DNA of 64,000 nucleotides from Mytilus edulis (taxonomy: Eukaryota). How positions within the stretch are numbered: position 1 is the first letter of the stretch; the number at the start of each line of letters is the position of its first letter. Location of the stretch: assembly GCF_963676685.1 (NCBI RefSeq), contig NC_092345.1, positions 89,218,001 to 89,282,000 of the forward strand. The letters run 5' to 3'. Below are positions 1-64,000 of this stretch, piece after piece. The notes under the pieces are model-generated. The model had not been told where the DNA came from, searched no databases, and was given only the letters and a program-made list of their open reading frames with translations. The translations under genes were made by a program, and so were the position numbers.

Positions 1-1589
1 TTGTGTTTGAATAGAATGCACAGCTATATGAATATTGTCTATAAGTCGTAATTTAAACCTAAACAACAAATTGGAACAGTTGTTTGATGTTTAACAATAA
101 TATGTAGTACCTAAATGTATGTTTTAAATTGGTAACTCCATTGACACGATTCTATCAAAGGATGACCTAAAATTGTTAGAATTGAAGGAACTCTTCATTT
201 TCCCCATTGCATATTTCTGAATATCGTTGGTACCATACTATAGAATAGAGCATTCAAATGTTTTAAACAATGACTTCATTTTTCAAAATAATACCTCGTC
301 GAAATTTGCACTTTTTTATAATGACCCGAATATGTAAATCTAGTTAAAGTAACAATAAAGTAACAAGAGGAAAACATTTAAACGATATTAGTTATTTTCT
401 TTCTTTCTATCTTATCCATGAATATAAATATCAAAGAAAACGACTTCAATATTTTTGCGTAATACCGGAAAACTAAATTTCACATAATTACAGTTAAAAA
501 CATAACAAAGAGTCATACTTTCATCGTCTCATCACAATTTTGTTTTAAACTTATTTCTAAGAGTTGTATATGCCATCATCAGTGTTGATTATTTAAGATT
601 TAATTTACTTGGATGTTTTCATGTACAACAAGATATCAACTATATCACAACCGTCGACTTGAATTTACTTGACGCTTTATGTTCCAATGTATTAAAAGTA
701 TTATAAACCCTCCAACCACGTTTTCCTTATCAGAAGGTTGAATTCAAATGCCAGATTTCTGTAAAACAAAAATATCTTTCGTAGCAACCACAATGATTAT
801 TATAAATAAACCAACATGATAAAACCAAAGGTCTTGCTTATGAACAACATATTTGTTTGGTATACTTCAACCGTTTAGTGTTTATGTAACTGAAACACGA
901 CAATTTTCCGTATATACATATGGAGCTAGACCAGAGTCATCACGGGAAAAAATGTCAACAAAATCGATTGATTTGCGGCAAAGAGATGTGCTTCTGATTT
1001 AAGTCACCAGATTATAAAAAAAATATTCCGATATGTTAATTAAATGCGAATACAGCGAAAAATTTCAGGGACAGAACCAACGAATACAGTGGAGTATGTT
1101 AAGAAAATTGATAAAAAAAAGAAAACAACGAATTTAGTACACTGCTTGTACTAGTATTTGTTTGAAACTATTTGCAATCAATATTTTATTTTGAAATGAT
1201 GAGATGAAAATTGTCAAATGAGCAATATCATATTTCAATAACAACACAGAATATATTTTCTATGTTCAAGCCAGTCACAGGGTTTTGCTTATTGTTTAAG
1301 GCTGTACGGTGACATAAATTGCGCGAGTCAAAGCCATTTGGAACCTAGTGAATGTTTGATTGATTGTTGTTTAATGCCACTTTCAGCAATCTTGGCTTTA
1401 CCGTTGAGGTCAATTTTATTGGCAAAGGAAGCATGATAGAACCCGTAGAGAACCACCGACCAGCGGGAAGAAAACTGGTGATCCTAGTCAATAAAGAAAT
1501 GTCTTAGGTTTTCTTCATTATCTTAGGTTCGGATCGTCTGTCTATTTCCTTGTTCTTTTTTTTCAAATTTAAATCTATAAGTAAGCTGT

Positions 1590-1860
1590 TATGTTTTACT
1601 CATTTTTTTTATGATGGTATGATACTAAACCCCTAAAGGTAAAGATTGTGCTTGATGAAGACACAATCTTCCAATCAGTATAATATGGCTTGAGTTGGTA
1701 TGTCGGTTCATATTTCAGAGTTTAGTGTGATGTAAATTTTTACTGAACAAATACACATTTTTGTTTAGAGGCCAGCTGAAAATGGCCGTGGGCTTTTTCT
1801 ACTCTTTGGTCCGGGTTGTAGTCTCTTTTGCACATTTCCCACTTCCATTCTCAATTTTAT
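1590..1860 (+). mobile_element. 3' fragment of Penelope-like (Naiad-type) retroelement with SECIS-like hairpin at 1611-1656
   Basis: Homologous to the 3'UTR following the RT remnant at 45.9-46.4 kb and to 3427-3777 (ends ...ttccattctcaattttat). Confidence 0.65.
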
Positions 1861-2259
1861 TGAATACATAAATGTTGTAACATATTTGCTAAACAATCTA
1901 GATCGGAACGAGGAATTGTTCTATCATGTGAGTAGTTCTCAAAGCTACGCTTCGTAATTGATCAATAATCCGTACCTAATCCTACAGAGAGGTTCACTTT
2001 AAAACTAGATAATTCTACTTAATAATATATTTTGAGAAATAAAGCATAGACACACAATTATATTAACCAAACAGAAAGTTATCATGCCTCCAAAAATAAT
2101 GAAAGTTTGCACATTTGGTGTTGGTTGGGACAGTATATGAATAATAAACTCGATTACCTAAAGAAATCTATCTGAATGGAAGCATATAGTCTTCCACTCT
2201 TGTCATAATGTGAATGGTTTGCATAGGTCTTTAGGTTTTAAAAAGCGATCAAAATACGT

Positions 2260-2588
2260 AAATAAAGGCAACAGTAGTATACCGCTGTTCAAAACTCATA
2301 AATCCATGGACAAAAAACAAAATCGGGGTAACAAACTAAAACTGAGGGAAACGCATTAAATAAAAGAGGAGAACAACGACACACCATTAAAATGTAACAC
2401 ACAGAGAAACGGACTAAGCATTAAGACAAAATCCTATGAGAATAACAAATATAACATCAAAACCAAATACATGAATTTGGGATAGATAAGTACCGTGACA
2501 CGTCTTATAGTAATGTGAGTTCACACTCAAAAATAAGAGAAAACAAACGACACAACGGAAACACAACGCTAAAATGTAACACACAGTA
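2260..2588 (-). mobile_element. Interspersed repeat (probable retroelement 3' end); related copy at ~17045-17310
   Basis: Both share aataaaggca..agtagtataccgctgttc...aacaaactaaaactgag. Confidence 0.6.
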
Positions 2589-3243
2589 TCTTGAATGGAA
2601 GGACGCGGCTAGCTGAAGGTGTCACTCTTTCTGTTGAAAAGCTTTGAATAATGTCCTATTGTTTGATTCAAATGCAATTATTAACATTTTACTTCCTTTA
2701 ACGAAAACAATGCATTCCGGTGATAAAAAGAACTGCACCTTTTCAAATTAGACAAAGTGTTTTAAACCAATCAAAGTCAAATCAATCAAAATATCAAAGG
2801 GAAATGTTAACGCAAGCTAGATATAACTACAGGAATAGTTTCGATTCTGGACCAGATGGCAATAATCTTATATATAGATCTACAAGAACTCTATCTGAAA
2901 AGTTGTCAACAAAAGGTTATAATTCGAAAATAAAGAAAACAGTCGAGGAATTAAGGTAGGATCAGGTAGCACAATACAAAGATTTTTTTACTTCCAATCT
3001 ACAACCTTTAAAATGCCGTTACTTTCTTAAAAATGCATACAAATTAATAAAAGAGGTATATATAGATAGATAAAAGATTAATCTTTAAAATGAATGCATT
3101 ATCTATGTTATGCAATCATTATGTAATCAATTATTATGCAATTAATGGCAAAATTTTGGCCAGTTCACTTGAATGAATTTAGCTCTTTCATCTCTATGAC
3201 TTTACAGGAAATTTTAACGAAATCTTTATCAACACAACAGGAG

Positions 3244-3400
3244 CTGCAAAAAGTGTCTCAAATTATCGCTATCGTATTCCATTCTCTCATAAATCTGTAA
3301 TTAGTGTGAACATCTTTACCACATAAAAGTAGATAATGTTTGATTATGTGTAAAATTTGATCTATACATTCTATCCGAAATCTGAGACACCCTTTTGTAG
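3244..3400. mobile_element. Small MITE-like element
   Basis: Imperfect TIR ctgcaaaaagtgtctcaaatt / aatctgagacacccttttgtag. Confidence 0.45.
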
Positions 3401-3426
3401 GTAATGGCTCTTGAAACAACATATAT

Positions 3427-3777
3427 TGTTATGCGTTTACTTTACTACATTGGTTAGAGGTATAGGGGGAGGGTTGAGATCTCACAAACATGTTTAACCC
3501 CGCCGCATTTTTGTGCCTGTCCCAAGTCAGGATCCTCTGGCCTTTGTTAGTCTTGTATTATTTTAATTTTAGTTTCTTGTGTACAATTTGGAAATTAGTA
3601 TGGCGTTCATTATCACTGGACTAGTATATATTTGTTTAGGGGCCAGCTGAAGGACGCCTCCGGGTGAGGGAATTTCTCGCTACATTGAAGACCTGTTGGT
3701 GACCCTCTGCTGTTGTTTTTTATTTGGTCGGGTTGTTGTCTCTTTGACACATTCCCCATTTCCATTCTCAATTTTAT
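3427..3777 (+). mobile_element. Abundant Penelope-like 3'-end repeat; further copies at 29740-29965 (-), 46140-46365 (+), 52590-52725 (-)
   Basis: Shared ggggagggttgagatctc...tttaaccccgccgcattttt...gcctgtcccaagtcagg and ...acattccccatttccattctcaattttat. Confidence 0.8.
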
Positions 3778-5404
3778 ATAATAAAATCAACCCTCTCGAA
3801 GCAACCATGAAGAAGCTATGTTCAATTGAAAGTGGAAATGTTTTGTAAAATTTTGTAGACACAATTAACATTATAATGGATTACATAATTGTTGTATAAT
3901 ACTAACATTTGCATTTATTTGAAAGAGAAATCTGTTAGCTATCCATAAATACCACTTTTATAAGTTTCCAAGCTTTATAAAGAAAGATACAGCATTTTAA
4001 CACTGTAGAATTGGAGGTATAAAATCTTTGTATTGTGCTACCTAAAAAAAAGGAATGCATGAAATTTCGATTTTTCGATGTTATTTCTTATTATAAAATT
4101 GGAAAGATGTTCTCCTTTCCGAGAGATTTGAAACAGAATATAATTATCTCTCAGTATAATTATACTATATCCATAAAACATAATAGAAGAAACTTTCAAG
4201 TTGAAACAGTTTATAAAAGTTACATATCAAACAAAACGAAACATTAAAAAATGAAACAAGTGGCATGCTAGAAAGGAGCTTACAGAACAATATGAAAAAG
4301 ATCGGAATATTAAATTTTTTTACGAAAAAGTGGCCAAGACAAAATCGTTACGACGAAGGAAAAAAATGTATCATAGTTTTAAGTAAGATGGAGTGTATGG
4401 GAACAGTGTTCGTCATCTCCTTGGTGTATATACTCTTACGTTTAGGTATTACACGCACGTCTTAGATGGGATGTTTTATAGTGTACAGTAGTTCATCCAT
4501 TAATATTTCTCATTCTCACAAACTGAAACGGAACATTACAATTGAGAGAATATAGAATAAAGGAAATTTGGTATGATTGCCAATAAGACAAGTATCCACC
4601 GAAGTGCAAGTGAAGTAGATGTACGCAAATATAGACAATCGTACAGCCTTTAACAATGAGACAAATCCATATCTAGAGTCGTCTTAACTTACCGGATCGA
4701 TACAAAGCTGAATAATATCATCTTACAAAAACACACACAGGGCATGGCAGGGAATTTATACAATAAATACAGAAATTATATATAATCATTTGATAGTACT
4801 AGCAGTTACTGACAGCTGGTTAAAGCCTATTAACAAATAATAAGACTAAAATATCAAGCAGTTCACACCCAACATCCCATGGATTTATAAACAAACGTCA
4901 TGAACAGTCAGAAAATAGATTTGGGGTGAGACTCAACTGTTTAAACTCCAATAACTCATGCACGATAATCCTTTAATTTCAAAATACAAAACAATTCTAT
5001 TTTCTATACCAACCACACAGGAAAGTGTTTAGTAAATTGATCAAACATGCAAGATCGAGTGCAATATATATTACCAATCTGACAGTCAAAGTCCAATAAC
5101 TGTGGAACGATAAATTATATATTTCCAAAATTAATAAACCATTACTCTGGAACGGCGCAACCGAATAATTTGAAAATTAAATGATGATTTCTTTGAATTT
5201 TACGGTGATGTTGTTTACCGAGGCTGGAAATTTAGATACAATCATCGTAAACTTATCAATCCTTTAAATACACATATTCTAAAAAGTTACCAATACCACA
5301 CTGTAATTTTATCATTGAATATTGTTTTATTGGTATAATATTTGTAATCAGTAGATTAAAATTATACTGAATATTATTGGTGAACACACATGCAGTTTCA
5401 CGGT

Positions 5405-6010
5405 ACTATAATCTGCCGATACCTATGTTTTGTCATTGCACAAGATCATATTTTTTTCTGTGACTGTTAATTACGTCTTTATATGATTCAATGAATGTTT
5501 TATATGTATTGGTGGATATTTTAGTTCAAATTGTTATTAACTTGAACCAGCTGTCAGTAAGTACAAGTATTCTCAGATCTGTAGTTATTTTTTTGTTGTT
5601 GTTAGGGATGAGGGATGGATAACCTGCCACGTCCGATCTGTATTTTGTTTGATATTTTCTGCTTGGTATCGATCGAATAAGTTAAGCCTTTTTAACTTAT
5701 TTCTATAGTGTGGTCTTATGTTGTGCTGTTATACCGCTGTCCCATGTTAGAAGGAGGGCTGAGCGTTCACAATCATATCAAAACATGCCACATTCTTTAT
5801 ATGTCTGTCTCAAGTCAGGAGCCTGTAATTTAGGGTTGTCTTTTTTGATGTTTCATGTTAACTTAACATTGTCTTCCTATTTATTTTTGTCCAGAGGCAG
5901 CTGTCTTGGTGAAGGCCGCACAGTGACCTATAGTTGTTAATTTGTTTGTCATTTTGGTCTTTTTTGGAGAGTTGTCTCATTTGCAATCATACCACATCTT
6001 CTTTTTTTTA
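5405..6010 (+). mobile_element. Second Penelope-like 3'-end family (degenerate copy); inverted fragment at ~4790-4915
   Basis: Colinear with 32030-32720; ends gcaatcataccacatcttctttttt. Confidence 0.7.
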
Positions 6011-6825
6011 TATGAATCCCTTATCTCTTATTATCATTTTTGAAAGAAATTGCAGCAGTTTTATAAAAATTACGTACCTTTATGAGACGTTTTGAAAATA
6101 ATATACCTCATGATTATGCTAAATGCTAACATTGTTGGTGGATTTTGTATTGCTGTAAATATATGTTTTGGAAAACTAGACTAGATAAACAGCAAGCCGT
6201 ATGAACACCATTTATCAGACGAACAACTAAATATAAAGTACTTTTTTGTTGGGTTGCTGCTCTTTTTCATACATTTCCTTTTTAAACTTTCAAAAAGGAA
6301 CACATTTTTGAGGTAGAACAACAAATATTGCAACCAAAAACAAAAAAACAAATATACATGTAATAGTTTGACCGAACTACTTTTTTTTGTAACCAATGAA
6401 AACAAAATGGCGGCGATTATAACCCAATCCGGTTCGATGTTTAAAAATATATATTTTTCGCTTCGCTTCGTTTAAATCATATTGAATACAAAAAAATCTT
6501 TTGAATGATAAAAGTTATATTTTTTATCAAATAAGAAATTTCATACATATTTTTGCGTTAACCAACAAATATATTCATGTGCAAGGAGGCCAACTTGATA
6601 ACTCGGACTTTTACTTGTTTGTTAGTGAATTGGTCAAGTGTATACACCTATAAATTCCATTAAAAAGGTGGTTAATCCTATAGTTAAGCTTTTTCATTGA
6701 TACAAAATATTACATCACAGTTTTACGAACCGAGCAAATAACATTTTTCAATATCCTGTTAACCTTGATCAGTGTCATAGTCGTTATGTTTTTATACCAA
6801 TAAAATAATAATTTCTACACTAAAA

Positions 6826-9800
6826 TCAAAACGATGAATGTACAGACATATGAACAGATGGATGTTTTGGACGTATACGATAGGGAATCCGCCCATCTGA
6901 AGGATAAATCTTTCGCTCTTCCCTCAGATTATTTGGACGAGGTTTAGTATATTCATTTTCAGTCCACCTTTGTGTAGGTTCGGGGTTTTCCGGTCCAAGA
7001 GGAATCAATAAATATCTACGTTTATGTGCTTTCTTTGGTACCGGTGGTTTTATATTGTTCATATTCATCAGTATTGTTTGTAAAACGTTCAATGCTAGTT
7101 TATAACTTTGATCTTCTTTACAACTTGTCTTTAGTTGCTCTTCAACAAATTGTGAATGCACATTTCCGTCATGAAGTGACGAATGGCTTGAATGGTGAAG
7201 CTGTTTATTCGATGCAGGAATGACATTTTCTTGCTTTTTAATCAAATCCTTATATATTCCAAGCCATTCAACTGTAGGTTTAACATATTTACTTTTAGAT
7301 GTAGGTTTCTTTTGGAAACGGACATCGTGTCTTTCTTTCAAATTTTTACTTTTTGATTTGTTTTGAAGAAGTTGGACTAGCTTGGACTTTTTCCTGGCAT
7401 TATCTTTTCTAAACTGCTGTAATAATGCATTCCACTTGGTGAGTAAATTTTCTTGTGATTTTGAGGTTGAATCAGATATCTTTGAAACGTTTGTAGACTG
7501 TTTATCGGCAACAACCTCTGACTTACCAACAAATGAATGATAATCCAAGTTGTTAAAAGTATCTATATTTTCTTCTGTTGTTGTCTCATATTTGTTTGAC
7601 ACTTCACTATGCATTTCGGGTGAACTTGTGAAGTCAGGAGTGTTCGAGGTGAAAGTCAAATTTGATTCCCGTTTGTTATGAATGACTGTAGTGTTTTGGA
7701 CTGGAATAACTATTTCTGTTTTATTTTCAAATTTAGGTTCTATTTGAAGTGGATATTTATCATTTGTCGCCAAAGAACCCAACCATCGATCCCACGGATT
7801 ACCCTGATCAGTGTTGTCTACAAAAAACAATTCCTTATCAATAATTTTCGATGAATCGTTTGAATGAGTTGAATTTGGACCATTGCTCTGGAGAATATCT
7901 TGTGCATGAGCTTTCACTGTTGTGTTGGTAGATAATAGTTCAAGGCGGTTAAAATTATCGTCCCTAATGTTGTCCCAGTCACGCTGATCTCCTGTCGGCA
8001 TATTGTCATTTTTATTGTCATGAATTTCAATGTTTTCTAAATTCGCAGTTTTATTACGTTCATTTATATCGTAATTACTCGCGGCAGTTGGAAATGGCGT
8101 CGAAAATACTGATTTACTCATCGAAACAGGTTCCTTATTTGTTTCTTCAGCGGTGAATACTGTTGTCGTCCTATAACTCGGCGTAGTTAATTTTGAGTAT
8201 CTCCTGAAAGGGATTGGAATACCAGTTACTTGAACTTCGAAATGTTTGGCAAGTATGTTTGTTTTATTGGAATCATAAGATGTATCATTATGATTGTTTC
8301 TTTTTGTATCATTCATATTGCGTTTAGTAATGCGAATAGCTGTTGCATTTCCGTTCATGTTTTTGTTTTCATTTTCGTTCATGTCTTTGTTTATATTTCC
8401 GTTCATGTCTTTGTTTTTATTTCCGTTCATGTCTTTGTTTCCATATTCATTTATTTCTATGTTTTCATTTCCGTTCATGTCTTTGTTCTTGTTTCCGTTC
8501 ACGTCTTTGTTTTTCAAGTCATGCTTTTGAACCCTTGCTTGTTCGGTCGTAACATTAAAACTTTTATTGGCCATATCTGTTTGTTTATGGGTTGACCCAA
8601 TGATCATGGGTTGTTGAGTTGTACTGATAATTATAGTCTTGTTATCGGAATTTTGACTAGTTATTTCTAGTTTAGACTGATTAATGCGAATAGCTGTTGC
8701 ATTTCTGTTTATGTCTTTGTTTTCATTTCTGTTCATGTCTTTGTTTTCATTTCCGTTCACGTCTTTGTTTTCCAAGTCATGCTTTTGAACCTTTGCTTGT
8801 TCTGTCTTAACATTTAAACGTTTATTGGCCATATCTGTTTGTTTATTGGTTGACCCAATGATCATGGGTTGATGAGTTGTACTGATAATTACAGTCTTGT
8901 TGTCGGAATTTTTACTTGTTACTTCTAGTTTAGGCTGATTGAAATGCAATGAAACAATTTTTCCGATTCTCTTAGAAACTGGTACGGGTTTTCTCGTAAC
9001 ATTTTCTTTATCGATTTTACTTCCTTTTGAAATATTTACTTTTTGTCGTTTTATTGGTTTCTTTTCCAATTCAAACATTGTAGTAAAATTTCGATTACTA
9101 TGATCACTACTTAATAATTTGGGTTTGCTAATGTGTTTGTGAGTTGTTTCGCTTGTCAAATTGTACTCTGACGTTGTGTTTTCCTTTGTCACATGATCAG
9201 TTTTGTTGCTCGCCTTATAATTATCATTTTTTAAGTAGTTTTGTCGTGTTCCATTTTTATATTTTCTTCTCCTGCGTTTTCGCTTTTTAGAGGTAACAAC
9301 ACTTGTATCCAATAAGGCTTTGTTTGTTTTACTTTTTTCCGTTTTTAATGATGGGGATAATCTTTGTATTTTAGATACATTCGTTTCTATCTTATCCAAA
9401 ATGCTGTTTTTGCTTTCTGATCCTTGAGGTAACATAATTGTCTTATTCATACGGCTATCTTTTATGATTTTCCTGTTCATTACCTTGTTTTGAATATGAC
9501 TGACTTCCGTATGATTTTTATGTTTACGTGTTGACAATTTTGAAGACTCAATTTTTTCTTTTCCTGTTATATTATAATTATCGCGGGTTTCCTTCAGTGT
9601 GCTACTGTTGTTTTTATTATGTTTGTGACCATCTGAATAACTATGCTCCTGTTTAATTTCCCGTCGTGGAAAAGTTTTCGTAACTGTACTAATTACTGGA
9701 ATGCTACTTGTTAGTTTATTATATTGCGTTAAATTCCGTGAATCAACTCTTGTTAATCTAAGTAAGCGTGCAACATTCAGTGGTACAGCACTTGTTAATT

Positions 9801-10695
9801 TTCGGTATTTCAATAAGTCATCTATATTTAAATGGTGGGTATCAATAACAGATTTGTCAGAAATTGTATCATCTTTATCTCCAATATCAGTCCTGTGGAA
9901 TGAATTTGTGATCGCATGTTCTACAATTCCGTCAATTTCACTGTTGTTCTGTGTAGATTTAGTCGTTATTTCATACCGTGTTTGTGTTGTCATTAAACGA
10001 ACTTGATTAGGTATAGGCGTTATTTTTGCTGTTCTGACCTTAAACTGTATTTTGTCATCTTTTAATGCACGTTTTGTTGATCTAAAACCTTGGTCAGTTT
10101 TACCAGTTTTTAACAAATTATGGAAATCAGTTTCTTTTGCATTACCTATATAAAAATTGTTCCTCTCCGTTGCTATTACGTTATGTGTTGGGTCACTTCG
10201 AAAATGATTAACGGACCCATCTGATCGTTGTGTTTTCCTAAGAGTATTGTCATTTCCTTGTTTTAAATCGATGCCTTCGTCAACAATATTTAAAGATAAG
10301 GCACTGTTAACTGAAGGCGATGTGGTCTTCCGAGGCGAATTTATCACATATCCTTTTGCAGTTGCGGTTTTATTATAAGTGTTTAGAGAATCCTTTGGGT
10401 GGATGATATTGTTGATGGCGTTAGCCTCTAAATCGATTGCTCCGCCTGGAATGACTCCAGGATTTTTCAAAAGTAACTGTGTAATGGATGATAGTGTATT
10501 TTCTGGTTCACTGTGTAACTCAGTTATAATGTTGTCTTTTCTATCATGTGAAGGAAAATTCGAAAGCAGTTTAGCTGTATCAGATGGGTGAATATCTTCA
10601 CTTGTTCTATTATTTGATGTAACCACAGCGTCATGAAAAGACCAAACCTCATTCAAACCAAACATTAGAATACAGGTAATCAGTACTGCTACCAT
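6826..10695 (-). CDS. Secreted 1289-aa low-complexity N/K/T/S-rich protein (single coding exon); candidate extracellular/shell-matrix or adhesive protein
   Basis: 3.87-kb stop-free ORF in AT-rich DNA. Acceptor tttgcAG at 10715-10714, 18 nt of UTR, then accATGg at 10695 (the ORF-track start is GTG inside the intron). Signal-peptide-like MVAVLITCILMFGLNEVWS, many N-x-S/T sequons, one Cys in the mature region, no recognisable globular domain. Confidence 0.88.
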   Translation of the reverse strand: MVAVLITCILMFGLNEVWSFHDAVVTSNNRTSEDIHPSDTAKLLSNFPSHDRKDNIITELHSEPENTLSSITQLLLKNPGVIPGGAIDLEANAINNIIHPKDSLNTYNKTATAKGYVINSPRKTTSPSVNSALSLNIVDEGIDLKQGNDNTLRKTQRSDGSVNHFRSDPTHNVIATERNNFYIGNAKETDFHNLLKTGKTDQGFRSTKRALKDDKIQFKVRTAKITPIPNQVRLMTTQTRYEITTKSTQNNSEIDGIVEHAITNSFHRTDIGDKDDTISDKSVIDTHHLNIDDLLKYRKLTSAVPLNVARLLRLTRVDSRNLTQYNKLTSSIPVISTVTKTFPRREIKQEHSYSDGHKHNKNNSSTLKETRDNYNITGKEKIESSKLSTRKHKNHTEVSHIQNKVMNRKIIKDSRMNKTIMLPQGSESKNSILDKIETNVSKIQRLSPSLKTEKSKTNKALLDTSVVTSKKRKRRRRKYKNGTRQNYLKNDNYKASNKTDHVTKENTTSEYNLTSETTHKHISKPKLLSSDHSNRNFTTMFELEKKPIKRQKVNISKGSKIDKENVTRKPVPVSKRIGKIVSLHFNQPKLEVTSKNSDNKTVIISTTHQPMIIGSTNKQTDMANKRLNVKTEQAKVQKHDLENKDVNGNENKDMNRNENKDINRNATAIRINQSKLEITSQNSDNKTIIISTTQQPMIIGSTHKQTDMANKSFNVTTEQARVQKHDLKNKDVNGNKNKDMNGNENIEINEYGNKDMNGNKNKDMNGNINKDMNENENKNMNGNATAIRITKRNMNDTKRNNHNDTSYDSNKTNILAKHFEVQVTGIPIPFRRYSKLTTPSYRTTTVFTAEETNKEPVSMSKSVFSTPFPTAASNYDINERNKTANLENIEIHDNKNDNMPTGDQRDWDNIRDDNFNRLELLSTNTTVKAHAQDILQSNGPNSTHSNDSSKIIDKELFFVDNTDQGNPWDRWLGSLATNDKYPLQIEPKFENKTEIVIPVQNTTVIHNKRESNLTFTSNTPDFTSSPEMHSEVSNKYETTTEENIDTFNNLDYHSFVGKSEVVADKQSTNVSKISDSTSKSQENLLTKWNALLQQFRKDNARKKSKLVQLLQNKSKSKNLKERHDVRFQKKPTSKSKYVKPTVEWLGIYKDLIKKQENVIPASNKQLHHSSHSSLHDGNVHSQFVEEQLKTSCKEDQSYKLALNVLQTILMNMNNIKPPVPKKAHKRRYLLIPLGPENPEPTQRWTENEYTKPRPNNLREERKIYPSDGRIPYRIRPKHPSVHMSVHSSF
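8328..8939 (-). repeat. Intragenic duplication (86 aa and 118 aa copies) containing 24-bp NKDMNGNE-type octapeptide repeats
   Basis: NQPKLEVTSKNSDNKT...NATAIRI occurs twice; 3 octapeptides in the first copy and 7 in the second. Confidence 0.9.
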
Positions 10696-10939
10696 GGTTA
10701 TATACAGTATTATCTGCAAACACACATATCTATCATAAAATTATTATATTGTTATCAAGTATATTCTTTGTGATATATATAAATAAGAAGATGCGTATGA
10801 TTGCCAATGAGATAAATATCCATTAAAGTTCAAATGAAGTAGATGTAAACAAATATATCAACATTAAATGCAAGTCTTTAACATTTTGATATTACTGTAT
10901 TTATTTTCGTTACGGAAAAAGTTGTTTGCTGTATAAAAT

Positions 10940-11385
10940 GAGCCTGTCATTCCATAGTGGTCGTTAGTTGTCTGTTTTTTTTTCTATTTGTCTGCCATAA
11001 TCGTTTTACCATTAATAAGATTATTTCAAAAACGCAATTTGTTTTTCTATTTTTAGAATTGTTTCAAATTTTGTTATCCTGGGGCCTTTTATCGCTTTCT
11101 TTATGGAATAAGCTTTGGCTCATTATTGAAGAATGTACGGCGACCTATAGTTATAAACATCATTGTCCTTTCATGCTTGGACTTTATTGGTTAAGTGTCT
11201 CATTGGCAGTCATACCAGATGTGTTTTGCTAGGGTTCGTGTTGTTTATTCTTTAGTTTTCTATGTTGTATCATGTGTACTATTGTTTTTCTGTGTGTCTT
11301 TTTCATTTTTAGCCATGGCGTTGTCAGTTTGTTTTAGATTTATGAGTTTGACTGTCCCTTTGGTATCTTCCGTCCCTCCTTTGTT
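10940..11385 (+). mobile_element. Two adjacent retroelement 3'-end fragments in the inferred intron 1 of the 1289-aa gene
   Basis: ...gtctcattggcagtcataccagat end shared with copies at 13150, 15640, 36630, 39100, 39655, 47605 and 57110. Confidence 0.6.
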
Positions 11386-11473
11386 TGTTTAACTGTTTCA
11401 TTTTCTAATTTAATCAATGTAAAAACACCCCTCTTAAAATAAATTACAAAACAAATGATTTTTTTAAACTTAC

Positions 11474-11610
11474 CTTAATTTCATTTTTCAAATTCATATA
11501 AAGTTATTTCCTTTAATAAATTACACTTGTTCATCCATGTTTACCTATCTTTATTGTGAAAATAACACATTTCAGTGCTAATGTTGGTAAAAACAATACT
11601 ACATATAATA
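11474..11610 (-). promoter_or_regulatory. Candidate non-coding first exon and TATA-like promoter of the 1289-aa gene
   Basis: Consensus donor AAG|GTAAGT at 11474/11473, ~760 bp upstream of the acceptor; TATA-like TATTATAT near 11603-11610. Confidence 0.5.
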
Positions 11611-14600
11611 GCCTATGGAACACGAAGATTGTTTTACAGAAAATTGGTATTCTATGTTAACAAATGACATGTGTGGTATTTACAGTTATTACACTATATC
11701 TGTGGCGTAAATGGCTAGATTTAAGACAATTATTTCATAAAAACAACAATTCAGTTTGTAACAATAAGTTAATAATATTAATTTGTCTCTGTATTTGTAT
11801 ATTCTCAAAAAAAGTAATAAGCAAACCGTCTAAATATTAGCATCTACCAGTCCTTCGAAAGCGTCGGTTTCTTTTTGAAAAAAAACAAAAGTGTTCTGCA
11901 ATAAAAAATAAAGCGTTTAAAATGAAAACATTGACATCATAAGCAATTGGTCGAGTAAATAATAAAGCATAAAGACATAAAATACCAAATGTTCTTCTTT
12001 ATTATTCTTTCTAAAAACCAATAGTTTACCTGAAAGGTTTTTTGCTGTTAATCAAATAAGAAAATGAAAATAACACTTAATTACTTTGGTGCATCCGAAA
12101 ACACCTTTTTTGGATTTACCTTCATTAGAAAGCTGAAACCCAAAACTATGAAAGCAAAGAATTTATAAGACCAAAACCGTAGAAGAGTTTAATGATTAAA
12201 AGGTATATAGAAGATAACAAAATTCATCCGAGGACGATTTTTCCTGAAAAGTTGAAACCTTAGTTGAAACCTTGGAGATGCTTATATTTAGATAATTTGC
12301 TTATAACATTTTGAAAATATACAATGGCGTTTGATTTTGCCATTTGATTAGGGACTTTACTTTTTGAAATTTCCTCGGAGTTCAGTATTGTTGTGTTTAC
12401 CTTTTTTCATTTGAATTTATTAATCTATCTACGAAGAATTTACTATTTTTTTTTTAAATCATGCCAGTACTAAAACATTGATTACTGAGTTGATATGATT
12501 TCCTCATGAACTAACAGTCCAACAAAAACAAACTTTTGTTTATAGGGTAAATATAAATTTTTGCCACCGCTTATTCTACGTCCCCTAGCATCTCTCTATC
12601 ATACTTCTGTAAACCTATCACATATTTAACCTTACTCAACAAATTTGAAATAAACTGTTTGCTTTATTTTCCTTTAAGGGTAACTGAATACGGTAAATTT
12701 CCACACTCCACGGATAAGGGTGTGACAAGCGAGTAGTTCTAATATATAAATTAGTCTTAACACTAGTTAGTGATGGTCAGTGATCTTTACAATTTCTTTT
12801 TTCAAGTTAATTTTAATGTTTCGATCTCGTATATTTGATCGATTTTGTTGAATCTTTTCGCTTTTTGTCTAACTTCAGACCAATTAAGGGTTTCAATGCG
12901 AGCTTTGCCAATCCGATGTTATTAAAACAATGTAATGGTCTTTCAGACAGTAGATCTGTAATAAATGACTAATTTGTGAGATGTAAATTTGATATGACAG
13001 TAACACTAGGTTTAGATAAATATTTCCTAAAAAAGTCACCCTTCTTGTAAACAATGTCTAAAATCTGGTAAACAAAATTGACTTCGTTTGATTTAATCTA
13101 TCAATAGAATGTCGAGTGTGTTGCTACTACATACCTATCTGATATGAACAATTGAAGACCGTATTTCGACCTATAATGGTTTAATTTTACAAATTATGAC
13201 TTGGATGGAGAGTTGTCTGATTGGCACTCATACCACATCTTCTTAAATCTATAAACACGGATATTGCATCGCTTAAATATGAAAACAATTATTATCTTAT
13301 TCGTGCCCTCAAACGCAAATAAAGTATTTATGAACAAAAACTCAAACACATATCTAAGGGAAACAGCTCGCCTAGACGAGTGCAGCAAAGTTTTATTATC
13401 AAATAATTCGACTGTCCTCATATCACTTTGCCAGCACACAAGGGTACTTCACTGCACTAAGACGGAGCTTCGAATGGTCAAGCTATGAAAATGTATTTTC
13501 AATGTTAACTTTTACCGCGAATGACCAGTCCGTGCTATCATACAAAGAACTTTAAACTCTTAACTTTGTTAATGTGACTTATTGTTATGCTAAAATAATT
13601 TGAATAGATTGTAAACATAAACACATGTTCCCAATATAGCAACAAACCCATGTGCTATCGATAGTTAATAAATACAATAAGAAAAGGTGAGTCGACGGGG
13701 AATGCTGTCGTGTATGAATCACTACATTTGAGACTAATATCCACTGGCGAGAATCGAACAATGAGATGGCAGCAAATAAACCTATGGTAACTTTAGAAGA
13801 ACGAAAAATGTTGCCAGCAAATTTACACATCGAGACAAAGTAACAATCAACCAATACAAGATTTATCATTTGTTACTTTCAACCAATATACCTCATAACT
13901 TGACTGAAGAAGTTATTCAGTTTAAAGACGGATAATGTAATTTTAACTATCATTATAATACAATTTTGATGAATATGATATATCAACGAAGCTATCAGTC
14001 TTGGTAGTTTCGTGTTTTGTACAATTAATAATTTTCTGTTTAGCTTTTTCTGTATACCTGATTGTATGTTTGTGATTCATTTTGTAGTATTGTTGTTTGT
14101 TTTCGGCTAGATATTGTTGATTGCCCGTTTGATATCAACTCACTCTCACAACACTTATGTTGTAAGGAAAAGATTCAGAATACCTGTCATATTGAATATG
14201 CTTAGAATAATTAACAGTGAATTAGTATTTGGTTTATAATTTCTCAGACTTTCAACGCAAAAATAGTTTTTAAAAAATCGAGATGTTTGATAGAACTTTA
14301 AATTTTTTCAGGTAAGGTAGTGGATAATAATTTGGATTGGAAATTAAATCAATTCCAAATGACCTTTATAATAACTATGCGTCATACATGTACGCTAACC
14401 GGCGTGTTCACAAAGTACCAACAGGCATAGTTTAACATGAAAACAGATGTGAATAAAAACTTCATATCATAAATTTTGTTAGTCAGAAGCATTTTCCTGG
14501 ATTTCACTTAAGTGGGAATGCTCAAATCTACTTATCAATTTAGAGCTTTTGCTGTATGTGTAGTCGTATGAGCCTATATACATTCAGACCAAAAGCTTAA

Positions 14601-14999
14601 ATAGTAGAATTGTTATAGGAAAATTCCTTCTAAATTTAAATATAGGCACATTAGTTAATAAGGATTATCGTTGAGCTTGTTGTAAAAATAATTTCAATAC
14701 CGGTACCTCCCACAAATATAATGGATACCTAATCATTTTTATATGAATAGGTATCTGAATTTGATTAATGTGCATGGTAGCTTTATGATATAAAAAAGGT
14801 CGTTGAAAACTTTCGAGATGCACAAACAAAAAATCTTATTCAAACGGAAAACAATTGTCAAAATATTATGTTTCTCAAATTCTATGTAGATTTCAAACTG
14901 AGATGAAGTGGTATATGTCCTCATTTACTAACAACACAAGCATGTTTTACTTTACAATGCAAGATATTTAAGCTTCATTCTAAACAGACATATTTGTTA

Positions 15000-16370
15000 A
15001 GCCTCAGGCTCACCGCGATCTAAAATAAATTCAGATCGTGGTGAGGTCGCGGTGTGAGCGGCATGAAAATGTAAATTTTCGTTGCTTTCACGATACTACT
15101 ACGTCCTCATTACGCTTCTACAACGCTACGGCTGCGATTATACCACGTTCTCACCGCGCTTTTTCTGCGACCTCACTACGCTTATCAAGATCTTTCTACG
15201 CTCATCACGTTCTCACTACGATCATACAACAAGTTATCCGATTGCAACACGATCTTACCACGCTTCTACTGCGATTATAGCACGTTCTTACTACGATTAT
15301 ACTACGTTCATACCACGATTATACTACGTTCTCAGCAATAACGTCAGTATCGTGTTCCATATCAAAACAGTTCCATTTCCTTCTATTTCTGATTAATACG
15401 TAGATTTTTCGGAAACAATACAGTCATAACACCAAAATCTACTAGAGCACGTGGGCGTAGTGGAAGGAGTTGATGTAAAGGTAGAGGGAGCTCTGATAGT
15501 AATGAAACCGAATCAAGCAGAGATGTCAGACCGAGCAATCCTACCTAAATTACAACCTATTGCTGGTCCATGAAGCTCAAATGACGATATTTCAGTGAAC
15601 GATAGCAGAGATGACACAGATTTGTCAATAGATTTCAATAGATATAGGAAGATGTGGTATGAGTGCCAATGAGACAACTCTCCATCCAAGTAACAATTAA
15701 TAAAAGTAAACTATTATAGGCTAAGGTACGACTTTCAACACGGAGCCTTGGCTCACACCGAACAGCAAGCTATAAAGGGCCCAATAATTACTAGTGTAAA
15801 ACCATTCAAACGGGAAAACTAACGCTTGGTTGAGTCGTTAGAGGAAATAAACAAGAAGTCCTTATTACCTACAAACAAACAAAACCTGGAGAGATTTAAT
15901 ATATTTTATGTGAAAATGACAATGAGAATGATGGTCGTAGTATGGACATAGTCAGGTCGTAAGAAGAGCGTGATGAGGACGGAAAAGGCGTGCTAGAATT
16001 GTACTATGGTCGTGAACAGCGTGGTATAGTTGTAGTGGAAGCGTAGTTTGGTTGCAGTGAGAATGTGATGGTCGTAGTGAGGTCGTAATAACGTAGCTGT
16101 GAGATCGTAGCGCAGTCTCTCCGAATAGAATCACGCTCTCGCTACGATGGTACAGCGACCTTTACGATCTTACTACGATCTTAGTGCGCTCTACTGCGAC
16201 CTGATTTCACCACGACCGACACCCCGATTGTTTTGAACATGTTAAAAGTTGGCTAAGCTCATCACGATCTTGAAGACCTTACTGCGATCTACACGATCGT
16301 GCTACGATCATCAAAATTTGCATTTTCTTTACAGATCGTAGTGCGATCGTGGCCTAATGGGACTGCGGTA
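15000..16370. mobile_element. Non-autonomous TIR DNA transposon with many (c/t)acgat subrepeats; nested retroelement fragment at 15640-15825
   Basis: Blocks of acgat/atcgt motifs at both ends in both orientations; degenerate TIRs with TAA-like flanks (PIF/Harbinger-like, tentative). Confidence 0.6.
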
Positions 16371-18090
16371 TAAATACGCATTATTTTTTTCATCGCTACA
16401 GTAGACCAGATACATTTATACTAAATATGTGACCTCTCAGACAAAATCAGATATAAAATACGAAATAGCTATAAAGATTTTTCTGACTAAATGATTCATA
16501 AAGTGGTACAAAAAATGGGTTTGAATTGGTGAAAGTACGAGTTGATAAAAATACGGTTTGGTCATACTTCGCCGTTAAGTGCCAAGTTTCAGGAATCACT
16601 GAAGTCTGATATGTAGTTCTTAGATCCGATTAACATTTAATAATATGGACGGACGCAACACTCATGGTAGGATGGATATAAACAGAATATTACCTCCTTT
16701 TGACCGGAGGTATAATAAAATATAATATCTTTATACTTGAATGACACCCAAAGTTCAATCTTTTTAGAAAAGAAGACATGGTTTCATTGCCTGTGAGACA
16801 ACTTTCCACCAGAAACAAAAGGACGATGCCATTTGGGAACTTGGAAAGAAGCTGTAAATTTACATTAGATTAAGCGCTGAATTGATTTTTATTTTATATT
16901 ATAATAAGTTAATTTGAATCAATAAATATTCTTGTCAACTGTAACCTAAGATTTGTAAAATAAGTCGTGTAAGTAATATAATGAGTTGTCTTTCTTCTGT
17001 CAGTTGGATGATATTGAATTCTTGTATTTTCTGAAAAGTCCTCAATAAATAAAGGCAATAGTAGTATACCGCTGTTCGAAAGTTATAATTGAGAGAAAAC
17101 AAATCCGGGGAACAAACTAAAACTGAGAGAAACACATGAATTTTAAGAGGAAAACAATGAAAAAACAGAAAACCAAAAGACAATGCAACACATCAGAAAC
17201 GAACTTTAACATATCAACTGTCATTTTCCTGACATTTTCAGAAACAATGGTGAGTTGAACGTGGTCGTGTGGCTAGCCAAACCTCGCGCTTTTATGGCAA
17301 TGTTAAAAAGAAAAATACATTACGCATCACCGTATTACCTAAGCTGCCTTCAATAATTCTAAATTGTTTAATTGAACTTATCAATAAGGCTGTTCTGTAA
17401 CTTTTCAGATCGACAACGCAAGACATGCGACTCTTTCCAGAGTTAGATATAAAGAGCAAAATACTTTGTACGCTATAATCATTTTAATGTAACTAAAACT
17501 GTATACTTTGCGATACGCATAAGGCCATCTCAGTTACAATTTAATGTTTATATCCAACTATTACTTTTTCCATTTAAAGTACCATCATTTCAGTTATTTT
17601 GAATCATGAAGACAGTCAAACCACTATACAAAACGAATTACAACAATATCAGAAATACATACAATGCAAATGCTAAGAGAGGTTTTTCTCAACCTTTTTA
17701 AGATCAATTCCAATCACGCAACATCAAATTATATTTTATTATTCACAAACAATTTAGATACAATTAGATAAATACCAACGTTATAACAATACACAGTTTG
17801 ACAAATATTAGATGTAGTATTTTCAAAACGCTCAATAACTTTGTCGTTATCGTATACTTTCTGCAGGTAGTTTATTTTGTAAAAACAAACTACGAACTGA
17901 CGACTTCCATCAGCCACGTCGTAGAAAGTATTCAACAAGAAATATAGAACTCTTCTATAAACGAAAAGATCCAAACCATTCGAAATATTTGCGTTATACG
18001 CAACTTATCGATAAAAGGCCCATTGAGCATTAATCTTTTTTTTTGATTGCCTTTCATTTTACCACTTTTTAAGGTATCAAATGTTAATTA

Positions 18091-19295
18091 TCACGTGAAG
18101 TAGTAGTCAATTAAAGGATACATCATAAAAAAGTCCTGCATTGGTGTTCTAGTCGGTGGATAGTAGGGATGTTGCTGATGCTGAGTTGACCCAGGTTGAT
18201 ATCTTTGAGGCGGAGCATAGGTTGATCCTTCAACCTCTATTCCTTCATATTCGGGAGCTTCAGTTTGTGGAGGAGGTTTCGGTGTTGTTGTTGTAGTTGT
18301 TGTAGTAGTTGGTTTAGGAGTGGGTTTTGGTGTAACAGGTCTAGTGTAGTAAACTGGAGGTTGATAGACTGGTGGTTGATAGACACCTCGATGGTATTGA
18401 GGTTGATATATATATCTCTGTTGTTGATGCGGGTATTGAGGAACAGGCGAAAATCCCACTTGATGTGGCTGTTGTTGCTGAAGATTGGCGGGTTGTGTTT
18501 GAATAGGCATTGCTTGTTGTTGTTGCTGCAGATTGACGGGTTGTGTTTGAATAGGAATTAGTTGTTGTTGTTGCTGCAGATTGACGGGTTGTGTTTGAAT
18601 AGGCATTGGTTGTTGTTGTTGCTGCAGATTGACGGGTTGTGTTTGAATAGGCATTGGTTGTTGCTGTTGCTGCAGATTGACGGGTTGTGTTTGAATAGGA
18701 ATTGGTTGTTGCTGCTGCTGCATAAATAGTTGCTGTTGCTGAGTAGAAACCATCGTTTGTACGGTTTTATTTGGAGAGAATTGTGTTTGAGTAATGGATT
18801 GAATGGGTTGATTAACAGGAAACAATGGTTGATTGACTTGTTGAATTTGATTTGCTTGAGCCGGTTGTACTGATTGGTTTACTGTTTGTTGTGGTTGAAC
18901 AACTTGTTGCGCCGGGTTAATTTGAACAGGTGCTTGTTGTCCTTGTGGTTGAAGTAAGATTTGTTGTGGTTGAACGGCCTGTTGCAGTTGGGGTAACAAA
19001 TTTACGTTATTAGTAAGTGAACTTTGAACAGTAAAATCCTGCACTGGTTGTTGGACTATTTCAGGCCTTGCGTTTGCCGGAATTTGTTGATTAGAACCAG
19101 GAACAACCTGGAACGGATTACTTGCTGAAAGAGCATTACCGGTCACTGGTCCTTGTGGTACCATTTGCGGCTGATTTATCATGTGAGGTGGTATTGGAGG
19201 TCTTTTGTATACTTGTTGGTTTGCAGGTGGGGCTGCAGGTGGGGCTTGTGGTGGGGCCTGTCCTGAAGGTGGAGTTTGGTAATGTCTTGGTGGAC
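18091..19295 (-). CDS. Terminal coding exon (~400 aa) of a Gln/Pro-rich protein with a Thr tract and Tyr-rich C-terminus
   Basis: Acceptor ttttgtaattccAG at 19297-19296, phase 1 (xGT CCA CCA = G-P-P). Open to TGA at 18093-18091; AATAAA at 17740-17735. The ORF-track start is TTG and the exon has no signal peptide. Confidence 0.82.
18470..18720 (-). repeat. Five 48-bp coding repeats (QQQQQPMPIQTQPVNL)
   Basis: Visible in both DNA and translation. Confidence 0.92.
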
Positions 19296-20416
19296 CTGGA
19301 ATTACAAAACAATACATTAAGAATAACGTTTTCAATGGAATAATTGTAGTATATCATCGTTCCCAAGTAGTAACTGCGCGAAATCATAAAAGTTAAGTAA
19401 TTATATTGAGAACATTGTCCTATTCAGTATACTTTGTGAGCTCGGAAGCTTCTCAGCATGAAAATGGGCGGAGTTTTTATTTCAAATTTAAAAATCAGTT
19501 CAAGGTCATATATGCAATTAAAATAAAAATAAACATTATTTGAAAACAAATCCCTAGATTCCCTTGAAAATTTGTGATTAATTGTGAATAAAGAATAGAC
19601 ATCAGAAAAGAATGAACATGATCATCTTAATATCTAACTCTAAGCTATAAGTTGTAGAAGGTTAATATCATTTGTGAAACATTTTGTTAATCTGTAGGGA
19701 ATGATGGTTTTAGGATGATACTGTTAGTTGACAAAGCATTAACAAGCAGCTCAAAAGGAACTTTATGATCGCGAACCTGATCTCAAATACAAAAATGAAG
19801 AATGATCGCTAATCAACTGCTTAAAGCAAAATCAGTGGGTTTGGTAATCAGAAGATATTGGCATTTTTGAACATTATTTTGAATTTATTTTTCAAAGGTT
19901 GAAAGTTTTTAATTTTACCAATCGTCATTACAAATTGCTTTTAGCAACAAACATTATAAAGAGGACCTATATAAACGTAAAGAGAGTAAGTAATACACAA
20001 AGAAGGTGGTAAATATAGACATACCTATGCAGCTTGTTCTCATCATTCAACTTACGTTAAACCATTTAAATACATAATTGTATTAATACTGAACTTATTG
20101 TATCAGAATGATTCTTAACGATTGAAGTTATAACGTTCAATCATAACATTTTTGTCATGTGTTAGCAAATGTTTGTGATATTATTACATGAGAAGAAAAT
20201 AATCAGCTATGCTTTTTTCATGTTTTTAACAAAAACAGGTGTTTGATTTGTATTGTATTTGTTCCATTCTTACATTATAAAATTAAGCTCGCTTTTTGCT
20301 CTTTATATTTCATCGAGTGACGTTTTCTTTGTAAAGCTGCACGATTGGCACGAAGGCATACACTAAGTTTTACACAGACTTGACTAATGAAATAATGTTA
20401 AGTGGAGGAGTATTAA

Positions 20417-21100
20417 AGGGACACTAGCTACGAGATATATAAAAAATCTAAAGTTTGATTTTTTTCTGTTCAATCAATAATGAAAGTGAAATAGTGAAAT
20501 AAAAATTCGCTTTTTGCAGCCAAAAAGGTTCAATTTTGTCAAATTACGCTAAGAAACATTGATAATTAGTAATTCACTTGCAAGTGAATGAGTCGACCTC
20601 TTTAAATCCGTATTCATGTGAACTTCAATTTAACCCCTATCTAGAGACTGACAACGCATGCATTGTACGTGTACTGGTTATTTAAAGAAAAAGAATGTCA
20701 ACAGTGAAAGTGAAACTATGGTAAATCATTTGATTACTAATTCGATGCACATAAAATCATTCTTATACGGTTAAAAACAATGAGAAACATCTATTTTTAA
20801 TCTATAAAATAAAATCAAACAGACCTATAAAAATCCAATTGCACGTGTTGGTTTAATCTATTCATATCTTTATTTATGTTTACATCGCTTATATGGTCAT
20901 CTGAGGTCAAATCGGTAGGTAATTAGATGGCGTCTGGACTTAAATACACACGAAACGAACCTATATATTATCTACCCCATGCTCTGTAAACTGTTTATTT
21001 TAGACTTTTGATAGTTTGGATAAATGTTTTACATTGTTATAAATCAAATATGAGAATTTGAGTCAAATCGGTGACCATGAATTTGACAGCTAGTGCGCCT
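20417..21100. mobile_element. MITE with TTAA TSD (Kolobok-like)
   Basis: TTAA|AGGGACACTAGCT ... AGCTAGTGCGCCT|TTAA. Confidence 0.85.
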
Positions 21101-22121
21101 TTAATATATAATCATTTGTACACAATATATCAGAAATTATTTTAATTAATATAAATATAAACACTTTAATACCAACAATATAATTATATATAAAATAAAA
21201 TCTCAAATAGAAATAGAAATAAGATAAAATAATATCATTATAACATACATGTAAAAATGCAGTAATATTTTGTTCATATAAGACATGTTTTAAAGTAATG
21301 ACAAAATTAATAGAGTCGTTACATTAACGCATTGTGATCTATTTTACATGACGGAAATACAAATGTATGAATATTAACATAGTCATAGATTGTCAAAACG
21401 TACAAATACAAATAACGTAAAAAAACATCAGATTGTCAAAAGTTACAAATATGATATGTAATAATCCACACCTTACACAATAGAACTTTAAGTTTATACT
21501 GCAAGTTTGGCACGATGGGATAAAAATAATATTAATTTAAATGCGCAAGAAGGAAATAAAAAACAAATACGAAATGATGTGTAATTGAGACATTTTCAAT
21601 CGATCAATACTTGAGTCGTAACATAAAATATTCTTTAGTTATACAATGGTTCACATATTAATGACATACACATGTTTACTGAAAATGATGTCTCGCAACA
21701 TTCAATTGAAAACGGAATTCAAACTATTTCACTAAATGTATCAATTTCTTTTTACACGTGCGATGTGTTTTAAAGATAAATAACCTGTTTACTACTTTAA
21801 CACACCAGAAATAAATAAAGCTGACAGAGATAACCCTACACACATTAATTATCTGTATATGTGGTCTATATGACATTGAAGAAAAATGTTTTTACAAAAT
21901 ACCTCTGAAAAATATTCCTCATTTGTGTAAGGTAAGACTGATAACATTGAAGCCATCATTTATAAATATGCAAAACGTACAAATCAGAAGTCATTTGAAT
22001 GTCCCTTCATTCTTTTACAGATTAAAAAAAACAAATCGATTATCTTATTTTTATAAAAAATTACAAATATAGTGATTTCTAGATACGTCTGTGAATAAGC
22101 TTGTAATAACCTGTGTCTATT

Positions 22122-25100
22122 TTACTTGCTGTCTTTTGTACTAAAGCTTTTAATAAAACCCGGAGCCAAATATGTTAACATCGCTTCATTAGGTATGATA
22201 ATTACAGGATTTGAAGATCTGCTAACGTCATGTGGATACCATTCACCATGACTAGCATGAGCATCTAATGTCTTAGCATTAGAATAAATACTTTTTATTC
22301 TAGCCATAATGTTGCTGTACAAATTTGCAATATTTGCATGAACCGCTTTTGTTTTCGTAGCAGTTGTATATATATCTTTCATCTTTACTTGTAACCTCTG
22401 TGATGTATTCATACCGCTTGCTATATTCTCGGTTCTCGTTTCGTTCGTGAAGACAATACTCGAGTTCAGCAAGTTTGGTTTTGAATGGTTCATTTCAAAA
22501 AACGTTTTAGGTAAATTTTCTTTATTCGTTTCTAGACGACTAGCATTCATGTGGTCCTTCAATTTAGGTTCATAGTTTGTCATATTTTCAACTAATAAAT
22601 GTAGAATTGTACTATTTTCATTGTTAATCGCGTGTACACCGGCAGAATTATGTTCTTTGATAATTGAATTCCATCTATTTGGTATATTCATCTTTGATAA
22701 CTTATTCTTATTGCCTGTAATTATGCTTGATTTAACTTCTTGACTCTTAACTGTAGCTGTATCCGATATTCCATGTGATATAATTGCTTTCGAAGTATCA
22801 AATTTTGGAATGACATTACCAATAGTCTGATAAACGGATGGAGCATTTGTTACACTATTAGTTTCTGTTGTTACTGTTATCAAAGGTTGAAAAGAGTCAT
22901 TGACTGTGGTTTGACTTTGAACAGTCGGATTAGTAGTAAGATTATCTTCCTTTGATAATGGGTTCATTCGCTGTGAGAGTTTGGTAATGTCATTCATTGT
23001 AGAGTTTGATAACAATGAACTATCGTTTAAGATTGACAGGTGACTAATATTAGACTCATTATGTTGTTGCGACAATGTGGCTACAGATTTGTTTAATGAA
23101 GATAACATAGTAGTGTTTATTCTTGCTAAATTGTTACCAGTCTCACTTATTTTGATATTGTTCAAATACGGAGGCATTTGATTTTCAAATTTGGTAATGT
23201 TCACGGAACTGTCAGTTGTAGTTAACATTGGTCCTGTTATTAAAACATTTGTTTTGTCTCCATCCATTAGTAATTTATCACGGAGTGTGATTGTATCTGA
23301 CTTTTGAAGTCGTAATTTAATGTCATCTGTATTATTGTTGAAAAACACATCCTGAATTTCAGTGACATTTGCTACAACAACATGAAGAAGTGAAATTTCA
23401 TTTCCAGTATCAAAATGCTTTAATGGAACGCTCTGTGTTGTATTCATTTTCAATTGTTTTTCTGAATTTGTTTGGTTTTTCGGTTGTAACGTATCGTTTG
23501 TGTTATTACGTATTATTAGAGGTGATAAAACGAACCAACTTGGTTGATTCTTAGTCCTCAATTCATCGTTTTTACCTTTTTGTCCTTCAGAATGTAACAA
23601 ACTATTTTCTAACATTGACAGAACGTTCATTTGTCTACCAATACCACTATTATATGACCCTTTCTTGGGATTATAAGGCTCTTTCCGGGAAACTGTAAAT
23701 AAATTTGTCTTTTGTGTCAGCTCTTTACCGTTGAGATTGACCATGTGCTTAATTGGCTGATATATTGGCGTGTGTACCACGTCATGTTTTATCTGTTGAC
23801 CGTAAGTATTGAACGGTTTGCTATTCACTACATATGTCTCACTATTATAAGGTGTAGTAAAATCAACAGATGAAAATGATTTATGAATAAATGGTTGTTG
23901 AATTTTATCCAAGCGGTTGACATTCTGATTCATGAGGTTTATGTAATTGTTCTTAATATCCTTTTGTTGATTATCTTTGCCTTTTGGTGCATCATTTTTA
24001 CCATTGTGTCTAAAACTAAATATTGGCATATTTTCAAACAGTTTATTAAGCTGTTCGATTACTACTTTTCTATGCGCATTGATTGAAGTCGCATCTGATA
24101 TGGTATTGGGATTATCGAAACTATTAGCTGTTGAAACTAGATTTTTAGAAATGTTTTTTGAATTGTGCAATTTGGACAGCTTCATTTCTCTATTGTTAGG
24201 CGAAGGAGTAGGAGATAATGGATTTATTCTATGAATGTTAGAATTTATGCTAGGCGCTTGCGTTGACGCATGCACAGAGTTTGATCTAAAAAAAGTTTGA
24301 CCGTTATAACTGACCATGCCAGTATGATTAATACTACTTTGTATATCTATTCTACTTGTTCCCATCACCGAGGTATCAGTAATAGTGTTACGCTTGTCTA
24401 TATCAGCATTCTTATTACCTTGTGGGAACGCCTGAGAATGTGTAGCCGTAAACACAAATTTTTGCGCATTGTTAGGATTGTTAGAAGACACTACTGTATG
24501 ATATTGAAAATCAGAACCTTGATTAAGTGGTTGATTCCCATTTGGTGGTGGCTGTCGTTGATTTAGATTTTGTTGAGGATGTGGTTGATTCCCATTTAGA
24601 GGTGGCTGTCGTTGATTTAGATTTTGTTGGGGCTGTGGTTGATTCCCATTTGGTGGTGGCTGTCGTTGATTTAGATTTTGTAGGGGCTGTGGTTTATTCC
24701 CATTTGGTGGTGTCTGTCGTTGATTTAGATTTTGTTGGGGCTGTGGCTGTCGTTGATTTAGATTTTGTTGGGGCTGTGGCTGTCGTTGATTCAGATTTTG
24801 TTGGTGCTGTGGCTGTCGTTGATTCAGATTTTGTTGGGGCTGTGGTTGATTCACATTTGGTGGTGGCTGTCGTTGATTCAGATTTTGTTGGGACTGTGGC
24901 TGATTCACATTTGGTGGTGGCTGTCGTTGATTCACATTTGGTTTGGGCTGTGGCTGTCGTTGGTTCACATTTGGTGGTGGTTGTGGTTGATACACATTTG
25001 GTGGTGGTTGTGGTTGATTTGGTTTGGAATATGGTTGCTTTACATTCAATGGTGGTTGAGGTTGTTGTTGGTACAAATTTGGAGGTGGTCGTGGTTGGTT

Positions 25101-25985
25101 GAAATTTGGAGGTGGCTGTGGTTGGTTCATATTTGAAGGTGGCTGTGGTTGGTTTACATTAGAACGTGACATAGGAATGTTTCTATTTGGCAGTGGTTTC
25201 GAAGATGTCCTTTGAAACTGTTGATTCGTTTGTCGCCTTTTTTGTTGCTGTTGACGCTGATTTATACTGTAGGAATGTAATGGTACCGCCTGCATATGCT
25301 TTGGTTGTTGATTTCGGTTCATACTAAAAGAATGTGATGGTACCGTCTTCCTGGGCTTTGGTTTTTGATTTTGGTTTATTCTGTTAGAATGTGAAGGTTC
25401 CGTTTGCGACGGACTCTGTTTTTGATTTTGGTTGATACTTTTAGTATGGGATAATTCCGCCTGCCTTGGCCTCGGATTTTGATTTTGATTCATACTGTTA
25501 GGCTGTGGTTGTTTCGTCTGCCTTGGTCGTGGTTGTTGGTTTTGATTCATACTGTTAGAATGTGATGTTTTCGTCTGCCTGGGCCGTGGCTGTTGGTTTT
25601 GATTCATACTGTTAGAATGTGATGGTTTCTTCTGCCTAGGCTGAGGTTGTTGATTAACTTCGTTTGGCTGTGATGGTATATTGTTTTTATGTGACATTTG
25701 CGACTGAAAATTTGCTCCATTTTTAGTTGCAGATTTGAAAGAAAAACTCTTCATTCCCGGTTTTGAACCAATAACTATTCTTTGTGGTATATTTGAACCA
25801 ACATTCCCAGAAATTTGTCTTGGCACATTTGATCTTTCGCTTCTATATATTTGATTTGGTCTATTTGAACTAGCACTAAATGAAGCATTATTTTCATTTC
25901 TATTTGAATGTTTTTGTGTGCCAAAACGTGCAGAAGAGCAAACTGTTATTAAATATCCTAATATGAGCAGTTGTATATATTCCAT
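22122..25985 (-). CDS. Secreted 1287-aa protein: Q/P/N-rich repetitive N-half, N/T/S-rich glycosylatable C-half (single coding exon)
   Basis: 3.86-kb ORF. Acceptor ttatcttcAG at 26008-26007, 21 nt, then acaATGg at 25985. Signal-peptide-like MEYIQLLILGYLITVCSSA; no Cys in the mature part. Confidence 0.88.
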   Translation of the reverse strand: MEYIQLLILGYLITVCSSARFGTQKHSNRNENNASFSASSNRPNQIYRSERSNVPRQISGNVGSNIPQRIVIGSKPGMKSFSFKSATKNGANFQSQMSHKNNIPSQPNEVNQQPQPRQKKPSHSNSMNQNQQPRPRQTKTSHSNSMNQNQQPRPRQTKQPQPNSMNQNQNPRPRQAELSHTKSINQNQKQSPSQTEPSHSNRINQNQKPKPRKTVPSHSFSMNRNQQPKHMQAVPLHSYSINQRQQQQKRRQTNQQFQRTSSKPLPNRNIPMSRSNVNQPQPPSNMNQPQPPPNFNQPRPPPNLYQQQPQPPLNVKQPYSKPNQPQPPPNVYQPQPPPNVNQRQPQPKPNVNQRQPPPNVNQPQSQQNLNQRQPPPNVNQPQPQQNLNQRQPQHQQNLNQRQPQPQQNLNQRQPQPQQNLNQRQTPPNGNKPQPLQNLNQRQPPPNGNQPQPQQNLNQRQPPLNGNQPHPQQNLNQRQPPPNGNQPLNQGSDFQYHTVVSSNNPNNAQKFVFTATHSQAFPQGNKNADIDKRNTITDTSVMGTSRIDIQSSINHTGMVSYNGQTFFRSNSVHASTQAPSINSNIHRINPLSPTPSPNNREMKLSKLHNSKNISKNLVSTANSFDNPNTISDATSINAHRKVVIEQLNKLFENMPIFSFRHNGKNDAPKGKDNQQKDIKNNYINLMNQNVNRLDKIQQPFIHKSFSSVDFTTPYNSETYVVNSKPFNTYGQQIKHDVVHTPIYQPIKHMVNLNGKELTQKTNLFTVSRKEPYNPKKGSYNSGIGRQMNVLSMLENSLLHSEGQKGKNDELRTKNQPSWFVLSPLIIRNNTNDTLQPKNQTNSEKQLKMNTTQSVPLKHFDTGNEISLLHVVVANVTEIQDVFFNNNTDDIKLRLQKSDTITLRDKLLMDGDKTNVLITGPMLTTTDSSVNITKFENQMPPYLNNIKISETGNNLARINTTMLSSLNKSVATLSQQHNESNISHLSILNDSSLLSNSTMNDITKLSQRMNPLSKEDNLTTNPTVQSQTTVNDSFQPLITVTTETNSVTNAPSVYQTIGNVIPKFDTSKAIISHGISDTATVKSQEVKSSIITGNKNKLSKMNIPNRWNSIIKEHNSAGVHAINNENSTILHLLVENMTNYEPKLKDHMNASRLETNKENLPKTFFEMNHSKPNLLNSSIVFTNETRTENIASGMNTSQRLQVKMKDIYTTATKTKAVHANIANLYSNIMARIKSIYSNAKTLDAHASHGEWYPHDVSRSSNPVIIIPNEAMLTYLAPGFIKSFSTKDSK
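24525..25660 (-). repeat. Coding tandem repeats: ~7 x 19-aa SHSNSMNQNQQPRPRQTK-type units, then NQRQPPPNVNQPQPQQNL-type units
   Basis: Visible in translation and as gttgatt/ggctgt-rich periodic DNA. Confidence 0.9.
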
Positions 25986-26749
25986 TGTCACTTTCACAGG
26001 TGAGATCTGAAGATAACAAAAATACATAGATTAAAAAATTGTTTAAATGTTTTCCTAGTGAGAGTTTCCACCCAAATACCCCATGTCATACATGGCTTCA
26101 TAGAATAAATAAATAATATCTACCCCACCGAAAAACCCACAGAATACAACAACCATTAACAGTATAAAATGCAGCAATCAATACATTCTAGCCTTGGGCA
26201 AGTACGATTTAAAATAGCTGGCGAGTTTAAGTTAGAATTAACTAATAAATAGAATTTTTTGTGTATGTTGTTTAAATGCATACATCTTAATCATCTTTAT
26301 GAGTTATTTTTAACCATAAACAATAATTATATATCTATACCACTAGTGTTGGACAGAAGTTGTATGAATATGTATTGACATGTTTACAATGTCAATTAAT
26401 GTTGTTAGTCATTATTTAGTCAATAGTTTATTAATGATGCTCCTAAATATAGGTTCTCATATTTGACATGAAAAATGAAACGTATTTACATAAAATATCA
26501 ATTTGATAATCATTTGAATTTAAATCTTTTTTGTATTTCAGTCGATAAAAAACATTGCCTTAACCTTATCAAATCAGAAAAAACTTTAAAGCAATGTAAA
26601 TCATCCAAAATCAATGACACAGAGAGCACCAAAAACATAGTTATTACGGAATGTGCATTACAATGATATACTAGTATGAAAAAAATATACGAAGAAGGTC
26701 TGGTACTAGACAATTGGGCAATAGCATTCACCAAAGCACTTTTGAAAAG

Positions 26750-28220
26750 GGAGATGGCACAGTAAGATCATTGCACACCAATCTATGATAGTTAGACCAT
26801 GGCACAGCAACACCATTGCATATCAAGCTAAAGTTAGACTAAGGCACAGGAAGACTATTGCAAACCAATTTAAACTTAGACCATGGCACAGAAGGACTAT
26901 TGCAAACTAATCTAATATAGGTCGACCATTGCACAGAAAGACCATTGCACACCAAGCTATACTTAGACCATGACACAGAAAGACCATTGCAAACCAAGCT
27001 AAATTAAACCTTAGCACACCAAGCTGTAGTAAGATCATTGCATACTAACATATATCATGGCAATTTGTTTACCAATCTATAGTTAGACTATGGCACAGAA
27101 AGACCATTACATACCAAGCTAAAGTTATACTAAGATACAGGAAGACTATTGCATACCAATCTATAGTAAGACCATGGCACAGAGAGACCGTTGCACATCC
27201 AGCTATGACAGTTAGACCATGTGCAGAAAGACAATTGCACACCAAGATATACTATAGTAGTTAGACCATGACATAGAAAGACCAGTGCACACCAAGCTAT
27301 ATATTATATATACAAGCACATGAAAAAAATATATAATTAGACAATGGCACATAAAGACCATTGCACACCAAGATTTAGTTAGACCATGATACAGAAAGAC
27401 AACAAGTTAAACGTATACCATTGCACAGTAAGATTGATTGATTTGTTGTGTTTTACTGCCACTGTTAGGCACCGCATTTGGGCTATTTCGTGGCGGCCAG
27501 TTTTTATTGGTGGTGGAAGCCGGAGTGCCCGTCGAAAACCACCGACCTTCGATAGGAAAACTGACATACCTAGTCAATTAAGACTGGAGTCGAGTGCACC
27601 CGCACGAGGAGGGTTCAAACTCACAACCTCAGTGTTGACTGTCTAGTGATTACAGTAGTAACTTCTTAGACCACTCGGCCACCGAGGCCCCGGGCACAGT
27701 AAGATCATTGCACACCAATGCAAGCTATAGTAAGACCATTGAAGACCAATATGTAGTACAACTATTGTATACAAATCTATAGTAAGACCATGACACTGAA
27801 AGAACATTGCACATCCAGCTAAAGTTAGACAATGGCACACAAATCTATAGTTAGACCATGACATAGAAAGACTATTAAACACAGAGCTATAGCTAAATCG
27901 TGTCACAGTTAGACCATGGCACCGTAAGACCTTTGCAAACCAATATATAGTACGGCTATAGCATACCAAACTATAGTAAGACCTTTGCATACCAAGCTAA
28001 AGTAAAACCATTACATATCAAGCTATAGAAAGACCTTGATCCACTTAGCTATAGTAATACCAAGACTAAACAAACTTTAGGAAGACAGTGGCATACCCAA
28101 GCTATAGTAACACCATGGCACACCAAACTGTAGTAATTACATAGCGTACAAGCTATAGCAAGATCTTTTCGCTCAAAGCTCTAGTAAGATCATGATATAC
28201 CAAGCTTTTGTATGACCAAA
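26750..28220. repeat. Degenerate ~41-bp minisatellite (agaccattgcacaccaagctatagttagaccatggcacagaa)
   Basis: Recurrent agaccat(t/g)gcac sub-units. Confidence 0.85.
27435..27693 (-). mobile_element. Full-length tRNA-derived SINE with V-type core
   Basis: Box A TGGCCGAGTGG, box B-like GTTTGAACC, core ggtggttttc..cgggcactccggcttccaccacc, (AATC)n tail; 12-bp direct repeat gcacagtaagat at 27423 and 27694. Confidence 0.85.
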
Positions 28221-28467
28221 TGTTGAAGCACAATTAGTGCATGAGATTCATATCAGGAAATTTTCATTAAAAGATAATTGGTGCAAATATGATCAGTCCA
28301 TCAAAACAGCAGATCACATGATCAGTTACCAAAAACGGAAATTTTTACTTGTATCATAAAGTACTACAGCATGAAGCAGCTATCAACGCAACACCATAAC
28401 AGAACAAGAAGACAATATCACCAACTAAAATAAAATTATAAATGTTCAAACAGCAATCAACACTTAC

Positions 28468-28565
28468 AAATACAGCTTCTGAACAGTTAAATATAGATGA
28501 TTCAACATTCAACAACAGTCTAGTGTCTTAGTTATTCGGGTAATCACACACAAATCTAATATAAC
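28468..28565 (-). promoter_or_regulatory. Candidate first exon/TATA for the 1287-aa gene
   Basis: Donor TTT|GTAAGT at 28468/28467; TATATTA near 28557-28563. Confidence 0.4.
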
Positions 28566-29099
28566 TTAAATCTGACCATGTAAATATGTACCTAATGGGC
28601 ACCGTACTGAATGACTGGTGCGTAATGAGTCCTATGCAATTTAACGATATCGTTTCATTATAGAACAAAGCTTACAAATTCGGGATTTTATGCAACCCTT
28701 TGTACGATTTTGTGAAGTTTATGTAATGCTGCGTTAACCCCCTAGAAGAACACTATGTGAAATTTTATGGAGAAGGAGTTGTGTATACATAGTACAGACA
28801 TGCGAAACAACAGACACAGTTTCTCTTCTATATGATTAAATCCTTGCTGAAGAACCAGTTAGGAAAGATTGTCTCTTATTCGGTCTTTCCACTATTCTGT
28901 GGAAAGATATTTTGTATTTGTTCTGATTGATTTTTTTTTCTTCCGCCAAATTTGTAACGTGTCCTGTTTTGTGGTTTCGCAAGATGTCGCTTAGATTTTT
29001 TACATATGATATCGAACAGTTATTGCGCTTTTGAGACTGACCCTGTTTAGTCGAAGACTTTTTATTGTAAGAGTTATCTACCCGAACTCTGTTTTCTTT

Positions 29100-30300
29100 G
29101 TGATACGATCTCCCACCATAACAGTAAAAAAAAAACCGACAAATTTGTTTTACCAAATTGCTCGCTATATCCTCAGGATTTTTTTTCTCTAGTTTTGACG
29201 GAAGCGATACGAAGACTCTATCTGAGACTTATTTCCCCTAATGCATTTGAAATAAGTGATAAGCATTTGTAACTTGTAAACAATAAGTGATAGAGACCTA
29301 TGGTAATTTGTTTGAGATCCTTTGTTAGAAACGTTGAAAACTAGATCAAGGTCAATAGTCAAGGTCAAATTTTAAATTTTGACTTTTTCTTTTTCCTTGA
29401 TCTCCTCTGTCACTTTTAAAGATATATATATATATATAAAAGAAGTTGTGCAAAATGTTAGCCTTATTGTGACTTAGATCTGATACATTTGGTCTGAAAC
29501 AATCCAATGACATCTTATAAGAGTAATTGGACCTGAAAAGATTAAATTTAAGGTTAATTGATTATTACGCCAACTTGGTACATGATAAAGCCGTAGGGTC
29601 TTTTGCAAACTGTTGGTTGACATGTGACCTTAAAAAATATCAACCGGAAGGGACTTTGAGTAAACTGAAAGTAGCTTTTTTTGCACTTATTGCATGGTAA
29701 AGTACCTAGAAACTAATTTATTTTTAAATATGCACACATAATAAAATTGAGAATGGAAATGGGGAATGTGTCAAAGAGACAACAACCCGACCAAATAAAA
29801 AACAACAGCAGAAGGTCACCAACAGGTCTTCAATGTAGCGAGAAATTCCCGCACCCGGAGGCGTCCTTTAACTGGCCCCTAAACAAATATATACTAGTTC
29901 AGTGATAATGAACGCCATACTAATTTCCAAATTGTACACAAGAAACTAAAATTAAAATAATACATAAACCTATAATTCGAGACCGGAAGTGAATTTAACT
30001 AAACCGGAAGTACCTAATATCTCCCATATTACAGGCAAAAGTATATAGAAACCATATATTTTGGGAATCAGTGTAAATAAACGATCATGTGAGACCGGAA
30101 GTGACATTTTTAAAGCGGAAATTGACAATTATCTCTCTTTATGTCAGGCAAAATATATAAAAAAATAACATTTATTTATTGAATCAGTATGAAGATACAT
30201 ATGCTTGGGCGTCAATAGTGACTTTGAGTAAACTGGAAGTAGCTTCTAATCAATAATTTAGAAAATTGGTATGGAAAGACCTGCTTCAATTGTACTCTGG
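29100..30300. mobile_element. Unclassified interspersed repeat with recurrent accggaagt motifs
   Basis: Multiple (g/a)accggaag(t) copies; interrupted by a Penelope-like fragment at 29740-29965. Confidence 0.45.
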
Positions 30301-31637
30301 ACAATTGTTTTTTAATGGATATTATATGTCACCCTTAAGCTCGTACAATATTATAATATACTGTTCTGGGTAATAACACGGTACATATATTCAGAAAAGC
30401 TCGTTGTCCTCATATTTTACATTACTGAAGTTGACATTCAATTTAAGTCTCCCATTAGTTAAAACATGACACTTGTCAAATAGTTGCCCTAATGTTCATA
30501 TCCTTAAACCCTGGCGGAAAAACTAAATCAACTTGTTTTTGTAAGATTAGCCTAAATTTAAAAGAATACTAGACTATTGAATAAAATAATAAGTACTGCT
30601 TATCCTTTGAACATTAAAGACGAATACTTGAACCAAACTGAAAAAAAAAACGGTGGTTATATTCATATCTGGAAGTATATATACCTTTTTTTAATTCATA
30701 GTTATATACTTTTAAACGAATTCAAAAGTTTGAGTTTGATGTCGGAATCGCAATTTCGGTCATAAATGTCAAATTTGTCAATATCCTGTCTCATATAAGG
30801 CCATACATACATGTACATGACAAAGTTATTAAGGCAATAAGTAATTATAAGTTATAAAGCTTAACAGACGATACCGTGGATAGATTAATCAAAGTACTGA
30901 ATTACTGAACATCGGGTGAATATAAGTTCTTGAGGATGGTCAAAAGCACTTGTCTCAGAAAAAAAATCTATTTGAATATATCATTATATTCTACTATTCT
31001 AATAATAGTGCAATGCAAGTGCATGGTGGACACTTTTCTGTAAACATTCGATTTTCCTAAAAGATTGGATACGAGAAGGCATTCATATTTTCCCCACAAA
31101 AACAATTACAGAGTTACCGGTCCTTGTCGGTATTGTCGCAAAACGTTCTTTGAGATATTCTTCCGCATGCTTTAGCCCAATTTTTCGGTACGTGTGCATT
31201 GAAATTATCAATGATTTTTTTTACTTATATATATACATCTAACTACAAAACATTTTCATATCATTAATTTATGTTGTAAACAAAAATGTTTTTTAATCAG
31301 TATTCATTTATATCAAACGATAAGGAATATTATTTTGCACTCGTTTATGTGCGCGTATTTATCATGTTTAAAGATCAGTTAAAAACCTAAAACTAATTTA
31401 CATAATGGAAATCTATGCGATAGCAATACATCGAAATGAACTAAAGGTCATCGCGATGTAAAAATAATAAAAGAATAGCGATGGAAGACTAAAGATTTAA
31501 CGATACAAAACCCTTTAACATCGGGAGGAATTCTTGTGCTCTTAAACAAAGCGTAGCACAGTATTTACCAGAGAGAAATTTCGTGTAGCTAACGTCATGA
31601 AAAAATCAAGGGTGAATAAAAAACCGGAAACACTTAC

Positions 31638-31760
31638 CGATTTCCAGATTATGATTCCTTTTTTTTCTAAGACAAGACGATTCATTAATGCTTTACTCAT
31701 GAATCATTTAGATATGATAACAGACAAATAGACCTTTGCTTAATTCTTCCATATATATAA
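31638..31760 (-). promoter_or_regulatory. Candidate TATA promoter plus first exon
   Basis: TATATATA at 31751-31760; donor TCG|GTAAGT at 31638/31637. Confidence 0.4.
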
Positions 31761-32029
31761 AGATGGATTTGGTTTGGAAGTTTGGTAGTAACTTTTGAAA
31801 ACTTTTTTTTAAACATGATAGCACAACCTAACCTTTTAAGCAGATGTTGTTTACCGAGCCCGGAAATTAAGATACTATCCGGGTAAACTTTAAATAAACT
31901 TATCCATAAATGTTACCAATTAAACACTATATACTTTGTTAGATCTTTTAATAATGTTTTATTGATATCAGTACTGATTTTGTTATCAAATCAAACTAAC
32001 TATTTTTTTTGTGGTCATAATAACCATTT

Positions 32030-32720
32030 ACATTCATTGCTCTACAATCTGTCAATACCTTATCTTAGCATAGCACAAGGTCATGTTTTCACTGACTGTT
32101 TATGACGTCTTTACACTAAATCCACTGGATGTTTGATTTGTACTGGTTGATATTTTAGTCCAAGATGCATATTTGTGTTATAAGTTGTTATTTGCTTTAA
32201 ACTAGTTGTCAGTAACTGTGAGTATTCTCAGATCTGTGTGTTTTTATTGTGGGGATGTATAAGTACCCTGTCACGTCCACTTTGTGTTTTTGTAATATAT
32301 TTCTTCCGAAGTTAGTATCTTTATGATGAGTTAAGACCGATTCAATTTATTATTATCGTTTTTTCACATGTTGTACTGTATCACCATTGTCCCAGGTTAG
32401 ATGAGGGTTGGCACCTTCAAACTAGTTTAACCCTGCTACATTCTGTCCCAAGTCAGGAGCCTGTAATTGTTGCTGTTTATCATTTTGGTTTTTTCGTTCA
32501 TAATTTCTGACATAATTCAGTCCGTTAGTTTTCCCGTTTGAATTGTTTTACATTTGTTTTACATTTTTTTATTTCGGGGACTTTTACAGCTGATTATGCT
32601 GTATGGTTTTACTCATTGTTGAAATCTGTACAGTGACCTATATTAGTTAATTTCTGTGTCATTCTATCTCTTGTGGTGGGTTGTCTAGTTAGCAATCATA
32701 CCACATCTTTTTATTCATAT
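32030..32720 (+). mobile_element. Penelope-like 3' region with SECIS-like hairpin at 32102-32151
   Basis: ATGA-cgtctttacact-AAA-tccactgga...TGAT; shares the tttaacccYgc...ctgtcccaagtcaggagcct block with the other family. Confidence 0.7.
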
Positions 32721-33419
32721 ATAAGACAAGGGCTAACCAGGAAGACCTGCTAGGGGAATTTAAAATCTTTACAAATTGATTGTGGTACGAAATCACAAGC
32801 CTCAAAGATCTCACAGGTTAGTAAACACGGAAGATGATTAACTAAGACCACTCGACCAAAGAGGCCTCCAAAAAGAATTAAACACATGTTTAGGCCTCCA
32901 AAAAGAAGTAAACATATGTATTGTTTTTCACATGCAAATTCGTTTTGATTTCGAAAGTGCACAACTTTATCAAAGAACAACGGATATGTGTAAAAATATG
33001 TTAAGAATTTGAGATAGATACCTTGATATATAATTCCACTCGATACTGTCTCTGTGAAAACTAATAGAGAGAAGACAATTATTCTTATTTCTATAAATAT
33101 TTTGTGCATGGAATCGGAAAATATCGGTTACGTTGATTGAATTTGTTGTAGTAGTTCTGGATAATTCAAATTAGGTTTAATGATACAATTTGTTATTGAT
33201 AGGGGGTAACGACAAAATATATAGGACAAGAAAAGGGCTAGCTATGTAAAGGAAAGGGTTTGTTAGTATGTTGAACTTAAAGTAGTTATTCTCATTAATG
33301 AACAATTAAATATAAACACATGATTCATGGTAAAACTTCTATATATCATTTTCTTTTTGAGAGTCTATCCTAAATTGAGGTAAATTATATGGCCTTCCGA
33401 ATACCGTTTCGATCCCTAA

Positions 33420-33460
33420 CATCACTGAAGAGAAATTAATTGTCGAAACCGGATATGGTG
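33420..33460 (+). ncRNA. Degenerate type I hammerhead ribozyme motif (retrozyme/PLE relic)
   Basis: catca-CTGAAGA-gaaattaattgtc-GAAA-ccgg-ATA-tggtg; stem I catca/tggtg pairs, stems II and III carry mismatches. Confidence 0.6.
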
Positions 33461-36129
33461 TACAAATTTTTGCACCTCATGTTTGTGGTATACCATCCTT
33501 CCCGCTATTTTATTGTTTTCTGTTTGGTATTAAATTAATATAAAGATCCATTTTGTTACAACTTGTGATCAATTTATTTGGCAATCGTCAATGGCAGTCA
33601 GCTAGGTTTAAACACATCGATTGTTCGACGTGTTAGTCAAATGCGTTTTGTTAGAATATACTTTTTTTCCTTTTTTTTTTGTCTTTTGGAAAATGTTGTT
33701 CGTGCTATTTAGACCCCTCCACCACGAAATAATTTTTACATGCACAAGTATAAAAATGCGGTTTTAATCCAACGCTATGGAACGCCAACACTGTCTTATT
33801 ATGCCCATTTTTCATTATATGTTGTGCATTTACCTTTATTTGATGTGCATTTACCTTTATATGATGTGCACTTGTCATCATATGATGTGCAAACACCTTT
33901 ATATGATGTGCAAATATCCTTATATGATGTACAAACATCATTATATGATGTACAAACATCATTATATGATGTGCAAACATCATTATATGATGTTCAAACA
34001 TCATTATATGATGTGCAAACATACTTATGTGATGTGCAAATATACTTATATGATGTGCAAATGTTCTTATATGATGTGCAAACATTCTTATATGATGTGA
34101 AAATATACTTATATTATGTTGAAAGATCCTTATATGATGTGCAAATATACTTATATGCTGTGCAAATATACTTATATGATGTGCAAATATACTTATATGC
34201 TGTGCAAATATACTTATATGATGTGTACATATCATTATATGGTGTGCAGTTTCCTTTATATTATGTGCAAACATCTTTATATGATGTGTTTGTGTCATTA
34301 TATTATGTGCTTGTAATCTTATATTATGTGGTTTTATTTACTTCATTATATGAAGTCGAAACGTCATTAAATTATGTGCTTTCATCGTCGTTATGGTCAA
34401 TGAACATGATTACGATTAGAATGTTTACTTCTACGTCATAACCGATTCCGATCTGCTTCTGTGAAATGGCCGTTACTTCTACTAGTAATTAGGATCAAAT
34501 CTGTAGCTACCGTTTGGAAAATTGTTGAGACTTGAGATAAACCTTGGCATGTTAGTACCTCGTTTTAAGATGCAAAAAATAACATCTGATATTGTTGGAA
34601 AATTGTAAAAATATATATGAATTGCAAATTTTTGTTTAAATCGACGGGTCTTTAATAATAAACATACGAAGTCTACAATACGGTTAAGGTTATTAAATTT
34701 AAAAAATAATACTTTTATGTCATGCTTTATGATCGTTTTAACGAGGGAAGGCATTATATTTGTCAATTTCGGTATACCTAACGTTAGCATTTTTTCTATT
34801 AGAAATACACGAAGTTTAGTATTGTCATTTATGTAAACATTGCCTTTCTGATCATTTTAGCTGTTCGAGTTTCTCTTTATATATTCTCAAGATAGACACA
34901 AACAATTGGGAAAAAAATCCGACTCTGATGGTGTAATGGCTCATATAAGGAACCGGTCATTTGTTACCCAAAAAAAAAAGAGGGGGATAGGAAGAAATAA
35001 GGGGGCCTTTCATTTTACCATTTTTGGAATGAAAAAGTGGCATTCAATTTTATATAGTTATAAATTTGCCGCGGTATAATGTTATGGCGAATTCTTCGTC
35101 AACCGTAGGCATCAATCTTTACGCCTCGTTTCGCTCATCTGAATTGTTATAACCTGAAAAATTAGTTTCAACAATTTCTTCTAGCAGAGAATTTTTCATC
35201 TGATGCAATTATTGAATGAAGGTGTGGTAATTATTAATGAAACCACAAACGGAAAATCCAAACGAAGTTCCCTGAAGTCGCAAACAGCTTTCATACTTCA
35301 GTATTTTGATTATAAATGTTCTTGTCTATACCTTGCAAGAAAAGGTTTCTCTATTATTAGTTTTAAAGATAATAGCAAATAAAACAACACATATCTGAAA
35401 AGCCAAAAGTGCCCAAAAGGTACCTTTACTATAGAGTATAATTCAGACACACTGCACTATTTTTTTTAAAATCTATTATGTTTCCAGGATAAACGCAAAA
35501 TATTGAAAGGCCGCTGCCGTAAATCTTCACTTTGAAAAATTCAAAACATCACTCTCTATCTGTAAGATAACAACAGGTCTCAGTAAAAAATAAATAAATG
35601 CAGTATTTAAGTTCATTTAGACACCAGATTAAAAACGCTCAATTCTCTGCTTTTGTTGGATTGATACACACCTTCAAAAATTTGTAGGCTGAAATTTCAT
35701 TGGCTGATATAATATACACAAGGAAGGAAAATAAAATGACGTGTTGTAAGAACCTTGTATCCAAAGCTTAAACAGATAATCTGTACATTATATATTAATA
35801 AATAAATGTGTTAGACACCGACTCTAGTTTGAGGGAAGGAGAGCGTGTATTTTCTTGTACGAAATTAATAATAATAAAAAAAAAAAAAATGTTTTTTTTT
35901 TTTAATTTCCTCATTGTTTCATTTTTTCCTCATTTTAAATGAAAACAAACTATTTCGCTTCCCTTCTGAAAAACATAAAATCTCTTTCAAGAAATTTAGA
36001 TTCAAACATTTACAAAACAACTTGCCCCCAACCCCACTCACATGATAAAAATATGAGTCTAGAGGTGTATACTAGTATATAAGCGGCTTCCCACGAAACC
36101 TTTTATATTGCGGGTTACTGCATGTCTAG

Positions 36130-36480
36130 TGGTGGTACTTTCGTCGTAGCATGTTCGCCTTGAGTAAGGGAGGTCGGGTCAAAACCAAAGACTTTAAAAT
36201 TCATATTTACATGCTGCTTCCCGGCTAATTATATAAGCACGCGGGATTAAGGATTAAGAGCAAAAGCTGGTCGGCTCGGATTCAGAAAAATGTGTCTGAG
36301 TAGGGTGATATAAATGTCTTCCTTCGGAATGCTACCTTTTCAATTAGCATGTTAAAAAATCCGGCTCAGGGTGTCGGTCTAGTACAAAACAGTGTTAATA
36401 ATCATATCACATTAACATGTTCTTGTACGAATATGCATATATCAATTTGCCGCTGGATGTCAAGAATCCACCCATAATCA
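36130..36480 (+). mobile_element. Degenerate tRNA-derived SINE (second family); related minus copy ~48150-48390
   Basis: ggtcaaaaccaaagactttaaaatt...tgctgcttc...aagcacgcg..attaagg..taagagcaaa core. Confidence 0.55.
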
Positions 36481-36604
36481 TCTATAGTTGAAACTGTGAA
36501 ATATATGCATGCACAAAACCATGATAAAAAGCTGCACGTAAATATAATGCACTGAGTTCAGGTTCATTCCATATCTCCTTTAATCCAATTCGGTTGAAAG
36601 TGAT

Positions 36605-37020
36605 GGGCGCTAGGTGGTCGAGTGGTTACATTGTCATTTCGGGGCCTTTTATAGCTGAATATGCGGTATGGGCTTTGATCATTGTTGAAGGCCGTACAGT
36701 GACCTATAATTGTCAATTTCTGTGTCATTTTGACCTCATGTGGAAAGTTGTCTCTTTAGCAGTCATACCACATCTTCTTTTTTATAAGTAGTCGAACTGC
36801 TGTATCACTAGCATGTCAACACTTAGATGTGCGATTTCAAATCCCGCACGTGGCAGGTAAGCTCGATTCCAATCTTAATTGACCAGAATTGTCTGTTTTC
36901 CAAACGAAGGTCAGTGGGGTCTCTCCGGGCACTTCTGATTTCTCCACCAATAAAAACTCACCGCCACGAAATAGCACGAAAGTGTTGAAAGTGGCGCTAA
37001 ATAACAGTTAATCAATCATC
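36605..37020 (+). mobile_element. V-core SINE interrupted by a retroelement 3' fragment (36630-36785)
   Basis: Homologous to 27435-27693; head ggtggtcgagtgg is separated from the body by the insert. Confidence 0.7.
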
Positions 37021-37036
37021 CATACCGGTATACTTA

Positions 37037-37332
37037 GGGAGCTACCATTTGATTTTTATGGGGGGGGGGGGGGGGGGCTAGGATGAAAAATTTTGTCCTG
37101 CATTTTTTTTTAGCTGTAATCTCTGTCCTGCCTTTTTATTTTTCACTCTGTTCGGTCCTGCCTTTTTTTTTTTTAGTTTATCCTGACTTTTTTTACCTAA
37201 ATTGTCATCCTGACTTTTTTTTTGCAAGTGTCTCATCCTGCCTTTTTTTTAATCAAAACTCCTGTCCTGCCTATTTCTTTCAAATTTCATCCTAGCCCCC
37301 CCCCCCCCCATAAAAATCAAATGGTAGCTCCC
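37037..37332. mobile_element. Tourist/Harbinger-like MITE
   Basis: TIR GGGAGCTACCATTTGATTTTTATG(G)n; TTA TSD on both sides. Confidence 0.88.
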
Positions 37333-37789
37333 TTATGGCCTCTAAATCTATATATTAAGTCTCACAAAGTCAATGTATGACATCAGTATACAGAGATAAA
37401 AATGATAACTATTTACAGTATATACAAAACAAGAGAGAGAGGTTTCAAAATTACTAAGCCAGCTGGAGGACAAACGCACGTGACTATATTTTTTTTATAT
37501 AAGCGAACAAGCTGAAGTTGACATTTTATAGAAATCTTTGGGATTAAATTTGGGATTAAACATTTTTGGGATTAAACAGAAAAAAACATCCTTCCTGTTT
37601 TCAAGTTTTCGTACAGGGCTTAAAGCCTTATCGGATAAATGTTTTTTGTTATATTAAAATTTCCCGTTTTAGTAACAACAATTTCCAAATAGTTATATTG
37701 TTTTATCATCTCAATGTTAGTATCATTGTAAGAAAATTGGAGATTTTTTGGCTTCCGTCCATAAAAAAAACCCCACTAAGACTTTAATT

Positions 37790-38095
37790 TTGTCAACTTT
37801 CCTTTCAAGTTCCAAGCCTTACAATAATCATGGAAAGCATTGAGGTGAGTCTGCAGGTCCTGTGCTGTTCCATCGAACAACACCGTGTCATCTGCAAACA
37901 ATATAACAAAACACTTAAGATATATTTCTAATTCTCTTTCAAGATCTTCTGGTATAGTTCTGTTAAGTTCTGTGATATTTCTAGTCACAAAGAAATTATT
38001 TTAGTCAAACAAAGTAAATAAAATAGGAAAGGTGATAAGTTTTCTCCTTGTCGAACACCATTGTCACAAGCAAGCAAAGTATTCCGAATTATAAT
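37790..38095 (-). pseudogene. LINE reverse-transcriptase fragment
   Basis: GVRQGENLSP and ILFADDTVL...DYCKAWNLK motifs; homologous to the LINE at 60-62 kb. Confidence 0.8.
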
Positions 38096-38100
38096 TACTA

Positions 38101-38618
38101 CCGTGTATCATCGGTACAGTGGATATAGCTTTATAGGTACTTCGAAGCGTGAAAAACTATATACCGTACATTCATTTAACTATGCACCGTACAGAAGGAT
38201 TCATGTGGTCAGCTATACACAACGTTTCTTGTCGAAATAAAATATCGAAAAATAACATATGTACAAAATATTTCAATGCCAAATTTTGAAACAGCTATAC
38301 TTATTAAACACAAACAGTGGCCTTCTATCAGAAACAGAGTTGCAATGAATATAGAATCATATCGGATGAGACGAACGCCAACTTCTTTGGCAAGTATTTG
38401 CACATGTTTTTAGGAAGGATTCTTGTTTTGGGCAAATAGTGAGACTTCTCTAATCACCAACCCACGACCAAATCATTTCTTAAAACTACAAATATGTTTA
38501 GATTGAAGTAAACATTGATATAATGTAAACAAAACAAAGATTTTCGTACCTTGTCAGAAGAAAAATCGATCACGACCCCTTGGTTAGAACCTATATCCGC
38601 TATACCGATGATTCACGG
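38101..38618. mobile_element. MITE
   Basis: ~28-bp imperfect TIR ccgtgtatcatcggtacagtggatatag / ctatatccgctataccgatgattcacgg. Confidence 0.75.
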
Positions 38619-39395
38619 AGTTGTCCAACGAATGGACAAGAGTTGAAACAAAGAGTGGTGACATAGTAATGACAAAGTTAATGCTTTTTATTCTCTTTTT
38701 TTAAAGAGACGAAAAAGAGGAACAAAATGCAACAGACGGGCGTCACCCCATTCATCTCGGTTGGAAAATAAAAATATCAAATACCCTGAATTGGAAAAAG
38801 TGTGGCAAAGTGTGTTTTCAGTGGTTCTTTTCCCCCTTTTCACTGAATAACTGTATCGTCTACGTAAATTCCGATGTCATTACCGAAAAGGATCAAAATA
38901 AGTACCACAAAGGGAAAATCCGATCTAATCGGACGAAAAAGTAAGTCTTAAACACTTCATCAGGAATCAACCCCTTGTATCTCAGAAATCGTTGACGCTA
39001 CTCCAAATCTGTTGAGATACTAGTACTCATGTTTCAGAATTTTATTAGCAATTAAAAAAATCTCCATTAAAATAAGTTGAAAATAAACAATCTGTATATG
39101 TCAATATGTGCTCATTGTTGAAGACCGTATGGTGACCTATAGGTATTTATTTCTGTGTCATTTGGTCTGTTGTGGAGAGTTGTCTCATTAGCACAGATAC
39201 CACTTTTTCTTTTTCTATAATTACCCACATAGGCATTTCATATTTCGCGGGCACTACGTCGACTAAGCTTGCTTGGGTACTTCCTCACATAATTGGCGTT
39301 TTCTGTGGAAAAAAGGTTGGTTCAAAGACAAATTAAAAGTAAAAAAACTACATGTAAACGTCATATCACAAATATTTCCGACTTGGTATGGTTTT

Positions 39396-39435
<40 letters not shown>

Positions 39436-39813
39436 AAGCATAGATAATATGATATTCTAGATTTAATATCATTGTACATATTCAATACTTCATTATACAT
39501 CTTACCATTTACAGATTAATATATTATTCAATAACATTTTATAAAACAAATCATCTCGCCATATTATGCATCAGTAGATAATTTTATAGCTATTGTTATG
39601 AAATATTTTTGAAACAGACTGGGATTTCAATGGTGTCTTTTGCAATGAATAGAAATAAGCAGATGTGGTATGACAGCCACTGAGACAACTCTCCATCCAA
39701 GTCATAATTTGTAAGAGGAAACAATTAAAGGTCATTGTACGACCTTCAACACGGATCCTATGCTTAAACCGAAAAGCAAGCTATAAAAGGCTCTTAAATT
39801 TGTTATAATATTC

Positions 39814-40911
39814 CATACCTGTCAACCTGTGACGATGAAAATGCAGGCCATATTCTGCATTGAAGAATCAAATCTCCGGTCATAACGCGTACGAACTTTT
39901 TTTAGCTGAATTTCAGTATTTATGGTACATTTTCTTATAATGTATATCAGAGATACCAAAACATCATTCAATGCATGTTCACTTGGTTAAGTCATTTTAA
40001 ATCCTATTAATTATTATTTCATTGCACTTTTAAGGATTTTTATAAATTTGTGTAACACAGTCTTATGTTCCTTACTTTTCATTAATATAAGAATTTATTT
40101 TTGAAAGGTAATATTTAAATGTTTCCTTTTGTTAATACTACAATTTATTTTTAATTGTGTGAGATACTGGCTATGTAGCCTTTAAACATACCATCTTTAA
40201 AAGCAACAGAGAACAACAAATGGAAGTTTTTAACGACCTTGACTGGCTACACAGCCCTTGCACGGTCGGCCAAGAGAATTAGAATATGATAAAATATACT
40301 AATACAATTAATATGGTTAAAGGAAGTATAAATGCAAAAAATAATTTTCAATTTTTTTTTTAAAATTGTATAAAGGTATAAAAATAATAAAAAGTTATTT
40401 TTCAATATGTATTTGAATTTTATATTTTTATGATTTTACCTTTTTCACCCATAAAACGTTAATATAAGGAAGAATTTTGAATGGTGACAAATAAGGGGAA
40501 GTAACTGTCTAGTTGAAATATGTTTGTAAACGAATACTGAATACTGAGACTGAATAGTGCAATTTATTTACGACCTAAAGCTAACTTAAAGGTAATTGGT
40601 GTTAATTAACAGTGTGTTTGACACCAAAGCTGTCGAGTGAAGCCATGCACTTAATGGGTCACTTAATTTGACAGTTTAAATAGCTAGATGATCTTCCTGT
40701 TCATTGAAGAATTACGAATTTGCCGGTATTTCAAAGAAATATTACTTATGAAATCAATCTCAAGGCTAAGAAATACGGGTGAAATCGGGTCATTTTCTTA
40801 ATTCCCGGGTTATTTTAATGACCCGGCGGGTGTCCCGGGTGATTCCTCAGAATTGTGAAAATCTCGGGTGACACCCGCAGAATACGGGTCAGTTCACTGT
40901 TGACAGGTATG
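39814..40911. mobile_element. Non-autonomous TIR element (hAT-like termini)
   Basis: CATACCTGTCAAC ... GTTGACAGGTATG; cgggt subterminal repeats; TSD unclear. Confidence 0.7.
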
Positions 40912-42844
40912 ATTTTCTCCACAGCCGGGAATTTCTTCAATTAGCTCCTACACTGTCAACATTTAACTGACTAATCTTAATCTTCAACCGAAATTTTTGA
41001 AACGTTGATTTTGTTAAATTGCTTTGTCTCATTTTCCCCATAAATTGCACTTTCGTTAGCGATAGACACATATTTAAGCCGGGTTAATAGTTTACAGAAG
41101 CAGATCGGAATCAGTTATGACGTAGACAGTAATCATTCTAATCGTAATCATGTTCATTGACCATAACGACGATGAAAGCACATCATATAATGACGTTTCG
41201 ACATCATATAATGAAGTAAACCTAACCACATAATATAAGATTACAAGCACATAATATAATGACACAACCACATCATATAAAGATGTTTGCACGTAATATA
41301 AGGATATGTACACACCATATAAGTATACTTGCACAGCATATAAGTATATGTGCACAGCATATAAGTATATGTGCACAGCATATAATGATCTTTCAACATA
41401 ATATAAGTACATTTGCACATCATATAAGAATGTTTGCACATCATATAAGTATATTTGCACATCATATAAGTATATTTGCATATCATATAAGTATATATGC
41501 ACATCATATAAGTATGTTTGCACATAATATAATGATATTTGCACATCATATAAGGATATTTGCACATCATATAAGGATATTTGCACATCATATAAGGATA
41601 TTTGCACATCATATAAGGATATTTGCACATCATATACAGGTGTTTACACATCATATAATGACAAGTGCACATCATATAAAGGTAAATGCACATCATATAA
41701 TGAAAATGGTCATAATAAGACAGTGTTGGCGTTCCATACAACGCAATCATAGGTTTGAACGTTGTTTAAAATTTAGACTTGTTTATTTTCTTTTAGTATA
41801 TATACTTGTCAGATTTTTTTTCACTTCTTGGTTAATCACATTCAGGCGAAATTATAAATAATACCATGACCTTTTTGACTTACCACTGTAAATAAGTGGT
41901 TAAACCATAAATCTTATGAATTAATACGTCTGATATTTTAAAAGACAGAAGTCATTATTTCTTGGGAAGTAAATAAGAAAAAAACTATTAGTATTTACAA
42001 AATGAGAAAAAAATGCTTGGAATAGTTTAGGACATGCAAGTAATTACATGTATAGTTTTGTGGGATTAAGAACCCATAATATTTTACAGTTCATCCATAC
42101 ATTATTACTTACTCAAACAAAGTATAGTTTTTTCCTCCCCATCAATTATGATAATTTTCCCCTGCCACTTTCCATATAACGTAATACAGTTCAAAAAGAA
42201 TGATATTACACAAAAATTGTGCGAATGGAAATTGTTTGTGTGCACTTGAACTGTGAATTTTATCAAGTTGTCACATATATACATTATATTTTTATGTCCA
42301 TAAATGATCACTTTTCACGTAATTCGGACTGTCATCAACTGTTGTAAAACACATCATACCATAAAAATTGATATGTATTACAAGACATTACATAAAACAT
42401 TTGGTCTTGCCAAATAACCTTAAGGATGTATAAATAACAAGTCACAACAACATCATACGCTTGTCTGTCTCAAAAAACAAAACAAAACTATGCGCTAAAG
42501 ATTTGAAATGATTTCTTGTGATTTGAAATGATATCGTGTTCTTCCTTTCAAAAAAAGTAATAATTAATATACATTTGTGCTCTTGAAAAATCAAATTGAA
42601 TGTGTATCTTGGATTGTCACTGTTAAAGGTATTCATACTCATTCTATACATGAGAGATTTATAAAATATACCTTCACTGACGTATAAGTCTATACATAAG
42701 GGGATTTATATAATATACCTTCACATTTGTATAAGTGCTTATTTAATGTTGAAAACCAAATGTTCGAATTTACTCGATGCCGTTCGGACTTTTCTGTGAT
42801 TGGGTTGCGGTCCCATTGACGTATGCATCAAATTGCCTTGTAAC

Positions 42845-43350
42845 AAAGGTGTAGGTCCGGTAAAGGCCGATTTTGGCCTCAAATTTCAGGTTCGTCTAAC
42901 AAAAGATTTTGGACATTTTTTAAACACTTAAGTGTCTATTTCAATTGATTCAATTAGTTTATGTGAATATGCCAAAAAACGTCACTTTTCAGATGGTTTC
43001 TGTCAAAATTTAAAGTGGCCGCATCCGTGTTCATTCTAAATCTTTATATATGTTATGTAATATCATCAAATACAACTTACATTTCAATATTATGAATGAA
43101 CACGAATGCGGCCACTTTCATTTCAGACGAAAACCGTCTAAAATTTAACTAGAATGCTAAAATTGTGAAGATTTCAGTATTTTAGCATGACTTAATGATG
43201 CTAGTACCCGATATATGTGCATTGTTTTGTCAAAAAACAGACCATAGTTATGTAGCAGAAGCGTAAATAGGTAAACGATTACGTTTTCATAATTTTGTAA
43301 AACTGCTATATTTTTGGGCCATAAAGGGGTCTTCCTGAACCTACTCCTTT
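42845..43350. mobile_element. MITE with internal inverted repeat
   Basis: TIR aaaggtgtaggtccgg / ctgaacctactccttt; internal aaagtggccgcat.cgtgttcattc inverted pair at ~43010-43110. Confidence 0.7.
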
Positions 43351-43757
43351 GGAAAAAAACATATGTTTTACACATTAAATTTTCCTTGAAAAAGGTAAAG
43401 GTACGGAATGCACAGTTTAGACAGTAAAAAATATTGGATCTGTGAGAAAAATATAAACTTCAATTACAGAAAATTTAGTTTTTTCTTCAAATGAAACAAG
43501 CGATATAGAATTCAGTCAGAATATTTATACAAGAATGTCTTCTTTTTTCATCGTTCAAAGATTTTGCATTTGTGCGTAAATTTGATTGGCCGAACTTATA
43601 GAATGCAACATATATTGCACGTGTTTTCTATTACAAGATAAAAACTGCATTATAACGACATTACATGACAGTATGTTTCATTTAAATCCGCAATTTTGAT
43701 TGCCTGACCACAACTGTGTGACACTCTTATATATTGTTCTATTTTTGTATATTATAC

Positions 43758-44113
43758 AACAGCTATATGAAAATATGGAAATGTAGCATGATTGCCAATG
43801 AAACAGCTATAGGAAAATATGGAAATGTAGCATGATTGCCAATGAAACAGCTATAGGAAAATATGGAAATGTAGCATGATTGCCAATAAAACAGCTATAG
43901 GAAAATATGGAAATGTAGCATGATTGCCAATGAAACAGCTATAGGAAAATATGGAAATGTAGCATGATTGCCAATGAAACAGCTATAGGAAAATATGGAA
44001 ATGTAGCATGATTGCCAATGAAACAGCTATAGGAAAATATGGAAATGTAGCATGATTGCCAATGAAACAGCTATAGGAAAATATGGAAATGTAGCATGAT
44101 TGCCAATGAAACA
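43758..44113. repeat. 44-bp tandem repeat, ~8 near-perfect copies
   Basis: Unit aaacagctataggaaaatatggaaatgtagcatgattgccaatg. Confidence 0.95.
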
Positions 44114-45164
44114 ACTACCCTCCAAATTTCAAATGAAGTGGATATATGATTGCGCGTGTGTTCCGGGTCAAATTTAAAACAATACACAGAAAAAACAAAC
44201 AAAAATGATGATGTAAAACTTAACTTTATGGTTGTAGTATAAAATTGTAAATTTGAGGGATGATGCTTTAAAAAAATAATTAGGATTGTAATTGCGTTGA
44301 TCGTGCTTACTATAATTCAAATCAAAATGTGCTGATAACGCTTTTACACCTCAATACAATTGTAAAAGAAACATTCAAATCTTTTAAAAGAAAACAAAAA
44401 CAAAAAACAGTTGAGTTAATTTAACTTGTTATTTCAAGGCTAGTAGCTAAATAATATAATCATAAGAAATGAGTGCTTCTTTTTTGAAATATTATAAGGT
44501 CGTAAAGGCATTGAACGACAGCACATTTTCAGTATGAAGCGATTCAGGTAAAAAATGTTTCACCTATCGGAAATTCCCCTATTATTTCATATAAAAACAT
44601 ATTTTTAATAAAAATTCTTCTTAAGATATATTTGTTGTCTAAATTGAATAATTTTTTTTAATTAAATACAGAAATGTATGTAATGTCTTGTAATACTTAT
44701 GAAACATATTTATGATTCATACTTTTAGGGAAATCACAATTTGAAAACAAATATAAATTAATGCAAGACAAAATCATAAAGCTATATAGGAAAAACTGAC
44801 ATTTAATTTCAATATTTGTATACAAATAATGATTTCTCAGTAATGGCATGTCATGAAAATATTTCACATTAACCATAAAAACTGTCTACATTTGTGAGTA
44901 TAACATAAGAAATATCATCTAAATCGAACCTCAAATTAGTTTTGACAATGTTTAAAAACGTGTTTTTATATGAAATGTAATAAGGAAACTTTTGGCGAGT
45001 GGCTTGTGACCTGAGACTACAAAATTTGCTTCGGTCAACTCTTATACACTCCATCAAAATAACTGAAAAGAATTATTTAATTCCTAAACATTTACAGCAA
45101 CGACATCTTTTTTTCTTTCCGTCTGCATATTTATCAAAACATGTATGCAGTCCATCGGTGAGTT

Positions 45165-46365
45165 ACAATTTATGAATAAAATCAACAAAGACCCATCGAA
45201 ACAACATCTGATTCAAACATTTAATAACACTTTTAGAGATTTGGATGATATATCGGCTCCGTATAACGACGACTTCAGTATGTCACTAAAGAGATGTATC
45301 CTCCTGAACCGTGACTTTAAATAAAGCTAATACTAACAATGAACACTGCCCTTTTTTGGATCTTGCTATTTATATCTATAATTACTGCCAGCCTAATACC
45401 AAAAGTTATGATAAAGTTAAGTTTTTTTTCATTTCCTATTATTAATTATCCAAAATTTAGATGGTGGCGTTCCCTTGTCACCATCTTATTGTTTTCATAT
45501 ATCCCAACTTGTTCAATTTACCCGTGTATGTAACAACGTATTAGATTTTAACGAATGAAATTTCTGTTTATTTGGAGAAAAAAAAATACTAGGGTTTTCG
45601 ATATCACAAACTAGTAAAAACGTTTACTAAATTTGATCATCGTTACAAGGATATCATTCGTAATTATCAATCAACATGCAGTCATGTTACACGTTCAGGT
45701 ATTTCATATCCAATCCTTTATGGCAATATTCTATACAAAGCACAAAAATATCAACATTCACCTTAAACACTTACCAATCCTTAAACCAGACTTATTCCGA
45801 AGGGATATACATGTAGCTACGATACTGTTGTCAGGTTATCAAAGATTGCTTATTTTTAAAATATTGATTCATGCATAGGGTCTTTCCATCGAAAATAAAC
45901 ACATTTATTCTAAAACCAATTCGGCTTGATATGGATTATGTTCTTCTTGTGTTGTGTTGTGATGGCATGATACTAATTCTCTAACGGGAGGGATTATGAT
46001 TTATTTTCATATGCTGAATGAATATAACCCTTCAATCAGTTTAACTGAGGTCTGGAACTGGCATGTCGTTAAATGCTAGTAGTCTTTTGTTAATTTGTAT
46101 CATTCTCATTTTTCTTCGTTTCTTTTCTAACCTATTCTGACATCAGGCTTGTCTACATGCGTATTGATGTGTGTTTGTTGATTCTAAACTGGCTAGATGT
46201 ACATGTATAGGGGGAGGGTTGAGATCTCACACAACATATTTAACCCGCCGCATTTTTGCGCCTGTCAAAAGTCAGGATTATCTGGCCTTAGTTAGTCTTG
46301 TATGTTTTGAAATTTTAGTTCAATTATATGTTTTGTAGTTTTGTGTGAAGTCCATTTCCACTGAA
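45165..46365 (+). pseudogene. 5'-truncated, frameshifted Penelope-like retroelement (Naiad-type) RT C-terminus plus 3'UTR
   Basis: Across frames: FNNTFRDLDD (RYxDD), CPF-LDL, FSFPIINYP, YISQL, GFRYHKLVKTFTKF. The reading ends near 45900 with no C-terminal GIY-YIG; degenerate SECIS-like motif at 45959-46004. Confidence 0.75.
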
Positions 46366-48621
46366 CATGAATTGTTGTACTCCTCCCAATTTTACTTCAC
46401 ATGTACATAGAGTTCTTGGAGAATGGTACAAATACCAATAAGAAACTAACAGAAGACATGACATTTATACATTTTTCCTTTTTGTCACATGATTTCATTC
46501 AGGATATTAAAATTGATTAATCGAGCACGAACATGATTAATATAAATGTGTTACATGTATTGGAAATAGATATACCACATCATAAATATAGAAATCATTA
46601 GGAATTTGTTTCAAATAATGTATATTGTAGATCCGATAGATATTTAAATTCAAACATTGCTAATGGTGAACATTATGCTTGGCTTGGAAACCGAATTGAA
46701 TGTTAATATACAGGGTTTGTTTCTATTTGGAGCTATTTATCATTATAGAAACGAAAAATTGTTTTGGAAGAAAGAGAGAAGTATACTTGTTGTATTTCGT
46801 ATGATCAATGTTTTCTTAAATATCTTAATGAAAAAAAGGTTGCATCATATCAAAAGGATCTTCGGTTTCAATTATCGGACAGAGCCAAACTATATGATTC
46901 GATCCTAACAGATCAACTATTCATCTTATCATAAGACCATGTTATGGGATGAACACATAAGACGTAACAGTAAAAGAAAAAGGGTAATGGGTGGAAAATA
47001 TTTCTATCATCAAGTCACAACTTCTTTCAATTATGATTTGACCGAAATAATATAACTCATCCTTGGGGGGATAAAACATATCAACGGTTCTAGAAAAAAA
47101 AAACCCACAAAGGACCAAAATTCAGGAACTCGTAAGAATCTAATGTCTTCACATTACAATCTGGACGTGTGACCACGAAAAAAAATGTAAATTTAGCAAG
47201 AACCTCGTCACTTTTCCAACTAAGACCTTGTTATCAGATGAACCCAGGAACCGTTATAGAACAAGAAAACGTAAACGATGGATTCGAAATGATTGAGAAA
47301 TTCAACCGAAACTTAGTTATGAATGTATAAAAAAAAAATATGACTTCTCCACTCCGTAAGATTAAAAATCACCATCGGAGGTTGTAAAATTATTGTAAAT
47401 GTCAATAAATCAAAAACTATTATTCGTAAGGGCCTAAATTCTTCACAATTGGACTCATCAATATGGGATCTTGATTTCGATAAAAGTCCAGTTAAATAAA
47501 GTTTTCATTGTATAGATATGCTAATGCAAATATGTCGGAAACAACAAGATATACAGAAAAGGTAAATGATAAAAAGTTTGTGCGACATCAAACAGTGATG
47601 AGTAGATATAGAAAGATGTGGTATGAGTGCCAATGTGACAATTCTCCATCCAAATAACAATTTATAAAAGTAAACTATTATAGCTCAAGGTACGACCTTC
47701 AACACGGAGCCTTGGCTCACACCGAACAACAAGCTATAAAGGGCCCCAAAATCTACTAGTGTAAAACCATTCAAACGGGAAAACCAACGGTCTAATCCAT
47801 ATAAAAAAGAGAAACACGTATGAACTACATAAACAGACGACAACTACTGTGCATCAGATTCCTAAGATTTGACAGGAAAACTACGACCGATATAATCCCG
47901 ATCGTATAGGTTCCGAAATGTCTGAAGTAGCCACAACTCGTACTTATTAACCATTTGACTCCTACACATGGGACCTTAATAAATAAAGATATAAAAAAAA
48001 GCAAAGGTCAATGTCATCTTAGTCAAACAGAAAGTACTGTTTTCATCAACAGCAATGTACCTAACAACACTAGATTTGTTGGTTTAGGAGGATGATCGAC
48101 GAATCCGTGATTTTCGTCAAGTGACAAATAATGCAATCATTCTATTTACTAGAACATATTAATGTGATACGAATACGTTCCTTGCTTTGTACAAGAACGA
48201 CAGACGAAGTCGATTTTTAAACGTACTAGTTCACAAGGTAACAGAATAAAACAATCACCTTACCCGGACACATAATATGAACTCCACATCGACTAGTCTT
48301 TGCTCAAGCAGCAATTACAAAAAATGTCTGGTTTGACCCGGCCTAGGATCAAACCAACAATCATCAACCCGAACTCGAGACGAGCATAGATATGTGGTTG
48401 GATTCAGGAAAAAAACGAATTTGCGGTTTTAAAAGTCACTTCCAGTTAACATATATTTTGGAATTCTGTATGTTCGGCTCTATCACATTATTCAATTTTT
48501 AACCATTAAAACCTAGTGTTTCTGCCTGTTTGCACGTAATTAGTGATCAAATATATTTAAAATCGCTCAGAAAGGCTGTTCTTTTACTGGAAAAAATAGT
48601 ATATTTTTGATGACTTATTTA

Positions 48622-48828
48622 CTGTGGATCATTATTATTCGTTGGATACCAATTTTCGTGGATTTCGTGGGCACAGTCAAACCACGAAATTAAATATTCA
48701 ACGAATGATAATTTTTCTATAGGTTTGTATTCAGACTTCAGCAAAACCACGAAATTAAATATTCACGAATATGCAAGTTTTTCTTAATCCACGAAAATTG
48801 GTACCCACGAAAATAAAGGAATCCACAG
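48622..48828. mobile_element. Tc1/mariner-type MITE
   Basis: TA|CTGTGGAT ... ATCCACAG|TA; ccacgaaa subrepeats. Confidence 0.85.
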
Positions 48829-51812
48829 TATGTTGTCTAGTCCAAAGACACAAGCCTTTGAGTTATACGTGCTCATCATGTGTGCAATTTAATAGTTTTT
48901 TCAAACAGGAAATAAAATTTACGTTTATAAGTGTGTCACAGTAAAATAGCTCGAGAAACATAACTTATTTTCTCTTGTAAAAATAAATAAACATGTACAA
49001 AATGTAGGTTAAATATATAAATAATCAACTAAATACTGGCATTATTCTCAAGATTTCTAGGTGTATAAGTCAAGGTTTAACGAAGTACAAAAGGACATTA
49101 AGATGTAAACCAACAGTTATTATCGATAACTGAAAAAAAATGATGTAAACGAGAATTCTGAGATAACAAATGTCTCCACCATGACCATTTCACTTTGGTC
49201 GTAGATAGTTATATAGTTTGCATAGCATTTTACGAACATAAAATATGTATTTAAGCTCACAGATATGACGAATAGCCACTCATTAAAAAGAAGAATAGAA
49301 TCTGAAGCAATAGACACATGAACGAGCAACCGGTACAGCCATGTTGATTTAATTTTATCAACAACAACAAAAAGTAAATAAATATTTATTTAGTGTAAAT
49401 GCTTTTCATAACTTTGGAATCGCACACGTGATAAAAAGTTTTAACCAGAAACGCGTGACATGTGCGGCGAAACATTTGGTATAACGAAATATTTGATAAT
49501 TATTAGAGTAATAAAGTATGATAGATTTTCCAAAAGCTTATACAAAGGCTCATTTATAAATACACATGTATAAAACTTTTAACAAGCGATCTAGAATTAG
49601 CAGAATGTATTAAATATTGAAAACTCTATGTAATGTCATGAACGGATTCTATACTAGGCTATATAATAATATTCTAAACACATACCGGTAGTACATTGAC
49701 ATATTTAGTCCCACTAGACTAGTACAATAATTGTTGAATGTATATTTTGCATCTTTATCTTTCCTTAATGTCTTGTTTTTTATTGCTTGTTTTATAGTGC
49801 GTGTTAAAAGATGTGTCTAAATGAAGCTTGTTTATATGGGATTATATTTAGGTATGCCATTATCGTGTTTACTGTACATAATCATAAAAATGATTATGGT
49901 CATCCTTTGAATTAACTAAAGATTTATTTAACTTCGTTTCATATGGTACTCGTCAGTTTGACGAACAACATACCAGCTTACCATTTTTGTCACGAACTTT
50001 GAATTGAAACATTCAAAGAAATTCAAATTTGAAATAAATCATTTAATTATTCGTTTTTACAAATCATAATGAAGTCAAAAATTAATATAATAAAGAGATA
50101 AGTATTCAAATTACGTACCTGAAAAGAATTAAAAATTCCAGACCTTAACATTTAATATGCCATTGTTATTCTGGTAAGTAACCAATAAAACCAATATATA
50201 GATATATATCAATGACAATGACAAGGCCGGGGGAAATGACAATAAAACATTGTAGTGTGTTGATTCATTGTCCAGTTTGTGTTTTAGACAGAAAGAAATA
50301 TTTGTGAAATGCAATCAAATTTCGATAGATACTGCATGTTATAATTTGTAATACATACAGTTAGAAGTAAAGACTGTATCACTATTTGAAAATTCCTATG
50401 CATACTTCATACAAAATCCCATTTTAATAATAAAAAAATAATCCTCTAGAGTTATTCATTGTCCGAATCACATAAAACCTGTATCACAAAACACAGAAAT
50501 GTTTGCAATTTCTTGCAAGAATTTAAAAATAAATAATGTATGAGTTTTTACTGAATTGTCATCGTTTCAAAAAAGACAATTATTAAGCAAGTTGCTGCAC
50601 GAAAAGGATAAACGGATATATAGGCGAAATTACAATTAATTTTATTATTTTTATATATTTAGCTCAGGACAGTACTGGGATGCCATTAAGATATTTCATA
50701 TTAACACTTAGATACTGTAATTTTTTTAGGAGTTTAACAGTACAAATTTCATTAACATCAAACATTATATAAGTTTTGACAATCTTTGAAAAATGTGTAA
50801 TATATATATAGGAATTTCCGAGTGGTGACACACTTTGTCGTAGTACAAAATCCCATTTATAATAATTGTATTAAGGAAATACACGAATTGTTTTTTTTAA
50901 ATGCAAAAACTTGTTTAACATAAACGGTAGAACATATTATGTCAAATATGTTTGCTCGACATTATTTTACCGGAAAGTTCATAAACACATGCATTTGAGC
51001 TCGTTATTAAAACATTGATACATATATATAACACCTACCCATATTAAAATGCACGGAAGCGTATTAGCAATACACATTTAAAAACACCAGAAGAAATTGG
51101 CGAATTACATGGAATCTTGAATTAATTTGTCCAACAAAAATGAAATTATACAGATTTCGATTTTACTCGCGACTTTCGATAAGAAATATACATTACAAAA
51201 AATAGAACTCATATTCTTGAGTAGTGTGTTTTTACCAAAAAGGATTGAGAAAGGAGACAAAAAATGAGACAAAGTTATCTTAAAAAAAATATCAGCTGTC
51301 AGACATTTATTATATCATATTAATTTAATTAATAACTGTTTGTACGTTCACTTTTGTATTACCGAATGTTGAAACTAATTTACAATTCAATTCAATAGTG
51401 CATTTCTTTAAGGAAGCGTTTATGCGAACAATGTGTAATTGTCTTATTTTTCTACAGAGCATGTACATGTATAAGTGTAATTTTAGATTGCATGTCAGTC
51501 ACTGCACGAAACACTGTAAACACTATGCTATTGTTAAATCCTAAATTGAACGAGTAGGTGGTCATTAATAGTAGATTAAGGTAGGTCATGTACTACTTAT
51601 GTTTTAATGCTTTATTGTAAACCTGTCAATCAACAATGATTTTATGTACACGTTGTCCGAAATGTTTATAGCCATATTCACACTTCTTCAAACATATAGA
51701 TCAATTCATAAATCTGGAATGTTAAGGACCAATATAGTAATACATGTACACCAAAAACACGTGATTACTAATGAAATAAAAAAATAAACATTCGGGTATA
51801 TCAAAATCTTAA

Positions 51813-52280
51813 AGGTGTCAGACCACCAATTAAAAATCCCTATCTGTTCAACCAAATTTTGCAATTTTCACAGCTTTCTAAATATTTTACCTTAAGTTTA
51901 ACTTCATATAAACCAGGAATATCCTTAATTGTACATGTATCAGCTTTCTACATGGCAATTTTTACCACACCTTTAAAGCCTTATAACAAAATAACTGACC
52001 TTCAAACAGAGGTACTCCACAAAAAAAACTGGTTTTCTGGAAATCTAAAATTAGTATACTATGGAGCGCATTCATCCTCAATTTTAATGCAAACTCATAT
52101 ACAAGTAAATTTTGGCTCAAAATGATCTAGATATATTTCTCTTTCACCAAAAGTTTCATTTCTGCAAATTTGTTGGTTAGTTTAAGTAAACAAGAACATC
52201 AAAAGCACTAATTTGTGTCAGAGTAGGGCTACTTTTACATACGTTCTAAATTGGAGGGAGTAATTGGTGGTCTGACACCT
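51813..52280. mobile_element. MITE (Kolobok-like)
   Basis: TIR AGGTGTCAGACCACCAATTA; flanks TTAA / TTTA. Confidence 0.8.
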
Positions 52281-52920
52281 TTTAGGGATCCAAATCTCTA
52301 GTTAGGTACGCAAAGGTTTTCGTAACTCATCCCGTATTCAAGACCTTGTAGCTGCTACTCAGAATGAATGAACCATCACCAGACATTGAGCAGAAAGCTG
52401 ATGTTTGATCTTTTGATTTTGCCATTTGATTAGGAACTTTCCGTTTTGAATTTTCCTCGGAGTTTGGTATTTTGGTGATTTTAATTTTTATACATTACAC
52501 AATTGTGCAATGGTCATTTTTGTATTCTTGTCTTGTCTTTGCTTTTTGCTTAGTCTTTGTCTAAAGAGTGTCTATATAAATGTGCACGAGATCAGTGAAA
52601 ATGGACGTCACACTTACCCTTTAAACATATAAATGAACTAAAATTAAAAATACATACAAGACTAACTAAGGACAGAGGCTCCTGGCTTGGGACAGGCGCA
52701 AAAATGCGGCGGGGTTGAAACATCTTTAGTAAAATGTCAAAATTAAAGAACGTAAACATTTTGACAGACAGATAATAACCCAACATGAAAGTCATTAAAA
52801 TTGAAGACATTTCTTGATACAAGCTATAACATGGGGGCTGAGTAACATATGAATTTTGTCACAAAATATTTTATATAAGACGTTATGTTATTCTGCTATT
52901 TTGAGAAAAGTCAATCAACA

Positions 52921-54840
52921 AAGAAAGTTTATACGTTGTCCCAGCCTCTGTATGTACATGTAAAAGGAAAGTTCATACGTTGTCCCAGCCTCTGTATGTA
53001 CATGTAAAAGGAAAGTTCATACGTTGTCCCAGCCTCTGTATGTACATGTAAAAGGAAAGTTCATACGTTGTCCCAGCCTCTGTATGTACATGTAAAAGGA
53101 AAGTTCATACGTTGTCCCAGCCTCAGTATGTACATGTAAAAGGAAAGTTCATACGTTGTCCCAGCCTCTGTATGTACATGTAAAAGGAAAGTTAATACGT
53201 TGTCCCAGCCTCTGTATGTACATGTAAAAGGAAAGTTCATACGTTGTCCCAGCCTCTGTATGTACATGTAAAAGGAAAGTTCATACGTTGTCCCAGCCTC
53301 TGTATGTACATGTAAAAGGAAAGTTCATACGTTGTCCCAGCCTCTGTATGTACATGTAAAAGGAAAGTTAATACGTTGTCCCAGCCTCAGTATGTACATG
53401 TAAAAGGAAAGTTAATACGTTTTCCCAGCCTCTGTATGTACATGTAAAAGGAAAGTTCATACGTTGTCCCAGCCTCTGTATGTACATGTAAAAGGAAAGT
53501 TCATACGTTGTCCCAGCCTCTGTATGTACATGTAAAAGGAAAGTTCATACGTTGTCCCAGCCTCTGTATGTACATGTAAAAGGAAAGTTCATACGTTGTC
53601 CCAGCCTCTGTATGTACATGTAAAAGGAAAGTTCATACGTTGTCCCAGCCTCTGTATGTACATGTAAAAGGAAAGTTCATACGTTGTCCCAGCCTCTGTA
53701 TGTACATGTAAAAGGAAAGTTAATACGAATTGTTTTTTTTAAATGCAAAAACTTGTTTAACATAAACGGTAGAACATATTATGTCAAATATGTTTGCTCG
53801 ACATTATTTTACCGGAAAGTTCATAAACACATGCATTTGAGCTCGTTATTAAAACATTGATACATATATATAACACCTACCCATATTAAAATGCACGGAA
53901 GCGTATTAGCAATACACATTTAAAAACACCAGAAGAAATTGGCGAATTACATGGAATCTTGAATTAATTTGTCCAACAAAAATGAAATTATACAGATTTC
54001 GATTTTACTCGCGACTTTCGATAAGAAATATACATTACAAAAAATAGAACTCATATTCTTGAGTAGTGTGTTTTTACCAAAAAGGATTGAGAAAGGATAC
54101 AGCCTCAGTATGTACATGTAAAAGGAAAGTTAATACGTTTTCCCAGCCTCTGTATGTACATGTAAAAGGAAAGTTCATACGTTGTCCCAGCCTCTGTATG
54201 TACATGTAAAAGGAAAGTTCATACGTTGTCCCAGCCTCTGTATGTACATGTAAAAGGAAAGTTCATACGTTGTCCCAGCCTCTGTATGTACATGTAAAAG
54301 GAAAGTTCATACGTTGTCCCAGCCTCTGTATGTACATGTAAAAGGAAAGTTCATACGTTGTCCCAGCCTCTGTATGTACATGTAAAAGGAAAGTTAATAC
54401 GTTGTCCCAGCCTCAGTATGTACATGTAAAAGGAAAGTTCATACGTTGTCCCAGCCTCTGTATGTACATGTAAAAGGAAAGTTCAAACGTTGTCCCAGCC
54501 TCTGTATGTACATGTAAAAGGAAAGTTCATACGTTGTCCCAGCCTCTGTATGTACATGTAAAAGGAAAGTTAATACGTTGTCCCAGCCTCTGTATGTACA
54601 TGTAAAAGGAAAGTTCATACGTTGTCCCAGCCTCTGTATGTACATGTAAAAGGAAAGTTAATACGTTGTCCCAGCCTCTGTATGTACATGTAAAAGGAAA
54701 GTTCATACGTTGTCCCAGCCTCAGTATGTACATGTAAAAGGAAAGTTAATACGTTGTCCCAGCCTCTGTATGTACATGTAAAAGGAAAGTTCATACGTTG
54801 TCCCATCCTCTGTATGTACATGTAAAAGGAAAGTTCATCC
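52921..54840. repeat. Homogeneous 44-bp minisatellite interrupted by a 373-bp insert
   Basis: Unit gttgtcccagcctctgtatgtacatgtaaaaggaaagttcatac; insert 53725-54097 is a copy of 50883-51255. Confidence 0.95.
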
Positions 54841-56299
54841 TTCGTTAAATATGTTTGAAGTTTGTTGGTTCACCTTTGTTGTATTGACTTCGTTAGATAA
54901 AAAAAAACGGGGAAAAGGCAGTAAATATGCAAATAATATTCAGATATTTTGTTGTTGTGTAAAAAAAATATGTATGAATAATAATGCGTTGTTTATATTT
55001 CACATATATTGTATATATTAGTTATGTGTCTGTTAGTTTTATTTTCTGACCTCTAGGACCCAGAATATCTATTTGATTTGTACTAGCCATGTATAACAAT
55101 TCAATGTTTAGGTCACACACTTCGAGTATTTAAACGTATGCATTATTTAACTTTTCCGTTCTGCAGAACGATATTTTGTATGATATTATACTAAGACGTC
55201 CTCCGTTGAGTGAGATGTTGAAATACTCAACCACAGTCAGACTGATTAGGGATGTCGAATATATATCGATGTACTGAACTGTCTTGTGAAAGTAGCGCTC
55301 TGCACGTATACATATGAAACTTAGCAATAATTTGTTGCTGAAGTTAATCTCATATCAAAATATTTTGAAAGTTCATTTGCTTGTTGTTAATTTACACACA
55401 AATATGATCAAATACAGTCAGAACATAACAATTTTCTAATTTTAGAATGGCGACAATATTGGTTAATGGACCAACATATAATTGAAAGACCATACAAAGG
55501 ATAACATGAATAGTCCAACGTATTAGACAGTGCAACAGCCAATTCCAACATACTCCTCAGCAAATTGATCAGGTTGCGTTTGGTTTAAATTGGACACATG
55601 TTAAATTTTGAATTTAGACACCGAGTAGATCTTTCAAAACGTTCACGACGGAGATACTAAAATGTTTACCACGAAGATTTTTCAAAACAGACCATTTAAA
55701 GTAGAAAGGAAAACATTATTCAATACTAAAGTAGATGGTTTATTATAAATCATGTTAGTACGTAGGTACTGACTACTGAGCTGGTGATATTGTCAGTGAC
55801 TTGGAGTCCACCAGCAGCGGATTGTTCCAGTGCTTTAAAAGATGAAATCGTTATATTATTTAATTTCATTTTTCCGAAGCGGTCTGTGAAGTGAATGTGT
55901 CTCTTATTTTTTGACGTTTTTTTTTTTGTCATATTGCTTTCTAACTGTATTGGATCTTTGACTTCCAAACATACTGTCTTGATCGTCCCTCGCCAAGTTA
56001 AATCAATGAGACCGCTTCGGACTGATTGTTGGTTGCTTAACGTCCTATTTGCCACTGGTACAAACTCAGTACTCATGTTCCCTATGATATGATCATTATA
56101 ATTTTTATGCCAAATTGGAGTTTTTATCCCGTTTTCACTGTCCATTGAACATAGAAAATGACAGTGCAAATGGGGCATCCATGTACTATGGATACATTCT
56201 TGTTGGGATTTTTTTTATAAAAAGATCAGTTTATTAGTCACTCAACCTTATTTTACACTACAGTGATCAATTTCAATTAATGTACATTGTAAATTGCAG

Positions 56300-56682
56300 G
56301 CGAAAGAGTGTTTAGATGATTTAGTCCTCAGTCAGGAAACAGACCAGTCACTTGCAGGGGGTAATCAGGTTTCTGAAGCGTCAGTTTGTGTAATTGAAAA
56401 ATTAGATAAACTGATAAAAAGATCCAGGGACCTTTAGAGAGTGCTAGTACAAGAACCATTCAGAGATATAAACTCAAGGTTAGGCAGTGCCTTAACTCTG
56501 TTTTTGAAACCATTTGTCCAGGTGAGGCACCATTTCTAGAAGCTGAACTTTATCCAGAATTATTGAAAGACAATACCATGAAGACACTTCTAGAAATATA
56601 CACTAAGGCTGATACATGGATGTTCAGACGACAGGTCTTATCTATCCTCACTGAGCAACTAAACTATGATGCATTAAGAAAG
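56300..56682 (+). pseudogene. Frameshifted exon resembling the N-terminal part of an invertebrate DDE-transposase-like protein
   Basis: ttgcAG ... AAG|GTAAGG boundaries; ...ASTRTIQRYKLK...ETICPGEA...LLEIYTKADTWMFRRQVLSIL... recalled from transposon-derived proteins; family uncertain. Confidence 0.45.
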
Positions 56683-58074
56683 GTAAGGATTATTCTTAGA
56701 TAGAATTCCATGTATTATATTTTTTGTGAAGGTTAATTTTAGACTAAATGTCTTACATCTAATATCATCTGTCCTTGACCTTGTTTTTATGTTTCATTAT
56801 TCATTCAATCATTGTTAGATTGTTGTGCTTTGGTCGTTTTTCCAAATACTTAAAGCAATAAGTCAGCTGTTTTTAGTGTATGGAACAATTAATATTGTAA
56901 GGTGTACATGTCTGTCTGTAAAGTATTATCTGACTTGAACTCATTTTCATGGTTCATTGGTCATTGAATTTTTTTGTTAAATTTGACTGTTCGTTAGATT
57001 ATATTTGATACTATAAGCAACAGGTCAATTGTATTTAGTGTTTGGAAAGATTGTAAGGCCTGGTCCGTCTGACTATATATATCATACAACATTGATTTTG
57101 TTTATAAAAAAATATGTGGTATGACTACCAGTGAGACAACTCTCCACAAGAGACCAAATGACACAGAAATTAACAACTTTAGTTCATTGTATGGCCTTCA
57201 ACAATGAGCAGAGCTCATACTTCAAAGTCAGCTATAAAAGACACCGAAATGACAAAAGTAAAACAATTCAAATGAGAAAACAAACAGTCTATTAAAATAT
57301 GACTTATGGTTTAACTTCAGTCATTTTGGACGAACAGGTTTCACAAAAATGAAGGAATCAAAGAATAATTGTAATTTTAGAAAATTGTAAATGACTTATC
57401 TGTTAGTGAAGATGCTCGTTCTGGTGGTCGATAACGTTTGATTTTGTCCGTTTACTGCACTTCCTCCTTTTGAAAATGCGTTAGATTTCGGTAGGTTTGT
57501 TATTATGTTTTGCGTTGACAAATTGAACAAACATAATGATGTGTATCTATCGTTTGAATTTCATCCAACCTTTAGGCCGTTTTCTGTTGCTTTCATGAAA
57601 AACGAGGTTATAACAATTATATTATTTCTTTTAGGTTTGTCGATTAAAAGTGAGTAAAAAATTAGAATTTTTAAAACTATCTGAAATTTTCTGATATTAT
57701 CCTCCTTAACAACATGAACTTAATTACTATATTCTCTTACTGGTAAAAATATATTGTGAGCACAAAAAATACGGCTCATCAAGACTTCCAATGCATCTGC
57801 ATTAAGTTTTCAAACATACTCAATATCTTCCCAATGCATCTGCATTAAGTTTTCAAACATACTAAATATCTTAATATAAACAACGGGAAACAGTGCTCTA
57901 AACGGGAAACATCATAAACTTTCATTAGTGCGGATAGATTTAAAGTAGTTTGGAAAGTCCATGAAGTCGATACTGTAAGTTTTTTTTAGGAAAGTGCAAA
58001 GGTAAACGCAATAAATGTTACCTGGCTTGAAGTTTTTCTGAACTGAGGATGAGTCATACCAAAAGACAAAGTGC

Positions 58075-58325
58075 TAAATAAACTCATCATAGATACCAGG
58101 ACTAAATTTTGTATATACGCCAGACGCGCGTTTCGTCTACAAAAGACTCATTAGTGACGCTTGAATCCAAAAAAGTTAAAAAGGCTTATAAAGTACGAAG
58201 TTGAAGAGCATTGAGGACCAAAATTCCTAAAAGTTTGCCAAATCCAGCTAAGGTAATCTATTCCTGAGGTAGAAAAGCCTTAGTATTTCAAAAATTCTAA
58301 ATTTTGTAAACAGTTAATTTATAAT
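58075..58325 (-). mobile_element. Retrozyme/PLE-derived monomer fragment
   Basis: Contains the hammerhead motif at 58118-58160. Confidence 0.75.
58118..58160 (-). ncRNA. Type I hammerhead ribozyme (G5A variant)
   Basis: cgtca-CTAATGA-gtcttttgtagac-GAAA-cgcgc-GTC-tggcg: stems I and II pair, palindromic stem III, GUC site. Confidence 0.8.
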
Positions 58326-58619
58326 ACACCTAATCGCTTTTTATTCCATTCTGGGATAAGTTCTAAAATTACACAACTTTTTCATCCAGTTGAAGCTATC
58401 TGGGACCCTGTTCAAACAATTATTATTCACCATGCATGATACTTTTTATTGAGACCTGTTTAAACTACCGTAAATACTTCAAACAAAATATTTTTTTACT
58501 TCAATTTTAATTTCGAAAAAGTGGATCATACTCTATAAAAGTTTCTTGATGATCGCTTTCTAAGGTGTTTCCTCCCTCAGCTCACTACTGATGACCTCTA
58601 TTCCCGGCGGCCTGGCCCA

Positions 58620-58814
58620 AACAGGAAGTTGTATAAATGACTGTTTTTCCCGGATTGGACTAAATAGCGATGTAATCGAGAGCCCTCAATATAAAAGCTA
58701 TAAACCACTCTTTTAGATTAGTTACATCCACAGAGTGAAATGAAAGATTCGATTCATAATACAAATGTAGGGAAAACGATAATAACATATTTATCAAACA
58801 ACCTGATTGTTAAG
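58620..58814 (+). promoter_or_regulatory. Pol II promoter and first exon of a plus-strand gene that continues beyond the window
   Basis: ETS site ACAGGAAGT (58621), TATAAAAG (58690-58697), Inr TTAGTT with A at 58720 (30 nt from the TATA), donor AAG|GTAAGT at 58814/58815; ATG at 58740 is open for 25 codons to the donor. Confidence 0.6.
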
Positions 58815-58859
58815 GTAAGTTAGATGTAAAAACATTTTTAGATTACGAATTCCTTAAAT

Positions 58860-59945
58860 ATGTTGACCTCAGACGATTTAGTTTTCCCCTCATGTAAATT
58901 GAATGATCATCACCCGAGAAGATTAAGTTGCAATGTTCACCCTAGAAGATTTAGTTTTAAGGGCATACGATACAGTTTTGATCCCGTATTTACATTTTGC
59001 TAAAAAATTTCCTTATAGACTATTGTTTACCTGATTAAATCAAATATGTAATAAAAAAAGATACCTTCATGTGCTATTTTTTGAGTAAAATGAGGTCGAA
59101 ATTTTGTATATTTGCTCAAAATTCGGATTTATGGCCGTATTTTCTCTTTCGAAAGAAAGACATAATATTTTTGTTTTAAAAGATAAACACAAATTGTTTT
59201 TTGTTAAATAATTTGTTTTTTGTGTATTTTGTAAGTATTCTAAAAATTTATACATTTTTTATTCAGAAATAACTCATATTTAAGTTGCAATGTTCACCCT
59301 AGAAGATTTAGTTTTAAGTTCACCCGAGATAATCTTTGTAATGTTAACGTAGAAATGTTTTGTTGTAATGTCAACCCTAGACGATTTTTGTTGTAATGTT
59401 CACCCTAGAAGATTTAGTTGTAATGTTCATCCTATAGACGAGCCAATAGTAATGTTCATCCTATAGACGAGTTAATAGTAATGTTCATCCTATAGACGAG
59501 TCAATAGTAATGTTCACCTTAAATGATTTAATGGTAAATTTCCCCATAGACGATCAATTTGTAATGTACACCCTAGAAGATTTAGTTCCAATGGTCACCC
59601 TAAACAATTTTAGTTGTAATGTTCACATTAGATTTAGTTGTAATGTTTTCCATAGACGATTTTGTGGAAAATTGTTTTCCCTAGACGATTTAGTTCTAAT
59701 TTTTACCCTAGACGAATGGTTGTAGGTGATATTTTAACCGTTGAAGATTAAGGTGCAATGTCCACCCTAAACAATTTTAGTTGTAATGTTCACACTTGAA
59801 TTAGTTGTAATGTTTTCCATAGACGATTTTGTGGAAAATGTTTTCCCTAAACGATTTAGTTCTAATGTTTACCCTAGACAATTTAGTTGTAATGGATGAA
59901 GGTGCTATTTTAACCGTTGAAGATTAAGGTGCAATGTTAACCTCT
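58860..59945. repeat. Degenerate ~31-bp minisatellite with a truncated MITE-like insert (58962-59279)
   Basis: tttagttgtaatgttcaccctaga-type units. Confidence 0.8.
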
Positions 59946-62339
59946 ATGCATTCAGATGTTCATTGTCCATTGTATTTACGCTTAGAAAGCAACTCATTGA
60001 TCATAGATTGTTATGAACAGGACAGTCATAATGATCAGTCAAGACAAAAGATTAATAAATGGGATCATAAAATGGTACCTGAATTTAGAGCTAATATCAA
60101 TGTTGATAGATTAGACAGGTTGTTTTAGAGTCTGCTAAGACAACGTTTGGAACACGAACTGAAAAACCCAAAAAGCGAGCCCCTAAAAAGAAGGGAGACA
60201 AGCCATGGTTTAATTATGACTGCAAATTTGCGAGGCAAAACTTTAGAAAGCTTTAGCGCAGGCTCAAATTTTCACCTTCGCTTTCATTATATAACGAAGT
60301 TAAAGATTCTGAGAGGAAATATAAAAAAGTTATGGACAAAGCCATAAAATCTCATAGACGTGATATGGCTAAAAAATTAAAAACCTCAGATCTCAAAATT
60401 CAAAAGAGTATTGGAATATTTTAAATAAGCGGGAACACACGAAACAACCGGACATCAATTTTGATAATTTGCTTAATTTCAGAGATATAAATTCAGGCAC
60501 CCCCGATCCTATTGAGTTACTCAAATGTAGACCAAGATGCTTTAAATGATTTAAATGGTACACTTAATGGTCCAATTACAAAGGACGAGATTATGAATTG
60601 TATTAAGAAACTAAAAAGTAACAAAGCCTGTGGCAACGATATGATTATAAATGAATATATTAAATCTTCTAGTGATTTTTTAATTGATGTATATGTTGAA
60701 TTGTTTAACTTAGTTTTTAGAACTGGGATTATACCAGAATCGTGGGTAATTGACACGATCAAGCCATTTTATAAGAATAATGGGAACAAATTTGATCCAA
60801 AAAACTGTAGACCTATCACAATTGTCAGTTGTGTTGGGAAATTATTCACTTCGATTTTATGTCATAGATTATTAAATTTTTCCGAAGAATTTTTATTAAT
60901 TAATGAAAATCAGTTTGGATTTAGAAATGGATATTCATCAGTCGATTGCATATTTATACTGCACTCTTTCTTTGAAATTTTGAAATTAAAAAAGAAAAAA
61001 ATGTTTTGTGCATTTGTAGATTTTGAAAAAAGCGTTTGACACAGTCAGAAGAGACGCTTTATGGTATAAGATGTTATTGAATAACATTAATGGTCATATG
61101 TATAACATAATTCATAAGATGTATGATAATATTAAGTCATATTTATCTTATAATGGCAATACATGTATATCAGATTATTTTTCTGGCAACATTGGCCTAC
61201 GTCAAGGGGAACACTTATCTCCTTTTCTGTTCTCACTTTTCTTTCATGATTTGGAAAACTTTTTTATCAACGAGAAGACTTAGATATTTATGTAAAACTG
61301 TTTGCAATTCTTTATGCAAATGATACTGTGCTAATGGCGGAATCGGCAAAAAATCTCGAATTGTTGCTAGATAAATTCCACTCGTACTGTTATGTCTGGA
61401 AAATGAAAGTTAATGTAGAAAAAATAAAAATCGTAATTTTTAGTAAAGGAAGGCAACCCAAAAATCTCAGTTTTACTTATGATAACTCTGTCATAGATAT
61501 CGTTCAAGAATTCAACTATCTTGGGGTCTATTTTTCACGAAATGGCACATTTAAATATTGTAGAAAACACATAGCAGAAAAAGCTACAAAGGCAATTTAT
61601 GAGGTGATCAAAAAGGGGAGAAAACATGGGTTATCTATTAGTTGTCAATTAGATTTATTTGACAAATTAGTGAAACCGGTCTTATTGTACGGTTGTGAAA
61701 TTTGGGGGTTTGTGAATAACGACATTTTGGAGAGAGTTCAATTAAAATTCTGTAAGCTTCTTCTGCACCTAATGTCTTTTACCCCAAATTGTGTAATATA
61801 TGGTGAACTTGGACGATATCCCATCAATTTAGATATTAAAGTCCGTATGGTATCATTTTGGTTGAAATTAGTATGTGGTAAACCGACTAAATTATCAGCA
61901 ACCATTTATAAACTACTGTTTAAGCTGTCAAATAAAAAATGATGTAAAGTTTAGTTGGTTAAACCATGTTGAATCCATTTTTAATGAAACGGGATTATGT
62001 TTTGTGTGGTTGTCTCAAACATGTATTAGTGACATTTGGTTAAAAAATACAATCAGAACATCACTCCAAGATCAGAATCAACAAACATGGTTTTCAAATG
62101 TGCAAGCATGTTCGAAGACATTAAATTATCGAATTTTTAAGGATACTTTTAGCTTTGAGAACTATTTTTATATTTTAGAATTTCGTGATATTTATACTTT
62201 ATCCAAATTTAGAACCATCAACCACAAATTACCCATTGAGATAGGGAGATGGACAAATATTCAGAGAGATAGACAAAACTGTAAATTATGTAACTCTAAA
62301 GATCTTGGAGATGAGTATCATTATATTATGATAAGATAA
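59945..62339 (+). pseudogene. Decayed non-LTR retrotransposon ORF2 (APE end + RT + C-terminal Cys/His motif; RTE-X-like, tentative)
   Basis: SDVHCP, KACGND, RPITIVSCVGKLFT, ENQFGFR, AFVDFEK(A)FD, GLRQGEHLSP, YANDTVL, GELGRYP, NHKLPIEIGRW...CKLC...GDEYH; multiple frameshifts and stops. Confidence 0.92.
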
Positions 62340-62734
62340 GATAATTTTATTTACCAATCATGGTGCCCAAAATTTGAGCTATACAATCAAATGAATTACA
62401 AAATAAAGCACAGAAAATGATTAGAATGATTAAAGTACATTTAAACAAAAAAAAAACAAAAAAAAACCCACATGAATACACATTTACACTAATTAACCTG
62501 ATATAAACCAAGTAATTGACAACATAGTTGTTATGGGTGCCACTATGATGTGCACAGAGATGTCAGTAAAAAGAAACACATTTCACTAAAAGGACATATT
62601 ATATGACATACAAACCTTCCAATCTGTTTTTTGCAAAATGAATTAATTCTCGAATCATTAGTTATCATGGTTATTTTATTTCCGAGATGTTGTGTTTTTG
62701 TCCTTTTTTTTATTGCATCTCAATGAAATCTTTT

Positions 62735-62920
62735 TTCTACAAATTGCCTAAAACTGGACAGGAAATTTGTTGAAATTTGTTTAAAAATTTCAGTCATTTT
62801 ACAAAATGACTAGGTAATTTTAGTCATTTTGTATAATGCCTGTCAAGATTAGGCATTTTGTAAACTGCCTGAAACTTCAGTCATTTTACAAAATGCCTAA
62901 ATTTAGCAAAATGCCTGTAA
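62735..62920. repeat. Direct/inverted subrepeats (gtcattttacaaaatg, aaatgcct), probable transposon end
   Basis: Repeated palindromic motifs upstream of the MULE fragment. Confidence 0.5.
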
Positions 62921-63359
62921 CATATATATATATATATTCTGGCTATTCCTGGGGGATTAGTGGAAGAACAATACATGTTGTTATTGCAAAATATGTTGAT
63001 CTAGTCATTAGTGTCTAATTTGGTCAAAGGTAAATTTACCTGTCGAAATTAAATAAAAATTATTATTTATATGTAAAAAATGAGACTTTTTTGTCTGACA
63101 ACATGGATAAAGTAATAATTTTAAGTATTTTAATACCATGGAATTTCTAAAAAATAAAACTAATTAAAAGAAAAGGAAGTGAAAGCATTGGGAAAATAAA
63201 AACAAAATGAAAGAAAAAGTAGTAAAAGCATTTAAAAGTCTGAAAAGTCTGAAAAAAGAAAATTAATAGTTACCCACACTTCAGCCTCGAAGAATTTATT
63301 AATTTAATTTTTTTAACAAATTACGATTTTAAAAAATGAATATAATATCAAAAGTACAG

Positions 63360-63681
63360 GGTAGAGAACAGCCAAATTCTGTGGAATCACTATGCAATAG
63401 AAGGTCCTAGAACAAAAAACAGTTTAGAAGGTTGGCATAGTAAGCTAAAGAAGTTGGTAGAGGCAGCTCACTCAAACATTTTCAGTATGATTAGTTTGTT
63501 GAGACAAGAAGAAGCTTTCCATGCTCTCACATTGATCCAGTACAGAGCTTGCGGGAAACGTATCCCAAGAAAGAGGAAGTACATGGAAAGACTCCAAACA
63601 CTGAAAATAAGGTTACAGAATGCTGAACTTACTCTAGTCGAGTATGGAGATGCTGCTTCTCATTTCCTGCACATTGATTAA
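63360..63681 (+). pseudogene. Mutator-like (MULE) transposase C-terminal exon/fragment
   Basis: LWNHY...PRTKNSLEGWHSKLKK...HSNIF matches the MULE W-N...RTNN..E.WH motif. Confidence 0.75.
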
Positions 63682-63811
63682 GACTTTATATTCTTTTATA
63701 TGTTCAATCATGTGGAATGTATTACTATGTGAGTGCTATGAATAATGTCAATTTAGCATACTTTTGGTGCTTTGTTTAGTGTAACTCAAAATTTAGTGCT
63801 TTGATTTAAAG

Positions 63812-63910
63812 AATGATTTAACATTGATATTTCAAATGATTTAACAATGATATTTCAAATGATTTAACAGTGATATTTCAATTGATTTAACATTGATATT
63901 TCAAATGATA
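63812..63910. repeat. 23-bp tandem repeat (~4 copies)
   Basis: aatgatttaacattgatatttca. Confidence 0.85.
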
Positions 63911-64000
63911 TTATTTACTTGTATATATTAGGTTTCATATATTATTGTAAATAATTGGAATTACTTGTGCATGCCATTATAGCTATAAATTCATATTGTA

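Follow-up and report, generated by a model that had tools for sequence, protein, structure and literature searches.

Which genes do three long coding exons on one strand of the Mytilus edulis genome represent, and what kind of protein do they encode? The exons lie in a stretch of 64,000 nucleotides (contig NC_092345.1 of assembly GCF_963676685.1, positions 89,218,001 to 89,282,000), which we call the window. They had originally been predicted to be three genes of an undescribed, co-regulated cluster for secreted, disordered structural proteins of the shell, periostracum or byssus.

Two genes from three long reading frames

Exactly three stop-free frames of at least 300 aa occur in the window, at 6826-10740, 18091-19353 and 22122-26030 of the minus strand, and the per-start probability of an open frame of 400 codons arising there by chance is about 3e-12. 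The three co-oriented long exons are real, and they are transcribed and conserved in Mytilus. The count of three genes did not hold: splicing links the middle exon to a donor within the upstream giant exon, and the frames belong to two neighbouring Mytilus genes, here gene 1 and gene 3. Each search returned one match in this genome (a lower bound), pointing to a single copy. Gene order is kept in other Mytilus records: in two further assemblies the models sit on a single contig under adjacent accession numbers. The coding frames are conserved in other Mytilus records as well.

The two giant exons share one design, as had been claimed: CAG|AT acceptors at 10713 (gene 1) and 26006 (gene 3), 18 and 21 nt from acceptor to ATG, a hydrophobic N-terminus next, and products of 1289 and 1287 aa. 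The low similarity of the products was also borne out. Their alignment scores 135, compared with 127 +/- 18 in 100 shuffles, and we rejected paralogy on this ground; because the proteins are not detectably related, their near-equal length looks coincidental. The idea of a single coding exon behind a non-coding leader fared less evenly. In both genes the downstream ATG has the stronger start context, but each has a small upstream exon able to add an in-frame ATG (11497 in gene 1, 50151 in gene 3). The features of gene 1 are as follows.

6826..10713, minus strand: giant coding exon (1289 aa, ATG 10695), in contigs of runs X2 and X4, with orthologues in four named Mytilus records
10639..10695, minus strand: predicted signal peptide of 19 aa (judged by eye; hydropathy over 19 aa peaks at 2.64)
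11474..11497, minus strand: coding end of an upstream exon (8 codons, GTAAGT donor, phase 0), where M. trossulus models start
8346..8940, minus strand: internal repeats (24-nt units and a 258-nt duplication), of varying length between Mytilus records
9256..9288, minus strand: polybasic run with two furin-type sites, present in four of four orthologues
7354..7467, minus strand: predicted long helix, aa 1077-1114, from single-sequence AlphaFold2 of the last 394 aa

The gene 1 protein is rich in Asn, Lys, Thr and Ser (pI 9.7) and has 36 N-glycosylation sequons. In the AlphaFold2 model, the helix core has a pLDDT of 82-86 compared with a mean of 46.7; the rest is mostly of low confidence, and no globular domain appears in these last 394 aa. 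The best-conserved block of the protein (aa 1101-1200, 85-94 of 100 residues identical) overlaps the predicted helix in part. Both M. trossulus models begin in the upstream exon, although no joint from 11474 to 10713 was found among the contig joints listed. Read from the upstream ATG, the protein would carry a longer hydrophobic stretch, a candidate uncleaved anchor. A promoter common to genes 1 and 3 is unsupported, as both M. trossulus starts fall in the exon ending at 11474.

Direct orthologues or alleles are CAC5387899 and CAC5387900 (M. coruscus), CAG2232433-5 (M. edulis), VDI66326 (M. galloprovincialis) and XP_063421603/4 (M. trossulus). These are uncharacterised database models, so the genes are undescribed in function, as predicted, but not unannotated. 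Orthologue identity runs from 53 to 98 residues per 100-aa block, repeat and truncated blocks excluded. Among the matches listed, named ones come only from Mytilus, and no convincing relative was found beyond that genus; four ENA/JGI matches have 36-37% identity over 26% of gene 1. The label 'cyclin-dependent kinase DDB_G0292550' is unsupported, because Pfam shows no kinase domain. Four peptides and two accessions had no match in the full-text literature, and topic searches, judged by titles and abstracts, returned no paper on these genes.

An internal donor and two forms of gene 3

Gene 3 has the following parts.

24518..26006, minus strand: shared part, 489 aa (acceptor 26006, ATG 25985, predicted signal peptide), in contigs of RNA-type runs X1, X2, X3, X4 and X6
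24510..24518, minus strand: internal non-consensus 5' splice donor (AG|GT, phase 1), with the joint in X1, X2 and X4
22122..24517, minus strand: long-isoform tail, 797 aa, Asn/Ser/Thr-rich, with 24 sequons
21118..22121, minus strand: 3' UTR of the long isoform (contigs X1 21118-22411 and X3 21212-22488)
21170, 21146 and 21105, minus strand: candidate ATTAAA signals of this 3' UTR, near the X1 contig end, contigs being unable to show transcript ends
18091..19295, minus strand: alternative terminal exon, 400 aa, formerly taken for a middle gene, in spliced contigs (Gln 25%, Pro 18%, poly-Gln repeats)
42113..42207, minus strand: alternative first exon A, GTAAGT donor (95-letter loose end, X3 only, exact mapping)
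50119..50151, minus strand: 3' part of alternative first exon B, GTACGT donor (20-letter loose end, X6 only, exact mapping)

The joint from 24518 to 19295 has GT..AG borders and a pyrimidine-rich acceptor, and it is in frame. It is present in four of the five RNA-type runs (X1, X2, X4 and X6; that these runs are RNA is our guess), from three of four studies and two organisms, while none was among the joints listed for run X3. In X2 and X6, a loose end at the donor carries letters of the middle exon. Phase-1 AG|GT sites account for only 3 of the 151 GT dinucleotides in the giant exon. Because the terminal exon is spliced in frame to 24518, gene 3 yields an 890-aa form as well as the 1287-aa form. 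Both have the 489-aa front half, which after the signal peptide is a basic repeat block with 57% Gln, Pro and Asn, and their tails are unrelated: the 890-aa form is Gln/Pro-rich, whereas the 1287-aa form ends in the Asn/Ser/Thr-rich tail, whose sequence also opens the intron of the short isoform. The gene uses two distant first exons (42113 and 50119). A short upstream ORF, in frame and closed by a stop, lies at the end of exon A, and the ATG at 50151 in exon B could put 18 aa ahead of the signal peptide.

The unspliced form is seen too: an X3 contig crosses the donor (24450-24563), and contigs of X1, X3 and X6 continue past the stop. With spliced and read-through transcripts both present, the exon is a candidate composite terminal exon. 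Composite internal/terminal exons with intronic polyadenylation are known, for example in secreted versus membrane IgM; the splice-or-read-through logic is the same, by analogy only, and in gene 3 reading through adds as many as 797 codons.

It is very improbable that there is no true isoform switch, the long form being merely unspliced pre-mRNA or the joint a genomic deletion allele. The donor is weak, low-depth X1 contigs lie deeper in the intron (19535-20428), and mussels carry many structural alleles, all of which would suit such a reading. However, all 797 codons of the tail stay open in M. coruscus (approximately 63-78% identity per 100 aa) and in an ENA record, with the sequence conserved in both, and the joint falls exactly on GT..AG in two organisms. 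In addition, in X18, the one DNA run examined, a contig (22650-24556) passes the donor unbranched and no such joint is among the listed loose ends. Among the indels listed, four of four in coding sequence are multiples of three, compared with 3 of 11 in the long 3' UTR.

The 890-aa isoform is missing from every database model examined; the models split or mis-join gene 3. In CAG2232433 the last exon is modelled as a separate gene, and in CAC5387899 it is joined at window 22160, close to where the giant exon stops. A splice at 22160 in the M. coruscus style was not seen: contigs of X1, X3 and X6 cross it unspliced, though rare forms drop out of contigs. The M. coruscus model P0013 also links the 18091..19295 exon to gene 3, via a different donor; for the first 12 residues of the M. 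coruscus model no convincing match was found in 264 kb. Because of these models, spectra from shell, mucus and byssus may never have met the true 890-aa isoform, and the corrected structure enables that search now; Lys/Arg sites are sparse in its Gln/Pro blocks.

Contig depth falls across the 24518 donor in X2 and X6 and not in X3, though depths cannot rank the parts. Likewise, gene 3 is covered in X1 and X3 while gene 1 hardly is, and contig holes cannot rank parts either.

Composition and comparison with known families

The predicted absence of domains, near absence of Cys and internal repetition were all recovered: no Pfam family reached its cut-off in these proteins, Cys counts are 2 and 1 in the giant proteins and 0 in the middle exon, and the long coding exons contain internal repeats. 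An Atlas search gave a single match at 0.76, under the lead threshold, and no solved structure was found for these proteins. By a charge-hydropathy proxy, 70-85% of windows scored as disordered. Judged by inspection and hydropathy, the N-termini are hydrophobic with plausible cleavage sites, and both proteins are predicted to be secreted, although the gene 1 product could be anchored. Two findings that had been named in advance as counting against the original prediction, a lack of transcription and an upstream exon with a globular domain, did not appear: transcripts exist, and no such exon was found.

Mollusc skeletal secretomes commonly contain secreted proteins of repetitive, low-complexity sequence (PMC4897951). 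By sequence, our proteins resemble the molluscan secreted proteins with a repetitive low-complexity domain (RLCD; PMC4897951, PMC8194122): they are compositionally biased and lineage-restricted, have short imperfect repeats whose length changes between species, show no globular domain, and by prediction are disordered and carry a candidate signal peptide. They differ in that the usual RLCD bias is toward Gly/Ala or acidic residues and here is toward Gln/Pro/Asn or Asn/Lys/Thr/Ser, and in that the single exons are unusually long (3.9 kb). In Lymnaea stagnalis, secreted low-complexity shell-forming candidates are often alternatively spliced, with changes to coding content and UTRs as seen here (PMC6007483). 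The tissue is known there, the comparison is one of kind, and here, unlike in Lymnaea, a donor within a coding exon exchanges the entire C-terminal half.

The known mussel and mollusc families have distinct signatures. Byssal DOPA foot proteins have high Tyr and Lys/Gly-rich repeats, byssal preCol collagens a Gly-X-Y collagen domain, Asp-rich shell proteins a strongly acidic composition, Shematrin/KRMP proteins Gly/Tyr-rich repeats, and gel-forming mucins VWD and Cys-rich domains around PTS arrays. Our proteins contain 1.1-4.5% Tyr, 2-3% Gly and 1-12% Asp+Glu, with pI 9.2-12, no Pfam collagen match, no Gly/Tyr-rich repeats, 0-2 Cys, and no VWD or Cys-rich domain. Set against the family compositions as generally known, the Tyr, Gly and pI values make them unlike the DOPA foot, collagen, Gly/Tyr-rich and Asp-rich proteins, which argues against membership in a known byssal, acidic or Gly-rich shell family. 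Amelogenin is a Pro/Gln-rich matrix protein, and the short isoform has the same bias; this is an analogy, with no homology found or expected.

Candidate roles

We consider it probable that the two transcribed genes encode large, low-complexity, predicted secreted and mostly disordered proteins of a likely non-enzymatic, structural or gel-forming extracellular material, the upstream gene supplying two isoforms through donor use. The signal peptides would route both proteins into the secretory pathway. When donor 24518 is used, the basic Gln/Pro/Asn block would be followed by a second Gln/Pro block in an 890-aa chain that would likely self-associate by polar contacts. When it is ignored, read-through would add the 797-aa Asn/Ser/Thr tail, probably glycosylated and hydrated, on an mRNA with a likely poly(A) end of its own near 21120. 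Gene 1 would probably act as a glycosylated spacer or scaffold, may be cleaved at the polybasic site, and may oligomerise via its single long helix. Against this explanation stand the possible membrane anchor of gene 1, the marker peptides missing from the supplements named below, and sequon counts only slightly over those expected from composition (36 versus 26 in gene 1, and 24 versus 20 in the long-isoform tail), so that glycosylation has no independent support from them. As to tissue, within this explanation mantle, shell or periostracum is the leading candidate at somewhat short of even odds, mucus or an epithelial coat comes next, a gamete or larval coat is less likely, and byssus is the least likely. 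DOPA, collagen and Gly-rich proteins dominate what is known of mussel biomaterials. If tissue and material are assigned, the locus would add Gln/Pro chemistry to them and offer a clean natural case of splicing that exchanges a physical block of a secreted polymer; as it stands, it is a further orphan locus for secreted low-complexity proteins, of which molluscs have many.

Of the original prediction, the secreted, lineage-specific, low-complexity character stands, the genes being real, transcribed and Mytilus-restricted with predicted signal peptides; the three-gene count and a paralogy behind the similar lengths do not. Its specific form, a cluster of jointly regulated matrix genes for shell, periostracum or byssus, we hold to be a minority reading, at about one chance in a few. 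The sequence type matches the repetitive low-complexity class of molluscs, further domain-poor low-complexity ORFs lie within approximately 107 kb, and Perna shell tables hold orphan Thr/Lys/Pro/Gln-rich proteins (PMC6641155). However, there are only two genes, unrelated in sequence, with the low Tyr and Gly and basic pI given above, and no marker peptide was present in M. galloprovincialis shell tables (PMC4517812), a four-bivalve shell supplement (PMC5854119; M. edulis content unconfirmed), the searchable part of an M. edulis mantle supplement (PMC3896809; 9 of 16 files) or the Perna tables. The three shell sets were EST-limited or from another genus, and six marker words were used on each.

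Somewhat less likely still is a reading of gene 1 and the long isoform as surface glycoproteins of mucin type, gene 1 perhaps being held in the membrane by an uncleaved N-terminal helix. Ser+Thr is 18-20% and sequons number 24-36 in gene 1 and the long-isoform tail, and the upstream in-frame ATG of gene 1 would give a basic N-terminus followed by a long hydrophobic stretch. Yet there is no Cys-rich or VWD domain and no long PTS tandem array; start context is weak at the upstream ATG and strong at the downstream one; and the short isoform is Gln/Pro-rich with 3 sequons only. That gene 1 is a precursor cut into bioactive peptides is the least credible reading. Its conserved polybasic furin-type site and 16 dibasic pairs speak for it; however, dibasic pairs are expected where Lys+Arg is 16% of residues, no repeated short peptide was seen between cleavage sites, and gene 3 has just 1-2 dibasic pairs per block.

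One more feature connects the terminal exon with its surroundings.

18202..18351, minus strand: Pro-Lys-Pro / Thr-run / acidic-Tyr module in the terminal exon, common to the left-neighbour ORF

This neighbour is a secreted-type Gln/Pro-rich ORF 7.6 kb to the left of the window. The two modules, first picked by eye, align with a score of 115 compared with 64.5 +/- 9.5, reached by 0 of 300 full and 2 of 300 local shuffles. Only this short module stands out: likeness over the whole proteins is in the shuffle range (14 of 100; BLASTP E 0.3), and 64 of 300 shuffles reach the C-terminal score. The helical domain of the neighbours had no PDB match by sequence or fold, P0015 was rejected as a relative since it is an unrelated tandem repeat, and three module words retrieved only irrelevant papers in full-text searches. 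A bolder proposal, which we regard as doubtful, is a Mytilus-specific materials cluster that spans more than 100 kb and counts four or more orphan low-complexity genes, and in which a regulated splice switch between a hydrated, glycosylated polymer and a self-assembling Gln/Pro polymer would tune a biomaterial by tissue or stage, and the Thr-run/acidic-Tyr module (in the left neighbour and, weakly, in a gene on another chromosome) would serve a new family of structural proteins as an assembly motif not described before.

A six-residue acidic-Tyr word is shared by the left neighbour and a Gly/Met/Gln-rich shell protein of Perna, a weak likeness that was one match among many search terms.

Two transcribed genes and a splice switch

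The window, eukaryotic DNA rich in AT, contains three frames of at least 300 aa that are free of stops; all are on the minus strand, and open frames of such length cannot be chance. The original prediction described the giant exons correctly: CAG|AT acceptors lie at 10713 and 26006, the ATGs follow 18 and 21 nt further on, the proteins have 1289 and 1287 aa with two (gene 1) and one (gene 3) Cys, internal repeats are present, and Pfam finds no family at cut-off. What did not survive was the count of three genes, because the middle exon is spliced to a donor inside the upstream giant exon, leaving two.

6826-10713, minus strand: gene 1, giant exon
18091-19295, minus strand: middle exon, an alternative last exon of gene 3
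22122-26006, minus strand: gene 3, giant exon with an internal donor at 24518
42113, minus strand: donor of a gene 3 first exon, loose end in run X3 only
50119, minus strand: donor of a gene 3 first exon, loose end in run X6 only

The run search returned 23 holders, 17 of them marked or guessed to be RNA. We mapped five of those 17 (X1, X2, X3, X4 and X6) and one of six unlabelled large runs, X18, which behaves as DNA. A minus-strand joint from 24518 to 19295, with GT..AG ends and 5222 nt skipped, is present in X1, X2 and X4, and in X2 and X6 it is visible as a loose end whose letters belong to the middle exon. In all, four of the five RNA-type runs, from three of four studies and two organisms, contain the joint; in X3 it is absent among the rows listed. 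The joint is in frame and its product has 890 aa.

The same joint could be read as a deletion allele in the genome rather than as splicing. However, among the rows listed for X18, the one DNA run, a single identical contig (22650-24556) crosses the donor unbroken, and the run extends over the intron upstream of 26006, a point at which the RNA-type runs end. Splicing therefore fits better. Two genes are transcribed, and one of them has two first exons and a choice of two C-terminal halves; our analysis contributes this corrected structure, in which splicing switches between two low-complexity tails unrelated to each other.

The long form is real as well: in X3 one contig runs across the donor without splicing, and contigs of X1, X3 and X6 continue past the stop at 22122 into the 3' UTR. 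The 797-codon tail is open in M. coruscus, at approximately 63-78% identity per 100 aa, and all four listed coding indels keep the frame, whereas of the 11 indels listed for the long-isoform 3' UTR 3 are multiples of three. The M. coruscus model instead attaches the last exon near 22160, a site that three runs cross unspliced. Just downstream of the internal donor, coding positions 24409-24450 have other letters in X3 and X6, an allelic or species difference.

The loose ends present at acceptor 26006 match the two gene 3 first exons exactly; both exons have GT donors. A small exon upstream in gene 1, with its GTAAGT donor at 11474, is used by both M. trossulus models; its joint was not seen among the rows listed in the RNA tables. 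Both genes therefore have an optional in-frame upstream ATG. These ATGs have weak context and those at the predicted signal peptides strong context, so the start sites first proposed are probably the main ones.

Protein composition, relatives and possible role

The little sequence similarity claimed for the giant proteins is confirmed: they align with a score of 135, versus 127 +/- 18 for 100 shuffles, and their near-equal length is therefore no sign of duplication. The 489 aa shared by both gene 3 forms are basic, with 57% Gln+Asn+Pro after the predicted signal peptide and a run of imperfect repeats of 9-11 residues. The short tail is 25% Gln and 18% Pro; the long tail is rich in Asn/Ser/Thr, and gene 1 in Asn/Ser/Thr/Lys. 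Sequons (24 in the long tail, 36 in gene 1) are only slightly over expectation, and by a charge-hydropathy proxy 70-85% of windows count as disordered. For the last 394 aa of gene 1, a single-sequence model (mean pLDDT 46.7) contains one confident long helix, partly overlapping the best-conserved block. Gene 1 also retains a polybasic furin-type site.

Named homologues are from Mytilus throughout. Among 7994 scored candidates, gene 1 has eight listed matches, of which four are Mytilus models (72-98% identity) and four are ENA/JGI proteins that align over 26% of the query at 36-37% identity. Gene 3 has two matches among 7685 candidates, and the middle exon one listed among 7962 longer proteins; its last 120 aa match two of 1.84 billion representatives, a M. 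edulis model and a tandem repeat that is unrelated. Each test piece of the locus has at least one match in this genome (one apiece). In M. coruscus and in a further M. edulis assembly the accession numbers run consecutively on one contig, which indicates conserved gene order.

Judged by sequence, these are molluscan repetitive low-complexity domain proteins, new representatives of a class already described in PMC4897951 and PMC8194122; alternative splicing of shell-forming candidates has been described in PMC6007483. The original observation is confirmed in part, and its reading as a biomaterial cluster finds partial support. Marker peptides are absent from the supplements searched: five files of PMC4517812 (peptides and EST translations), one archive of PMC5854119, nine of 16 files of PMC3896809 and four of PMC6641155. 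Four marker peptides and two accessions retrieved no paper in a full-text search; subscription papers, byssus proteomes and the supplements of bioRxiv preprints lay outside its scope. By composition, neither gene's proteins fit the DOPA foot proteins, preCols, acidic shell proteins, shematrin/KRMP or gel-forming mucins.

The predicted signal peptides would direct both genes' products to secretion. The weak donor may compete with an intronic poly(A) site, the outcome picking the tail; the Gln/Pro form might self-associate through polar contacts, and the long form and gene 1 product would be glycosylated and hydrated. We lean towards a secreted structural or gel-forming role.

Neighbourhood and repeats

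We examined 200 kb around the window.

L008:2007-2519, with a near-copy ~8 kb further right: duplicated C1q-domain exons, 40-48 kb left of the window
L007:6083-8185: exons that probably encode a membrane protein whose stalk is rich in Ser/Thr
L004:2397-4193, plus strand: single-exon ORF, 598 aa, Gln/Pro/Tyr-rich, ~7.6 kb left of the window
L014:3297-4679, L017:2102-2803 and L017:3743-5248, minus strand: three terminal-looking exons with Asn/Arg-rich repeats
G000:C5:71656079-71657962 (L027), minus strand: 627-aa Pro/Gln/Tyr-rich open frame, on another chromosome (contig C5)

Low-complexity ORFs and exons on both sides of the window make a loose cluster of candidate orphan genes plausible. The L004 ORF, on the opposite strand to gene 1 and convergent with it, has an acceptor, a short leader and a hydrophobic N-terminus; its exact sequence is absent from the protein collection, and its Pfam New_glue match is below threshold. 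It has in common with the middle exon a Pro-Lys-Pro/Thr-run/acidic-Tyr module (18202-18351, minus strand), for segments picked by eye; no full shuffle out of 300 and two local shuffles out of 300 reach this similarity, and the whole proteins are not significantly similar. The L027 frame, which starts with a Thr-run and an acidic stretch, resembles the module weakly (E 0.19). A six-residue word of the L004 ORF recurs in an unrelated Gly/Met/Gln-rich shell protein in the PMC6641155 files, at best a weak shell hint. Two of the L014 and L017 exons, to the right of the window, are paralogous and share a helical-repeat domain (39% identity, AlphaFold2 pLDDT 71) that has no match in Pfam, Atlas or PDB.

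Within the gene 3 first intron, a 21-bp tandem array occurs in two opposite orientations (33705-34441 and 41092-41861); both of its strands contain frames rich in His/Ile or Tyr, and it is probably a non-coding repeat. Minisatellite arrays, among them a 44-bp unit in 43 copies, lie at 26754-27299, 43758-44117, 52923-54838 and 59278-59937. High-copy interspersed repeats at approximately 11250-13240, 15230-15900, 16560-17220 and 20470-21080 attract many unrelated contigs, and broken frames at 60491-62339 (plus strand) resemble, by eye, pieces of a non-LTR retrotransposon reverse transcriptase.
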